Shown piece by piece: positions 1-64,000 of a stretch of 64,000 bases of DNA. The stretch lies in the NCBI GenBank assembly GCA_000004985.1, contig GG738870.1. One strand, given 5' to 3'. The notes under the pieces were generated by a model. It ran no database searches. It saw nothing but the letters and a program-made list of their open reading frames with translations, and was not told where the DNA came from. Made by a program: the position numbers and the translations under genes. Origin of the DNA: Naegleria gruberi. Taxonomy: Eukaryota. The stretch's first letter is position 1, and each line of letters starts with the position of its first letter.

Positions 1-740
1 TTATCAGCATTTGGCAACATTTCAATTAATTGTCTAATCCTAGCATTTGAAAGGCCATAATATTCAGGACCAGATACTGTACATGTCTTTGAATTTTTCT
101 TTCTTGACTCATTTACTTTCTTAATTACGAGTGACCATACCCCACTAGGTGTTGATGATGTAAATGAATTGTCGTCATCAGCTGGTGTAATTTTAAAAGT
201 TGGTCCTTCTTCACCTCCATCTAAAATTTCACAAATATAAACAGTCTTATCCCCTGGATTTTTGTAAGACATGTAGTTTTTCTCTGCCTTATATCCAATT
301 GGGAATATGTATCTATCATTGTGATAATTTTCATTTTCAAATTCAATTTTACCAAGAGCAACAACTTGTGACGTTCCGAATTTTACAGGAAGTTGATCTT
401 CAGCTGGAATATTAGGATCTATTTCAACTATTTTCCTTGATCTTCTTCGCTTACGTTGTGTTTTTTCCTCTTCAATATCTTCCTCATCCGACATTTCTTG
501 CTCATCTTCAGGTTCATCTTTACTTGATGATGGTTCTGCAAGTTTAACAGTCACTTTAACAACTTTTTCCTTTGTTTTTTTCTTTGGTGTTTTCTTTTTC
601 CTAGTGGAACCTTTTTTCCTTTTTCTTTTCTCCTTTGAAGAATCATAATCACTACCATCATCACCATCAGCTATTTTAAGAGAATATTCTTCTTCATCCT
701 CTAAATATTCTTCCTTGTTACTATCACTATCCTCGGCCAT
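1..740 (-). CDS. FYR-domain (FYRN/FYRC-like) protein, 3' end cut by the window edge
   Basis: ATG at 740..738 on the minus strand opens a frame that runs to position 1 with no stop. N-terminal acidic/K-rich region. C-terminal part reads ...YIFPIGYKAEKNYMSY...GVWSLVIKK...SGPEYYGLSNARIRQLIEMLP, which resembles FYRN/FYRC motifs. The ORF track has no entry here, presumably because the frame leaves the window without a stop. Confidence 0.5.
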   Translation of the reverse strand, partial: MAEDSDSNKEEYLEDEEEYSLKIADGDDGSDYDSSKEKRKRKKGSTRKKKTPKKKTKEKVVKVTVKLAEPSSSKDEPEDEQEMSDEEDIEEEKTQRKRRRSRKIVEIDPNIPAEDQLPVKFGTSQVVALGKIEFENENYHNDRYIFPIGYKAEKNYMSYKNPGDKTVYICEILDGGEEGPTFKITPADDDNSFTSSTPSGVWSLVIKKVNESRKKNSKTCTVSGPEYYGLSNARIRQLIEMLPNAD

Positions 741-1241
741 AATTAAATAGAGTGATCAAAAATTAATAATCTTTAATATTTAAAATACTATGAGCAACCC
801 TTTTTGCGGAGTTTATTGTTGAAATATACTACTACTATTAATATTTAATGTTAATGTATGTATAATACAACAACAAAAATCAATGATGGTTGTCCAATAT
901 ATTCTTCAGCAATAAAAGCTTGCAATTTTTTTACTCTAATTTTATTTAAAAATTTACTCGTTGCATTTCTTCTTGCGCGAGGAAATAAATTTTGTATTCA
1001 TCTTTTACTTGTTTATTTCTTGTCTTGTTGATGTTTAATATTATTACTTTGCAATGTTTTACAATATTGTTAATGTTGATATGATGTCCAATTTTCCGGT
1101 GTTTGCCATATTATGTGTGAGATGATTTGGAAAAAAACCATTCTTGATGATTTTAAAAAAAATTAAAGAACAATTCGTGTTTCTTTCTCTCGCTAATTTA
1201 CATTTAAATTTGTTGTCAATGAGTTACAACAATAACAACAG

Positions 1242-3538
1242 ATGGATGTTTACGATGAGGAACTTATAGAGGAGGAAGATGATTCCGAACTTTTGGAGTC
1301 AAAGGAATCTAGTGGGATTATGAACAAATTGATGAAAATTAGAAAGAAATTAAGACAATATTATAAAAACGTAAAGAATATTCCGAGTATTGTCATTTAT
1401 ATTTTACATGCACTTTCTAGTAGAGAGTTATTTCTTAAATTTTGTGGAGAAATTTGGGATCATTTGAAAAACACACCAGTTGTTGTTTTTTATGGATATT
1501 TATGGAAAACAAAGAAAGTACAATTCTTCATGAATTTATTTGTTAGTTATGGACTTCCAATTTTATTAGAATCTCTTCCTTGGTATTTCTCTAGAAGAAA
1601 AATTGGTAGAAATTTAAGAACTCAGAAAAATACAATTACAAATACCATGATTGATAGAAAATCATTTAATTGGGATTCATCAAAATCATATATTTTCCTT
1701 ACTGTACTATATACTCTTTTGGAAAATATTGAAAGACATTTGAATTATAAAGTTACAGTAATGAATAGACTCTATGTAAAGAGATTGGTTTTAGAAAAGA
1801 TTTTATATAGTGAGGTTTGGGCATTTTCTGAATTCCAAGGAAGAGAATTGGAATATAGAATTTCTACTGAAATTCATAATACTTTGAGACTTTTCAGTTT
1901 TGTGGTACCAAACATTTTATCATCACTCTATGCTATTATGAGAGAAAGTATTGAACTCTATGATGGAAGAGCAAAACTTGATTGGTTATTAATTGCTAGA
2001 CCAATTGCATCAATGATAACTTGGAGAATTATAGATTGGACAAAGACTCAAATGACAGGAAAGAGAGTAAGTTTCAAAAAACGCATTTCAATTCTAATCT
2101 AATTTTAAATAGAAAGTTTTAGCTAATCTCCAAAGTAATCAAAGCGTAGCAGTTTTATTTGATCAAATAACTGAAGGATTAACTGAAATTCAATTGAACA
2201 ATATTCAACAAAAGAAATTAATAGAGTATGATAATATTGTTCAAAGTGAATTTGGAGTATTTGAAGATTTGAGATTATTTTTCAATCGTTTATATAGTTC
2301 TTTTACAAATAGAAGCGTATTTGATTTTCTATCAGAAACATTTGTTGCATCAATGATAATGGAAAAGAAAGATTTAAATTATGAACAATATAGAAAATTA
2401 CAAATAGACATTGATCACTTGGTGTAAGTTTTTAATTAATGATGTGCTTACTAATTAAATTAGAAAATTGGTAAGAAGAACAGGAACCTATGTCTTGCAA
2501 GCAACCAGAAGTGTTGAAAGACAAACAAGAGTTGTAAAATTAATGAAACTTCCAAACTTCCAAGATGAGATTAATGATGAGTCATTGATAAAGGTGGATG
2601 ACTTTAATGATATTACACTACACAATATCACATTCTCTTACCAAAAGGGTGGTAAAAAACCATATGCTTTGAATTTCTCTGGAAAAATTACAGTATGTAT
2701 CATTTTGAATATTTATTTCAAGTTAATACTTCCATTACAGTTTGAGAAAAATTCAATTTATGCTATTATTGGACAAAACAGAAGTGGAAAGAGTACTCTT
2801 GTTAATTTAATTACCAAGCTATATGCCCCACAAGAAGGAACAATGACATTCAATAATATTCCATACAAGATGATTAATAGAAATTCAATTAGAGAGATAG
2901 TTTACTATGTAGCCCAAAAAGCTTATGTTTTTCCTGGTACAATCAAAGATAATATTTGTGTTGGTATCGATTATATTCCAACAGATAAGGAAATTATTAG
3001 AGCTGCAAAGTATGCTGGTGTATTTACATTTGATGAGGCATCTATCAATTCCAATGGATTTACGACAACAACAGTTGAATCTAATCCTGTTGCAATACTT
3101 CCTAATGAAAAGACAATAGATGAGCTTTTACTTGCTGATCAGCCAAAGAAAAAACTCTCCAAAAAGAAAGTTAAGAAAATATTAGAAATGAAAACAGAAT
3201 CTAGAGGAAGTAATCTTAGTGGTGGCTTTGCACAATCTGTGGCATTGGCAAGAATTTATCTGCAAAAGAGGGCCAAAATTATTATTCTAGATGAAAGTAC
3301 AAGTGCTATGGATCCAATTAAGAAGAGAGATGTTATTTTCCCAAATTTATTCAAGCATATTAGAAAAAATCAATTAACCCTCCTAATGATTTCACACGAT
3401 ATGACCTATCTTGATCAAGTAGATAAGATTGTACTTCTTTCAAATGGTAAAATTGCTGGACAAGGATCTCATCAAGAATTGGTGGAACAAAACAATGAGA
3501 CCTATCTCAAAATGCTTGGACTTTCATCAAAATTGTGA
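1242..3538 (+). CDS. ABC transporter, B-type half-transporter with reduced membrane domain plus nucleotide-binding domain
   Basis: ATG at 1242. Walker A GQNRSGKSTL, signature LSGGFAQ (degenerate LSGGQ), Walker B IIILDEST and H-loop MISHD are all present. Introns at 2067..2112 (GTAAGT..TAG) and 2424..2463 (GTAAGT..TAG) join the three ORF-track pieces in frame. A further in-frame 48-nt GTATGT..TTACAG element at 2693..2740 is probably a third intron. Confidence 0.85.
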
Positions 3539-3849
3539 ATTTGGTTACAAAAGAGAAAACGAAATTTTACGTGATTTTCCAATCTAAAAATATCACCAAA
3601 TAATTACTAAGTGGAAGATCAAAATCTTGTTGAAATCCACAACATTATTGTTGAATATCTCTTCTTATCCATGGATCAAATAAAGATAATACAACTTCTT
3701 GGATGATATGGAATGAAAATACTTCTAAAGACAAGTAGAAGTGGATTACAATTAAAATTTCCTGCGAACATAAGATTTTGTTTTGGCGCGTTATTGAATA
3801 AATTCCTCACAAAAGTGGTAAATTTCTTAGGCTCATAATTTGAAAAAAA

Positions 3850-4929
3850 ATGTTCGAACATATGCCTACGCAATGCTATAACTTGCCTAAACTACAGGCT
3901 CCGCTTACCATAACAGTAATTCCTTCTCACTCACTGAAGAGGAAGAAGGAAGATGAAGAAGAAATTGACGATCATGACGAAAATAATTCTCTTATAATTA
4001 CTCCTTGCATACAAAGACAATCACGATATTCAACAGGAGTTTATTCATCTCCAACAAAAATACATTATCCATCACATCAAACCGACTGTACAATAATACC
4101 AACACATTCATCTCAAATACCAACAACAGAAGAAGGACAGCCTAAAAAATTAAAACAATATCATGAACAAACTAACGAATGCTCTACAACAGTTGCTAGT
4201 AGTAGTTTAATTATGAATTCACCATTTCAATTATTTTACAAGCCACAATTAACCGATCCATGGTTTTCAAAATTTAATATGGAAGAATGTGTTATGAATT
4301 TTAATAGATATGTAGATGACATGCATGATGTTAATGTGATCAAAATGAGTCCGCAAGAATATTTTAATTGTTGTTATGATTTTAGTTCATCTTTCAATGG
4401 ATCAGGTTTACTAAGGTTATATAGAGATCTTGGTTTCAAATCTTTCTTTGATTATAGATATTTCATATTTGTATTCTTATTTAATTTCAATACTAAACTT
4501 TCCATATCAAGAAGTGAATGGACATTTGGAATGTTCAATTTACAATGTGATAATGTACAGAAACTCAGATATCAAATTGATAAAGTTGCAGAAGAATCTA
4601 AAACATGGAACAATGATCAAATGAAGAATTTGTTCACTGTTACATTTAAAATATTGAGAGAATCTGAAAAGAGTAGATCAATTGATGCAACTGTAGCAGG
4701 ATATGCTTTGAAAGTATTAATGACAGGTAGAAGTCCTTTCACAGAATCATTTTCTAATTTTTTAATTTCATCAAATAATCCAATTAGATCAATTAATTTA
4801 GATCAATGGAAAATATTTGTTGATTTTTCATCTAATATTTCTGCCAACCTTTCAAATTATGATTCTAATGATGCTTGGCCATCACTTTATGATAATTATT
4901 TGAGTTGTTCATTCGGATTAAAATATTAA
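3850..4929 (+). CDS. DCN1-like protein (defective in cullin neddylation, PONY domain)
   Basis: The C-terminal 200 aa align to the DCUN1D PONY domain. Examples are ...LFTVTFKILRES...LDQWKIFVDFSSNISANLSNYDSNDAWPSLYDNYL against KDFYQFTFNFAK...[37 protein letters not shown]. ATG at 3850; continuous ORF. Confidence 0.75.
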   Translation: MFEHMPTQCYNLPKLQAPLTITVIPSHSLKRKKEDEEEIDDHDENNSLIITPCIQRQSRYSTGVYSSPTKIHYPSHQTDCTIIPTHSSQIPTTEEGQPKKLKQYHEQTNECSTTVASSSLIMNSPFQLFYKPQLTDPWFSKFNMEECVMNFNRYVDDMHDVNVIKMSPQEYFNCCYDFSSSFNGSGLLRLYRDLGFKSFFDYRYFIFVFLFNFNTKLSISRSEWTFGMFNLQCDNVQKLRYQIDKVAEESKTWNNDQMKNLFTVTFKILRESEKSRSIDATVAGYALKVLMTGRSPFTESFSNFLISSNNPIRSINLDQWKIFVDFSSNISANLSNYDSNDAWPSLYDNYLSCSFGLKY

Positions 4930-4952
4930 ATATATTCTTATTTATTTACAAA

Positions 4953-5915
4953 TCAGTCTTTATTACTCTTTTTAGATGATTTTTCATCTTCTTCCTGTTC
5001 TTTCTTTTTCCTTTCTTCTTCCTCTTGTTGTCTTGCTCTTTCTTCTCTCATCTTTCTCACTCTCTCCCATTTTTCATCAGCAAGCCTCTTTTCCTCGTCC
5101 TCAAATTCTTTTTCTTCCTTTTCAATTCTTGAACATAAGGTTTCTAAATCCTTTTCAATTTGGCTACTGAGCCAATCCAATCCTTTCACTATATGTTCGT
5201 CAGTCTTATTCTTCGTCAATTCTCTTTTAGCAATACATGGCAAAATGTTGAAACTGGAAACATATTCGGTCAACTCGTGTAATTGTAATCGTTCTGAAAT
5301 TTCTGAAGGCTCTAATGAATTCGGTAAATCTTGCTTATTTGCCAATCTAATTGAAATGTTAACTAAATTTTTAAATAATAGTCAAACATACAATAGGAGA
5401 GGTTTTCCTTTAAAGTATGGATGCTTTATACTGTCCACAAGTGTTTGACGAGACTCTTCCAATCTTTTTTCATCTGCAGAATCAATAACGAAAATAGCTC
5501 CGTGAATCTAATTAGATATTTGTATTCAAATCATCACCAATGAAATTAAACTTACTGATGGAAAATAATTTGGCCAAATGGCTCTAATATTTGCACCACC
5601 TCCAACATCAAAATATGTAATTTCATAATGTTCATGTTTCAACACTTCTCTGTTGAATCCAACAGTTGGCATTGGTTTAAAATCCGCATGTCCCTTAAGA
5701 GAGGCTAAGAATGTTGATTTACCAGCATTATCTATTTTGTATTTACAATTTTAATCCAATAATTAAATTGATGATAATTAAAAATACAATTGATTAGACC
5801 TTCAGAATTCTAATTTCTTCTTCTACTCACCCAAACCAATAAGCATCACCGTTATTTTCAACTCATCCTTCTTCTTCTTCCCGAATCCGAATAAATTCTT
5901 AAAGAGTGATAACAT
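4953..5915 (-). CDS. ARL13: ARL13-type small GTPase (ARL13B orthologue with C-terminal coiled-coil tail)
   Basis: Four exons on the minus strand: 5831..5915, 5556..5731, 5392..5507 and 4953..5346. Introns are 5732..5830, 5508..5555 and 5347..5391. The spliced protein reads MLSLFKNLFGFGKKKK...GLDNAGKST...PTVGFN...DVGGGANIRAIWPNYF...VIDSADEKRL...LANKQDLP...GLDWL... followed by an E/R/K coiled coil. Switch II carries GGG instead of DxGGQ, the ARL13 hallmark, and the protein is collinear with human ARL13B including the C-terminal REER-rich coil. Confidence 0.8.
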
Positions 5916-6205
5916 TTTTTGTTTGATTTGATATTTTTAAAAATTCTCGATAACTATAAAACAATGAAACCACTCTCTGATTATACAGTGTACTTCTTTC
6001 AACAAACATTTCAATCTGTAAATATTTTGGCGCGAAATTTTAATTCGCATAAATTTTGCAGAGCACTACAAATGTATTACACATTGAAGTTTGTTGTAGT
6101 ATTGTGAAAAAATATAAACATTGCATGTTATCTTGAATTTCTAAAATGTTAACTGTAGTTCAAATATACAAAATAAGAAACTGCCATAATTGTAAAAAAA
6201 AAAGA

Positions 6206-7279
6206 ATGAAAAATTCACAACGATTTTTAAACCTTCTTTTATTGTTCACTCTTTTCTTTATTGGATTTATCATCATATCTAAGGCATCTATCAACACAGT
6301 CTCTTTCGGATCCTTCGCATGTGATGATTCAACCTCAACCACTCGATGCACGTCTGCCTCATTAGAAATTGTCAATAATGCTTCCTCCAATTCATTTGAT
6401 TCTCTTTCCTATTCATCTTATGATAATAATGGAGAGAAGATTGATTTGGGAACCACTCTTAAATTTGACACAAAAATCATCTCATCTAGGGCAAGAGTTT
6501 TCTTTGCCAAAGACAATCAAATCATTTACAACAAGTATGAATTGTTTGAGCCAAGTATTTCATGTGCAGTGAATCCGATGAATAAGTGTTTTGAAGCTAA
6601 ACGAGTATTGTGCTGTTTGAATGGCAAGAGGGGAACAGGAGTATTTTGTCTGAAGGAAGAAGAGCCCTCTTCATACACTGGATTAAGGAGAGCCTACCAG
6701 GTCTATAGAATGGTTGGAAAGAAGTACATTTACAAAGTCACTATGAAGATTTCTCAAAATGGTCGTAGTAGGGATTTCACTTTTAGTGAAGATAACACCA
6801 TTGTTTCAACCTCAAATGTTCAGGCATCGATTTTTTATCAACATCAAACTGAACAACAAACTATCTTTTCAAATTTACAAACAATTTCAGATAATTATGT
6901 GCTTATGAGAATGATGCATCTTGGAACTGCTTCAGGTTATAATCAAATTCAACCAAGTGAAGTGTTGCTAGTAGAGAAATTGTCAAACTTTTTAACAAAT
7001 CAGTATTCCTATTATGTTAAGGCAACATGTAATACTGAATTTGGTCAAGCAACTCAAACCCATACTAATTCAGAAAACAAAGATGATCAATTCTATAATT
7101 CGGAAAATCTGTACGGTATTAAGAATGTTCTGAATCAAAAATTTGAGATTCCTAAGGTAGATACTACAAGTTTTGGAAATACAGTTGGAGATGAGTCTGG
7201 AGTAGATTATTTTGAGTTTGACATTAATACGCCATCTATTTCATTGAATTTATTAATTAATAATATATACGATATATAA
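6206..7279 (+). CDS. secreted or cell-surface protein of unknown function (signal peptide, Cys-containing N-terminal region)
   Basis: ATG at 6206. The N-terminus MKNSQRFLNLLLLFTLFFIGFIIISKA is a signal peptide. A 357-aa continuous ORF with no recognisable domain. Confidence 0.45.
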   Translation: MKNSQRFLNLLLLFTLFFIGFIIISKASINTVSFGSFACDDSTSTTRCTSASLEIVNNASSNSFDSLSYSSYDNNGEKIDLGTTLKFDTKIISSRARVFFAKDNQIIYNKYELFEPSISCAVNPMNKCFEAKRVLCCLNGKRGTGVFCLKEEEPSSYTGLRRAYQVYRMVGKKYIYKVTMKISQNGRSRDFTFSEDNTIVSTSNVQASIFYQHQTEQQTIFSNLQTISDNYVLMRMMHLGTASGYNQIQPSEVLLVEKLSNFLTNQYSYYVKATCNTEFGQATQTHTNSENKDDQFYNSENLYGIKNVLNQKFEIPKVDTTSFGNTVGDESGVDYFEFDINTPSISLNLLINNIYDI

Positions 7280-7331
7280 TTATTTCAAACTATTCCAAGG
7301 AAATGTAAATAATTGTAAAATTGAGTAATAC

Positions 7332-8261
7332 TTACGCAACATAGTTTCTACGTGGCTTTGTAATTATAAATTCAAATAAAAGACCTCCTAAAGCACCTCC
7401 AATGAATGGTGCTGTATAATAAACCCATGAATTTGAGTACCATGTCCATGACAATATTTGAGGACCTAAGGCACGGGCTGGATTCATACAAGCATTAATT
7501 AAGGATCCTGCTCCTATTGATAATGCCACTGGAGCAGCTGCAACAACTGAACTGATTGGTTCCAATCCTGTTTCTTGACTCAAATGTTGTGATTTTATCA
7601 ACGATCCAAATATAGAAATAACAACAAAAAATCCTGTCACAATTTCTAAGGCAAACACTCTAAAAGCATCCCCAATATCTTCTGGAGGCTGAAACACAGC
7701 AGGTTGAGCTAATAAATTTAATGATATATCACTGTAATAGAACTATCATCACACTTACTTGTTTTAGTAACTAGTAAACAAAAACTTGCACCAATAATTC
7801 CACCAATTAATTGCATTACTATGTACAAAATTCCGGAAAGTATTCCAACATTTCTCGTTATCATGGTTGCAAAAGTTATAATCGGATTGAAATGTGCTCC
7901 ACTAACTATTAATTGTCAATAAACTATTTTACTATTATTATGAGAAACTACATACTTGGTGCAAATATATGGAAGCAGGCTAATTGAGCAAATAATTGAC
8001 TTAGCGATGATTGAAACAATTCTCCCGAAGATAATGATGCAGCAGTTGTTCCAACAAATATATACTATTTATCATCACACAAATAATTTTAATTTCATCA
8101 TCATATAAATCCACATACCAAAGATGTTCCTACCAACTCTGCTATCAGTGATCTCCATTTAACATTAATATCTGGATGACTCCTCAGTTCTCTACATTCC
8201 GCGCAATTAGAGTCATCACTTTTAAAGTTTCATCTACCTACCTCGAATTAATCGACAACAT
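7332..8261 (-). CDS. aquaporin (MIP family), five exons
   Basis: Exons on the minus strand: 8242..8261, 8119..8191, 7956..8064, 7759..7905 and 7332..7708. Introns are 8192..8241, 8065..8118, 7906..7955 and 7709..7758; donors are GTAGGT, GTATGT, GTATGT and GTAAGT. The protein contains SGAHFNPIIT (first NPA box) and NPARALGP (second NPA box). The N-terminus ...RSLIAELVGTSLYIFVGTTAAS is MIP-like. All frames were checked across the junctions. Confidence 0.8.
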
Positions 8262-8742
8262 TTTTCCCTACAATTTACGTTCCTATTTTTTTCAAATTTT
8301 GTTTGTGGATATTTCTAACGATATTTTGGTCTCAACTTGCAGCAAGCTAGCACCTTGCTAGGATTCGACCCTTTGATAACAATGTTATTGGTCCACTTCA
8401 TTGAGGATTTATCGGAGAAAAGTGGTCCATTCATTTAGTAAAATTTCAAAATTTGAAAATCTTTGCCTGATCAGTTCAAAGTTAATTCATTTTAAAATCT
8501 AAAGAGAATTTCTCAAATTTAAAGAAGTCTTTATTAAAATTTAAAAAGACGAAACAATTCAACAGTAATTCTTTAAATTAAATTGGTAAGAAAATTAATT
8601 ACCAAAACATCAACAATTCAATAAATTTACTCTCAAATCAGCATGATAAAACATTAAAAAAGCCAAATAAAGAATTTCAAAAACTAGATTGAATATTTAT
8701 TAATAATTCAATAAACAATGTAAAAATTGAAGAGTGAAAAAA

Positions 8743-10557
8743 ATGCCTCTCAACCTCAACTTTTTGCAGGATTCATCATCGGATGAAGAGGAGGACATGA
8801 ACATTGTCTCGAAAAATCAAAAACCACGTGATTTTATTAGTTTTGATGATAGTGATGACGATAATGATGACGGAGAGGATGTAAAAATTGTGGAAAAGGA
8901 AGAGAAAGTAGTTGAAAAAGAACCAGAACAACAAAAAGAGGAAGAAAAAGTAGCAGAGAACGTTGATAACAAGATTGCTCAAGTCACAAAGACTAGAGAC
9001 AATATTTTGTCATTATTCTCTAGTGCTCAATCTCAATGGTCTCATCACTATAACATTGATATGGCTTTGCAACAGAAAATTGATGGAAAACCAATTTTAT
9101 CAAATTCCATGAAGGAAAGGCTTGCTGCTATTAAAAGTAAAAAGAAGGAAATTAATGGTAATATAACAATTAACAAAGAAGTCACACCTACAACTGTTGC
9201 CACTAATAGTAGTACAACTAGTAGTGGTACATTGGAAACAAATGAAGAAGAGAAGGTAATTGATGAAAAACCAAAGTATATTGAACCAGAAAGTCCATCA
9301 GTGGTTGTTGATAATGATGATGTTATTGAAATTAAAGAGAATAATGAAGAGGAAAGTACAGAAGGATTCATCAAAATTGATGATACCATTTCTAACCACC
9401 AATATAACTATGAAGCTCATAATGCCTATGCTAAATATCAAACAACAATTCCATGGCAAACTCAAGATTATTCTTCATATCCTCCTCCTTTACGTCTTCA
9501 TTATGAATTAATTGACTTTTATAATTTTGTAAAACAAACAAAAGAAGAAGAACTTGTTAGAGAACGTGTATTGGAAAAGGTTATGAGATTATGTAAAAAT
9601 GTGGATCCTAACTGTAGAATCCAAATGTTTGGTAGTTATCCTGCTGGATTAATGTTACCTGGTAGTGATTTGGATTTACATGTACTTTCAAGATCACTCT
9701 CTCAAAAAGTATTTTTGGAAAAGTTGAACAGAGAATTGAACAAATCAACAGAATTTGTTGAAATTAATTTCATTAGAAATGCAAATGTACCAATTATCAA
9801 GTTTAAGGAAGCAATTTCACTTCAAGAAGTTGATGTATCTTGCAATAATGCTGATACAGATTCAAGTGTAGAATTTATTAGAAGAAGTAGTGAAAAGTAT
9901 CCTGCCTTTAAATATTTATGTTACTTTTTGAAATATTTCTTAAAACAAAGAAATTTAAATATGGTTCTTTATGGAGGACTTTCTAGTTATGGATTAAGTT
10001 TGATGATTGTTAGTCATTTACAAATGCATACAAGTAACTCTAGTATTGAAGAAAGAGATGTTACTTCACTAGGCACCTTACTTTTGGACTTTTTCGCACT
10101 CTATGGAAGATATTTCAATTATTATTTCGCTGCAATTAGTCCAAGTCACGAAGGTAAATATTTACCATACCAAATGAAAATCAGATCAGGTTATTCATCC
10201 TCTCTCAAATTCACACCAAACATTATTGATCCAACTAATCCATCTAACAATGTATCAAAGGGTTCTAGTGCTTTACTTTCAATTAGAAACTCATTTAGTA
10301 ATGCCTTCGATGCATTAATTTCTCCAACTAATATCAATAAGGAATCTTTATTATCAACTATTTTGCGAGTTAGCCCAGATTTGTGTTGGAGAAGGATTTA
10401 CATTCATCAAGATCAATCCTTCTTAATCACTTGTAAACAATTTGCCAAATATTTCAATTCTTACATCACCAATGATGAGGAAGATAACAAATATAGCAAT
10501 AGTAAGAAACGTCAATATAAGGGAACATTTACACAATCGAAGAAAAAGAAATTTTAA
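8743..10557 (+). CDS. non-canonical poly(A)/poly(U) polymerase (Cid1/Trf4/TUTase family nucleotidyltransferase with PAP-associated domain)
   Basis: ATG at 8743. Acidic, Ser-rich N-terminus. Catalytic motif MFGSYPAGLMLPGSDLDLHV (GS...DxD). A PAP-associated region ...LGTLLLDFFALYGRYFNY lies downstream. Single exon. Confidence 0.75.
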   Translation: MPLNLNFLQDSSSDEEEDMNIVSKNQKPRDFISFDDSDDDNDDGEDVKIVEKEEKVVEKEPEQQKEEEKVAENVDNKIAQVTKTRDNILSLFSSAQSQWSHHYNIDMALQQKIDGKPILSNSMKERLAAIKSKKKEINGNITINKEVTPTTVATNSSTTSSGTLETNEEEKVIDEKPKYIEPESPSVVVDNDDVIEIKENNEEESTEGFIKIDDTISNHQYNYEAHNAYAKYQTTIPWQTQDYSSYPPPLRLHYELIDFYNFVKQTKEEELVRERVLEKVMRLCKNVDPNCRIQMFGSYPAGLMLPGSDLDLHVLSRSLSQKVFLEKLNRELNKSTEFVEINFIRNANVPIIKFKEAISLQEVDVSCNNADTDSSVEFIRRSSEKYPAFKYLCYFLKYFLKQRNLNMVLYGGLSSYGLSLMIVSHLQMHTSNSSIEERDVTSLGTLLLDFFALYGRYFNYYFAAISPSHEGKYLPYQMKIRSGYSSSLKFTPNIIDPTNPSNNVSKGSSALLSIRNSFSNAFDALISPTNINKESLLSTILRVSPDLCWRRIYIHQDQSFLITCKQFAKYFNSYITNDEEDNKYSNSKKRQYKGTFTQSKKKKF

Positions 10558-10668
10558 TAAATTTCATTATTTCAATATTTATTCTTAAATATAAGATGAA
10601 TAAGAACATGGTGATAATTCATTAATGAATTTCAAATAATGTGAACTCCCTAGATCTAGAACTACAAT

Positions 10669-11941
10669 TTACACACTTACACATTGCGAAGATGGTGTTT
10701 CATTCAGTGGATTCGTCTGTGCAAGTTCTGTTGTCTCACCACTCGAAGTTACTGATCTTCCATCATCAATTGAGGCTGCCATTTGTTTCTTCCTTTCTGC
10801 TCCCTCCTTCCTCTTTTCAATCTCATTCAATGCATTTTCAGTGTCCATAAACAATGGATAAAAGAGGAAAATAATCAACACTCCAAAAATCAAAACAGCA
10901 GCACAATTCAATGCCTGCCAAATCAATTTCACCTCCTCAACATCTGCTGCAATGGAAGCCACTGCAATTGCAATCAACTCCAAAATTACACAAATAATTA
11001 AACCAATCAATAATCCGAAAGTAATTTTGAATGGAGATTGAACTCTTCTCTCAAAACTGGCCTTATCAATAGATGTTCTTAATTTGCTACTATCGGCCGA
11101 TAATAAATCAGTTTCCTTTAGTTGTTGAGATTTGACTGCTTGTAAAACATTTCGAGAAGTTTGACGAATTGTCTTGATTACAAGAACTCCAGAAATGATA
11201 ACCATCAATGCAACAAATACAATCATAACAGCAGCTGCAGCAAAGGCAGAAGCAAATACTGCTGTCATTGCTTGTGATGGGACGAAATTAAACTTTTTTA
11301 ATCCTGCCACCACTGACATGACAATAACTAGAAGAGTTCCAAATACTATAAACAATCCTTCCATTATCATCATGACTATTCCTATTATCTTTGAAGTATT
11401 CTTATTGACAGCTCTCATGATTGTTGCTGTTTTCCAACTAAGTGAAATTTATGTGAATATAATTAATCCAATAAGAAAAGATTATTGGAAACAACATTTC
11501 GAATAAGTCTACTTACAACATTCTCTGTACGAAAAACATGATAACCATCAAAATTACAAAGTTGATCAACATGAAGAAGGTAATTATACCTGCAAATATT
11601 TGCACAGCCAAGAATAAATCCCAGCCCACTAGCTCCTTCCTCTCTGTTAGAATTCTCGACTCAATCTGAAGGGCATCAGAAACAATTCTCGTGATTAACA
11701 AGATGATTTGAACGAGAACGAATATTGTTGTCATGCTGAATAATATTTTGTGATTTCTCTTGAGTTGCACTTTCCTCGTGACTCTTATTAGAAAGGCCAC
11801 TAATCCTATCATGTAAATTGTGTACAGAAATAAAAAGACACCAGAGTTTGCCATTGTCAATCCACTGGACCAAAGTGGTTTAAAGTAGTCAGAGGTTACA
11901 TTGACATAACCGTTCTGATTAATAACTTGTGTAACAACCAT
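10669..11941 (-). CDS. multi-pass membrane protein, function unknown
   Basis: Two ORF-track pieces (11513..11950 and 10669..11418) are joined by intron 11448..11516 (GTAAGT..TTAG), which preserves the frame. There are at least eight hydrophobic segments. The first in-frame ATG is at 11941. No domain recognised. Confidence 0.45.
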
Positions 11942-12705
11942 TCGAATCAAAGGTTTGTGAAGAGTTTTTTCTTGTTGATGAAATTTGTGTTGTGAACCTT
12001 GTTGGATGGCTTTGATGATGGCCCATGTTCGTGCAATAGAAGGAGTCAGCTTCCTTCTCTGGGTATTTCATAATTTACACGTTTATGATTTTTGATTCCT
12101 CAAAGCTAAATTATATGAATGAGGTTCAGAAACAACTCAATGTCAACTCAATTTTTTAACACAATTCAAAATTGTTCTATTCCTATAAGAGGAAAATTCA
12201 AAACACATTATTATCTCGAGAGAACAAGTAACGGTTGGGATTATATCACAACCATCTGAAGAGGACTTTGCAAAGAAAAGAATAATTTGATGAAATAGCT
12301 TTAATGGAACAAACAGCTACCGATTGATTGTTAGAGGTTTTCCCCAAAACCTTTCGTTTTTATCCATGCACTCTTTTTGACAAAACTTGCCTCACAACTT
12401 CGTAATGCGCAACTACTCTCCTTTCAATTTTCATTTTGTTTTCTGTTCTTTGGAATTCTATGTTAGAGCGGATAGCATCTAAGTTTGTTTCATCAACCAT
12501 CTTAACTTCATTTGCATAAAAAGGACAACTACTAATAATAAATAATTTATTGGAGCCATAATAGTGCTCTTGAAAGAAAATGAAAATCTCATTACAAAAA
12601 ATTAAAGATTTTTGATGAAATCCCATCTCTGTGTTGGATGCACTAGAAAGATCAGCATGTCAACATCGTTTGTGGGATGAGAAACTATTTACAAATTGAG
12701 TTTTT

Positions 12706-15700
12706 TTAGACTCTATCTTCATCATCAGATTCGTCTTCAGGATGATTCTTGGTTGTGGTGAACCCCATTTCAATACTATCTTCATCGTCGCTGCCTTCGA
12801 GTTCCAATTCACCAAGGCCACCTGGGCTCATCTCAAATTCATTTTCCTTTCCACCAACTCTTTCGTATTGACTGTACAATTGCTTGTTCTTAAAGTAGAA
12901 GAATATGATAACAGCAACCAGACAGACGAAAACAGAACCGAAAACGAAAAGAGCAGTCACTGCAGTTAATTTTCCAATTTCAAATTCATCACAAGTAATG
13001 CTTCTATCTGCAGGTAAACTTTCACCATCAAGACAAATCTTTGGTTCCTTCCACACGTACTTGATAGTAGAACGTCCATTTTCACACTTTGTTTCTACTG
13101 TTGTGTAATCTTCAGCAGCACAGACAGTACAAGGAACGAGTTCTGATTGAGGAAGAGAAGTTGACATTGGAGCATAAGGATAGCAAGTTGCTCCTGGCTT
13201 AAGGTACCAAGTTCTCTTTCTTTGTCCATTTTCACATTCTGGTTGCAAAACACTCTCATAATCGTACATTGTACAGACTGGGCATGCTACATTACTTTCC
13301 CAAAGAATATTGGTTGTACAAACGTCATCAACAGTGGCATCAGGATTAGCTCCAGTGAGAATAACTGGCTTTCCCAGACCTACTTTTGGATTACATCTGA
13401 GATCTATCTTTGTGTTATAGACACCACCATTGTTTGGACATCTATAATCGGTAGAGAACATAACCTTAATACCATTTCCAGTGGAGGCATCATAGGATAT
13501 TGTAGAACCCATATCACCACTTGGCTTGTATTTCAAGTTTGCGTAAGAAACATCCTCAATGCATGAATAGGTTCTATATCCCTTTCTACGATTCTTGTTA
13601 GTAACTTCCCTTCTTTGCTCTTCCAAAACTACAGATCTGGATTCTTTAGTACAGAATTTGGTATTGGCAGTATCAAATTTTTGACACAAACTAAAGTAAA
13701 GATTGAAGGTGGAATTTGGTAGAGCGAGAGGTCCTATAACACCTAATTCCCTGTCAAGAGCTTCTTGAAGGTCAGTGATATTATACATGAGCTCAGTTCC
13801 AGGAACATTGTAGGTGCATGTATTAATACATTCAGCACTTCCTGTATCAGAGTATGTTCCAGTTCCGCAATTCAAACATCTGTTTTGACCCCATTTGTTT
13901 TGGAAAGTGTTTCTGTAGCAAGACATGCAATATTCTTGTTTGAGATTAGAATAAGTACCAGGTTTACATGGAAGATATTCATCAGTAGCTTGAGTACAAT
14001 AGTGGCCTTCCTTACATTCGGCACAAGTATGTGCTGCTCCGTACTCTTCACCTTCAATAACAATTGATCTAATTCTGAATGTTGATTGCTTGTAAGGTGT
14101 ATCGTACTTGTCGTAAGCAAAGCTAAGAAGGTGACGACCTGGAGGATAGTACTTGGATTTATAAGTACCCTTATTAGCTGGTGAGTTATCTCTAGAGATA
14201 TCAGTCTCCAAAGTCTTATTCACAAAGAATAGCAAAACGGATGTGTCATCCTTATTATTATTATCAGGCAATTCCCATTGGAATTCAATAGTACCAAATG
14301 TATGCAACTGAATAGGAATAGTAAGCACAGTTTCATCTCCATAACCATTTCCAGCAGCATCCAAGTAAGCTTCATTAGTTTCAGCATTTGAATTAAAAGT
14401 CCATCCATTATTGGATTTATCACATTCTCCAATACATTTTGTAGTCCAAGATTTTGGCATTCCATTAATTTCGTTGAAATAATTTTGGTCATATCTTAAA
14501 TATTTGATAGCAGCATAATTTTCATAACAAATCTTGCATGTCTTTAAAGTGGTATCATAATATTCTCCCTTACCGGAACATCTTTGACAGACGTCATTTT
14601 CTCTGTACATACCCAATGGACATTGACTACATTCTTGATTGAGTTTCTTTTCTGGTAAAGCAACACCCCCAGAACAGATTCTAGGACTCTTCCATTCATA
14701 AACCAATGTTCTCTTTCCATTTGAGCAAGGAGTATGATAAGCATAATAGTCATTTGAAGTGCATTCTTGCTTTGGAGTACAAGAAGTAGATCCTTCATAG
14801 GCAAACTCATTATCAGGACATTGCTTACATTGACTTTGTCCTGATTGATCATTATAGGAACCAAAAGGACATGGTTTACATGATTCCTTACCCTTCTCAT
14901 CATTAAATGTTCCTTTTGGACACTTGCTACATTTTTCAACTGCAAGCTTTTCTCCATAAACTTTGATCCAAGTTAAATAGGCCATTTCCTTTGAAGAACT
15001 ACTTGGAGGAGTTCTATTATATCTCCATTCCAAAATATGAGGACCCTTTGCAAGTGGGAAACTCTTGACAATATATTCGTGAACATAACCTGTTCTTTCC
15101 ATTACTAATGTATTGTCAATGTAAAATTCCAATCCATCATTAGCATCTGCATCAACTCTAAAATTGAATTGAACTTCTCCTGCTTCTTTCAAAATATTTA
15201 CATAATAAGTCAAACTTGAAGTAACAATACCCAATGATCTAGATTGATCTCCAGAATAAAAGTATTTAGAATTTGCTGAAGCTTTCCAAGATGCACACCT
15301 AAATGATTTTCCACCTTCTGAAGTACAACTAGTTTTGAATGACTCTGGTAAATCACTCCAATCATTAATCAATGTTCCAGAAAAACTATATTCACCAGCA
15401 TTACATGGTTCACACTTTGTACTTGGTGGACTTAAAAAGTAACCATTGTCACAAACCAAATCTTTGAATTTTAGAATATTCAAATCCTAAACTCTACTTA
15501 CTACATGGAAATTCTTCTTGAGAAACTGGTAAAGGAACGCCTCCAGTACAGTTTGTTTTTTTATAATAGACAACTCTTCTCAAATCTTTAGGAGATGAAC
15601 ATTCTGTATAAATGGATCCATAGTCGCTCAATGTACATTCACGTCCTGTTGTTGTGGTGGTTGTTGGTGTATTTGTTGAGGTGGTAGCTGATGTTGGATT

Positions 15701-15844
15701 TGTAGATGATGACGATTGACTTGAACTTTGTTCAGTAGTAGTGGTTGAATTGGTAGCAGAATAAACAAAAGTCAAACAAGTTACCAACAAAATCACACCT
15801 ACTAAAAGATGTGATCGAGTGAAAGGTCTCTGACTTTTAACCAT
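12706..15844 (-). CDS. ELAPOR/KIAA1324-like cysteine-rich type I membrane protein (ephrin-receptor-like CxxCxxGxY repeats, single C-terminal TM)
   Basis: Exon 1 is 15502..15844 and carries a signal peptide plus a T-rich stretch (MVKSQRPF...TTTTTTGRECTLSDYGSIYTEC). A proposed 40-nt intron 15462..15501 (GTAAGT..AAAG) joins it in frame to exon 2, 12706..15461. Exon 2 holds many CxxCPxGxY/F cysteine repeats and repeated C-x-x-DY-x-x-x-Y/C modules. A TM helix (LTAVTALFVFGSVFVCLVAVIIFFY) and an acidic tail close the protein. Confidence 0.6.
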
Positions 15845-16176
15845 TATGTGTTTTCAATAAATAAATTAAACTTCCGAAGATCAAAATCCTTCTTTAAATA
15901 AACAATGTACCAGAGTTGATACTTGAACTTGGTTAATCAAACAACTCTAGAAGATAATCTCTCTGATGACAATATTTAAACGATCAGAAAATCCTACACA
16001 GCAGAAGAGAGAAGGATATCCAAGTGTGTTTGTTGTTTGGTTAATTTTTTTGATATGAAAGTCGCCGTAATTTAGCATGTCGTCAAGTGGAAGTGAGGAA
16101 ATCTGAGTAATCAATTCCCTAGAAATTTAGCTTGTTTTCGATTCATGTTGTTTGGAATTGAATGTTATCTTTTCAG

Positions 16177-16196
16177 ATATCTATCATGATAGATAT
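16177..16196. promoter_or_regulatory. perfect 20-bp palindrome containing inverted GATA motifs (atatctatcatgatagatat)
   Basis: Read directly from the sequence; it equals its own reverse complement. It lies in a 1.2-kb ORF-free intergenic region upstream of the large gene starting near 17100. Confidence 0.35.
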
Positions 16197-17099
16197 GATT
16201 GTGCATCAATGTTGGTTGCTAGAGTTGGACTTTTTACATCAATCGGATCTAAATTACTGTGCATGAAACTAATTGTCTAATACTTCGAGTGATATGAATG
16301 ATAATCCTTCCCTGACTGTTACAACTATTCATGAATTAATCCAACCCTACTAATACATGAATTAATCATCACATAGCTCTTCAGATTATATCAACACCAA
16401 ACAATATCATCATTCGCTGGATTAATATATCAACAAGCAAATTCAATTTTTAAAAAATTCAGGAAGAAAAAATATTTTTAAATGACTGTGCTCACAAACG
16501 CCTTTGAAATTGTATGTGCATCAAAAATTATTGTTTGATGATGACTTTTTGTTGCGGATTGTTTGGATGATAATATTCGGAATTGTTGGATGTTTTATTA
16601 TTTAATGAATAGAATTGTTCTGGGACGGAAGGAGATCATGTGTCATTAGAAGTTTGGAAAATTAAAGGAGACATTACAAGTTTATACAAATTTATCAAGG
16701 AATTGGAGAAGACTAATAATTTAATAACTTATGCACTTCTTGTTCCGAATCATTTGTATATTTTCTTTGTTGTTAGGTGTCACTTATCATTAAAACAAAA
16801 TATTCAAACAATTATTGATGAACAATCGGATTTATCAGGTTAGTAATAATATAAACAAAATTTACCAAAAACAAAAATAGTTGAAAAAAGGCAATTCAAT
16901 GATTTCAAGGAATTAAATAGTGAGGAAAGCAAGTTATTAACAGTGTCTGTCAAAAATTGGATTAGAAAGTATGTGCAAAATTACAAAAATTAATTAATAA
17001 TATTATAGTACTTTAATTATTGAGCATTCTCACAAAGCACAAGGATCATTTATTTATCCTTCAAATAGTGAAAAGTATTTCAGCACAGAAAATGGCACT

Positions 17100-20000
17100 A
17101 TGGTATCTATTTGTGGATTCACTTTGTCGTGTATCATCTTCACTAATTTATCATTGAAGGTTTTTATCAATTTGAAGAATAAGATGTTTAAAAAGATAAA
17201 TACAGACGAATCAAGCTTAAGATCATATTCTAAGAATAAGACTCCTTCTTGGGGTAAGTTGACTTTTAATAGTTGTTATTAACTTTTTAAAGTTTTGACT
17301 CCATTTAAAGGAATTCTTGGTAGATTAACAACCAAAGAGAAGGATAAATCGAGAAGTAATGAAAATTCTAATATGCAAAACCAAGTTACTGTACTTCTTG
17401 AGGGTACACCTATTTCATTCGAGTGTAATGATTATCTATTATCTTTGGACAGTAATGATCAAAGTTTAGAAAGATATTTCCCTTCACAGAGAAATTTACC
17501 TCGTCAAAATCCTCAATCTAGATCCAAAATTCAAAAACAAAAAATTTCCTCTACACCATCCAATAATGCATCAAAAAATAACAAAAGAACATCAAACGAT
17601 GCATCAACGAATGGAAAAAATACATCTTCTAAGAAGACTAAAATGCAATCTGAGACAGACATGGCCAAAGAAGAGGTTTTACCAGCCTACATGTATAATA
17701 GAAAAGAAAAGAAAAATACCACGAATAATTTAACCCTATCACCTACTCTTAATAATGTGACAGATCCAATATCTAGCATTACTGAAAGTGCTATAGATGA
17801 ATTTGCAAATATTATTAATAATCCAATACCTCAACCATCATCTTCGTTAATGGATGCAACTATTCCACCTGAACCTAGTTCACAATCTCAAAGAGCTGAA
17901 GTAGATGCTCAACTTTTGACAGCAGATCAGTTTAATGAGCTATTAGACTCTTTTGATTGTTGGGGACCTTCAGATGCAGAGATAGCATCTCAACCTGAAC
18001 CTCAACCAACTCCACAAATCAAAACTGAATCCATTGTGGAAACTCCTGTCGACATTCAACCTCTAAATAGCACACCTTTTAATCCCCAAACTCCCTCTCA
18101 ATCAGTGACTTCAACACCAAACAGACCGTACGAAGAGATCAAACAATTTAAAGAAATTTTAGAACATAGAGAATCTCAGAGAAAAAATGTTCAAGACCTA
18201 CAAAGAGGTCTCACTCAAATGAATTTAAATTATGAACCTGAAGTACGACAAACTCGCCAATACTCCAGTTTTACATCCAGTTTTGTTGGAATTAAAGACG
18301 AAAGATCAAGTAATCAAAAACAAGAAATTGCTAAAAATGATTACTCCTCCTATTTCACTAATCCATGTTATAATTCATCTTCAAATGAGGATAGAATATA
18401 TCCAACAAGAACTAATTTTGTCCCAACTTCGAATTATCCAGAAAATCGTTTATTCAACCTCCCTCAAAATGAATACGCACAAATGTTAAAAGAACAAGAA
18501 AGAAAGTTAAGAAAAGAAAAGAAGGAAAAAAAGGAAAAGAAAAAGAAAGAAGAAGTTAAAGAAACTAATGATCAAGCAGTTCCTTCAAATGTTGAAGAAT
18601 CATTTGAGGAAGAAATATTTTTCTATGATTTCTGCCATAGTGATGCCACTGATATGTTTGAAATAATACCTCAACAAAATAGTCAATGGTCGCTATCTGA
18701 AATTTTGAAAAAATCATTAGAGTTAATATCAAACGAATCAGAATTTAACAAGAGTGATATTCTATCGTTCATAATGGATGGTTGCTGGAAAGATTCTGAA
18801 ACTCCTTGTGAATACCCACAAAAATCCGTCAAATTATCTAATAATACTATGGAAGTAATTCAAGTTGTTTCTAGATGCAATTTCCAAACAGATGATTTAT
18901 CAAATGATTTAACACTAACAGATGAATCTCTACCAATACTTTACAAGGTTTCTGATATTCTATCTAGGGTTGGTGATGAAACAATTAAGGGACCACTAAA
19001 AGATATTTCTTCCATTTTACAACTAGATACTCCAACAGTACGAGTGGGATATATGGAACAATGGTTAGATTCACAGCCAGATATTATATCCGAATGGGAA
19101 AAATCTCTTTTGGAGCCTTATGCATCACCAAAGAGGATTAATTTCTGTGTTATTGGTGTGGAACCTGCACAATTTAATGTAAATGATGGTGTATACTCGG
19201 ATTTGTATGGTTTCTTTGAGAATCTTAGTACTATTTATGAAATATGCAAATTGGGAACACATGTACCCATTCATAACGAGTTTATCACAGATGGTATCGT
19301 ACCAATAGCTTACAAATATTCTCAACCTTCTCCATCTGGAACTAAGTCACAAAAAATTCAACTTGAAGAATTCATAGAACAATTCCAAAAATCAGCAAAG
19401 AAAGTCGAACAAGGAATAATCAACTTTTATAACAATTATAGTAAGGAAGAATGCGTTTTAATTTATGTTGTTTTCCCATTCCACTTGATTGAAAAAATTG
19501 AGGCTACAAGTACAGCAAGTGTATCCACAATTTTATACAATGTGTTTGGAACCATAATTGATAATTTACAACTTGAAATACCCGATGTCATTCCATTCAT
19601 TCACTTTGTTGATCAAAAATTAGTTGATGAGCCATATATTCACCGACCTATTGCAACTCTGAAACATATCTCACTTTCAGCTTTTAACAAGTGTAGAAGA
19701 CAGCAAAAGAGATGGAATAATTGGAATGGATATTCATCATTACTTCATGAGCCATCTGTTGTTCTTACACCAATGGTATTAAATCAAGATACAAGTAGAA
19801 ATCCTTCTCCTTATGCAGAATTGCAGAGTCTAAAACTCATACTTTTCTGCGCTTACAGTATTACAGAAGTAGAAAATGGAGAATTTTTCGTTACTTGTGT
19901 TTGGACAGATTATCCTGGTAATTTATTGGAGTCAGCAATATTTGAAAGCTCTGAATATATGACAGATGAAGGAAGGAGAAGTAATGTCATTGATGCCATT

Positions 20001-20597
20001 ATTCAAAAAATTCATGAGCAAAGTACAACATACATGTCAAGTTTGGCATTAGGCAATCAATTGGATCTTTTCTGGGAGTACACCATTTGCAAAGTAGCAC
20101 CAACAAATAAGTGTACCTCTGTACACATGTCAGAGGAAGAGTTAAATGCTTGGACAAAAGTTAGAGCAAGTGTTTTAAAAGGTGCCATGTATTTAACATC
20201 TTTGAATGACAATCCATCAACACAATTTTTCAAGATTAGCTCTCCTGAAAGCACACCCTCTCTTCACTTCCATGAGGATTATGGTTATATCTTCACTCCG
20301 TCAGAAGAAGAGGCAAGAGTTGATAGAGTTAATCAAGACCAAGATTCTTCTAGACAAGAAGTTGTCGTTTACCCTAAGAGTGTATTGGAAGTAAGATTAT
20401 TTGTTAAGGAAACTGAAAAGAATTTGCATACTTTCAATGTTAGGCAAGTTTGTAAACAATTATTCAATTTGAGTTGGTTGACAGTTTCTCCATTATACCC
20501 TAGTAGATATACTGTCCTTCCTATTCATATTCAATTACTAAGAAATATTAATACGAATATTAACAGATATATCCAATACAAGTCATCACAGAAATAA
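17100..20597 (+). CDS. large (about 1150 aa) protein with a low-complexity N-terminal half and a conserved-looking C-terminal half; identity uncertain (weak resemblance to a Mediator Med13-like C-terminus)
   Basis: ATG at 17100; an alternative ATG lies at 17186. Intron 17254..17292 (GTAAGT..AAAG) joins this piece to the 17295..20597 ORF in frame. Possible further 5' exons at 16640..16840 and 16882..16970 also splice in frame, as described in the findings. Confidence 0.5.
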
Positions 20598-20600
20598 AAT

Positions 20601-22033
20601 TTACTTTTGTTCTTCGAATATTAAATTTTCGTCTGTTTGCAAATATTTGGCATCTCCTGTTAAAGCAAAAGCAGAGTGATTAGAAGCAATTACTCTTAAT
20701 ACTGTTTTGTCTGCCAAAATGGCCAGTTTTTCAGGATAATCAACCATCTTGGCACTGTCTTTACCTAGGCCAGTTTCACCATATCTTCCTTTTCCAAAGA
20801 CAAAAACTTCTCCTTTTTCATTTACAACATAATTACAGGTTTCTGAACAGGCTACCCAAACAATTTTTTGTGAACTAAAGAAATGGTTTCTATATACAGT
20901 AAGGTCGTTTTTCTTTAAAATATACTTTCCAGTTAAATCCAAATTTTTTTCAGAAAGAGATCTTTCAGAATCCACAAGGAATGGCTTGTGAATTATATTC
21001 TCATCGCTTAATTCAAGATTTTTCAATAATCTTACATAACCAGCGTTATCTAAGGTATAACCCCAACAGTAAACACTTCCATCGGATGTTCTAGCAAGAG
21101 CATGATTAGTACTTGCTGCTACTTGCACAATTCTTCTTCCATTTAAGGAATGCATTAATAGTGTTGGAACTGTCATAATTTCGCGTTTGTCATCTCCTCC
21201 AGCAACATTTTTACCTCCCCATTGATAAACTGAAAGATTGAAGCATTGGTATCATGTGATACTTAAATTGTTTACATACCTTCATATGTTGAACTTAGGG
21301 CAACATTTACATGCTCCTTGGTGGAACAGGAGGAACAAAGCCACTCAATATCTTCAATCTTCTTAAAATATGGTTGGTCTGCAAAATCACCATGGCCTAA
21401 TTGTCCAAAAGATCCCAATCCAGCTGTATAAATCTTTCCTTTTCCAGTTATTAATACAGTGTGTCTTGCTCCACAAACAGCCCTTCTTATTTTTCTAGAA
21501 ATCATTTGATCCACCAACACTGGTTTTGACATGTTAGTGTTATGACCCAAACCTAATTGATAATTGAAATTGGCTCCACAAACATAAACTCTTCCTTTAT
21601 GAGTAAGGAACACTGTATGCCTGTCTCCACAAGAAACATTAACAATATAATCATCCACAACATCAAAAACCACTTTCTTTGGTGTTGGGGAATCCTCAAA
21701 TGATCCTATTCCCAACTGTCCATTTTGATTCCTACCAAATGCATACACATTACATTGGTCTGTTACTATAACTGTATGACTGCCACCAGAACTAACGTGG
21801 GCAATCTTTTCTCCTTTGACGAGGAAACTTTCTTGCTTCATTCTTGTTGGCTGTGATACAAAATTAATTAATTCATGTTCATTAAATGCACCCTCAACAC
21901 CTAGTTGATTGTTATTCATTCCCCACGAATAACATTCATCAAATTCATATTTTATGATGGTATTTGAAGCGGAGGGAGTTGTTGTATTGAGGCTTTGCAT
22001 TTTTAAAGCTTTTTTTTTAAAGTTTGGCGCCAT
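20601..22033 (-). CDS. RCC1-repeat protein
   Basis: Exons 21280..22033 and 20601..21229. Intron 21230..21279 (GTATGT..TTCAG) preserves the frame. Repeated motifs of the type YSWG.N...QLG, GG.HT and Y.FG.N..GQLG.G match RCC1 blades. Confidence 0.75.
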
Positions 22034-22316
22034 TTGTAATTAGCGCTAAATTAAAATACAACACAACCCTTCTTCATTTGGAAGCCTCATAAACCGAATC
22101 AGTTAGTGGCTTTCTCCACAATTTTTGAATTGATGCCAGATCGTGAGATGAAATTTTAAGGATTTGGCACTTGAAAAGATTTCAAAGTTGGCTCAATCTT
22201 CAGCTAATTATCAAAAGATTGTTGTTTGATTTCTTCTAGAAAACCCAATTTTTTTAAAGATAACAACTGTTGGTCTACTTATTCTATGCAATTTTTTAAA
22301 AGATATTAACGTGAAG

Positions 22317-22388
22317 GGACCATGGTCTAGTGGTATGATTCTCGCTTTGGGTGCGAGAGGCCGTGGGTTCGATTCCCACTGGTCCCCG
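22317..22388 (+). tRNA. tRNA-Pro (anticodon UGG)
   Basis: 72-nt cloverleaf. Acceptor GGGACCA pairs with TGGTCCC. The D-arm and anticodon arm are TGATTCTCGC-TTTGGGT-GCGAG, and the loop TTTGGGT places TGG at positions 34-36. The T-arm reads GTGGG-TTCGATT-CCCAC and the discriminator is C. A T-rich stretch (CATTTTATTTTG) follows at 22392..22403 as a Pol III terminator. No CCA is encoded. Confidence 0.9.
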
Positions 22389-22433
22389 ATGCATTTTATT
22401 TTGTTATCTTTTTTGTTGCATACGTCATCCATN

Positions 22434-22482
22434 NNNNNNNNNNNNNNNNNNNNNNNNNNNNNNNNNNNNNNNNNNNNNNNNN
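22434..22482. other. assembly gap (run of N)
   Basis: 49 consecutive N. It lies about 45 bp downstream of the tRNA-Pro 3' end and truncates the 3' end of the minus-strand gene that starts at 22931. Confidence 0.95.
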
Positions 22483-22931
22483 CGTTCAACAATTAATAGG
22501 GCTTTTTTTTTGATGTTGTCTTCGAATAACTCATCTCTTTCATCCGTCTCTTCCTCAACAGAAGAACAAATTCTAGTTACCAATTTTGCTACCAGAGCAT
22601 CTTTTCTAAGATTACCTCCTGTCTCTCCAAATTCACTCTTCAAAAACTCCTTCAAAAACTTGACATTTTTCATTGTCAATTGATCACGGATTGCCTCTTC
22701 CACATTCTCAAACTTTCGTTTTGTTCCTTTTTTTAGCTTCTTTGGTTTTTCTTCTTTTTTCTTGCCTGGTGTTTTTTCATCTTTCTTTTTACTGGGTGTG
22801 TTATCTGGTTGATCTTGTGTACAGGTCCATGAAGGAACTTGAGATACTGAAGGTAGCAAATCTATTAAATTGCTATAGCTGGAGAAGCTTTGTGGTGAAG
22901 TGTCATAGCTACTCGATTGCTTGTTTGACAT
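22483..22931 (-). CDS. Lys-rich, probably nuclear protein; 3' end lost in the assembly gap
   Basis: ATG at 22931..22929. The frame stays open down to the gap at 22482. Sequence reads ...PSKKKDEKTPGKKKEEKPKKLKKGTKRKFENVEEAIRDQLTMKNVKFLKEFLKSEFGETGG... A DEK-C or SWIB-like helical module is possible but the match is weak. Confidence 0.4.
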
Positions 22932-23265
22932 TTTATAAATTTATTGCTTCTTCTGCTGATTGGAAGTTTTGATGTGTGTTTTGCAAGTTTCTTGATCAAA
23001 GTGGAAATTTATATTTAGACTTTCTTGCAGTTCGTCAGCAAGTAATTGTACTACATTGTAGAATTGCTTGTAGTTCAAAAAATAATTGCTTGCATTTCAT
23101 TGTAGAATTGCTTGCACTTCATTGCGTAACCACAGTACGTCACCCATTCACTATTTTTAAATTATCACCAAAACTAATTAAAAAATCTCTGCTCGAGATC
23201 CTCTCTGTTGCTTCATCATCGGGATCTCATCACATATTAAATTATTTAATAATCACCAATAATTC

Positions 23266-24087
23266 ATGCCAACCTTACAAAAACTAACATACACTAAAAA
23301 CGACATGAAGGATAGTGAACAGTGGTTACTTGTTTTTAATGATGTTACAAATGCGTTAAATATATTAGGAGAGGAGGTTGATAAAAGAAACAAATTATTT
23401 AAAACTTCTCCCAACTCTGGAGACTTGACAAAAATCAGCTCGGAAATCAGAAGACAATTTAAATCAATTGAAAGAGTTTTAATAGATTTAAAGGAAACAT
23501 TACCAACAATTGCAAATGAAATTTCTAAAAAGGAAGCATTGAGAAGGAAGGACGAATTACAAACACTAATCCGAAAGGAACAAGATTTTAAAAAGATGTT
23601 TGATAATCCTGCAACTGCAAGAAATGAGTTGTTTGAGGATGATGTACCAATAATTGTCAAAAAGAATTATTCAAGAGATGAGGAACCAGAATCAATAAGA
23701 GATTTGGAAGGTCATCAGATATTATCTTATCAAAAGAAGGTAATGGATGGTAGGTTTTAAATTTCTTCTTGGAACTTATTGGAATTTTAAATTATTTTAG
23801 ATCAGGATAAGAGTTTGGATGCTCTGAGTAATGCCTTGTCCAGAACTAAACAAATTGGATTGAGTATTGATGATGAATTGGATGAACATACACGTTTATT
23901 GGAAGATATTCATGAAAATGTAGATATTACTGAATCTAAAATCAAGGTTCAAACCAAAAAGATGGTAAATCTTGCCAAGAAGAACTCGTTCACTTGTTGG
24001 GGAATTATTATAGCCGTCATTTTATTTGTAATTATTATTGCCCTTTTGATTGTGTTATTTACAACCACAAAATATTTCACAAAATAA
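23266..24087 (+). CDS. Qc-SNARE, syntaxin-8-like, with C-terminal TM anchor
   Basis: Exons 23266..23749 and 23801..24087. Intron 23750..23800 (GTAGGT..TTTAG) preserves the frame. The SNARE motif SLDALSNALSRTKQIGLSIDDELDEHTRLLEDIHENVDITESKI...KKNSFTCWG plus a TM helix align position by position with human STX8 (GLDALSSIISRQKQMGQEIGNELDEQNEIIDDL...RKSASCG). Confidence 0.75.
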
Positions 24088-24183
24088 AGATTGAAATATT
24101 ATTGTAACCTATTGAGAGAATTTCATCAACTCAGTTTCATCTTGTTGAAAAATAAAACTTTATTTTTAGCAAGTAGATAAAAA

Positions 24184-25430
24184 ATGAGTTCTGTTCGGTC
24201 CTATCCAATTAATGGAGGTGTTGGTGAGCAGGATTACGTGATTCATCTGACCATTCCTGATAGTGTGCTTTCGAACATTGTACAAAATCCTGACCAATTA
24301 AGTTTGAAATTCACATCGGATCCACTTGATAATGATATTGTAAGTTTATTGACTTGTGATGATTTTAATTGTTGTTGTTATTATTGTTGTAGAAATTCGA
24401 ATTTTCGTTTGGTTCTAACAAGATGGAATTATCAGCAGCATCAAAGAATGAATGTCCTGATCTTTATTGTTTGTCTGATAACAAATTTGAACATATAGGA
24501 ATGATTAAACATCGTGCAAATTTAAATTTGGATATGATGAAAGGGAGGGCTCCTAATCCACCTACTCTCACAAAGTCAGGTTCAAAACAATTTGGAAGTA
24601 AAGGTAGTAATTTAAATATAAGAACAGATAGAAAAAAGATTAGTGCATCATCGGCAAATCCTGATTCCATTGCTGCAAAATTCAGGAGAGATGTAGATTC
24701 ACCTGTAGTAATGAGAAAAACAGTTAGTCAAGCGAGTACATCATCAAATAATGAACAACAATCATCAAAACAAACAGAAAAAGTATCAAATAGTCAGTCA
24801 TCATCACAAGCATCAAATGTTATGCCCGAATCACCAAGATCAGATATGGATTCATCACCTATTCGTGGAGATGATTTCGGAAATGATTCTATGCCAGTTT
24901 CACCTTCCAATGAAGAAGAAGTGGAATCTAAGAATGAGTTTGATAGAACAAGTTATCCTCACAAACCACCTGTAAAAGCTAGACCTACAAGTAGTACATA
25001 TACAGTTAAAGTAGGAACAAAACAATTGCAAGCATTTAGTTTATTAACTGTTGCTATTGGTAGTGGAATTACTATTGGAGATACAACTGTAAAGCGACCT
25101 AACATTTCAAAAATTGAAACTTTTGAACAATATAACCAATACAAGAAGGAATTTAATGAGAACTACAAAAAATACAAGGAATTGGATAAAATACTGAATG
25201 ATAATGTAGAATACTTTAAGGGTTTAGCTAGTGAATGGAAAACACTTCCAAATGATGAAAAGACTGAATCCAACAATGAGATACAAAAACTATTTAACAG
25301 AAGAAAAACTGATGTTCAAACACTTACAAAAAAGTTTAACGCTATGCATGAAGAGTTAGATTGCATAAAGAAACTTTTGTTGGAATATGCCACTAGAAAT
25401 GCATCCAATGGAAAATCGAATGACATATAA
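24184..25430 (+). CDS. hypothetical protein: N-terminal beta-rich region, Ser-rich linker, C-terminal coiled coil (weak EAF-family resemblance)
   Basis: Exons 24184..24339 and 24393..25430. Intron 24340..24392 (GTAAGT..TTGTAG) is in frame. No confident domain assignment. Confidence 0.4.
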
Positions 25431-25498
25431 AGTACAATATAATAATTTATTCTTCCCTCCACCTCTGTAATAAAGTCTTTGTGAATATTATTAATGTT

Positions 25499-26377
25499 TT
25501 ATCCATTAGGTTTAACTGCACAGTTAGAAATCAAGTGAGAGAGTTCACTTTCTGGTTGACAGAGAGAAACTTTGCTCAAGACTTCTCTCATTTGTTCAGC
25601 CAAATATTGTGCCATTGCTTTTCTAATTTGGAAGTAGCTGTGGGAAAGCGTCTGCAATTGTTTCACTCTCTTCCTTTCCAAAACCTCAAAGTGAGTCAGA
25701 ATATTGTAAACACTTCTGTCAACTTTTTGAATCAGTTCTTCTTGAGTTTTGATAACTTGCTTATCCTCGGCAATATAGGTTTCTAAATTCTTGACCTCAA
25801 AATCAATTTTTGTCTTTTCAGCTATTGAGGTGAGTGGAGCACTTTTAATTTCCTGCAACTTTTTCGATCGTTCGGCGCATCTCTTTCTCAATTTATCTAA
25901 TTCTTTAAGAGAGCTTGTTTTTTGTGCTTCCAAAATTTTAAACTCTGATTTTCCAGCCTTTGTGAGATCTTTAATTGTTTGAACAAGAACTCCAACTTTT
26001 TGGTATAAATCATCCAATGCAGAACACGGAGTGAATGGATCCTTAGTGAGTGTAGTCATTCCTATGCACATTTTGTGAACAATATTTACATCTTCTGGAG
26101 GGTTTTTGTGCAGGTTTGTATTTGTGGTAAAGGCCTCTACACTTGTCAGTGTTGCCTTATTCATTGTTCTATAATATTCCGAAGTTTTCTTAATTGCTTT
26201 TCCAAAACTTTCCACCTCCTCTGCGTTCTTCTTTAATAAACTCAATACATCAGGAACATTATTAATTAACCTCATTGAAAATTTCGATTCTCCTCTCAGC
26301 TCATCCGAAGGAGAATTGCCCAATATTAAACCAACATCAACAACAAGAGGTGCTTGTTTCGATACTATACCACCCAT
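25499..26377 (-). CDS. N-myristoylation-motif (MGGIVSK) coiled-coil protein; paralogue of the N-terminal half of the adjacent divergent gene
   Basis: ATG at 26377..26375. Met-Gly-Gly-Ile-Val-Ser-Lys fits the N-myristoylation consensus (Gly2, Ser6). About 290 aa of predicted helix. Segments ...DPFTPCSALDDLYQKVGVLVQTIKDL and ...ILTHFEVLERKRVKQLQTLSHSYFQ each have counterparts in gene 26558..28892. Confidence 0.55.
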   Translation of the reverse strand: MGGIVSKQAPLVVDVGLILGNSPSDELRGESKFSMRLINNVPDVLSLLKKNAEEVESFGKAIKKTSEYYRTMNKATLTSVEAFTTNTNLHKNPPEDVNIVHKMCIGMTTLTKDPFTPCSALDDLYQKVGVLVQTIKDLTKAGKSEFKILEAQKTSSLKELDKLRKRCAERSKKLQEIKSAPLTSIAEKTKIDFEVKNLETYIAEDKQVIKTQEELIQKVDRSVYNILTHFEVLERKRVKQLQTLSHSYFQIRKAMAQYLAEQMREVLSKVSLCQPESELSHLISNCAVKPNG

Positions 26378-26557
26378 CTTTCTCTATGATGATGATGATT
26401 TCATTCAGTGATGGAAGATGATTTTAGAAAGGTATTGTGATGGTTTTTTTTCGTTTTGGGCGCAGTATATACTACAACGAATGCCTTATCGCACTCAACA
26501 CATGTCTTTTTAGCCCGAATAAAAAAGCACAACCAACAATACAACAATAACATCATC
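26378..26557. promoter_or_regulatory. 180-bp bidirectional promoter region between two divergently transcribed paralogues
   Basis: Lies between the ATGs of the minus-strand gene (26377) and the plus-strand gene (26558). Both genes encode MGGIV(A)SK N-termini. Confidence 0.5.
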
Positions 26558-28892
26558 ATGGGAGGCATTGTAGCATCGAAACCGACTATTAATCTCTCAG
26601 AGGAACCTCTCACTACACTAGTGGATCCAACCTTCCCGAAATTGTTGTTTGATCACTTTGATAAGGTTACTGATTTTTTCAATGATAAGATTGCTGAAGT
26701 TGAATGTTTTGAAAAAGTAGTGGAGAATTACTCTCATTACTATCACAATATTTATGATATTCATTCTTTTAAAAAAAAGTTGCAGTAAGTGGGTAATATT
26801 GAGGAAATTTAATGACTAATTTGTTTGAATTAGAAAAACCGAAAATGTTCCATCACATTTGGATATTTGCCGTAAGGTTGCTCAAGGATTCGAAGATTGT
26901 GGAAAGGATTATTATAAAATTTATGAAGATTTGGATTCCATTTTGACAAAAATTAGGTTGTTGAAAATAACATTAAAGGAATATGTAAATAGTGCAAAAG
27001 TTGAGGAAACAAATTTGAATTATGAACTGGAAAATGCTAACAAGGATGTTGAAAATTCAAAATTAAAAGAAACCAAATTAACATTATCAGTAATTGAGGC
27101 CCAATCTGAGAACGACCAACCTAAGGTTGACCGACTTCAAATTCAATTGAAACAAGCAAATTCTGACACTGAAAGTTTTGAAAAAACTTTTGAAACTATC
27201 AACAATCAAAGAAAGAGGAAACTAACCAACATTCTGACTCATCTTGAAATAATGGAAAAGAAGAGGTTTATAGAGCTCAAAGAACTAGCTTCGAATTTCT
27301 CAAAAGTACAATTCGATGTTCTTGAATTTGAATCCCATACAACTGAAACATGTGAAAAAGGAATTGATGATATTTCAGAAGAATCAGAAATTAAATATTT
27401 CATTGCAAAATGTACAAAGGGAGATATTAATCAAATCAAAGATGATGTTCCAACTCCAAAAATTCAAATTGCACAGATAGCCTATTTTAACAAAATTCTT
27501 TCTGACCCAGAGGATCCAGACAAGGTTGATTTGGGTGTTTGGCTGAAAAACTCTAGTGACAAAGTTAAAGAGGAAATTGAATCAAGCAAACCCTTTACTG
27601 ACTCTGAATTTCCACCAAATCACAATTCCGTCGTGGGTTTACAAACAATTACGAAGAGATTAGATTTAACCTGGAAGAGAGCTACTGATGTCTACAAGCA
27701 ACTAAAATTTGGAGAGTTTTCACCAGACAATATAGCTCCAAGGAAAGGTGACTCATGGTTACTTTCATATCTGTACTGTATTGCCCAAAAACCAGAATTG
27801 GTTTCAAAATTATTTTCAGTCAACGAACTTAACACTGCAGGAATTTATGAGGTAAATTTATGTGTTGGTGGAGAGTTTACTAAGGTAATTATCGATGACC
27901 ACTTCCCTTTCGATAAAGATAATGTTCCACACTTTGGTGCAAGCAAGAAGGAAGAGCTTTGGGTACCTCTAGTAGTGAAAGCTTTTGCAAAGGCAGTTGG
28001 ATGTTTTTTGAAATTGGAGGCAAACTTTTATTATCTTGGATTTCAAGTACTCACCGGTTATCCAAATTATGACATTATATTCAATGATACAAACTCAAAG
28101 AAACCTTCCTTCCTTGATGCCTGTTGGACAGCAGTTAACCAAGCACCAAAGAAGGGTTATTTGATTAATTGTTTCTCAAGATTTGATGTTGATAAGGGAT
28201 TAGATCCATCAGCTTCTTATATAGTTCTTGACAGTTATTCAAAAGACGATGTTAAATTACTTCAACTTGCAAACCCATGGAAATCAACTCAATGGAATGG
28301 GGATTGGAATGATTCAGATCCAATGTGGACAGAAGAGATGAAGTCTTTAGTTAGTTTCAAGCAAGATAACGAACGATCTTTCTGCATGGCATTCTCTGAC
28401 TTTGTCAAGTGTTTCTCTCATATTAATATTTGTAGATACAATCCTTCATTGAAAAGAAAAACACTTTCAGTTCGAGTTCAGCAATTAGAAAATAATGTGG
28501 AGAACGAATATCCGGTCATTGAGTTCAGTTTCTCAACAGATTCAAATGAATGCTACTTTGGAATTCACCAACTTCACACAATATTTAAGGATGCACCATT
28601 CTCAAATTCAGTTATGGGATTTGTAGTTGTAAATAAGGAGCAAGCCAAAGAAGTTACCAAGTTCATTACAACAACCACTGAGAAGGAGTATTCATTACAA
28701 AAGAATTTGAAAGCAAACACAGTTTATCAGTTAGTCCCTCTACTGTTCCAAAAATTGGCAGATCTTAAAAAGATAGTGATAAGTGTTCAGCAAGCAGACG
28801 AAAAGTTTAGTTGGAAATTGCTAGAAAAATCTCAAGTTATTATTGGCAAGCAAGAAATGACAAAAGCCCAGTTAAAAAAGATGGTTTATTGA
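26558..28892 (+). CDS. calpain-like protein: N-myristoylation motif and coiled-coil N-terminal half fused to a CysPc-type calpain domain that lacks the catalytic Cys and His
   Basis: Exons 26558..26784 and 26834..28892. Intron 26785..26833 (GTAAGT..ATTAG) is in frame. N-terminus MGGIVASK. Calpain domain markers: FTDSEFPPNHNSV (compare FvDpeFpp), GDSWLLS in place of the GDCWLL active-site Cys, ...EVNLCVGGEFTKVIIDDHFP, ...ELWVPLVVKAFAK, SASYIV in place of GHAYSV (His lost), and LANPWKSTQWNGDWNDSDPMW (Asn/NPWG retained). Confidence 0.7.
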
Positions 28893-31837
28893 AGAGAGTA
28901 CTTCTCTTTCTCTGCTAGCAGTCTCAATTTTTCAGCAAATTCCTTTTCCAATTCCAATCTTCGTTCTTCTAATTCACATAACACTTGCAATACATCATTA
29001 TTTTCATAGCTGGTATTGGAATCAACAAAAGATTTCATGAGCATTACCTTTTTGTCTTGCTCTATGACAGCCATTTTTTGATCTTCATACTTTTGTAATG
29101 CAAAAGTTCTCCTAGGTTTGACAATAAAATCATTTTCAGTAAAGCTAGAGCTAATGCCTAAATCATCTCTTGTTCTCTTCTTTTCATGAATTGATCCTCT
29201 GTTCAGTAAATAATTACTGAAACCATCAATAGAAGATTCCAAACGTTCTTGCTTATTAAATTCATAGGTTTGAGGATTGTTTTGAACTATGGCTTGTTCA
29301 ACAAGTAACTTGTTGTAGTATTTACCAATCTTGATAACATAGTTCTTCAACTTTTTGAATGCCAAGGTCATGAATTCTGGTGAATTATCAGTTAGTAAAG
29401 AGTCACCAATGTCTAGCACTTTGTAATCTTCAAAGTAAAAATCTTGTGTTACAGCTGTGAAATTCTTTCTCATATTTGATACATAAGGTTCCATACGATG
29501 CTTCTCCATATCATTCTTAGTGTAGTACAATAAACAGTACAAGTAAACACCAGCCATAAAACATGGAACAAGTTCCTTAACCTCCAAATAGTACAAAATA
29601 TAATTGATATCGTTGGTAAGGAAAACCTCTTTCAAATTAATTTGAACATTTCCAACGAGTGTGCCCACAGTTACAGGGGTGCCATCAAAGGCCAGATTCA
29701 TCAATGCCTCCAAAGTATCAATATTAATTGGAATATTACTCTTACTTTCAACAATTGAAAAATAGCCCCTAGAATAAATCAAACCAAGAAGAACAGCCAA
29801 ATAACTTGGATGCTCATTGACTATTGGTTCATAATTCAACCATCTTTCTATTGAGGATTTGGCCAAATTTTTTACAACTGATTCATTGAATTTTAAGAGG
29901 TCAAATCCATCCTCCTCTTCAATCTTTGGTGTTTGGATAGGTTGACTTGGTGACTTTTGATTGGTTTTCTCAGAAACTACATCAGAAGTTTCATCCATAG
30001 CCGAACTGCTTGGAGTAAAGTTGTTGACAACATTTTTAATGTCTTTCATGACATCTAATGGTTGTGTGACAACAGCGTCTGCAGCATCTTGAACACTTGT
30101 ACAAAATCTTGTAATAGGTTGATAATGTGAGTGAAGTAAATCATCCAACTTGAGAATGGAATGATTATTCAAAAAGTCATGATATTCAATTGGTTTAGAA
30201 ACATCACAAATAACAGGTTCTCTAATGAGAGGAAGTTTCTCACGACCTGCCTTCTTTCTAAAACCAAATCTAACTTCTTGAACAAAGGCCTTATCGAATT
30301 GAGCTGTTTCATCAGCAGTTACACCAAAGAATGAATTACCAGATTGTTTCAAAAAGCTTTCCTTGTTCATTCTGTAGGCAATAATGAAACCACAATGTTT
30401 CACTAAATCAGCACTGCACTTTCTACCATAAGTTCCAATAGCAATTTGTGCACTGTAATCTTGTGGATTGACTGATTGTGAGTAGAATGTTTCCAAATGT
30501 GTTAAAACTTCTCTCTTTTTTGATGAATTTTCACAGAATACTACAAATCCAAAAATTGCAATTTCATTCAAATTAAGTTTTGGAATGAGTTTTTCAATTT
30601 CATTGCATTGATACATTCTATTTTGTGTCATTTGGAAAATTGAATTTGTAGGATTTTGATTCAAGAAGAGTTTCAATGTTACTTTTGCAGTTTGAACATT
30701 GTAACATACAGGAAAACCTGCGCGTTGTTGATTAATTTTACCATTTAAAGTTGCTTTAGAAACTGCAGTTGGAGGATAGGCACTCATTGAAGCACTTGAA
30801 GAAAAGAAGGAGGAGAAAACATTTGGTTGTAAATGTTGTTGAGAATATGAATGGGTTGTTTGATCAACATTTTGTTGCATTAAATTATTTCCTGACAGTA
30901 ACAAAATTGGATTGTCATTATAATTATTTGTTGCATTTGATTTATCTTGAAGAAGTGAATTAATTGATTGTGGAGGAAGCATTTGTGTGGAGGATGAATT
31001 TGAAGAAGGAGGTGATGATGAAAGATTTGAATGTTGAGGTGTTTGCACCAATGTGACAGTATTCATCAATTGAGTTAATTGATCAGGAGTTAAACCATTT
31101 GGTGATCCATAATTACCTAAATTAGGACTTGTAGAATTAACTGGTGATGGTGTATTCAAGTGATTTGGTGAATAGTTTGGATAAAAATCAAAAGTACTAT
31201 TGTAATTATTGTAATTATTATTATTTAAACTATTTAAAGCTTGATGATTCAAATTAAATTGAATATTTTGTATCAATGATGACAAATTATTGTTATTATT
31301 ATTAGGATAATCAGTTAATTGTTGTTGTTGTTGTTGTAATAATTGATAAATAGCATTAGTATTATAAATAGTAGTATTATGATGATGTGGTTGAGTAGTA
31401 CCACCAACAGCACCAGTATTATACATTGATTGTGCTTGCTGTTGTTGAATGGTATGATTATTAGGTTGACCACCATTAATCATCATATTCGAATTATTAG
31501 TAACAGTAGTAGTAGCAGTAGTATTATTGGATACTACTAGGGAAGGTGATGATGAAATCATTCCTCCAACAATACCAACACCACTACTTCCCACCACTGA
31601 TGATGATGGTGCTGATGATGATGATGATGGAGTGTTTGCTGACGATGATGATGATGGTGTAGTATTGCTCATAACAATGTTATTAGTAAGTACTGCTGCA
31701 GTTGTATTATTATTATGATGATGATTAGTACCTCCAGAATTCAAAACAACGTGATGAGGTATAACAGTTTGTGTTGTTAATGAGGATGGTGGTCGTTGAG
31801 TTTGATTTGAAGTAGTGGCTGTGGGTGGTTGATTCAT
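28886..31837 (-). CDS. Q/N/S/T-rich low-complexity protein with a structured C-terminal 550 aa; function unknown
   Basis: ATG at 31837..31835. The N-terminal 430 aa are homopolymer-rich (polyQ, polyN, polyS, HHHNNN). The C-terminal part has no assignable domain. Its 3' end overlaps the 3' end of the convergent calpain-like gene by 7 nt (28886..28892). Confidence 0.5.
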   Translation of the reverse strand: MNQPPTATTSNQTQRPPSSLTTQTVIPHHVVLNSGGTNHHHNNNTTAAVLTNNIVMSNTTPSSSSSANTPSSSSSAPSSSVVGSSGVGIVGGMISSSPSLVVSNNTTATTTVTNNSNMMINGGQPNNHTIQQQQAQSMYNTGAVGGTTQPHHHNTTIYNTNAIYQLLQQQQQQLTDYPNNNNNNLSSLIQNIQFNLNHQALNSLNNNNYNNYNSTFDFYPNYSPNHLNTPSPVNSTSPNLGNYGSPNGLTPDQLTQLMNTVTLVQTPQHSNLSSSPPSSNSSSTQMLPPQSINSLLQDKSNATNNYNDNPILLLSGNNLMQQNVDQTTHSYSQQHLQPNVFSSFFSSSASMSAYPPTAVSKATLNGKINQQRAGFPVCYNVQTAKVTLKLFLNQNPTNSIFQMTQNRMYQCNEIEKLIPKLNLNEIAIFGFVVFCENSSKKREVLTHLETFYSQSVNPQDYSAQIAIGTYGRKCSADLVKHCGFIIAYRMNKESFLKQSGNSFFGVTADETAQFDKAFVQEVRFGFRKKAGREKLPLIREPVICDVSKPIEYHDFLNNHSILKLDDLLHSHYQPITRFCTSVQDAADAVVTQPLDVMKDIKNVVNNFTPSSSAMDETSDVVSEKTNQKSPSQPIQTPKIEEEDGFDLLKFNESVVKNLAKSSIERWLNYEPIVNEHPSYLAVLLGLIYSRGYFSIVESKSNIPINIDTLEALMNLAFDGTPVTVGTLVGNVQINLKEVFLTNDINYILYYLEVKELVPCFMAGVYLYCLLYYTKNDMEKHRMEPYVSNMRKNFTAVTQDFYFEDYKVLDIGDSLLTDNSPEFMTLAFKKLKNYVIKIGKYYNKLLVEQAIVQNNPQTYEFNKQERLESSIDGFSNYLLNRGSIHEKKRTRDDLGISSSFTENDFIVKPRRTFALQKYEDQKMAVIEQDKKVMLMKSFVDSNTSYENNDVLQVLCELEERRLELEKEFAEKLRLLAEKEKYSLQ

Positions 31838-32987
31838 AGAGTTTCAAACTCTTTTTTTTTCTTGTGGGGAAATTCGAGCATCTCTTGCGCTTTATTTTGA
31901 CAAGTAATTGGAATTTGTTGATTATAATCACAGTTTGTTGTTATCAGTTTCTTCACACACAATTAATAAGAGAGGATTGAGAACGTTGATGGGGAGTTGA
32001 CAAGCAATTTTTCGAATGACCTTGCCATGTAATTGTTTTGGTGCTAACCTCTCTAACTTCATTGTACCTTAAGAAGAAAGTTTGCTGCAGTAAGAAGTCA
32101 CTTATTTTGCAACAATTCCAATTGAATCATGTAACAGATTTTGAATTTGGTAGGAGGAGAATGTCGGGCGAAGCACTCCTCAGTTTTGGCATTTTGGATG
32201 CGTTATCTTGTTGTCATTATCGTTGGTTAGTGAAACTTCATTGAGTGTTTACTTGCATTTACAGTTTTTTCACATAGAACTGAACAACTTGGACAAAGAT
32301 TTGGTAGGTTTAGGATAGATATCGCTGCGACAACCTTCACAACAGTAGTGAATTTTTCTCAGTTTTCTTTAGGTTTTGAATTATTAAATGGATTTCACAT
32401 CTTCTAAGCATTTGAAGTTGTGATGGTAGATAAATGCAAAGGTTCAAACATCCAATGAACATTGTTTGTCTATTCGAAAATCTGTCAACATCAAGGATAA
32501 AAAGACATGTTATCTAATGTTTCGAATTAACCTTGATTGTAATGATGTTATAACCAATTTATTCTCCTAAAGTCATAATTTGACATAAATTGTTCTGAAC
32601 TTTTCGCATAGTTGGTGCAGCTGAGAGAACGACACAAAATTCCTATAAGGCCAAACAATCCAACAAGAAATGGCTGAATAATTCCATCAGATTTTATATC
32701 ATTCTTCCAACTCTCATTGTCATTAGCTTAGTATCCTAATTGTTTAAGTAAGCAATTTAACCGACTACAGACACCTCTGTTGTTTGTTAAAAACAGTAGA
32801 TGTACTAAGGAAGTTACATTATTCACTCTTCAATTTTTAATTCAGTTCTCATTATTTCAAATTCTTAATTGTTGTTCTTTAGAAGAATTTTTAAAAAGAA
32901 ATTAAGAACAACAATTAAGAAAAGGCATCTGAAAAGCATTGGGCAAATAAATTATTTATTAATATTTTTTTCTCACATATAGTACAC

Positions 32988-34608
32988 TTATTTCTTTTGC
33001 ATCTTTGCACGTTGGGCCATAATCATTGACATCATGTCACCACCGCCACCGCCACTACTGACAGGTGGGCTAGAGCTGGCAGAATTACCACCACCACCAC
33101 CACCGCCACTTTTTGGTGGCAATTTTGGAGAATCATCTGGTGGAGTAACCTTACGAAGAGATTTACCGGCACGAATTGAGGCAAGCAAGTCATCTCTACC
33201 ACCACCTGAATCATCTGATGGCATTTCAACAGCAGCTCTTGTTGGAGGAGGTGGAGTATTCTTTGGTGGAGGAGGTGGACTGACACCACTTGGAGGAGGA
33301 GGAACACCACCACCACTTGGAGGAGGTGGAGGTGTACTCTTAACTGGAGGTGGTGGAGGTGGACTACCACTTGACATTGGTGGAGGAGGTGGTGGGCCTG
33401 TATTCATTGGTGGGGGTGGTGGAGTACTCTTCATTGGTGGAGGAGGTGGCATATTGTTCGATTGAAATGGAGGAGGTGGAGTGCCTGTATTCATTGGAGG
33501 AGGTGGAGGTGTGTTCTTAACTGGAGGTGGAGGAGGCATGTTATTTGTAATTGGTGGTGGAGGAGGAGTGCCTGTATTCATTGGTGGTGGAGGAACACTA
33601 TTATTCATTGGTGGAGGTGGAGGATTATTGACATTTGGTGGAGGTGGTCTACTGTTAATTGTTGGTGTTGAAGCAGATGAGAATGATGATTGTCTGCTAT
33701 AAGTACTAACTGGTGAAGAGACACTTGAAGGAGTTCCTGGAGTGAGTGGAATATCCAAACTAACAGGGTTACCCAATAATCCAGCAGATGATCCAGCTCT
33801 ACTTGCAGTTGTGAAATCAGTCTTATTTTGGAAAGTATTGGTTTGATAAGATTGATTACTGGAAGAGCTCATAGTATCACCACTTTCACTCCAATCATTG
33901 AATGAAGCAATATTATTCTTGAAATTTGAAGTTGGTAAATCAATAACCTTCTTCTTAAGACCTGTACGTGATGTTGGTTTGACAGCATGCATTTTGGTCA
34001 ATTCTTCACGACCAGTCATTGAACGTGCTGATTTCAAACGATCATAAATAATTGTCATTTCAGCTCCAATACGATTAATTTCTTGTGATTCTAATTCAAT
34101 CAAAGTTTCCAATTCACGACTTGATGAATCAATAAAAAAGACAACATTCTAATATAAATTATTATCATAATATCATAATATCAAAAACAACCATCGAGCG
34201 GAGAGGAAAGTTTAAAACCATCAATTTTCAATTAAAATAACAACAAAAAGTTTACCATCATTCAGCACCACATTAAATCATCATCGTCATCAACAAACAC
34301 AGCAAAGGATTAACGACAATTGTTTGTAGTTTTTGGCGGGAACAAATCAATTGGTTTGTTAAAATAAAGAACACAACACAGACGCAACATGTTGTTAGCC
34401 TTCCTTTTGCTTTAAAAAAACTTACAGTTAAAACGGCGGCAAGATAATCTTTGGTTTTTTCAAAAGTTCCTTCCTTGTCGCTATTTTGATAATTGTAACA
34501 ACACCAATTGATAATTTCGCCAATCTTCTTTTCTGTTTGTTCCAACTTGGCGATTTCTTCAGGTGTTTTGTTCAGCTGCTCGATGAGCTGCTGATTGAGT
34601 TGAGACAT
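32988..34608 (-). CDS. proline-rich WH2-domain actin-regulatory protein (N-terminal coiled coil, 11 polyproline repeats, C-terminal WH2 motif)
   Basis: Exons 34426..34608 and 32988..34148. Intron 34149..34425 (GTAAGT..TATTAG, 277 nt) is phase 0 and was checked. Repeats follow the pattern (M/V)(N/K)(N/T)xxPPPPP(M/V). The WH2 motif is RDDLLASIRAGKSLRKV, followed by a Gly-rich, basic tail. Confidence 0.65.
33040..33680. repeat. tandem coding repeat (GGN/CCN-rich units of about 60 nt) encoding the polyproline modules
   Basis: ggtggaggaggtgg... units recur on the plus strand. They are the reverse complement of the PPPPP-encoding repeats of gene 32988..34608. The plus-strand Gly-rich ORFs are mirror artefacts. 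Confidence 0.7.
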
Positions 34609-34734
34609 TTTTTAATTAAATATTTTTTATTAAAATTTTTTTCAATCAAATGTCAATCCACTTTTTGACAGCCCATTTGTTCTAATTTCCAACACAATAC
34701 CCCAAATCTTTTTACAAAGATATTTATTGGTTGA

Positions 34735-35665
34735 CTACAAATTTGAAATAATGAATTGTCTCAATCCTTCTTTATCAAATCCTTCACCTGTTGGTAAAAT
34801 GTGTCTTTTTGGATGTGAAATTTGAATGCTGTCATTTTGTTCAAACCAATCATTGGCCAAAGCTTGAGACATTGCTGGAGTGATAACCTCATCATTCATC
34901 CCGTAAATATGAAGAGATTTTAGACAACCACCAATCTTCTTTCCATTATTCAATAAAACTTTCATAATTTGCTGAATTTGAATTGCCTTTGCTTTGAATC
35001 CTCCAACAAGAATTATAAATTTCAAATTACATTGTACAATTTCATTGCCATCAATTATTTTCCTCTCAAAGAATGTTTCTCTAATTGCCTTAATGACATT
35101 TTCAAAATCCAAATCATCATCGTCATCTTTAACAATTTCAAAAAATGATTTTGGTAAATGATCTCTATTTAATAATCCATAATGTTCCAAAGTAATGAGT
35201 ATGGATACAGTGGAAACTATCATAGCTCCCTATTAAATTCAAACACAATTTGCACAAAATTCAAATAAATTCTTGCTTTCTTAGATAAATGAGATTACTC
35301 ACCTGAGAAAATCCAAGCAAACCATCCACAATATTTCCTTCCATTCTTTGATTTTTAATATAATCTGTGAGGTAAATGATTGCCTTCCTCCAACTTCCAT
35401 AGACAGTTCTATCCAAGTTTGGTTTTATCCATGTTCTATAACATTCTCTATTTTCTTTTGCATATTCCAATTGTTCCGAAGTCAATTCTGCAACTAGTGG
35501 AGCATCAGGAAATAAAAACTTTTTAATCGGAGTTGATTTGATTTGTTTCAAGAAGGCTAAACTTTTCTCTTCAAAGATTTTTCCATTCTGTAACCAGCCG
35601 TGTATCATGACTAGAGATTTTGTGGAATTTCGTGATGAGGTTGCTGTAGTTGGTTGTGTTTGCAT
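34735..35665 (-). CDS. FSH1/OVCA2-family serine hydrolase
   Basis: Exons 35303..35665 and 34735..35229. Intron 35230..35302 (GTGAGT..AATAG) is phase 0. Sequence reads ...LVMIHGWLQNGKIF...GLLGFSQ|GAMIVS..., giving the GFSQG nucleophile elbow. The C-terminal half matches the family, including IYGMNDEVI. Confidence 0.75.
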
Positions 35666-35722
35666 TTTTTTTCAAGTTGGAAATTCATTGTAAAATTGTG
35701 CGTCCTCAAACCGAGAGTAATA

Positions 35723-37619
35723 CTATTTCCTCATGAGTTTATTGAATCGATTGAGGAGAAGATTCTTATTGGAAGAGGAAGAAGGACTGGTTGAAAGAGT
35801 GGGTTGAGTTTGTTCGAGTGAGTTTCTTGTTGGACTGTTGGTGGCAGAAGAAGATGATGATGCATTGGTTTCTCTTACTAGCTCTTCAAATTCCTTTTCT
35901 ATGGCAGCATCTATTTGTATCTCCTGGTCTTGATTTGATGAACTGTCTGAGAATGTGGTTATGTGTAAAAGAGCTGTCTTGATTAGTGAAATAGCATCCC
36001 AATGAGTGTTATCGAATAGGAATATCGTCTTGTTGTTAATGTCATGGGAAAAATCTATTGCCAAATCAAAGATTGCATATATAGAAGAAATGTTTGCTTT
36101 GAGAATAATGTACATGATTACTGGAAGGAGTTTTTGCTCGTAATCTCTTTCTTGAATGTGCTTTACATGCTTCTTTACAACTTCAGTAAGCATGTAGTAT
36201 ACATCTTTGCAAATAATGATTTTGTCACTGATAATTTCCTTCTTGGTTATTTCCTTAAATTTGCTAATGATTGGTTGATATTCTCCCTCTAAACAGAGGT
36301 CATATTCTGCGCCTAGATCAACAAGAGACAACCCTCTGAGTTCAGAAATTCTTTTACAAACCAGTTTGGCTTCATCTTTTTGCATATATAGCTCAGTTAA
36401 CTCTTTTTCAATTTTGGAAACAACTGCTTGGCAAATCACACTATAGAGTACATTCTTGTGTTTTGAAAGGTGTGGATAATGCTTCCAAGAAGATGCTTCA
36501 GTAAGGTGCTGTGTCAAATTTACACAAAACTCCTTTACATACAATGCTGAAAAGTCAGGTGTTATGAGAGACATCTCTGAGGAGCTGAATTCATTTCTAA
36601 ATTTACGAGTAAAGCTTTCGAATACAGAAGAAAGAGGGTGATTATCCATATTTTCAATGTTGAGTATATAGCCCAATAAAAAGTAATATAATTCTTGCTC
36701 TTCATGAATATTTGATAATTGTGCAAGCCAGTTCTTTTCATATTCCTCATTTTCATATGACATTTTGTGTTCATGATAATTTTCCATAATGAATTGAATC
36801 CACAATGTATCACATCCATTACTTTTCAATATTTCTTTAGGTCCAACATCAAAATACTCTTCCATTATTTCATTTTCTGAAATTCCAGGTCCATCAACAG
36901 TAACATTCATATTTGATTGTTCTAATTCTTGATTATAATAAGTGGCTCTAAGTGTATCAATATCAAACAATTCCTTTTCAATTTGTTCTCTAATTTTACT
37001 CTTTTCTTGGAATTTTCTTTTCATTTTCAAATAATTCTTTTCATTTCAATTAATTTATCCATTCAATAATTTTACTTACATCTCCACTTTGATTTGATTC
37101 ATTGATTTTTTTCACTAATTCTGCTTGTTCGTTATCTAATTTAATTAATTTTAATCTTGTCATGTTAAATTGATCATTTAACTGGTCAATTTGTGAATTA
37201 AATACTTTCTCTTCATGATGTTTTACAATGCCAAAATATTCTGGTCTCTTTTGTGATGATAATGTTGCACCAACATTAGATGTACCAATACTAGTAGAAG
37301 TAGTTGGATTTTTAACAATATTTAACAATGCAAGTACTCTTTCAGTACACTTTTCATAAATCATTTTCAAACTAGCCAATTGATTCACTGACAAGTGTTG
37401 AATCAACTCTCTAGATTGTAAAATTGATCCGATCGATTGCACAGCCAAACCATAATGTTGTAAAGCCTCCAAAGGCTGCAAATTACCTTCCTCTAATTTT
37501 AATCCCAAATGCACTTGTTCATAAATTTGTTTTAGATATTGATCAATAATAGGTCCCGATGATGATGGCGTTGATGAAGATGGAGAGGAGTAATTGTGTT
37601 GTGGTTGTTGGGAGGACAT
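35723..37619 (-). CDS. VPS9-domain-like protein (putative Rab5-family GEF)
   Basis: Exons 37080..37619 and 35723..37036. Intron 37037..37079 (GTAAGT..AAAAG) is in frame. The region ...EQKLLPVIMYIILKANISSIYAIFDLAIDF...HWDAISLIK resembles the VPS9 catalytic-core helices; assignment is moderate. Confidence 0.5.
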
Positions 37620-37938
37620 TCAATGAGGTTCAACTTATTTTTTTTTACAGTTCTATTTATTCCTTTTCTAAAGTGATTCTAATTGGAATTTGTTCATTCA
37701 ATTAATGTTTGTTTAATATTAATTGTGAAAATAGAACTTGAAAGGAGATGGATTAAGGTTGAGGAATTTGGCTTCTTCTTCTGGTTAATAGCATTTAATT
37801 AAGCTTGTCATTGAAATATCTCATGTCAAAAAAATCCAATTTTAATGCACTCATATTCTATTGGATAGATTTTGATTGACCAAATACTTTCTATTAATAT
37901 TTGGCTTATCTGATTCTTACAATGCACACCATAAAAAA

Positions 37939-39171
37939 ATGATCAAAAGTATCAAACAGCAACATTCAATGGCAAAGTTCATGATGAAAACAACTGCCAA
38001 TCAAAATGTAATGATTTTTCATCAAGCCAAGCAGCAAGGTTTTCATCAAAACGTAAAACTTGCAAATAATCAAAATGCTCAACTCTCACATTTGGTGATC
38101 GGAGGAGGTTCTGGATTTTTAGGTAAACAAGTTTTGAAACAATTGTTAAAATCACACAAAGGTGCTGCTGGTGATGGTTTCACTCAATTTCAGGATGAAT
38201 TGTCAAATCTTTCACAAATTACAATAATTTCAAGAAATCCAAAAGAAACTAAACTTGCATTAGAAAAAGAATTGAAAAATTTGAATTTGGAAAAGAATAG
38301 TTTAATTCAAATTGGTGTAAAGAATTGGAAAGATGATGATTCAGTTTTTCTGTTCAATCATCAAATATTTGATGAGAAGGAAACTTATGGACGTGATAAG
38401 AAAGTTGCTGCTATTAATTTGAGTGGTGTTTCTATTGGAAAGCAAAGTTGGACTCCCAAATATAGAAAGGAAATATTCGAATCTAGAACCAAAACTACTT
38501 TGGATTTGATTCAATATTTGGATTCATTTGGTGAAAGTGCTAGTACATTTATTGGAACATCTGCTGTTGGTTTTTATCCATGCACCACTGATGGAAACCA
38601 AACTAATGTTTACACTGAAGATTTGACAACTCCTGCCAACAATCAATTTGGTGAGCTCACTAATGCAGTTGAAGAAGCCATCAAAAACACAAATTCCAAC
38701 AATATCAAAAACAAGATTATCATGAGACCAGGTGTTTTAATTGGTAAAGGAGGAGGTGTTTTAAATGACATGATGGTTCCATATATTGGATTGGCTATTC
38801 CAATAGTTTTTGGAAATGGAAATCAACCATTTAGTTGTATCCATCTTGAAGATGCTGCAAATATGTACATTCACGCATTATATCAAAACTTTAATTCCCA
38901 AAATAAGCAAGTTGCAATTTACAATACTGTAATGCCTGAATTGGTCAATTTCAAACAATTTGTAAAGTGTTTGAATTCCAAAGCAAATCCATTCTCGTTC
39001 CCACTTATTCCATTCCCTTACTCAATTGTAAAGACTATCTTTGGTAAGGAGAGAGCTCAATTATTATGTGAAGGCCAATTCGTCCTTCCTGCAAGAGCTC
39101 AACAAGAAAATTTCCAATTTAAATATCCAACTCTTGATTCAATGATTGAACAAGTCACCTCACGCAAATAA
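37939..39171 (+). CDS. SDR39U1/YfcH-type epimerase-family protein (NAD-binding Rossmann fold plus DUF1731), likely mitochondrial presequence
   Basis: ATG at 37939 (the ORF-track start is a non-ATG codon). Motifs: HLVIGGGSGFLGK, NLSGVSIGKQSWTPKYRKEIFESR, FIGTSAVGFYP, RPGVLIGKGGGVL, and GNGNQPFSCIHLEDAANMY matching GsGkQ..sWIH.dD. The C-terminus VLPARAQQENFQFKYP matches DUF1731. Confidence 0.75.
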   Translation: MIKSIKQQHSMAKFMMKTTANQNVMIFHQAKQQGFHQNVKLANNQNAQLSHLVIGGGSGFLGKQVLKQLLKSHKGAAGDGFTQFQDELSNLSQITIISRNPKETKLALEKELKNLNLEKNSLIQIGVKNWKDDDSVFLFNHQIFDEKETYGRDKKVAAINLSGVSIGKQSWTPKYRKEIFESRTKTTLDLIQYLDSFGESASTFIGTSAVGFYPCTTDGNQTNVYTEDLTTPANNQFGELTNAVEEAIKNTNSNNIKNKIIMRPGVLIGKGGGVLNDMMVPYIGLAIPIVFGNGNQPFSCIHLEDAANMYIHALYQNFNSQNKQVAIYNTVMPELVNFKQFVKCLNSKANPFSFPLIPFPYSIVKTIFGKERAQLLCEGQFVLPARAQQENFQFKYPTLDSMIEQVTSRK

Positions 39172-39278
39172 TCATCCAAAATATTCTATTCAACTTTCAT
39201 TGACAATGTGAATTATAGGGATCTTTACAATATATAAACACCGGGTTACTCTAGAAAAGTTTTCTTTAGTTTTTTTAT

Positions 39279-39936
39279 TTACAAAATATTGCAAGTCTTC
39301 TTTTTGGTTTTATCATTAATTCTCTGATTCTCCACCACTTCTTCATGCATATATGCCTTAATCACTTGTTCGAAAACTTCCTTAACTCCCTCCTGTGTCA
39401 ATGCACTACTTTCCATAAAGGCAAATGCACCCGTTTCCTTAGCGAGATTCATTCCTTCTTGTGTGGTGACTGGTTTCATTTCACGTTCTTCGAGGCATCG
39501 AAGGAAATCTTCATTCGTCCTTAAATCTTTCTTGGTTCCAACGAGGACGAAAGGTGTATGAGGATTGTGGTATTTAATTTCCTTTATCCATTTAGTTTGG
39601 ACATTGGAAAAACTATCTGGATTGACTGTGCTATATGTTACAAGGAAAACATCTGTATCTGGATAAGAAAGTGGACGAATTCGATCATAACTAAGTTTCG
39701 AAAAAAATTAATCAATAAAGAAGTGACTTTCTAACTTACTCTTCCTGACCAGCTGTGTCCCACATGGAAATCAACACAACTTCATTATTGTACTTTGTAT
39801 TTGCACTGTAATTATCAAAAACTGTTGGAATATAGCTGTCATCTGCTATTTTACCAAAAGCATAGCTCATTAACAGCATTGTTTTACCAACTGCACCATC
39901 TCCAACGCATACACATTTAATATTGATATCAGACAT
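39279..39936 (-). CDS. Rho-family small GTPase with CAAX box (CNIL, geranylgeranylation signal)
   Basis: Exons 39740..39936 and 39279..39690. Intron 39691..39739 (GTAAGT..CTTAG) restores ...WDTAGQE|[17 protein letters not shown]... Motifs present: [20 protein letters not shown] and TKKDLR. Confidence 0.85.
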
Positions 39937-40242
39937 TTTGTTGTTATTGTTTTGAAGATTGAAAACCTAAGCATGCTACAGGATTTATGCCAAATGTCAA
40001 CTTGATACTGTTCCTTGTTCAATTATTTGAAAATTGAACTCATCTTACAAAAAATTGTGCCGCCCAAATGTAATTAAATAATGCTTGTTTTTGTACTATT
40101 TCTTTTCCACGATGGGGAATTGGCCAAATAAAAAAGTATGTGTTTTTTCATTAGTATTTGTGGATGAAGAGAGATTTTGATTTCCTAACAAATCTTGAGA
40201 TTGTAAAACTCACAATAAAACAATTTAACCAGATTTAAAAAA

Positions 40243-41508
40243 ATGGCTGAAAACAAGAAGCGCCTCTATTCCCAAACTTTTGATAGTCAACAAGAAGAAA
40301 CGGCATTAGATGAAACCTCCTCCGATCTAACAACCTTTCTTATAAACCACTACAATTATTCGAATCCCTCTTCCAGTGATGAAAGCAATCATTCTAACCC
40401 CTTTCTCAAATATCGTAAATTATCTAATGTTGTAATCAAAACAACTTTCAAGGATTTTTATTTAAATGATTTTATTGCAAAAAGAAGCGGGCTTTTAAGA
40501 AAGATGATTGATTCGAATAGTGAGTGGAATTTAGGTAAAGATGAAGAAGGAAGATTTATTATTGATTTGTGTCAAGTTCAAGATTCAATTGTGAGCAAAG
40601 ACGAAATTTTGGAAGAATCTGATTTTGAAATTATTTTCAAATATTTGTATTCTGATAAAATTGATGAACGGATTTGTGTTGGTGAAAATGGGGATTTCGA
40701 ACAGGCAAGGAGAATTGTTCAGCTCACAAAATATTTTGACATGAATTACATGTTAAAATCAATGTTGGATAGGAATAGTGGATTAATGGAGGATTTTTGT
40801 AGAATACAAGTTAAATCTTGGATGGAATTCAAGTTGACTGAAGAAGATTACTTTTTATTATTAAGATCGATAGAGGGAGAACAACCCTCAATAGAGCTTG
40901 CCAATTTAATATGTCAAGAATCAGAATTTCCATTTGATTGGAAATGTTATGTGTTAATTGAAGCAATCAAGACTCAAAATGGAATTGATGATATTAACCA
41001 GATTACAAAAGAAATGTTACAACCTGTTGAAAGGTCAATTGAATACATCAAGAATGAATCCAAGCGTGTTATCAAAGGTGGTCATTTTTTTACTAAACAC
41101 AAACAAATGGCTGAAATATTAGGAATACAGAACGAGGAAATAGATTACAAATCACTTCATTTAATCAATCAAACTACCCAATTTACACAATATTACAGTA
41201 CTTATTTTGAAAAAGAGCACCATTTTGAATTATTTGGTGGTGGGTTGAAAGTTTCTATTGAGAAAGCTGGAAGTCAATCATGGAACTATTTTCTTTCGAA
41301 AAATTTTGGTAATCAGGATGACAATGTTAAGGTAATATTCTATTACACAGTAGATGATGGCAAGACAATCAAAAAGGAAAGCTTTTTTTCTAAATATTGC
41401 AGGTGCGATTTTGATCTTGATAATGAAGAAGTGGTGTTTGGATTGTTGGTAATTTTAAATGTTCATGAGGGAAGGAAATCCACTAAAAATCCAACTTGCT
41501 TCTTGTAA
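40243..41508 (+). CDS. hypothetical protein (421 aa, no confident domain)
   Basis: ATG at 40243; continuous ORF. Confidence 0.4.
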   Translation: MAENKKRLYSQTFDSQQEETALDETSSDLTTFLINHYNYSNPSSSDESNHSNPFLKYRKLSNVVIKTTFKDFYLNDFIAKRSGLLRKMIDSNSEWNLGKDEEGRFIIDLCQVQDSIVSKDEILEESDFEIIFKYLYSDKIDERICVGENGDFEQARRIVQLTKYFDMNYMLKSMLDRNSGLMEDFCRIQVKSWMEFKLTEEDYFLLLRSIEGEQPSIELANLICQESEFPFDWKCYVLIEAIKTQNGIDDINQITKEMLQPVERSIEYIKNESKRVIKGGHFFTKHKQMAEILGIQNEEIDYKSLHLINQTTQFTQYYSTYFEKEHHFELFGGGLKVSIEKAGSQSWNYFLSKNFGNQDDNVKVIFYYTVDDGKTIKKESFFSKYCRCDFDLDNEEVVFGLLVILNVHEGRKSTKNPTCFL

Positions 41509-41545
41509 AACAATTAATAGCCAATTTAGGAAATTTTTAAATAAT

Positions 41546-42180
41546 TTAATCAAATTTTGAATATGGGTGCGGTTTGATACCTGAACGTGACATGATCATC
41601 TTCTTTGACCAATCTTTATCCTTTTGTGACATGCAGAATGCTTGATATCTAAATGTTGTATCCTCACAAACCTGTTTAGAAGCAACTGTATAATAAGTAT
41701 GGAAAAATGGTAATAAAGCAGAAACCAAAGATAATGCAACTGAAAAATAGATTACTTTAAATCCTCTCGTAAAAGCTGTTTGTGTACTAATGTGATGAAG
41801 TTGTGGTGTTTTGAAGTACCATGGATAAAGGAATGAAACACCCAGTCCAAATGCTGTAGGTCCAAATATGTTAAATGATAAATTTCTAGTTTGTTTCAAT
41901 TTTTGAATTAATTCAAAATCTAATGGAAATAATTCCTTAAATTTATCCATAGTACTCTGTGATACTTCCAAATTGTCTCCTAACCATCTATATGTTTGAA
42001 AATGTTCATACGATTTAAATACTAAATATCCAAAACTTATAAAGTATCCTGTCAAATACTAAATTTTGACAATTAATTATCAAGTAATTTGAAAAATACC
42101 TTATGAATATGGGTGAGAGAACTCACCATTCTCTTATTTCTAAGTGCCCATAAATCTTGTAATTTACCAGGTTGAGACAT
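41546..42180 (-). CDS. small integral membrane protein, unknown family (GxxxG-containing, about 189 aa)
   Basis: Exons 42127..42180 (MSQPGKLQDLWALRNKRM) and 41546..42058. Intron 42059..42126 (GTGAGT..TTTAG) is phase 0. A GTATTT donor 27 nt further downstream is equally in frame. Confidence 0.45.
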
Positions 42181-42890
42181 TTTCCGTCCTTTTTTTGCAA
42201 TCCAATTTTTAAATATTTAATATCTTGTTGATGATGACGATAATGGTGAAACTCCACACAACTATCAAGATGATTGTTTTTTATTGTCCGAGTAATAATT
42301 GAAGGCGAGTGCAAGTGAATGGTCAATCAAATTGGCGCCTATAGCTTGTTATCCATACTCTCAATTTTTTTGTTTGGTGAGTAACAAGCATAGCAGATTG
42401 AAATTCATCATCGTAAAAAGAATAGTGAAAAACTTCAATATCTTAAAGTCTTAATCTCCAACCCTTGGGTCATTGGAAGTTGTGGAGAAAATTTTTTCAT
42501 CTTCTTCATTGAAACGTTCTTAATATTGTTATTTAGTATTTTCAATTTCTAAATGGTGTTCATTGAGATGTTGTGTATTGAATTCCTTGGCAGAGAATTA
42601 CTTCAAACTCCAATTTTAAAGCAACAAACAGAAGCAATAATAAGCAGACATGGGGTGATAAATGGTTACCACAAAATGTTGAGCCAAGAACAATCAGATG
42701 AAAGAAGAAAAGATAAAATGCCCTTTGCAAAAAAATTTCAAAACACCCGCCATAACCCTCTGATTTTTGCTTGTTTCAAAGCTTTGCTTAGTTTTGGTGA
42801 AGAAAATATAGCAATATAATCACACAATATTTAATTACAACAACAACAACAATTATTTATATACTGTAAAAATTAATAGGAATATCCATC

Positions 42891-45800
42891 ATGTCTAACC
42901 TCCAAGAATTTGAACAAGTTATTGCCAATATCCTCTCTCCGGACAATAACATTAGAAACCAAGCAGAAGCATATTATAATAGCACCAAGTCTAACCCAGA
43001 TTTGTGTGTTGGTTCATTGGTTCAATTACTTCGCTCATCACAACATATCCACGTAGGTTTTAATTTTTATTCTTATTTTCATTGAATATAATTTTAAAAT
43101 CATAGGTAAGAGGTCTTGCTTGTGTTCTCTTGAGAAAAGTCATTACTAAAACCGAAGAATCTCTCTTCCCTCTCTTATCACCACAAGTACAACAATTGGT
43201 TAAATCCGAATTACTCCAAGCATTGAGACAAGAAACTGTTTCCCATGTTAGAACTAAATTAATTTATACAATTTCTGGGTTCGTTTCAGGATTAATAGAA
43301 GATAATCAATACCCAGAATTCCTTCCAACAATTTTCACTTGGGCCACTGACCAAAACCCAACACTCAGAAGTAGTGCTATGGGTATCTTCACTCAATTAT
43401 CAACTTATTTATTGGATAAGGGTTTGGAACCATATCTTCAACAAATCTTCGAGTTGGTTAGAAATTGTTTGCAAGACTCTGATAACCGTGTTACTCTTGA
43501 TGCTTTTGAAGCTTTATGTTCAGTTGTCACTGTTATTGACAAATCTAAGACACCAGCCTTTTCCGCTTGTATTCCTCATCTTTTGAGTATTCTTGCTGCT
43601 CAATTGAATAATAATGATTTTGAAACAGCTGCAAATTGTGTTGAACAATTAATTGAAGTTGCTGTCTCTCAATCATCCTTCTTCAAATCATATGCTTCCG
43701 CCGTTGTCACTGCCATGTATCAAATTGGTAGCACTCCTCAAATTGAAGATAGTGTTAGACATTTGGCTATTGAATTTATGATTTCATACTCCGAAGCTTC
43801 ACCAAGTGTTGTCAGAAGAATTCCAAACTTTGTTGAAAATCTTTTACCATTATGTATGAATCTTATGTTGGATATTGAACACGAAGAAAATGAATGGTCA
43901 AATACCTATGAAGATGATGATAATGAACTCACCAATTATGATGTTGGTTTGGAATCATTGGATAGATTGGCTTTGTCAGGTGTTAATCCTGAACAAGTTG
44001 CTACTGTTGCTTTCAAATATATTCCAGAATTCATTAATAATGCTAACGATTGGAGATACAGACACACTGGTTTGATGGCTATTTCTCAAACTGCTGAAGG
44101 TTGTAACGAACAATATGCTAAATATTTGAAGGAAATTGTTCATATGAATGTCAAACTTTTCAGTGACCCACATCCACGTGTTAGATATGCTGCTATTCAC
44201 TGTGCTGCTCAATTATCTACCGATTTTGCTGGACAAATTCAATCCGAATATCATAGCTTGATTGTTCCTGCTTTGCTCCAAGGTATGAGTGATCAAATTC
44301 CAAAGGTTCAATCCCATGCTGCTACTGCCATTGTTAACTTTGTTGATGATTGTGAAAGCAAGTATGTCCACATTTATCTCGATAGCATTCTTTCCAAGTT
44401 GCTTGACTTGTTGAAGACTGGTAGAAGATTTGTTCAAGAACAATCTCTCTCTGCTATTTCAGCTGTTGCCGATTGTGCTGAAAATCTTTTCATCAATTAT
44501 TATGATTTCATCATGCCTTTCCTCAAGGAAATTTTGTGGAACGCTACTGGTAAAACTGAACGTGTTTTGAGAGCTCGTGCTATTGAATGTGTTAGTTTGA
44601 TTGGTGTTGCTGTCGGTAAAGAAAAGTTCGGAAATGATGCTCGTCAAATTATGGAAGTTTTGATTAATACCCAACAACAAACTCTCGATTCCGATGATCC
44701 AATTGTTCAACATCTCCATCAAGCTTATACAAGAATTGCTAAGTGTCTTGGTGAAGATTTTGTTCCATATCTTGGTTTCACTGTTCCTCCACTTTTGAAG
44801 TCTGCTGCTATTGAGCCTGATGTTACTATTTCTGATGTTGATGGTTCAAATGAAGGCGTTGATGAAGAAGGTGTTGAATCTGTTACTCTCTCAATTAAGG
44901 GTGTTGGTGATAAGGTTATTAGTATTAGAACTTCAACATTGGAAGAAAAGCATTTGGCTTGCTCTTGCCTCTACTCTTATGTTGTTGTCATGAAAGATGC
45001 CATGTTGCCATATATCAAGGAAATTACTGATATTATGGTTCCTCTTCTCAAGTTCCCATACTTAGAAGATATCAGAGATGTCAGTGCTACTATTATGCCA
45101 AAGTTGATCAAGGCTGTTAAGCTTGCTGTTCAAAAAGGAAAGACTCAACCACAAACTCTTAAGGGTCTTTTGGACTTTATTATTTTGCATATCGTTCCTG
45201 CTCTTAAAGTTGAACCTGAAGTCAAGACTGCTGTTACTCTTACTGAATCATTGAACGATTGTATTGTTGAAGTTGGTGAAAACTGTATGACTAAGGAACA
45301 AGTTGAAGAATGTTGTGAAATTCTCAAGAATATCTTGCTTCACGGTTTGGCTAGAAAGCAAAGCATTCTCACTGAACAAGAACAAGAAGAAGATGACGAA
45401 GAACAACTCAGACTTGATGACGAATGTGAATTGGAAGATCAATTATTAACTGGTGTTTCTGAATTTGTTGGAACAATGATGAAGACACAAAAACAAACCA
45501 TTTGGGAACCATTCATGAATCATCTCTGGGATACATATAGAGTTATGGTTCAAGATCAAAACTCACCTGAGGAACAAAGAATTTCATTGTGTGTTTTCTG
45601 TGACTTCATTGAACAAGGTGAACAAGTTGCTCTCCAACATTTGGACTATATTTTGAATCTTTTCGTCAATTTTGCTCCTTCAGACAATCCAGAAGTTAGA
45701 CAAGCTGCTGTATATGGTTTGGGTGCTTGCTCTAAACATGGAGGTCCATTATTCAATCAACACGCAGAAAATATTGCTGGTCTTTTGAAGTCAGTTATAG

Positions 45801-46210
45801 AAAGAGAAGATGCTCGTTTCCTTGAATGTGCTGCTGCTACCTGTAATGCTTTGAGTGCTTTATTCAAATGTGTGACATCAAGACAAGTTTCTCAAGCAGA
45901 TAATTTCATACAATTTTGGTTCAAGAGTTTACCAGCTGCTGGTGATATGATCGAAGCTAGAATTGTTCACGACAACCTTATTAACCTTGCTAAACAAGGT
46001 AATCAACTTATCTTCAGTGATTTGACACATCTCTTCCGTGTATTTGCTCGTATTCTTGATACTGAAGCCATAAGTATGGAATCACAAATTACAAGTATTC
46101 AAATGATTAAGCAAATGCAACAACAACAACCACAAGCTGTCCAACAAGCTCTTTCTCAATTATCTCAAGAAGAAGCTAACAGACTTATCTCAATTGTGTC
46201 TAAAAATTAA
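42891..46210 (+). CDS. importin-5 / karyopherin beta-3 (RanBP5, Kap121/Pse1-type HEAT-repeat importin)
   Basis: Exons 42891..43052 and 43106..46210. Intron 43053..43105 (GTAGGT..CATAG) is in frame. The N-terminus ...SPDNNIRNQAEAYYNS...|VRGLACVLLRKVI...LSPQVQQLVKSELLQALRQET matches the importin-beta N-terminal domain of IPO5. The protein is about 1080 aa of HEAT repeats. Confidence 0.85.
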
Positions 46211-46248
46211 ATACGTCAAAAAATAAATTATTAATAATTATTAAAAAA

Positions 46249-47319
46249 ATGATTGAACTTGAATCGGATAGCCTTGAAAAGTTTGTCTCGGAAACCAAAT
46301 GTTTTTGTTTAGATTGTGATGGAGTTATAGTACGAGGTTTGTTTTGTTGTTTGCATTGTTAAAGACCTTCCTCCATCATTGTACTGTGAAATTTAAAATT
46401 AAAGGAACAGAATTAATTCACAATGTAAAAGAAACATTGGAAGATTTAAGAAAATTGAACAAAAAGATCTTTTTCATTACCAACAATTCATCAAATTCAA
46501 GAAAAGGATATTTAAAGAAATTCCAATCTTTAGGACTTGAAATTGATGTTGTAGGTTTTTAAATTTAAATACCTGAATTTTAAATTAGAAATTAACAAGT
46601 CTGAAATATTGTCATCCTCATATGCAGCTGCTGTTTATGTGAAAGAACACGGAATTAAAACAGCCTACGTAATTGGAGGTGATGGAATCAAAGAAGAATT
46701 ACAATTAATTGGAGTTGAAGCTGCTGCATTTGATGAACATTTAGGTAAACCATTAAAAGAAGAAGAATTTATGGGAGAATGGGAAGAGTTTACAAAAAGA
46801 TATCCAGTTGACAAAATTGGAGCAGTCATTGTTGGATATGATAATAGATTCAATAACTTTAAATTAGCAATGGCACATCAAATTTTGAGAGAAAATCCAA
46901 ATTGTTTATTCATTGCAACAAATACTGACGCAACTCTTCCTTACAAACAAGGTTTGTTCTTACCAGGAGGTGGTTGTTTTGTTTCAGCACTTTCTACATG
47001 TATTGGAAGAAAGCCAGATATTGTTGCTGGTAAACCTTCAACCTTACTACTTGATACTGCACTCAGTATTCTCTATCATGATTCAGAAAATCAAGTTACA
47101 AGTGAAAATAAGCATGAAACTGTTTGTATGGTTGGTGATAGATTAGAAACTGATATTACACTTGGAAATAGAGTTGGTGTGAAGAGTGTTTGTGTTTTAA
47201 CAGGTGTTGCTCACAGAGATCAATTGGATCAAGTCATTGAAAAACAAGAAACTCTTCAAATTCCTCAATTTTTGCTTTCTAGTTTTGGTGTTATTCATTC
47301 TGTTTTGAATAAAGAATAG
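46249..47319 (+). CDS. HAD-IIA family phosphatase (p-nitrophenylphosphatase / phosphoglycolate or pyridoxal phosphatase type)
   Basis: Exons 46249..46336, 46405..46554 and 46589..47319. Intron 46337..46404 (GTTTGT..AAAG) is followed by a short intron 46555..46588 (GTTTTT..TTAG, weak donor). Sequence: ...FCLDCDGVIVRG|TELIHNVKETLEDLRKLNKKIFFITNNSSNSRKGYLKKFQSLGLEIDVV|EINKSEILSSSYAAAVYV...GKP...VCMVGDRLETDI. Confidence 0.8.
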
Positions 47320-47488
47320 ATACCACCACATTTGATCACAAACATATTTCACCATTACGAACAACATATACAAACATGAGCTCAATCATGGTCGTTTCAT
47401 AAGTTGGGAAATAAATTTCGATAAGTCAAAAAGCTTGCTTCTTCAAGCACCAATAAGGAACTAACAAGCATTATCAACTTTGTAAAAA

Positions 47489-49149
47489 ATGAGAAAAAAC
47501 ATCCTTCAAATTGGACGCACCCTTGGTAACAAGAAGGTTGCTGCTCCTTTACTTCTTGCCACACAAACTCATCAACAAGAAAGTAACTTCTCAACAATCA
47601 ACAATACACAATTACATGGTGGATTGAAAGATAAGGACCGTATTTTTACAAACTTGTATGAAAACTTTGATAGACATATTGATGGTGCCATGAAGAGGGT
47701 ATGTATTATTGTACTGTTGAATAACATTAAATTGCGTTGTCTATCTATTTGAACAATAATAATAACAATACTCTCAACCATATATTCATTTAATAACAAT
47801 TTGTATTACAATGATGATATCTTTAAAACAAAATAATAATATTAATAATAACAATAACAACAACATCATGATGATAAATTATTAAAATTATATAATAATG
47901 ATAACAATAACAATAGGGTGATTGGTTTAAGACTAAAGATTTAATCAACAAAGGACCTGACTGGATTATTGACCAAATTAAAAAATCAGGACTTAGAGGT
48001 CGTGGTGGTGCTGGTTTCAACTCTGGTTTGAAGTATTCTTTCATGCCAAAGTCTAATCCTGATGGACGTCCATCATACCTTGTTATTAACTCTGACGAAT
48101 CCGAACCAGGTACTTGTAAGGATAGAGAAATTGTTAGAAATGATCCACATAAATTAGTTGAAGGTGCTCTTTTGGTCGGTTTTGGTATGAGAGCTAGAGC
48201 TGCTTATATTTACATTCGTGGTGAATTCTACAATGAATCAAGAAGATTGCAAGAAGCCATTGATGAAGCCTATCAAAAGGGTTTCCTTGGTAAGAATGCA
48301 TGCGGAACTGGATATGAATTTGATGTATATGTCCATCGTGGTGCTGGTGCTTATATTTGCGGTGAAGAAACTGCTTTAATTGAATCAATTGAAGGTAAGC
48401 AAGGTAAACCAAGATTGAAGCCTCCTTTCCCTGCTGGTGTTGGTTTGTTCTCTTGTCCAACTACTGTCACCAATGTTGAAACTGTTGCTGTCGTTCCAAC
48501 AATTTTGAGAAGATCTCCTGAATGGTTTGCCGGTTTTGGTAGAAAGAATAATGCTGGTACCAAACTTTATGCTATTTCTGGTCACGTTAACACTCCTTGT
48601 GTTGTTGAAGAAGAAATGAGTATTCCATTGAAGGAACTTATTGAAAGACATGCTGGAGGTGTTCGTGGTGGATGGGACAATTTATTGGCTATCATTCCAG
48701 GTGGTAGTTCAGTTCCACTCATTCCAAAGGAAATTTGTGAAACTGTTCTCATGGACTTTGATGCTCTCAGAGAAGTTCAATCTGGTTTGGGTACTGCTGC
48801 CGTCATGGTTATGGATAAGTCAACTGATATTGTTGATGCTATTGCTCGTCTTTCTAAATTCTATGCCCATGAAAGTTGTGGTCAATGTACTCCATGTAGA
48901 GAAGGTACTGGTTGGTTGTTGAACATGATGGACAGAATGGTTAAGGGTAATGCCGAAATTGAAGAAATTGATACATTGGAAGAAGTTTCTCGTCAAATTG
49001 AAGGTCACACAATTTGTGCTTTGGGTGATGCTGCTGCTTGGCCAGTGCAAGGTTTGATTCGTCACTTCAGAGGTGAAATGGAAGATAGAATTAAGAAGTA
49101 CAAGAATGCTGAAAAGGCTAAGAGAGCTAGAAATCATATTGTTCATTAA
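47489..49149 (+). CDS. NDUFV1: NADH dehydrogenase (ubiquinone) flavoprotein 1, complex I 51-kDa subunit (NDUFV1/NuoF)
   Basis: Exons 47489..47698 and 47917..49149. Intron 47699..47916 (GTATGT..CAATAG, 218 nt) is in frame. Motifs include [24 protein letters not shown]...[10 protein letters not shown], and the FMN/NADH site [32 protein letters not shown]. The Fe-S ligands [12 protein letters not shown] are present. Confidence 0.9.
47760..47930. repeat. AT-rich microsatellite (aat/aac units) inside the NDUFV1 intron
   Basis: Runs of (aataac)n and (aacaat)n, for example ...aataataatattaataataacaataacaacaac... This explains why this intron is four to five times longer than the others. Confidence 0.6.
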
Positions 49150-49409
49150 ATCTTTGGAGGGCTTTCAAAAACAAAAGGGTGCTTGCCAATTAAATAAAAT
49201 ATAAAAAAACAAATTATTAATTTAACATTTATTCAAATAAGGAAGTAAATGTGTAAGGCAGTTTTGAACGTTTTAAATAAGACCCATTCAACTCATTGTT
49301 AAATTGTCACACTGTTTGATAAAGGTAAGTAACAAGTTCACTTCTTAAAAGCAAATTTAATAAAGTGAGGAACGGAAGTTATTTTAAGAACACAATTCGA
49401 TCAAAAAAA

Positions 49410-50495
49410 ATGTCATCAATTATTATTGCAGGTCTCGGAATGAGATCAGTCATCAAAGTTGAAGGTCCAAACGTTTCTCTTCAAACTCTTTTAAAGGATT
49501 TTTGCGAAAAGAATAAAATCAATCCCGAACAATATGGTTTATTACATAAAAAGAAGGATCTTGATCTATCACTGCGTATGTATTTGTTTTTAACTCATCA
49601 TTAAATAATTTAATTTAAATAATGATAGCATTCCGTTTGAGTGGAGTTTCCAACAATGCAACAATAGAAGTAATCAAGAAAGCAACATCATCAACTGTAA
49701 AATCAGCAGCAACTTTGGGACTTCAATTACCAGATGGTCAAAGACTGAAATCAATGTATCCTATTGATATTTCATTGTGGATTGCTTTAAAGAGATTTGA
49801 AAAGAAGGAAAATGTTAATCTCACTCTTGTTGAAGATAAATCAGGCAAATATAGCATTCCTTCACTGATCTATATGAATCAAGAATTTAAAACTTTGGAA
49901 GATTTAAAGAAGACTAAATTATCTGATATTGGTTTGAGAGATAATTCAACAGCCTTGTTACGTTTAAATTTTGTTTCAACAGATAAAACAATTGAAGAAC
50001 TTAGGGATGAAATTGAGGAAACCGATGATTTTGTACCAAAGAAGAAAGTTAAAATTGAGATACACAAGTCACACAACAACAAACAGAGGAACTCCAAGTG
50101 ATATTTTGATGGTGGATGATTTTTCGCCNNNNNNNNNNNNNNNNNNNNNNNNNNNNNNNNNNNNNNNNNNNNNNNNNNATCAAGAGACACCAATTTACAT
50201 GTACATTGCACCACCAATCAAAAGATTTGATGACCTATCTCAGACTTTGAAAGATGCAAATTTAATTCCAGCTTCAATTATCAATGTAGGATTAGATAGA
50301 AAGAATCCAAAGAGTGAATCATTTGAATCTCCAAAATTGAAAACAGATCTTTTGTCACAAGTCACAGATATTGAACTAGTTAGTGTTCCAAAGAATGAAA
50401 ATGTTCCAACTCCAACCCCAACCACAACTAAAAGTGCTAAGAGTGAAAAGAATGTAAAGAACCTTCTCTCCAAATTAACAGGAAAGAGACATTAA
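49410..50495 (+). CDS. TUG/ASPSCR1-type UBX-domain protein (two N-terminal ubiquitin-like domains); gene interrupted by an assembly gap
   Basis: Exon 1 is 49410..49575; intron 49576..49628 (GTATGT..GATAG). MSSIIIAGLGMRSVIKVEGPNVSLQTLLKDFCEKNKINPEQYGLLHKKKDLDLSL|PFRLSGVSNNATIEVI aligns with the ASPSCR1 TUG-UBL1 module (...FNPCEYDLKFQRSVLDLSLQWRFANLPNNAKLEMV). After the gap, a UBX-like C-terminus ...RFDDLSQTLKDANLIPASIINV appears in another frame. A frameshift or intron must lie next to the gap. Confidence 0.6.
50129..50178. other. assembly gap (50 N)
   Basis: Run of N inside the TUG/UBX gene. Reading frames on the two sides differ. Confidence 0.95.
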
Positions 50496-50546
50496 ATTCA
50501 TGAACTTGTTATCTTTGTAAACTCCAATACAAATTCTCTTGAAAAA

Positions 50547-51959
50547 ATGAAACGATTAGCCTCTTCGTACGATGGTGGTTCAGCTTCTCACCAAATCAAA
50601 AAGACAAAACTTGATGCTACTTTTACTATTGAAGCATTATGTAATGATTGTCTTGCAAATATTCTTTCCTACTTGGAATTTAAGGATCTTTTTTCTTGCT
50701 TACTTGTCTGTAAGGATTGGAGTGTTTTGCTAAGATCGGAACATGCAATACAACACTTTTTCATTTGTTTTAATTTGCAACAATTTTTCCTAGATAAATT
50801 TGAACAAAGAGATGAATGGTTTGTAAAATTGAGAACATGGATTACAGGCTTGTATCATTGTTTTGGATTGTCGTCCTATTGTGATGTTTTCAAAAATAGA
50901 GAGTTGATGAAAAGGCAACAATTTCAACCTTTTATCGACATTATTTCATTTGAGTATGCGAGTGATATTTGTATGAGCTTTGAGGTTACTGTTCATCTCG
51001 AACAAGAGGTATCATTGAGATTGAAATTTTGTCTCTCTTATACAGAAGATGAGTATGTTTATACAAATGTTGAATCGGGCAATTCAAAGTTTGATTGGAA
51101 AAAGTTTAATATTGATCCATCCAAGAAAAGTATAATTGTATTCAGATTTAATGGGAGTGAAGAGGAAGATACTGATTGTACTGTAGAGGAATATGAAAAG
51201 AATTCAGAGTTTTTTATGGCATTCTCAGAATATTTCCAATTTGAGGATTTATTTGAATTCTTAAAAAGGCATCTCAATTTTCAACCACGTAGAACTTATA
51301 ATACAATGTTTGATTTTGCTGAGGATGAAGAGGTAAATTGTTGTGATTATACCTCTAATGAAGATCTAGATATTCGACATGAAATTTTAGAAATGCCAAT
51401 ACTAAGAGTGGCAGAATCATATAGACTTGAATGTTTGGATGTAATGATTAATGTAATTGAGAGGACATATTCTTACATGGTATCTAAAATGGAAACAACA
51501 GAAATTAAGGAGAATGAGATTGTAATTTCAAATGTTGTTGGGATTTCACATGTTGTTAGATTTAATAGGAATTACTTACGTAATATTCATACTGATTTCA
51601 CACTAAAATTCAATGATAAGAGTTGGACATCTGATTTTCAAGTGAAAGAACATTTTTATTATGGACATGATGGATATGAAGGCAATCACCTATTTAAATT
51701 GACCGATTGTGAAACAGGTGAAGAAACATTCATTGGAGGATATACCTATGGTGTAAGAGAATTGGTAGTATGGGAATCTGACAGTATTGAACAATTGAAA
51801 TCTATTGGACTTCCATTCGATAATGTTTTGGAATTTATAAGTAGAGTTATTGATAAGTTGCTCCCTCAATTGCCTTGTTATGATCCATTTAATGGAAAAC
51901 CTACTTCTAATCAATCTCTATACTTGTATCTGAAAGGAACCTATGAAGAAAACTATTAA
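50547..51959 (+). CDS. F-box-like domain protein
   Basis: ATG at 50547. The N-terminus ...IEALCNDCLANILSYLEFKDLFSCLLVCKDWSVLL fits the F-box consensus. The rest is unassigned. 470 aa, continuous ORF. Confidence 0.45.
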   Translation: MKRLASSYDGGSASHQIKKTKLDATFTIEALCNDCLANILSYLEFKDLFSCLLVCKDWSVLLRSEHAIQHFFICFNLQQFFLDKFEQRDEWFVKLRTWITGLYHCFGLSSYCDVFKNRELMKRQQFQPFIDIISFEYASDICMSFEVTVHLEQEVSLRLKFCLSYTEDEYVYTNVESGNSKFDWKKFNIDPSKKSIIVFRFNGSEEEDTDCTVEEYEKNSEFFMAFSEYFQFEDLFEFLKRHLNFQPRRTYNTMFDFAEDEEVNCCDYTSNEDLDIRHEILEMPILRVAESYRLECLDVMINVIERTYSYMVSKMETTEIKENEIVISNVVGISHVVRFNRNYLRNIHTDFTLKFNDKSWTSDFQVKEHFYYGHDGYEGNHLFKLTDCETGEETFIGGYTYGVRELVVWESDSIEQLKSIGLPFDNVLEFISRVIDKLLPQLPCYDPFNGKPTSNQSLYLYLKGTYEENY

Positions 51960-52086
51960 ATTTACTTTCCACACAAAATTATGTCTTTATTAGGATTGAC
52001 TCCATTCCCCTCGGGTTTGAAATCGATTCAACTCCGTTTCTGTATGTCACGGGAATTAGCAATAACGATTTATTTAAAAACAAAAA

Positions 52087-52571
52087 ATGCCAATACAAAG
52101 ACCTTACACATTTGCTAGTGGTACAGTTTGTGCTCTGACAGCCGCCATCCACACTTTCCTTGGTAGGTAAATGGTTTGAAATGAAATTGAACAATTTGAT
52201 TATTAGGAGGACAAGATATAGTCACCCCTTTACTCAATTCTCACAATCAAGACAAATTAGAAACAGAACCTACTCTTGTATTGCATTCGTGTTGGCATCT
52301 AGTTACTGTTTCTCTGGTGGCTAACTCTGCTCTTTTAATTGCACATGGTTTAGGGCAAAAGAGTGTTTCTATTTTCGGGAGGGAGCTATTTGTTGTTTCT
52401 CCAGATGTTTGCAATTTTGTAAACAATTTAAATTTTCTAAATGGTTTAGTGTTCATAATTATTGGAGGAAGAGGATCAAAAAAGCAAAAAGACAACATTT
52501 GGAAGCGATTACTAGTTACACCTCAATGGATTCTATTCATGGCAATGTATTTCTTGGCTAAGGATATTTAA
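52087..52571 (+). CDS. small membrane protein (about 145 aa), unknown family
   Basis: Exons 52087..52162 and 52207..52571. Intron 52163..52206 (GTAGGT..ATTAG) is in frame. Three to four hydrophobic segments. Confidence 0.4.
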
Positions 52572-52613
52572 ACACAACAAATAAAGAGGGTATTTCATTA
52601 AGGGAATTAATAG

Positions 52614-53969
52614 TTATTTCTTATTGATTTGATTCAAAATTCTATTTGCATTTTCATGTCCTGCCTCAGCTGCCTTTGTTATCCATTCAAGAGCTTTTCT
52701 ATCGTTTCTTGGAGTACCCTTACCTTGAGCACACAAACATCCAACATTATATTGTGCATCGACATAGTCATTTTCAGCTGATTTCAGATACCATTCGTAT
52801 GCCTTATCAAGGTCTTCCCTTTCTGCATAAATTGCTCCCACATTATATTGAGCTACTGGATTTTCTGAGACTTGAGAATACCATTCGAGTGATTTGTCCA
52901 AGTTTCTTTCAACCCCCATTCCCTCCTGATAGATGAAGCCAATATTAAAGATGGATTGTGGTGATTGTCCACTGTGAGCAGCATTCAGGAATAACTCCAA
53001 ACTCTTCTTGTAATCTTTTTCTACGCCTAAACCAAATAAGTACATTTCTCCAAGAAATTCCTGAGCTAATGGATGACCCTGATTGCTTGCGTTATTCAAA
53101 TGTTCAAGAGATTTTTCAGTATTTGTTTCAATACCATTACCATAGTGATACATGAGACCGAGTTGGAACTGTGATTCTGCATCTCCATTCTTTGTAAACC
53201 AATCAAATGCTTGTTTTGGATCCTTTTCAACACCTTGCCCATGTAAAAGCATGAATGCAACAGTAGATTGTGATTCAGGTACACCATTTTGAGCTGCTTT
53301 AGAATGCCATTCATAAGACTTGACATAATCTTGTTCACATCCGGTACCATAATAGTACATGAATCCTAATTGTTGCTGAGCTTTGGCATGTCCTATTTCG
53401 CCAGCTTTTGTAAAATTCTCAATTGCATTTTCAAAATTTTGACTTGTTCCTCTTCCATTATAAAAAGCTAATCCAACATTAAACAAAGCATCCCTAACTC
53501 CCTTCTTTGAAGATTTTAAATACCAGTCAAATGCCTTCTCCAACTCTCCTTTGCTTTCATAAATATATCCAAGATAACATTCAGCTTCCAAATAATTTAA
53601 TTCATGTAATTTCTCAAAATATTCAAGTGATTTATCCAAATCTTGTGCGAATTCTTCTCCCAATCCAAGCAAGTACATATTTCCCAACATGAATAAAGCA
53701 TCCACATTATTATCACGAGCTGATAGTTCAAATAATTCTTTGGCTTTCGGAATTTGATTCTGACGTAATAACAATAAACCTTGTTGATAGGCTTGGATAT
53801 GATTTTGAATATTTTCATTATTCGCTTGTCCTGATTGATTATTATTCTTCTGATTGATGTGAAAGCTTCGGAGTGATGAAATTGTTTTTCCACAGGTAAA
53901 AGGTATCAAAAATCCATTCTTTCTATGATGATGGATTGAAAATATTGCCCTTGTGATCAATTTGTTCAT
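52614..53969 (-). CDS. Sel1-like repeat (SLR) protein, possible mitochondrial presequence
   Basis: ATG at 53969. At least nine tandem repeats of about 36 aa follow the Sel1 pattern (A...LG.MY..G.GVE.D..KA..W..KAA..G...AQ). Confidence 0.7.
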   Translation of the reverse strand: MNKLITRAIFSIHHHRKNGFLIPFTCGKTISSLRSFHINQKNNNQSGQANNENIQNHIQAYQQGLLLLRQNQIPKAKELFELSARDNNVDALFMLGNMYLLGLGEEFAQDLDKSLEYFEKLHELNYLEAECYLGYIYESKGELEKAFDWYLKSSKKGVRDALFNVGLAFYNGRGTSQNFENAIENFTKAGEIGHAKAQQQLGFMYYYGTGCEQDYVKSYEWHSKAAQNGVPESQSTVAFMLLHGQGVEKDPKQAFDWFTKNGDAESQFQLGLMYHYGNGIETNTEKSLEHLNNASNQGHPLAQEFLGEMYLFGLGVEKDYKKSLELFLNAAHSGQSPQSIFNIGFIYQEGMGVERNLDKSLEWYSQVSENPVAQYNVGAIYAEREDLDKAYEWYLKSAENDYVDAQYNVGCLCAQGKGTPRNDRKALEWITKAAEAGHENANRILNQINKK

Positions 53970-54049
53970 TTTTTTAGTTTGAATTTTTGAACTTTTTTAA
54001 AAATTATAAATTTATTTACAATGATGAATTGATTTTTGGTAAATTACAA

Positions 54050-55381
54050 TTAAAATATGAAAGAAATATCTGATAATGGTTTGCAGTTTGAACTTTTAAG
54101 AGATGATTTGAAATTGTCAGCTGTTGAGCCATCAAAAAGCTTGTCATCTCTGTAAAATATTGTGTGCATTCCTCCACAAGCAACTGAGTTAATGTGAAGA
54201 TCTTGATGCTTACTAAAGTCAATTCTCTCAAATGTTGATAGCTTATTTAGGGATGAAATCACATTACCAGAATTTCTGAAACCTCTTCCAGTTCCAAACA
54301 TTACATTTCTATTCTTTTTAGAAATAGCAATAGTGTAATTATCTCCCAAGAAAACATCCCCAATAAATGTATCATGAATGTAAACTTGTGTGAATTTGTA
54401 ATATGTATTAATGGTTGGTAATCCAAGTTGTAGCTCAGAATTCTTTCCTGTCATGAACAATTCACCATCGACTGTCAATACAGCACTGTGCTTTTCACCA
54501 CATACAACTTTTGCAATTCGTGAGGTAGAAGGTATGTCAATCTGCTTAAATTCATTGAGAATAACTACATCTTTACCTGCTCCAGCCATTCCATTTCTAT
54601 TGGATCCGATAGCAAAGAGACGATCTCCCTTCTCATCGCTAACAACTATCAATGAATGATCTTCACCAAATGCCCATTGAGTAATCTTCTCTGATGGTTG
54701 AATAAACTTCTCCATTCCCTTCATTCTTCTAAAAATGTTAATATTATTGTTGTGATGTTGAGCTCTTTCAACACCCAACTCATCAAAATTATTCTTTCCA
54801 GTGCAATAGACATTTCCACTCTCACAAATCAAAGCAGTATGATCAAAACCACAAACAACCTTCGCAATAACTTCATCATTTCCATCATCTTGTTTTAATA
54901 GCTTTAAAGGAACTGGATTAGGAATTGTAACCTCAATCCAATTTTTCAATCCAGATTGGCCATTACAATTATCACCCCATGCAGATAACTTATTATCCTT
55001 AGACAAAGCCATTGTAAAATTAGAACCACATTCAATTGCTTTAATCGAACCTAAACATTTAAAATCCCTAATAACTTTCAAATCAAATGATTGCATTGTA
55101 TTAATGGATTGAGCCAATTGTCCCGAATTATTAGACCCTGATGAGAGAATACAATATTGACTATCACTCTTACTATCCCTTCCCACTACAATGGTATGAA
55201 AGTATCCAGTACGAATACATTCAAGGGAGAAACCACTCGGGAGGGAAACTCTAGCCATCTGATCTAATTTTCTAATCATTGAATCACCAGTTGCTAACTG
55301 ACCAAATTCATTATTACCAAATGAAAGAAAACAAGATCTTTGAGCATCTTGATTGTAGTGGCAGTTATTGCTTGAGGACAT
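54050..55381 (-). CDS. RCC1-repeat protein (second copy in this window)
   Basis: ATG at 55381 (MSSSNNCHY...). Repeated blades of the type FGNNEFGQLATG, SGSNNSGQLAQS, WGDNCNGQSGL, GSNRNGMAGAG, GKNSELQLGLP and CGGMHT. Confidence 0.7.
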   Translation of the reverse strand: MSSSNNCHYNQDAQRSCFLSFGNNEFGQLATGDSMIRKLDQMARVSLPSGFSLECIRTGYFHTIVVGRDSKSDSQYCILSSGSNNSGQLAQSINTMQSFDLKVIRDFKCLGSIKAIECGSNFTMALSKDNKLSAWGDNCNGQSGLKNWIEVTIPNPVPLKLLKQDDGNDEVIAKVVCGFDHTALICESGNVYCTGKNNFDELGVERAQHHNNNINIFRRMKGMEKFIQPSEKITQWAFGEDHSLIVVSDEKGDRLFAIGSNRNGMAGAGKDVVILNEFKQIDIPSTSRIAKVVCGEKHSAVLTVDGELFMTGKNSELQLGLPTINTYYKFTQVYIHDTFIGDVFLGDNYTIAISKKNRNVMFGTGRGFRNSGNVISSLNKLSTFERIDFSKHQDLHINSVACGGMHTIFYRDDKLFDGSTADNFKSSLKSSNCKPLSDISFIF

Positions 55382-55546
55382 TTTTTTGTGTTTTCTTAGT
55401 TTCAAATTTGAGAACAGTGAACTCTTTGAAAATGTTGCGTATTTTACGAATGAACAATGAAATGTTGATGATTTTAAGATGATTGATTGTTGTAGAAACT
55501 TTCTGTTGAGTATGTTAGATGTGATGAGGAAAGATTGAACAATTTA

Positions 55547-56122
55547 TTAAGGTTGTTGGCAATTGACTTGTTTGGTTAATTTAAACTTTGAAATGTCAAC
55601 ATCCAAAGATTTCCATCTTGACATGATATCTGTCAATAAATTAGTATTCAATGATGGTTGTCTAGCTAAAATCCAAGCATATTCAATATGATAAACTCCC
55701 AATATATTTACACATGAAAATACCATTGAATAAGTTTTGTAATCAGTGTCAACAACCCAATATGGACCGGCAAATGGTTGATGTCCAAATGAAACTAATA
55801 ATTTGGCTGGATCTTGTTCTGGATGTGGACAATATGCTTCTCCAATTGCTTGCGAATATTGGCCATTGATATATTCTGAATTGGTGACAATAATTTTGGA
55901 TGAATCTGATGGATTGATGGTATAGTTTGCTTTCGAACAAATACCATTCTTTTCGAATGATGAATCAAATCTGGCAATTTCATACCAAACACCTAAATAA
56001 TTATCAAGCTTGAAATCTTGTTTAGTGTTAACTCTTTGACATTTTCCAAGTTGACCATTAACAGAACTGTTAAATAAATAAAAGATGTAAAAGATAATAA
56101 GAAGGATGGTGAGTGATCTCAT
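55547..56122 (-). CDS. lipocalin (apolipoprotein D / bacterial Blc-like), secreted
   Basis: ATG at 56122 (MRSLTILLIIFYIFYLFNSSVNG signal peptide). Motifs: CQRVNTKQDFKLDNYLGVWYEIARFDSSFE (lipocalin SCR1, GxW), ...IVTNSEY...G...C, and ...TDYKTYSMVFSC...WILAR. Confidence 0.7.
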   Translation of the reverse strand: MRSLTILLIIFYIFYLFNSSVNGQLGKCQRVNTKQDFKLDNYLGVWYEIARFDSSFEKNGICSKANYTINPSDSSKIIVTNSEYINGQYSQAIGEAYCPHPEQDPAKLLVSFGHQPFAGPYWVVDTDYKTYSMVFSCVNILGVYHIEYAWILARQPSLNTNLLTDIMSRWKSLDVDISKFKLTKQVNCQQP

Positions 56123-56484
56123 TTCAATTTTTTTCAAATTGTTGGAATTTGTATTGCTGGAAATTAAACTTGAAATGATTCCATACTTGAAGATGGACAA
56201 AATCGTACTTTCTAAACAACGACACAATTTAAATTGCATTTTACAATGACAATTATTATTGGCCAATTATTACATTTCCTTTTACCTTTAGAATACATTC
56301 GTTATAGTTTACTGCAAATAATTTACTCAAAAATTCAAAATATTTTACAAAATCTCATTGTTGCTGTTTCGAACATAGAAATGCATTCCATCCCACTGAA
56401 ATAAAATTAATTACCAGAGGTCTATATATCAGTGGAGTGACTATTAACACAAAAATGATTCAATAATTCATTACAAAAAAACAA

Positions 56485-57018
56485 TCACTTACAAAAATAA
56501 TTCAAAGTTTGTACAAAAGGCCAAAATCTAACACTCACAGAATAAGTGTCCACCAAATCTCTCTCAATCTTTGATTTTAACACACTAACTAAAGAATCAC
56601 CTCTCAATCTCTGTTCATTAATAAAATCAGGTGTCTTTTCATCAGGATAATAATAATCAATTGTCGTATTCACAGAATAAAAAAAACTTGTAATAAATGG
56701 TGAATAAATTGTAATTTCAAATCCAACTCTTTTCAGTGTGGTAATGAATTTTTGTCGAGTGGTTGCATTATGTGCAATAGGAAAAACAACTTCCAATAAT
56801 TTCAACCAATTATGAATAATAGGTCCAAGAAAACAACCATAAGCAAACATTTTACATGATCTAATAAGGGAATGATTATCGGAAGATGATGTCTTATTCA
56901 CAATATTTTGAGTGATGGCATCTCCGAGTGATGTTATCACCCCACATGTTACAGATTTTGTTTTCACTGGATGTTCAATTAATAATTGTGAATAACCATG
57001 AATTAGTCGTTTGAACAT
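56485..57018 (-). CDS. Mpv17/PMP22-family membrane protein
   Basis: ATG at 57018 (MFKRLIHGYSQLLIEHPVKTKSVTCGVITSLGDAITQN...). Collinear with Mpv17/SYM1 ([35 protein letters not shown]...). The upstream part of the ORF-track entry is non-coding leader. Confidence 0.7.
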   Translation of the reverse strand: MFKRLIHGYSQLLIEHPVKTKSVTCGVITSLGDAITQNIVNKTSSSDNHSLIRSCKMFAYGCFLGPIIHNWLKLLEVVFPIAHNATTRQKFITTLKRVGFEITIYSPFITSFFYSVNTTIDYYYPDEKTPDFINEQRLRGDSLVSVLKSKIERDLVDTYSVSVRFWPFVQTLNYFCK

Positions 57019-57485
57019 TTTTTTCTTTCCGAAGATGACAAACAATTTTTGATTGACTCCAAAACACCGTACAATGGAATCACATAGCATATAAGAATCA
57101 CCATCCAATGGATTTGCATTATCCATTTCTTCACCATTTTCACATTCAAAATTAATCACATTATTTCAATGTTGAATATTACGAAGTGCATTTTCTTTTG
57201 AAATATTGCTCCGCCGTAGTTGCGGATTCTCAAAATGGAACGTTTGTAAATCAATTAAGCTGGAATAGAGTGTTTTGAAATTTTAAAAAACCTTCTCTTT
57301 ATGAAAGGCACTCTCTTAAGAGCTGTCCTTTTTTAAGCAAGTGTCTTCATTGTTTTTCACAAAGATGACAATAAGTTCCTAATGTAAATATATTCAAAAA
57401 GAAAGAATCTTCTCAATCTACTACTTCACCACCACCAATATAATTGATTAACAGTGCAATCACTACTTCATCAAATCATAAAAAA

Positions 57486-58712
57486 ATGATTTTACTACAC
57501 AAGAAACAACACTTGCTCCGAACAGTATTTTCCAACGCTTGTCATTCGAGGCACTTTCATACCTTTAATTCATCAGCATTCTCTCCATCCTCTCCATCAT
57601 CCAATCAATTAAATTATTTAAATAACAACAATAATCAACAGGCCATATTCTCATCCTCATTCCTTGATTGTGGCAATGCTGTTGCTGCTGCTGATAATGA
57701 TGACAAACAAGCCACGTGGAATTTTTCAATTCTCCATCACGATAATTCAACAAAAAAAATGTCCCAAGAAGCCCCACACCAATTTCATTTAATTGACGGT
57801 CAACAAATTTCTGATGAAATCAAACAAGAAATTGCCACAAGCATTAAGAATGTTGTAGAAAAACAAGAAAAGGATGGTGTTACTGATGTTAAAAAACCAG
57901 GTCTTGCTGTTATCCTTGTCGGAGAAAGAAAGGATTCACAAACCTATGTTTCAATGAAGAAGAAGACTTGTGTTGGATTGGGAATGAATAGTTTTGAAAC
58001 TACTTTTGCTGATGCTGATAGTACCACTACTGAACAAGTTATTGAAGTTATTCAAAAGTACAATCAAGATGATAATGTGAACGGTATTTTAATTCAATTA
58101 CCACTTCCAAAACACATTAATGAAGAACAAGTATTGTCATCTGTTAGCCTTGAAAAAGATGTTGATGGATTATCAGTTTATAATATTGGTAGATTAGCCA
58201 TGCGTGGTAGAGAACCAACATTTATTCCATGTACACCTGCTGGATGTTTGGATTTAATTAAGAGAACTGCCAAGGTATTGAATAGAAAATTGGAAGGATC
58301 TAATGCTATTGTTATTGGTAGAAGTAATATTGTTGGTATTCCAATGTCTCTCCTCTTGTTGCACAAGTTGAACTGTTCTGTTCAAGTTGTTCACTCATAT
58401 TCAAAGGATGTTCCACAAAAGGTTAAGGAAGCTGATATTGTAGTTGCTTGTTGTGGTCAAACTGAATTTGTTCAACCTGAATGGATTAAGCAAGGTGCTA
58501 TTGTCATTGATGTTGGTATTAATGCTGTTGATGACAGTACAAAGAAGGTTGGTTACAGATTGGTTGGTGATGTCAAGTTCAATGATGATTTGAAGAAAGT
58601 TGCTGCTGCTGCAACTCCAGTTCCACGTGGTGTTGGTCCAATGACTATTGCCATGTTGATGAAGAATACTTTTGATAGCTTTAAGAGAAAGCATCCAGAA
58701 CTCTTCCTGTAA
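57486..58712 (+). CDS. bifunctional methylenetetrahydrofolate dehydrogenase/cyclohydrolase (FolD/MTHFD2-type) with N-terminal presequence
   Basis: ATG at 57486. Motifs: PGLAVILVGERKDSQTYVSMKKK, GILIQLPLP, KDVDGL, PCTP.G, GRSNIVGIPM, VIDVGIN, and GDV....TPVPRGVGPMTIAMLMKNT. The N-terminal 100 aa (Ser/Asn-rich, basic) look like an organellar targeting extension. Confidence 0.85.
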   Translation: MILLHKKQHLLRTVFSNACHSRHFHTFNSSAFSPSSPSSNQLNYLNNNNNQQAIFSSSFLDCGNAVAAADNDDKQATWNFSILHHDNSTKKMSQEAPHQFHLIDGQQISDEIKQEIATSIKNVVEKQEKDGVTDVKKPGLAVILVGERKDSQTYVSMKKKTCVGLGMNSFETTFADADSTTTEQVIEVIQKYNQDDNVNGILIQLPLPKHINEEQVLSSVSLEKDVDGLSVYNIGRLAMRGREPTFIPCTPAGCLDLIKRTAKVLNRKLEGSNAIVIGRSNIVGIPMSLLLLHKLNCSVQVVHSYSKDVPQKVKEADIVVACCGQTEFVQPEWIKQGAIVIDVGINAVDDSTKKVGYRLVGDVKFNDDLKKVAAAATPVPRGVGPMTIAMLMKNTFDSFKRKHPELFL

Positions 58713-58863
58713 ATTAAAATTTTGTAAATATCCTAAATCAGAACTTTTCCTTTTTCAAATATTATCTCTTTTGGAAGGTATCTTAATTGACTAGAATACT
58801 TTTTTTGCAATATGACAATCCAATAAAAACTCATCTTTGGTAATAATAAAATTTACTCATTAA

Positions 58864-60293
58864 TTATAGCACGAGATCTAAGATCATCATGATAATGAAA
58901 CCAACAAAGAATCCAGCCAATCCTATTCTACTGGTCAACTTATAAAACTTTTGCTTTTTTCTTGGTACCAAAACATCAGGAGTTTTTTCAAAAATTTCCA
59001 ATTGAGAAGTAGAATTTAAAGTACCTTCCTCTAATTTTGTTGCTGCAACAAGATCTGATTTAGGTTCAGATTCCTCACCAGAAGAATGATCATGTTTTGA
59101 AATAGTTTCAGGAATTAATTCACTCACAACTACAAAAATCATACAAGCACTAGCAAATGATAAGGCATATGGTAATATTGATTCAGATACAGTAACTAAT
59201 CCAGATCCAATAAGACCTCCTAAAATTTCCACTAAAGCACTAGCACTTCCAATAAACTGAAGAGATATTCCAAATTAATGAACTATTTTTTAATACTTAC
59301 AAATGATTTCCAATAACCTGCACCATCTCTAACAAGAGGAAGTGACACAGAAAGCCCTTCAGGAATATTTTGAATTCCAACACCCAAACTCAAACTGACA
59401 GCATTTGAAATTGAAATACCATTCTTATTTGTTTCGTTTGAAATAGATCCGAATGCAACTCCGACAACAATACCCTCTTTTGGAAATTGTTATGTTTTGA
59501 AAGAATTGAATACATACCTGGTAAATTGTGAATAGTCATGGATAACATTAAAAGGAATGATCTTCTAAATTTCACCAATAGTGAACTCAATTTACTCTTC
59601 CAATTTGCTTTCCTTTTAGGTGGAACTTCTGCTGCTTTTTCTTCAATTTTAATTTCAATATTGTTAGAATCTTTCATTTCAATTACAGATGTTGTTGATG
59701 TTACTTCTGTTAGAGACGCTGATGACATTATTGGTTCCACTGCTGCAGCCTCTTGTTCCTCCAATATCTGTAACTCCCTATCATATTGTTTCTTTTTCTT
59801 TTCAACAAAATCATTTAAATAATCAACTATTGATTGGAATAATGTCATAATTATAATGCAATTCCAATCTACTAACCTCCAATATCAAATATAATAAAGA
59901 ATAAAATTCCAATTGTAAATCCTCCAAATACAGGTAACACTGAAATATATTCTCCATATTGTTTTTCACTCAATTCTAAAGAAATTTGGTCAATTCTGTC
60001 ACTCTCAACTTACCTGCAGCAGGCAACAATAAACTGAAGAAAGAAGCTGCCAACATAATACCACCTCCCAATCCAAACAATAATTCCATCACTGTAGTAT
60101 AAAACTTATTAGATCTCCCCGAACAACAAATAAAAAAGAAGCAAGCAGCTGCTCCCAATGTTGTGAACAACCAATTAATAGTAGTAAATATCACACCCAA
60201 TCCGATCGGATGTATCGTCAATAGAAATGAATAAAATTCTGCCATATTATGTGTATCGGTGCCATTCGTTGTCTGATTCAATCCTGAATCCAT
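58864..60293 (-). CDS. ZIP-family (ZupT/ZIP11-like) zinc/iron transporter, five exons
   Basis: Exons 60014..60293, 59877..59975, 59518..59826, 59301..59476 and 58864..59256. Introns are 59976..60013, 59827..59876, 59477..59517 and 59257..59300; donors are GTAAGT, GTTAGT, GTATGT and GTAAGT. All junctions keep the frame. Diagnostic HNLPEG (HNxxEG) is split across intron 3. A long His-poor cytoplasmic loop lies between TM3 and TM4. Confidence 0.75.
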
Positions 60294-62062
60294 CACCGAG
60301 TAAATTTGAGATAAATGATGAAACCTATTGTGGATCATTTTTTTTGTGTTTGTCGTTGAGAAGATTCTGTTGGTTTGTGGAGTGAAATGGAAATTGGCGT
60401 GTTTTTTGTAATATTCCAAAAGAATCCACAATGTGTGGCAAAAACAATAAGGAGTCCTTATACTTCTAATCTCATTGGAAGAGGATAACAACAAGCAGTT
60501 TGTGCACGTCTATGCTGTTGAAGCAGAATCGATTTCTAGTACAGCTTTGCTTTAAGTGAGCCGGAACAGAGAGTCACATCATCACGGCTAACAATTTTGG
60601 ACCCTTTTGCATTTTCATCATCATTTTAGATTAAAATTCCATCCTTATTATTAAAGGGAAATTAATGTTCGTGTTGTATGTTGCAAGCGCAAATCCAAAG
60701 GCATCAAAATTTGCTAAGGAAATCAAACCATCATAATTATGTTCTTAGTGAGTTGGAATTGAAAATGTCATGAGATATAATTCCTTATTGTTTTTAATTT
60801 GCATTCATAACCTTGGGAGTGATGATTTTGTGATCATTGGTATGAGCCTTATCCAGAGATTTGCCACTACTGTGCAATATGGATCACTCGCAAATTTCGT
60901 CCGCCAAGCGATTTGACTAATTTGGGTATGATTCCCGGTTTACTTTTGTTCGTCATTATAAAACATCTTTGAACCAACAAAATCAATGTCTTTTTACTCT
61001 CCAAAAAAATTCTACAATCAGAATACATCTTTAAAAGTGAAGATTCTAGTGTCTATCTTCTCACTGTTCTGTAGAGTATTCATATCATCATCATTAGCTT
61101 CAAGGAAGTTATTGTCCTAATAGTTCTCTTTAATAGAACCATTTAGTTAGTACTTGGGAAAAAGCCTTTAGAAAATATTTTGCATATTGGACACGAAGAA
61201 GTAATTGCTATTATTATTCTGATATTTTCATCATTTACTGATTAAAACAACAATTGCTAGAGTCTAGCTGAAACTATTAGTAGTAGTAACAGAGGAAAAC
61301 ACCACTCATCATCCAATAGTTCTACCACCCTAAAAGTAAAAGATAGCACTCATCAAAGTCTTCCAAAAGAGTATTGCTGCTATTGGTCCATAATACTTTT
61401 CTAATTGTAAGTATTTTAAATCTAATGAATTGATTGAATTTGTTTTTCTTGCGAACACAACCATCCTTTGAATGATCTATACTTGGATATCGATATATAC
61501 CAAACCAAACAACTCAACTGCAATATTTGGAACAACAATTTCAACATACAATGCTAATATCACGATGACTATCATAAATTACATCATCATCGCGTTGTTG
61601 TTATTATTGATAATCATCTATTAATTGTTAAACATCATCAACATGTCCCTCCGTTAAATAATGCCACGAAATGGTTTTCGTTTTGTGTCTTTATCAGGAT
61701 TAATTTGGAAAAGAACACAAAAAAAAAGAATCACAAACGCTCATTATTAACACTCCCAAAACAGCAAGAACAAGCACTATCGTGAACAACAGTTGACGTG
61801 AAGTTGAAATTGCCTCTTATCAGATATATTGGCTACCATCATCAAATACCAATTTTTATTCTTGTTGGAATTTTACTTATCAACAATATTGTGTATTTTA
61901 ATAGCGTTCTACTTTGTACTATTTACATTCTTGTTTGTTGTAACATTTACTATCATCAAACAAGCAGATTAATTTATATTAATAATTTTGCAAGCACTTG
62001 TGGCTGAAACTAATACTTCTGTCTAGTACAGTTTTGAACGATCGTTCTATATTTTGAAACAA

Positions 62063-64000
62063 ATGCATCACCCTCTACCTCCTCTTCACTCTGCGACCTC
62101 CTATTTACAACAACATGGTGGTCATCATCAGGCGCCACCATCTCCAAGTACACCATCCTCCTATCATCATCCCCAACATGGCTATTATAACAGCAACAGC
62201 AGTAGTAACAATTATCAGAGTGCATATCATCATTCTCCACACCATCATCACTCTTCTGCTGTTAATAGCTCAATGAATGGAGGTTCATCTTCGGTCATTT
62301 ATCATTCCTCTTCATCTTCGCTCTATGGATCAGATTTGGTTTCAGGTGCATCTAGCAGCAATAACAATGCAGCATATCACCATTCTCCACACCATCTCTC
62401 ACACCACCAATCAACTCCAACTTCTCACCATTCCCATTACCATCAAAACTCGTATACCAACAATAACTATCATAATGCAACCACTACCAGTTCACAGCCA
62501 TCCTACAATTATGGCAATACCCAAGACCATTCATACAATTATCAAACAGGCAATAACTATTCATCTTATAATAATACTAGTGTACCAATATCTAACAGTA
62601 ACAATGTTCAAACTCCTACTAGGAGAACAACCTATGAAGAAAATACTCCTGTTACAGTGATATCTTCAGATGAAGAAGACTCACAATATAAAACAATGAA
62701 AACTAGTACTAGTACACCTAATCTATCAAAATCAACACACCACTATGGTTTACAATCACCAAATTTTCAATCTACACCACCTAGTACTAATTATGCACAC
62801 GATTTAAATTCTCCGTCATCATCTGCACATCAACAGCAGCAGTATCAAACTACCTATCCATCTAGTAACAATACATCCTCTTCATATTATCAACATTCAG
62901 GAGGAGGAAATACAGGTGGACCACCAGGTTCGTTGGAAGATAAGTTTTTGTCGATGAGGTCATCTATCATGGTAATACCAAATTCTTCTAGAAGATCGCC
63001 TTCACCTCCACTACCTTCACCAAGATTGGCTAATGAACATCCATCAACACCATCTTCTTCTGTTGCTAATGCAACAACACCTTCCTCTTATACCCAACCT
63101 TTGGCTACCTCCACACCACCATCAACGTATGCAGAACCATCTAAACCTGCATTTAGTGAACCTCTCAAAACAAATTCAAGGAAAGCACTGGATGAAATGA
63201 TGATGAGGTTACAGAGGGAAAAGGAATCTCTTCAGCAGTTCAGAACAACATCAGATTATAGCTATCCTTCCAGTTACCCTTCCACAACTGCTACAACCTA
63301 TAACGCACCTCCTACATATTCACATGATTCATATAATTATACCAATTCATCAACATATCCATCTCCTCACTATTCCAGTTACGCTTCCAAGTACGATGAG
63401 AGGTACAGAGGTAATTCATATTATCAAGATGAGTATAATACTCCAACACCTCCACATAGTTCACATTCTTATCACTCTCCATATGTTTCTGATCCATATT
63501 ATAGAAATCCTAAATATCCTCCAATGTACGCACAAAGTAGTGAAACCATCTCAGATGATGCTCATAATGTGAGGTCAACATCTCCTACTAATCACATAAA
63601 TGGAGCTAGTGATAAGAAGAAACATCATGTACCACCTCCAAACAATACTAGTAGTGGCAACAGGAAAAAACCACCAACAGTTACAAAGAAACCTAAACAC
63701 AAAATTCCTCCACCTCCAAGTTCAACTGCAAATGTTCCTCTACCAACCCCAAATTCCAATACACCAACAGGTTCTGATAAAAAAATCAAGCTGCCACCAA
63801 AACCAAAAAGAAAAGATTCAGAACCTCTAGATAACAATGAGAAAAGTCCAAAGACTAATTTGAACCTTAGAGTTAGAACAAGCAAACAAAAGAAAAGACA
63901 GCAAGATGCTGTTAGAATGTTGAAACAGGACGATAGTGACAATGAGATTATTGAAATGGAAGATGAAAAACAAGACACATACCAACCAAAATCCACTAAA
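62063..64000 (+). CDS. S/Y/H/N/P-rich low-complexity (prion-like) protein, 3' end beyond the window
   Basis: ATG at 62063. The frame was checked at three points and stays open to position 64000. Composition is dominated by Ser, Tyr, His, Asn, Pro and Thr (HHSPHHHH, SYNYGNTQDHSYNYQTGNNYSSYNN). A basic, Pro-rich stretch appears near 63600-63850. It is absent from the ORF track because no stop falls inside the window. Confidence 0.45.
   Translation, partial: MHHPLPPLHSATSYLQQHGGHHQAPPSPSTPSSYHHPQHGYYNSNSSSNNYQSAYHHSPHHHHSSAVNSSMNGGSSSVIYHSSSSSLYGSDLVSGASSSNNNAAYHHSPHHLSHHQSTPTSHHSHYHQNSYTNNNYHNATTTSSQPSYNYGNTQDHSYNYQTGNNYSSYNNTSVPISNSNNVQTPTRRTTYEENTPVTVISSDEEDSQYKTMKTSTSTPNLSKSTHHYGLQSPNFQSTPPSTNYAHDLNSPSSSAHQQQQYQTTYPSSNNTSSSYYQHSGGGNTGGPPGSLEDKFLSMRSSIMVIPNSSRRSPSPPLPSPRLANEHPSTPSSSVANATTPSSYTQPLATSTPPSTYAEPSKPAFSEPLKTNSRKALDEMMMRLQREKESLQQFRTTSDYSYPSSYPSTTATTYNAPPTYSHDSYNYTNSSTYPSPHYSSYASKYDERYRGNSYYQDEYNTPTPPHSSHSYHSPYVSDPYYRNPKYPPMYAQSSETISDDAHNVRSTSPTNHINGASDKKKHHVPPPNNTSSGNRKKPPTVTKKPKHKIPPPPSSTANVPLPTPNSNTPTGSDKKIKLPPKPKRKDSEPLDNNEKSPKTNLNLRVRTSKQKKRQQDAVRMLKQDDSDNEIIEMEDEKQDTYQPKSTK

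Follow-up and report, generated by a model that had tools for sequence, protein, structure and literature searches.

The gene located at positions 4953..5915 on the minus strand of a 64,000-nucleotide stretch of Naegleria gruberi DNA (hereafter the window) has a complete model, and its 256-aa product falls in the Arl13 clade, displays a Gln-to-Gly change in switch II and has a predicted fold that superposes on Chlamydomonas Arl13B. Since sequence, phylogeny, diagnostic residues and predicted fold all agree, it is virtually certain that this gene is an ARL13 orthologue, as an earlier note drawn from the DNA letters had claimed. The gene is, moreover, already in the published record. Indeed, the FASTA supplement of Vargová et al. 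2021 (Genome Biol Evol 13:evab157; PMC8358228) holds an entry '>NgrArl13 [Naegleria gruberi]', and the spliced product is identical to it, letter for letter, over 256 aa (strings compared by eye). Both are the same gene from the same organism, with no difference. The corresponding table entry, XP_002676849.1, is assigned to the class Arl13 by IQ-TREE (PMC8358228).

As the identical sequence was catalogued as Arl13 in 2021, the finding was already known. The database names of the protein are 'hypothetical protein' in GenBank and 'ARF/SAR family small GTPase' in UniRef; as the GenBank label is still 'hypothetical protein', a renaming to ARL13 is justified. Beyond this correct annotation, the significance of the gene is slight. 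Globally, the best explanation is very probably that the gene is the known ARL13 of N. gruberi, with a flagellar role suggested by work on the Chlamydomonas and human proteins.

Gene structure and family assignment

The gene (4953..5915, minus strand; NAEGRDRAFT_68064 / XP_002676849.1 / 'NgrArl13') comprises four exons, all features given below being on the minus strand. It starts with an ATG at 5915 and ends with a TGA stop codon whose last base is 4953, so that the limits given in the earlier note were exact. Exon 1 (5831..5915) encodes the N-terminal segment MLSLFKNLFGFGKKKKDEL, which is devoid of Gly2 and of Cys, followed by the beginning of beta1 and the P-loop. Intron 1 (5732..5830; 99 nt, GTGAGT...TAG, phase 1) interrupts the P-loop codons, GLDNAGKS being encoded over 5837-5715. 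Exon 2 (5556..5731) encodes the remaining P-loop, switch I (KPMPTVGFN, 5678-5652) and switch II (DVGGGANIRAIWPNY, 5609-5565), in which R78, W81 and Y84 are conserved. After intron 2 (5508..5555; 48 nt, GTAAGT...TAG), exon 3 (5392..5507) encodes the middle of the G domain, i.e. beta4, alpha3 and the beginning of beta5. After intron 3 (5347..5391; 45 nt, GTATGT...TAG), exon 4 (4953..5346) encodes the guanine-specificity motif NKQD (5339-5328), the remaining G domain and the kinked alpha6 helix (residues 176-191 and 193-255, 5198-4959), and ends with the stop codon. This helix includes the segment EKWERVRKMREERARQQ (5075-5025), the counterpart of residues 212-228 of Chlamydomonas reinhardtii Arl13B (CrArl13B). 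The three introns are all GT..AG and have a GC content of 0.18-0.23, versus 0.35 for the exons; retention of any single one leads to a premature stop, at codon 31, 97 or 129.

The comparison with ARF-family profiles and the phylogeny proposed in the earlier note both lead to ARL13. The product matches the Pfam family Arf (PF00025) with an E-value of 1e-42 and 146 bits (cut-off 22.3); Pfam matches are to GTPase families only, with no further domain type, and the P-loop GLDNAGKS and NKQD are both intact. When all PDB chains are searched, the best matches are the Chlamydomonas ARL13B chains 5di3_B and 4m9q_A (1e-53, 185.7 bits), and the phmmer alignment with 5di3_B spans residues 20-247 of the product, charged tail included. 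ARF1 (117 bits), ARL2 (~111) and ARL3 (~103) score 68-83 bits lower. At the sequence level, the match to Pfam Arf and to Chlamydomonas ARL13B is therefore well above chance.

The phylogeny was obtained by neighbour joining (NJ), a simple method, from 46 sequences, 181 G-domain columns and 300 bootstraps. It included curated human, Trypanosoma brucei and N. gruberi sequences of the ARF family, database matches and the CrArl13B chain. The product lies within an Arl13 clade (95% bootstrap) with human ARL13A/B, Chlamydomonas Arl13B, T. brucei Arl13 and Andalucia ARL13B. Every Arl2, Arl3 and Arl6 is found outside this clade, as are Arl1, Arl5, Arl8, Arf1 and Arl16. As the gap filter removed the columns specific to the Arl13 tail, this result concerns the G domain only. 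The heterolobosean Arl13 sequences form their own subclade, with which T. brucei Arl13, the other studied orthologue from Discoba, groups with a bootstrap of 57%.

The switch-II substitution pointed out in the earlier note, DVGGG, is indeed present at residues 70-74 (5609-5595), within the switch II DVGGGANIRAIW, Gly74 being found where the catalytic Gln is expected. None of the 27 aligned Arl13-like sequences has a Gln at this position; most have a Gly, the others having Ser, Asn, Pro or Gln-free variants. Four residues, G73, R78, W81 and R199, are invariant across the 27 sequences.

The AlphaFold2 model of the product, built from the 27-sequence alignment, has a mean pLDDT of 91 and predicts, after the G domain, two helices at residues 176-191 and 193-255, with pLDDT >90. 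When this model is compared with the PDB by Foldseek, CrArl13B chains (5di3_B, 4m9q) take the first four places, with target-normalised TM scores of 0.92-0.94. The aligned columns number 194-205 for CrArl13B versus ~170 for other Arf or Arl structures.

It could be argued that the resemblance to ARL13 is superficial, the protein being a divergent paralogue of ARL2, ARL3 or ARL6 in which the switch-II Gln was lost independently, since G-domain identity is 30-40% across the whole Arf family and NJ over 181 columns is a simple method. The probability of this is minute. The clade supported by a 95% bootstrap holds no Arl2, Arl3 or Arl6, the lead of CrArl13B over ARF1, ARL2 and ARL3 is large, and both the alignment and the fold match continue through the Arl13-specific alpha6 helix. 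Furthermore, bona fide Arl2, Arl3 and Arl6a/b genes are separately present in N. gruberi, and the published IQ-TREE assignment is also Arl13. This explanation is thus effectively refuted. An identity with ARL2 or ARL3 proper was likewise rejected, as the product has Gly74 instead of Gln, has a 67-residue helical extension and lies outside the Arl2/3 clade.

Host genome and genomic context

The earlier note had described the genomic context of the gene as dictyostelid-like, i.e. Amoebozoa-like. This does not hold. The product matches NAEGRDRAFT_68064 of N. gruberi with 100% identity and 100% coverage, its next relatives being proteins from N. fowleri (87% identity), Willaertia magna (74%) and Acrasis kona (49%). 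Four other complete ORFs of the window (24423-25430, 28886-31837, 40243-41508 and 52614-53969) also encode exact N. gruberi proteins, and these ORFs and the ARL13 gene belong to one common 418,085-bp N. gruberi contig. N. gruberi belongs to Discoba (Heterolobosea), not to Amoebozoa. The dictyostelid-like impression arises because the genome is compact, with ~30-35% GC and short introns.

The amoebae of N. gruberi turn into biflagellates within ~1 h, a differentiation during which basal-body and flagellar genes are transcribed and translated de novo (PMC4819266). RABL2, a cilium-specific GTPase, has also been reported from N. gruberi (PMC4736243). As this classic amoeboflagellate forms its basal bodies and flagella de novo, the presence of an ARL13 is expected. 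One alternative offered by the earlier note was a flagellated stage in an organism with an Amoebozoa-like gene structure: the flagellate stage is real and long documented, but the Amoebozoa-like gene structure has to be abandoned, the host being Naegleria. With a host known to form flagellates, a ciliary GTPase is no longer puzzling. The gene does point to a flagellum builder as the source of the window; the expectation that it would be informative for the taxonomy and biology of its source is, however, not borne out, as the flagellate host was known, the gene had already been classed as Arl13 and no surprise is left.

The Amoebozoa-like impression, due to AT-rich DNA and short introns, is also the sole argument for regarding the gene as a contaminant or as recently acquired by horizontal transfer into the genome of an otherwise non-flagellate amoeba. 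This is refuted, its probability being negligible: the flanking ORFs encode exact N. gruberi proteins on a single 418-kb contig, the composition of the gene is that of the window, and orthologue identity falls as expected from Naegleria to Willaertia and Acrasis, within a heterolobosean subclade.

No gene encoding IFT, BBS or dynein proteins was found by Pfam among the 30 ORFs of at least 150 aa in the 64-kb window. As this sample is small, the absence of ciliary neighbours says nothing about the whole genome and gives no contextual support. The products of these 30 largest ORFs are of ordinary eukaryotic types and include, according to Pfam, a DCN1-like cullin-binding protein, an ABC ATPase, a Cid1/TUTase-like nucleotidyltransferase, an ELAPOR1-like receptor, Med13, RCC1-like proteins, an ELL/occludin-domain protein, a calpain, a WH2 protein, an importin-5-like protein, NDUFV1, an F-box protein, a Sel1-repeat protein, a lipocalin and MTHFD.

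The upstream neighbour of ARL13 in the window is the DCN1-like gene (3850-4955 region, plus strand; Cullin_binding PF03556, 1e-18). The last base of its stop codon is 4929, and the stop codon of ARL13, on the opposite strand, occupies 4953-4955, leaving a gap of 23 bp. With 23 bp between these convergent stops, the 3' UTRs of the two genes must either overlap or be extremely short. The sole tRNA gene of the window is a tRNA-Pro (anticodon TGG; 22316-22387, plus strand), flanked by an RCC1-like gene and a short ORF. RCC1-like domains are encoded at two loci, 20601-22033 and 54050-55405, both on the minus strand; the first is a pair of adjacent ORFs (191 and 253 aa) that probably correspond to one intron-split gene. 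At E<=0.001, Pfam gives no match for three large ORFs, at 28886-31837 (minus strand, 983 aa), 35723-37030 (minus, 435 aa) and 40243-41508 (plus, 421 aa). The products of two of these are identical to the N. gruberi 'predicted proteins' NAEGRDRAFT_79911 and NAEGRDRAFT_68080, which are singletons at 90% identity in the protein collection. The complex I 51-kDa subunit NDUFV1 (Complex1_51K, SLBB and NADH_4Fe-4S), which is nuclear-encoded, is found at 48028-49149 (plus strand); as this ORF begins within the FMN-binding domain, an upstream exon is likely. Lastly, an ORF of at least 658 codons (62027-64000, plus strand) continues past the end of the window. It starts with a low-complexity region rich in His, Pro, Ser and Gln and coincides with the strongest skews of the window (GC skew -0.35, AT skew +0.17).

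Arl3-exchange residues and the putative Arl3 partner

C. reinhardtii Arl13B (PDB 4M9Q, 5DI3) is a structurally and biochemically characterised Arl3 guanine nucleotide exchange factor (GEF), with which the product has ~40% identity over 227 aligned columns. Both proteins display DxGGG, a kinked alpha6 helix after the G domain, and the helix segment ERxRKxREER; the loop before beta6 differs by 4 residues. The CrArl13B mutational data of Gotthardt et al. 2015 (PMC4868535) were mapped onto the HMMER alignment. The positions in common are F54, N76, R78, W81, Y84, R199, K218 and R221 (product numbering), which correspond respectively to F53, N75, R77 (Joubert R79), W80, Y83, R194 (Joubert R200), R213 and R216 of CrArl13B; the residues are kept, the change from R213 to K218 being conservative. 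Three interface positions of CrArl13B differ, D46, F51 and K210 being replaced by K47, V52 and A215. In CrArl13B, K210 was assayed solely within the double mutant K210E/R216E, and the helix segment 212-228 is necessary for GEF activity (PMC4868535). This segment is closely conserved, being EREERLRKQREERLRQQ in Chlamydomonas and EKWERVRKMREERARQQ in the Naegleria product. Globally, the residues tied to Arl3 exchange or to Joubert syndrome are largely conserved, with K47, V52 and A215 as exceptions. Two residues of CrArl3 contacted by the alpha6 helix of Arl13B, E103 and D143, are replaced by Gly and Asn in the Arl3 of mouse as well as in that of Naegleria; these contacts are therefore specific to Chlamydomonas and uninformative here.

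Human ARL13B, the Joubert syndrome GTPase, belongs to the same NJ clade as the product and resembles it in several respects. Both display DxGGG, a similar N-terminal motif (MFSL... versus MLSL...) and the helix motif ERVRK[LM]REER, and the product has counterparts of the residues at the Joubert positions R79, W82 and R200.

The genome of N. gruberi also has NgrArl2, NgrArl3, NgrArl6a/b and NgrArl16 (tabulated in PMC8358228). Compared with the PDB, NgrArl3 scores 216-218 bits against mouse and Chlamydomonas ARL3 and 178 bits against ARL2; judged from its sequence, it is a true ARL3. Arl13 thus co-occurs with its substrate Arl3 in N. gruberi, a flagellum builder. Arl3, Arl13 and Arl16 are all absent from the heterolobosean Neovahlkampfia (PMC8358228), and such a joint loss is the pattern expected from a coupled ciliary module.

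By analogy with its characterised relatives, the likely function of the Naegleria protein is GTP-dependent nucleotide exchange on Arl3 within the flagellum. As suggested by the Chlamydomonas and human proteins, GTP-bound Arl13 would use its alpha6 helix and both switch regions (I and II) to bind Arl3, on which it would catalyse nucleotide exchange. This would limit an Arl3-GTP zone to the flagellum, where lipidated cargo would be released from its carriers. As the catalytic Gln is missing, Naegleria Arl13 would hydrolyse GTP very slowly and stay GTP-bound. Such a role would count only in the transient flagellate stage, during de novo building of the flagellum.

The short heterolobosean form and its site of action

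The basic/acidic coiled-coil tail described in the earlier note is found in the product as a highly charged helical tail: K, R, E and D account for 70% of residues 190-256, and residues 193-255 are predicted to form a single long helix. Human ARL13B, a 428-aa protein, is palmitoylated at C8/C9 and carries a VxP motif for ciliary targeting together with a long Pro-rich tail, whereas the 256-aa product has none of these. Indeed, no Cys is found in its first 25 residues, Gly2 is also absent, the tail is devoid of Pro, and no VxP or RVxP motif occurs anywhere in the sequence. In agreement, the published tables predict no myristoylation, palmitoylation or extra domain for NgrArl13 (PMC8358228). The product stops shortly past the alpha6 helix, whereas Chlamydomonas Arl13B has a coiled-coil plus Pro-rich extension that is presumably ancestral (PMC8358228). 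The T. brucei protein, with DLGGG and no palmitoylation, resembles the DVGGG form of Naegleria; it is targeted to the flagellum by an N-terminal DD_RI_PKA docking domain (PMC8358228), a domain that Pfam did not find in the Naegleria product.

An N-terminal palmitoylatable Cys is missing from about half of the Arl13 sequences, and the tail of 11 out of 70 is not the canonical, presumably ancestral or animal-type Pro-rich one (PMC8358228). The N-terminal Cys and the Pro-rich/VxP tail are thus not defining features of Arl13. As the survey already records such absences, those observed in Naegleria are a known kind of variation rather than a novelty.

The heterolobosean-type homologues, from Naegleria, Willaertia, Acrasis and metagenome or transcriptome sequences (alignment A1), are uniformly short (220-277 aa). 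They share a Cys-free N-terminus, M[LFI]S[LF]F.N[LF]F, and the Pro-rich tail is absent throughout. The Acrasis kona protein (P0009, from outside the window) lies in the Arl13 clade beside those of Naegleria and Willaertia. To our knowledge, no flagellate stage has been described in Acrasis, an aggregative heterolobosean. The genome paper of A. kona makes no mention of flagella, cilia or IFT, and the title of a 2025 phylogenomics study speaks of 'cryptic flagellate stages' in Heterolobosea.

These observations raise the question of whether a genuine ARL13 could have its main site of action, or a second one, outside the flagellum, for instance in amoebae. The product lacks the animal-type signals of ciliary targeting and lipidation (N-terminal Cys, Pro-rich tail and VxP), its short form is common to all the heterolobosean homologues, Acrasis kona has an Arl13-clade protein, and the survey cites extraciliary ARL13B signalling in mammals (PMC8358228). 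Such a site of action is nevertheless improbable, since N. gruberi builds flagella, has Arl3 and Arl6 in the same genome, and Arl3 and Arl13 are jointly missing from Neovahlkampfia. Furthermore, with so many Arl13s being Cys-free or deviating in their tail, and with T. brucei using the DD_RI_PKA route, the missing animal signals are no argument against a flagellar localisation.

If the protein acts in the flagellum, as preferred here, its short form, which has none of the known Arl13 devices for membrane attachment or targeting, bears on how it gets there. It is possible, though doubtful, that the heterolobosean Arl13 is a minimal form, made of the G domain and alpha6 and devoid of a lipidatable Cys, a Pro-rich tail, VxP and a docking domain, that either reaches the flagellar membrane by an undescribed route or acts as a soluble protein. 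Were this true, the N-terminus of the product, MLSLFKNLFGFGKKKK, a conserved hydrophobic stretch followed by a polybasic one, would be one candidate device for holding the protein at the membrane, a soluble Arl3 GEF being the alternative. The hydrophobic moment of this N-terminus is modest (0.40, versus 0.66 in NgrArf1a) and therefore does not support a strong claim of an amphipathic helix. Under the same assumption, the Arl13 of Acrasis kona could mark either a cryptic flagellate stage or a non-ciliary role. The synchronous de novo assembly of flagella in Naegleria would make it a convenient system in which to address the targeting of Arl13.

What the first reader, a model, noticed from the sequence alone, without database searches (positions are those of the whole stretch)
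25499..28892. Head-to-head paralogue pair with N-myristoylation motifs, one fused to a catalytically dead calpain domain
Two divergently transcribed genes share a 180-bp promoter. Both begin MGGIV(A)SK, which fits the N-myristoylation consensus. Both encode homologous helical domains of about 250 aa (DPFTPCSALDDLYQKVGVLVQTIKDL versus GKDYYKIYEDLDSILTKIRLLKITLKE; THFEVLERKRVKQLQ versus THLEIMEKKRFIELK). The plus-strand copy continues into a calpain CysPc domain in which the nucleophile Cys is Ser (GDSWLL) and the His is lost (SASYIV for GHAYSV), while the Asn/NPWG region is kept. This looks like a membrane-targeted pseudoprotease or scaffold plus its stand-alone N-domain paralogue, and it suggests a local duplication followed by domain fusion or loss. 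The N-terminal domain itself has no family I can name.
Basis: partly seen in the sequence, partly recalled or inferred. Interest (0 to 1): 0.6.

Follow-up and report, generated by a model that had tools for sequence, protein, structure and literature searches.

The report
Lipid-anchored F-BAR pair, one with dead calpain
Two back-to-back Naegleria gruberi genes encode membrane-curvature-binding (F-BAR) proteins that probably carry a fatty-acid anchor, and one is fused to a calpain protease module that has lost its catalytic residues; I found no description of this domain combination in two calpain surveys or in the literature searches I ran.

Summary
The window is Naegleria gruberi.

- **Gene A:** 25499-26377, minus strand, 292 aa, NAEGRDRAFT_79910.
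- **Gene B:** 26558-28892, plus strand, one 49-nt intron, 761 aa, NAEGRDRAFT_49404.
- **Arrangement:** the start codons are 180 bp apart and divergent.
- **N-termini:** MGGIVSK and MGGIVASK, and both fit the N-myristoylation pattern.
- **Shared domain:** the N-domains are homologous (BLASTP E=5e-15).

Gene B continues into a full CysPc domain (Pfam E=2.4e-48) with Cys->Ser, His->Ala and Asn kept. A calpain-type beta-sandwich follows it.

The divergent pair is also present in N. fowleri. There the triad reads Asn/Thr/Asn and the core carries a deletion, so the loss of catalysis is old.

All named members of the family are from Naegleria. It includes paralogues with an intact triad, other dead ones, stand-alone F-BARs and an F-BAR-2xSH3 protein. 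All except the SH3 form start with Met-Gly.

Lipidation, membrane binding and lack of activity are inferred, not shown. I rate it a new variant of known kinds, of moderate interest.

The parts
25499..26377 (-). Gene A (NAEGRDRAFT_79910, D2VGR8): single-exon CDS of 292 aa. It is a stand-alone F-BAR protein with the N-terminus MGGIVSK. Its F-BAR domain is basic (net +8, pI 9.1).
   Evidence: ORF. Exact match to the GenBank protein. Homology to the gene B N-domain at E=5e-15. N. fowleri orthologue P0016, 288 aa, starts MGGIVSKEP. Charge.
26378..26557 (.). 180-bp spacer between the two divergent start codons. It must hold both 5' UTRs and the promoter or promoters.
   Evidence: Coordinates. It is 100% identical in a second strain, but that is uninformative at 99.3% overall identity. 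The equivalent spacer in N. fowleri is 1339 bp with no substantial ORF.
26558..26784 (+). Gene B exon 1 (aa 1-75 plus 2 nt): MGGIVASK and the first F-BAR helix.
   Evidence: The same splice is used in GenBank model P0001. P0003 is this exon as an ORF.
26785..26833 (+). Gene B intron 1, 49 nt, GTAAGT...TTAG.
   Evidence: Splicing restores the reading frame and the alignment to gene A.
26834..28892 (+). Gene B exon 2, including the stop codon: the rest of the F-BAR domain, a linker, CysPc and CBSW. The whole protein is 761 aa.
26558..27461 (+). F-BAR domain of gene B (aa 1-285, intron included). Predicted helices are 28-69, 87-167, 171-255 and 258-270. It is acidic (net -12, pI 5.2).
27594..28436 (+). 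Calpain CysPc domain (aa 330-610) with the triad Ser383 / Ala536 / Asn556 in place of Cys/His/Asn.
   Evidence: Pfam PF00648 at E=2.4e-48 over the full profile. Alignment to calpain-2. Codons at 27753-27755 TCA, 28212-28214 GCT and 28272-28274 AAC.
28443..28889 (+). C-terminal calpain-type beta-sandwich (CBSW, also called domain III or C2-like), aa 613-761.
   Evidence: AlphaFold model with pLDDT 87.6 and pTM 0.84, all-beta. Top Foldseek hits are the calpain-7 C2-like domain 2qfe (5e-5) and m-calpain domain III 1df0/1u5i/1kfx. There is no Pfam hit and no PDB sequence hit.
28350..28435 (+). 86-nt segment that the GenBank model (600 aa) treats as an intron. It is probably coding.
   Evidence: Removing it shifts the frame. 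It also deletes the conserved calpain motif FCMAFSDF..INICRY and the whole CBSW domain, both of which are conserved in paralogues and in N. fowleri.

Best explanation
Genes A and B belong to a family of F-BAR proteins whose named members are all from Naegleria and which start with a Met-Gly N-myristoylation motif.

Gene B has the architecture myrGly, F-BAR, linker, CysPc, CBSW. It is a non-classical calpain with no penta-EF-hand domain, and its catalytic Cys and His are replaced by Ser and Ala. Gene A is the F-BAR module alone.

Proposed mechanism. After the initiator Met is removed, Gly2 is myristoylated. The F-BAR domain dimerises, which puts two lipid anchors and one curved helical surface on each dimer. 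The protein then sits on the cytoplasmic face of a curved membrane. The dead CysPc-CBSW module cannot cleave. It acts there as a binding or scaffold module, for example holding calpain-type ligands or competing with the active F-BAR-calpain paralogue. Gene A supplies the same membrane module without cargo, either on its own or as a dimer partner of B.

Shown here: gene structures, homology, domain identities, the triad substitutions, conservation of the pair and of the Met-Gly motif in N. fowleri, and the make-up of the family.

Inferred: lipidation, dimerisation, membrane binding, lack of proteolysis, and any partnership between A and B.
For: - **Species and gene identity:** (P0001, 100% identity, N. 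gruberi).
- **Paralogy of A and B:** (E=5e-15).
- **F-BAR by sequence:** a profile of 11 N-domains against PDB sequences gives FBP17 at 1e-9 (profile positions 24-258 against chain 5-252), syndapin at 6e-6, Rgd1 at 1.5e-4 and Syp1 at 1.6e-4.
- **CysPc and triad:**
- **CBSW:**
- **Old loss of catalysis:** the N. fowleri orthologue has Asn/Thr/Asn and a deletion of about 35 aa after the Asn motif. Even so, it keeps an intact ORF, 35% identity in CysPc and 45% in CBSW.
- **Conserved divergent pair and flanking synteny in N. fowleri:**
- **Met-Gly motif:** it fits the NMT pattern in 9 of the 10 N-termini tested, and also in the first exon of P0006. These domains are otherwise only 20-35% identical.
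- **Same F-BAR on other effectors:** an intact-triad calpain (P0018, P0006), two SH3 domains (P0009/P0020), or nothing (P0013, P0022). This is how F-BAR domains are normally used.
- **Precedents:** a BAR domain plus N-terminal acylation are both needed for membrane binding of Leishmania Flabarin (PMC3785460). Acylated, triad-less calpains act as structural proteins in trypanosomes (PMC7912814).
Against: - No experiment or expression data exists for either gene. No paper mentions the locus tags.
- Pfam's FCH model does not detect the domain.
- The F-BAR domain of gene B is acidic (net -12). That is unfavourable for the usual electrostatic binding to anionic lipids.
- The structure models are monomers, so dimerisation is untested.
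- Whether Naegleria has an N-myristoyltransferase was not checked here.
- Myristate alone binds membranes only weakly.
- Substitutions in the triad do not always abolish activity in calpain homologues (statement in PMC7912814).
Confidence: 0.7

Rival explanations
1. A is a regulator of B. The stand-alone F-BAR protein heterodimerises with the F-BAR-pseudocalpain, and the divergent arrangement keeps their amounts matched. A would set how many calpain modules each dimer carries, or supply the basic membrane-binding face that B lacks. This resembles the way the truncated F-BAR paralogue SRGAP2C binds full-length SRGAP2A.
For: - The two genes are adjacent and divergent in two distant Naegleria species.
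- In N. gruberi their charges are opposite: A is net +8 (pI 9.1) and B is net -12 (pI 5.2).
- A and B group together in the tree at 72.5% bootstrap.
- F-BAR domains dimerise, and a truncated F-BAR paralogue is known to heterodimerise with its parent (PMC6904453).
Against: - The charge contrast is weak in N. fowleri (0 against -3).
- The spacer is 180 bp here but 1339 bp in N. fowleri, so a shared compact promoter is not conserved.
- The two F-BAR domains are only 22% identical.
- No dimer model or interaction data could be produced.
Confidence: 0.2
2. Gly2 is not lipidated and the F-BAR-like domain does not bind membrane. It would serve as a dimerising coiled-coil scaffold on the cytoskeleton. 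The calpain-like part would act as a structural protein, as in trypanosome CAP5.5, where calpain-related proteins organise microtubules.
For: - The F-BAR domain of B is acidic.
- Pfam FCH does not match.
- Trypanosome calpain-related proteins are described as microtubule-stabilising structural proteins (PMC7912814).
Against: - The Met-Gly plus small-residue motif is kept across paralogues that share only 20-35% identity. It is hard to explain that without lipidation.
- The fold matches are specifically F-BAR and not generic coiled coils.
- By my recollection CAP5.5 is itself acylated. This was not checked in a paper here.
Confidence: 0.12
3. Gene B is still a protease and uses Ser383 as its nucleophile.
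For: - A Cys-to-Ser exchange keeps a potential nucleophile, and Asn556 and the NPW motif are retained.
- A review notes that triad substitutions do not always abolish activity (PMC7912814).
Against: - The general base His is replaced by Ala.
- Ser is not conserved: the N. fowleri orthologue has Asn at that site and Thr at the His site. It also has a deletion of about 35 aa in the core.
- Intact C/H/N paralogues exist in the same family (P0018, P0006), so the family can keep the triad when it is needed.
Confidence: 0.04
4. Gene B's calpain part is a decaying remnant with no function of its own, and only the F-BAR part matters.
For: The catalytic residues have been lost. The N. fowleri orthologue has an extra deletion in CysPc.
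Against: - The ORF is intact over more than 430 codons in both species.
- CysPc is 35% and CBSW 45% identical between species, which is more conserved than the F-BAR part at 27%.
- The Pfam profile is matched over its full length in N. gruberi.
Confidence: 0.05

Closest known systems
F-BAR (FCH-BAR/EFC) domain proteins such as FBP17/CIP4, PACSIN/syndapin, Imp2/Cdc15/Hof1, Rgd1 and FCHo2
   Same: - Same fold and the same three long helices plus a short C-terminal helix.
- Detectable sequence-profile similarity.
- The same logic of an N-terminal F-BAR followed by an effector domain. One Naegleria family member even has the classic F-BAR-SH3 layout.
   Different: - Below the detection limit of Pfam FCH.
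- Starts with a conserved Met-Gly myristoylation motif. I found no example of that among F-BAR proteins in the literature search.
- The effector is a calpain module.
- The gene B domain is acidic.
Kinetoplastid calpain-like proteins (CALPs, e.g. [quoted passage not shown]
   Same: - The lineage (Discoba) is related.
- An N-terminal lineage-specific domain occurs both alone (SKCRP) and fused to CysPc-CBSW.
- Most members lack the catalytic triad and are thought to be structural (PMC7912814).
- By my recollection CAP5.5 is N-terminally acylated. This was not checked in a paper here.
   Different: - Their N-domain is DUF1935, which does not match gene A or B (no Pfam hit at E<=1).
- Here the N-domain is an all-helical F-BAR.
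- The resemblance is one of organisation, and common descent of the N-domain is not indicated.
Flabarin (Leishmania and Trypanosoma flagellar BAR protein)
   Same: - A small BAR-superfamily protein with an N-terminal acylation site.
- Membrane binding in vivo needs both the acyl site and the BAR domain (PMC3785460).
- This is the best precedent for gene A.
   Different: - Flabarin is described as a BAR domain related to the arfaptin type, with a palmitoylated Cys4.
- It was not recovered by the exhaustive profile search from this family.
- It has no calpain partner.
Non-peptidase calpain homologues (calpamodulin/CAPN6, androglobin, Drosophila calpain C)
   Same: A CysPc fold is retained while the Cys and/or His are replaced. 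29 of the 267 homologues surveyed are of this kind (PMC4631099).
   Different: None of those carries an F-BAR domain or a lipid anchor. Neither survey of calpain domain architectures lists FCH or BAR (PMC4631099, PMC3563603).
SRGAP2A with its truncated paralogues SRGAP2B and SRGAP2C
   Same: A full-length F-BAR-effector protein exists alongside a paralogue that consists of the F-BAR part only. That paralogue binds the parent through the F-BAR domain (PMC6904453).
   Different: SRGAP2C is a recent truncated copy that lacks the end of the F-BARx domain. Gene A is an old, complete and highly diverged F-BAR, and heterodimerisation is untested here.

Membership tests
F-BAR domain (BAR superfamily) | Sequence similarity to FCH/EFC domains | tested here: met
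   The family profile (A2) against PDB sequences gives FBP17 at 1e-9, syndapin at 6e-6, Rgd1 at 1.5e-4 and Syp1 at 1.6e-4. Pfam's own FCH model gives no hit, however.
F-BAR domain (BAR superfamily) | Fold: an elongated bundle of three long helices with a short C-terminal helix, closer to F-BAR than to classical, N-, I- or SNX-BAR domains | tested here: met
F-BAR domain (BAR superfamily) | Antiparallel homodimer forming a shallow crescent | not testable with these tools
   Only single-chain prediction was available.
F-BAR domain (BAR superfamily) | Basic membrane-binding surface, with binding or tubulation of anionic membranes | tested here: inconclusive
   Only net charge could be computed. 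Gene A is +8 (pI 9.1), gene B is -12 (pI 5.2), and the rest of the family ranges from -7 to +6. Surface mapping and lipid binding were not done.
Calpain (MEROPS C2) family | CysPc (Peptidase_C2) domain | tested here: met
   PF00648 at E=2.4e-48, profile positions 1-297 of 297. Calpain-2 1mdw at E=2.6e-25.
Calpain (MEROPS C2) family | Catalytic triad Cys-His-Asn | tested here: not met
   The triad is Ser383/Ala536/Asn556. Gene B is therefore a non-peptidase homologue and should not be filed as a protease.
Calpain (MEROPS C2) family | Calpain-type beta-sandwich (domain III) after CysPc | tested here: met
   Met by fold only. Foldseek gives calpain-7 C2-like 2qfe at 5e-5 and m-calpain domain III. 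There is no Pfam Calpain_III hit.
Classical calpains | C-terminal penta-EF-hand domain | tested here: not met
   The protein ends after the CBSW domain and has no EF-hand hit. It is therefore a non-classical calpain.
N-myristoylated proteins | Gly at position 2, an allowed residue at position 3, a small residue at position 6 and no Pro at position 7 | tested here: met
   MGGIVSK and MGGIVASK both match. So do 9 of the 10 family N-termini tested and the first exon of P0006.
N-myristoylated proteins | Actual attachment of myristate by NMT | not testable with these tools
   This needs metabolic labelling and mass spectrometry. The presence of NMT in Naegleria was not checked.
Kinetoplastid CALP/SKCRP family | DUF1935 (domain I_K) at the N-terminus | tested here: not met
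   No DUF1935 hit at E<=1 for gene A or B. The N-domain is helical F-BAR. The two are analogous in organisation, but A and B are not members.

The most novel reading that the evidence does not exclude
Naegleria has built a modular system in which a myristoylated F-BAR dimer delivers calpain modules to curved membranes. The modules are either active (NAEGRDRAFT_67588 type) or dead (gene B type). The conserved divergent pair A/B would work as a heterodimer: the basic stand-alone F-BAR (A) provides membrane affinity, and the acidic F-BAR-pseudocalpain (B) provides a non-cleaving substrate trap that opposes the active paralogue. This would be an independent, F-BAR-based counterpart of the acylated CALP/SKCRP system of kinetoplastids.
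Probability: 0.15. Interest if true: 0.65.

Novelty: new variant of a known kind. Interest (0 to 1): 0.45.

Why it matters
Calpains are usually recruited to membranes indirectly, through Ca2+, through C2-like domains, or through transmembrane segments as in DEK1. A direct fusion to a curvature-sensing F-BAR domain with a lipid anchor would be a different solution. Two surveys of calpain architectures (41 arrangements in PMC3563603, and PMC4631099) list no such combination.

The family offers natural controls side by side in one organism: active, dead, cargo-free and SH3-bearing versions of the same F-BAR. That makes it a good system for asking what a dead calpain does at a membrane. It also parallels the expanded, mostly inactive, acylated calpains of trypanosomatids, whose function is still debated.

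Orthologues exist in the pathogen N. fowleri. On the practical side, the public gene models for gene B in N. gruberi and for its orthologue in N. fowleri need correction.

Tried and rejected
- **Dictyostelium guess.** I first suspected a dictyostelid and its calpain-like protein Cpl, because of the AT-rich sequence and N/Q tracts. The literature search gave nothing useful, and the protein search showed the window is N. gruberi.
- **Word-indexed protein searches.** These returned almost only self-hits. The family was found only by the exhaustive profile search.
- **DUF1935/SKCRP membership.** No Pfam hit.
- **dN/dS from the second-strain contig L001.** It is 99.3% identical with 34 differences in 5.5 kb, which is too close to be informative. 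The identical 180-bp spacer is likewise uninformative.
- **C-terminal domain profile against PDB sequences.** Only spurious ribosomal L31 hits appeared. The domain was identified by fold instead.
- **AFDB Foldseek search.** This was meant to look for F-BAR-calpain proteins outside Naegleria, but the library was not available.
- **Pairwise scores as a test of whether A is B's closest paralogue.** They do not show it. Only the tree (72.5% bootstrap) and the shared N-terminal peptide suggest it.
- **Mapping FBP17's lipid-binding lysines onto A and B.** I considered doing this from the profile alignment. I dropped it because the alignment is too loose in that helix and the residue list came from memory.
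- **Literature search for the locus tags.** Nothing found.
Full report
**What is there**

The window is AT-rich eukaryotic DNA (about 29-39% G+C in 2-kb windows). It comes from Naegleria gruberi. The plus-strand protein is 100% identical, over 76% of its length, to 'predicted protein [Naegleria gruberi]' (P0001). Both genes have exact or near-exact GenBank entries. Gene A is NAEGRDRAFT_79910 / D2VGR8, and gene B is NAEGRDRAFT_49404 / D2VGR9.

- **Gene A:** an uninterrupted ORF at 26377..25499 on the minus strand, 292 aa.
- **Gene B:** ATG at 26558, exon 1 at 26558-26784, a 49-nt GT..AG intron at 26785-26833, and exon 2 at 26834-28892, giving 761 aa.
- **Spacing:** the start codons are divergent and 180 bp apart.

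The GenBank model of gene B uses the same first intron. It also removes 86 nt (28350-28435), which shifts the frame and gives a 600-aa product. The removed segment and everything after it encode sequence that is conserved in calpains, in five paralogues and in the N. fowleri orthologue. I therefore take the unspliced 761-aa product as correct.

**Check of the observation**

BLASTP of A against B gives E=5e-15 and 22% identity over 286 aa, covering the N-domains end to end. An exhaustive HMMER search of 1.84 billion representative proteins with the A/B N-domain profile found only 14 proteins at E<=1e-3. Thirteen are clearly members of this family, and the weakest (P0015, E=1.4e-4) is an unrelated repetitive sequence. 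The similarity is therefore not generic coiled-coil noise.

Pfam Peptidase_C2 matches gene B aa 330-610 over the whole profile at E=2.4e-48.

Against rat calpain-2 the catalytic positions read as follows:

| Calpain-2 residue | Gene B residue | Motif in gene B |
|---|---|---|
| Cys105 | Ser383 | GDSWLL |
| His262 | Ala536 | SASYIV |
| Asn286 | Asn556 | ANPWK |

An independent assembly of another strain, 99.3% identical, has the same three motifs. The substitutions lie in an uninterrupted ORF that aligns continuously with CysPc.

**The N-domain is an F-BAR domain**

Pfam finds nothing in gene A or in the N-domain of B. I aligned 11 N-domains of the family (A2) and searched PDB sequences with the profile. 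Four of the six best hits are F-BAR domains:

- FBP17 at E=1e-9, aligned over profile positions 24-258 against chain residues 5-252.
- Syndapin at 6e-6.
- Rgd1 at 1.5e-4.
- Syp1 at 1.6e-4.

An AlphaFold model of gene B aa 1-276 built on this alignment is confident (pLDDT 85.6, pTM 0.71). It shows helices 28-69, 87-167, 171-255 and 258-270.

**The C-terminus of gene B**

The region aa 613-761 has no Pfam hit and no PDB sequence hit. It models confidently as a beta-sandwich (pLDDT 87.6). Its best structural matches are the C2-like domain of calpain-7 and domain III of m-calpain.

Gene B therefore has the architecture MetGly, F-BAR, linker, CysPc (Ser/Ala/Asn), CBSW. It has no penta-EF-hand domain.

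**The family**

Cluster look-ups show that all named members are from Naegleria.

| Member | Source | Architecture | Triad | N-terminus |
|---|---|---|---|---|
| P0016 (FDP41_013293) | N. fowleri | orthologue of gene A, 288 aa | none | MGGIVSKEP |
| P0023 (FDP41_013292) | N. fowleri | orthologue of gene B | Asn/Thr/Asn | MGGIVASKN once corrected |
| P0018 (NAEGRDRAFT_67588) | N. gruberi | F-BAR-CysPc-CBSW, 760 aa | Cys/His/Asn intact | MGAVMAK |
| P0006 | metagenome | F-BAR-CysPc-CBSW | intact | MGSGSSK |
| P0025 | N. fowleri | F-BAR-CysPc-CBSW | Ala/Gln/Ser, dead | MGNKATK |
| P0008 | metagenome | F-BAR-CysPc-CBSW | Asn/Gln/Thr, dead | not recovered |
| P0013, P0022 | N. lovaniensis, N. fowleri | stand-alone F-BAR | none | MGNSKS, MGNTSS |
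| P0009/P0020 | N. fowleri | F-BAR plus two SH3 domains | none | MSSSFE |

Nine of the 10 N-termini tested fit the myristoylation pattern, as does the first exon of P0006. The exception is the SH3 form. The domains behind these N-termini are only about 20-35% identical between lineages, so the motif is under selection.

**Conservation of the pair**

In N. fowleri the two orthologues are also adjacent and divergent. The flanking Occludin_ELL-domain gene is the same in both species. A syntaxin-6-like gene also lies beyond it in N. fowleri, but the candidate ORF at the matching position in the window gave no Pfam hit.

The annotated start of the gene B orthologue is nine codons too short. The in-frame upstream ATG gives MGGIVASKN. 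The spacer there is 1339 bp with no substantial ORF, so the tight 180-bp arrangement is specific to N. gruberi.

The gene B orthologues share more identity in CysPc (35%) and CBSW (45%) than in the F-BAR part (27%). This argues that the dead calpain module is maintained by selection.

The catalytic positions carry different residues in the two species (Ser/Ala against Asn/Thr). N. fowleri also has a deletion of about 35 aa after the Asn motif, inside a continuous ORF. Catalysis was therefore lost before the species split, and Ser383 is not a conserved substitute nucleophile.

A neighbour-joining tree groups the A and B lineages at 72.5% bootstrap. Together with the shared MGGIV(A)SK this gives moderate support to a local duplication. 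Pairwise scores alone do not show it. The direction of the event, loss of the calpain part in A or gain in B, is open.

**How it most likely works**

This section is inference. Gly2 is myristoylated, and the F-BAR domain dimerises. The dimer binds the cytoplasmic face of curved membranes through two acyl chains and the helical surface. The CysPc-CBSW module of gene B, which cannot cleave, acts there as a binding or scaffold module. Gene A is the same membrane module without cargo.

There are two precedents:

- Leishmania Flabarin needs both its N-terminal acylation site and its BAR domain for membrane binding, and it tubulates liposomes (PMC3785460).
- Trypanosomatid calpain-related proteins mostly lack the triad and are regarded as structural. 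Their N-terminal DUF1935 domain also occurs alone, as SKCRPs (PMC7912814).

Genes A and B are not members of that kinetoplastid family, because they have no DUF1935. They do repeat its organisation.

One unexplained point is the charge of the two F-BAR domains. That of B is acidic (net -12, pI 5.2) and that of A is basic (net +8, pI 9.1). This suggests, but does not show, an A:B heterodimer of the SRGAP2C:SRGAP2A kind (PMC6904453). The contrast is weak in N. fowleri.

**Novelty**

Both genes are in GenBank as 'predicted protein', and no paper in the library mentions their locus tags. Two surveys of calpain domain architectures do not list FCH or BAR among the partner domains. For Naegleria, the Rawlings survey (PMC4631099) records only TPR-calpains. 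A literature search found no F-BAR protein with an N-terminal myristoylation site.

Dead calpains as such are common: 29 of 267 homologues in PMC4631099. I therefore rate this a new variant of known kinds, that is, a new domain architecture and a small lineage-specific family. It is of moderate interest, and all functional statements are still predictions.

Noticed in passing
window 28350-28435: The GenBank model of gene B (XP_002676760, 600 aa) removes this 86-nt segment as an intron. That shifts the frame and deletes the end of CysPc and the whole CBSW domain. The unspliced ORF is conserved in paralogues and in N. fowleri, so the model is probably wrong.
   Followed up: yes
L003:4661 (minus strand), N. 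fowleri VFQX01000017.1: The N. fowleri orthologue of gene B (FDP41_013292) is annotated from its second Met. The in-frame ATG nine codons upstream restores MGGIVASKN.
   Followed up: yes
P0023/P0011 (N. fowleri orthologue of gene B), after the 'LTNP' motif: A deletion of about 35 aa removes the WG..W..W segment of CysPc that follows the catalytic Asn. It lies in a continuous ORF, so it is real and not a splicing artefact.
   Followed up: partly
P0009/P0020 (N. fowleri FDP41_009000): The same divergent F-BAR domain is fused to two SH3 domains. This is the only family member without Gly2 (it starts MSSSFE).
   Followed up: partly
window 26558-27461 versus 25499-26377: The two F-BAR domains have opposite net charge in N. 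gruberi: gene B is -12 (pI 5.2) and gene A is +8 (pI 9.1). The contrast is much weaker in N. fowleri.
   Followed up: partly
window 28886-31837 (minus strand): A 983-aa ORF rich in N/Q/S/T tracts with no Pfam hit. Its 3' end overlaps the stop codon of gene B by 7 nt, in convergent orientation.
   Followed up: no
window 24423-25430 (plus strand): A 335-aa ORF with an Occludin_ELL domain (E=6e-16), convergent with gene A and 68 bp from its stop. The same neighbour is present in N. fowleri.
   Followed up: partly
window 22316-22387 (plus strand): tRNA-Pro (anticodon TGG), the only tRNA found in the window.
   Followed up: no
window 52614-53969 and 54050-55405 (both minus strand): Two adjacent ORFs of exactly 451 aa each looked like a tandem duplicate. 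They are unrelated: one is a Sel1/TPR repeat protein and the other an RCC1-repeat protein.
   Followed up: yes
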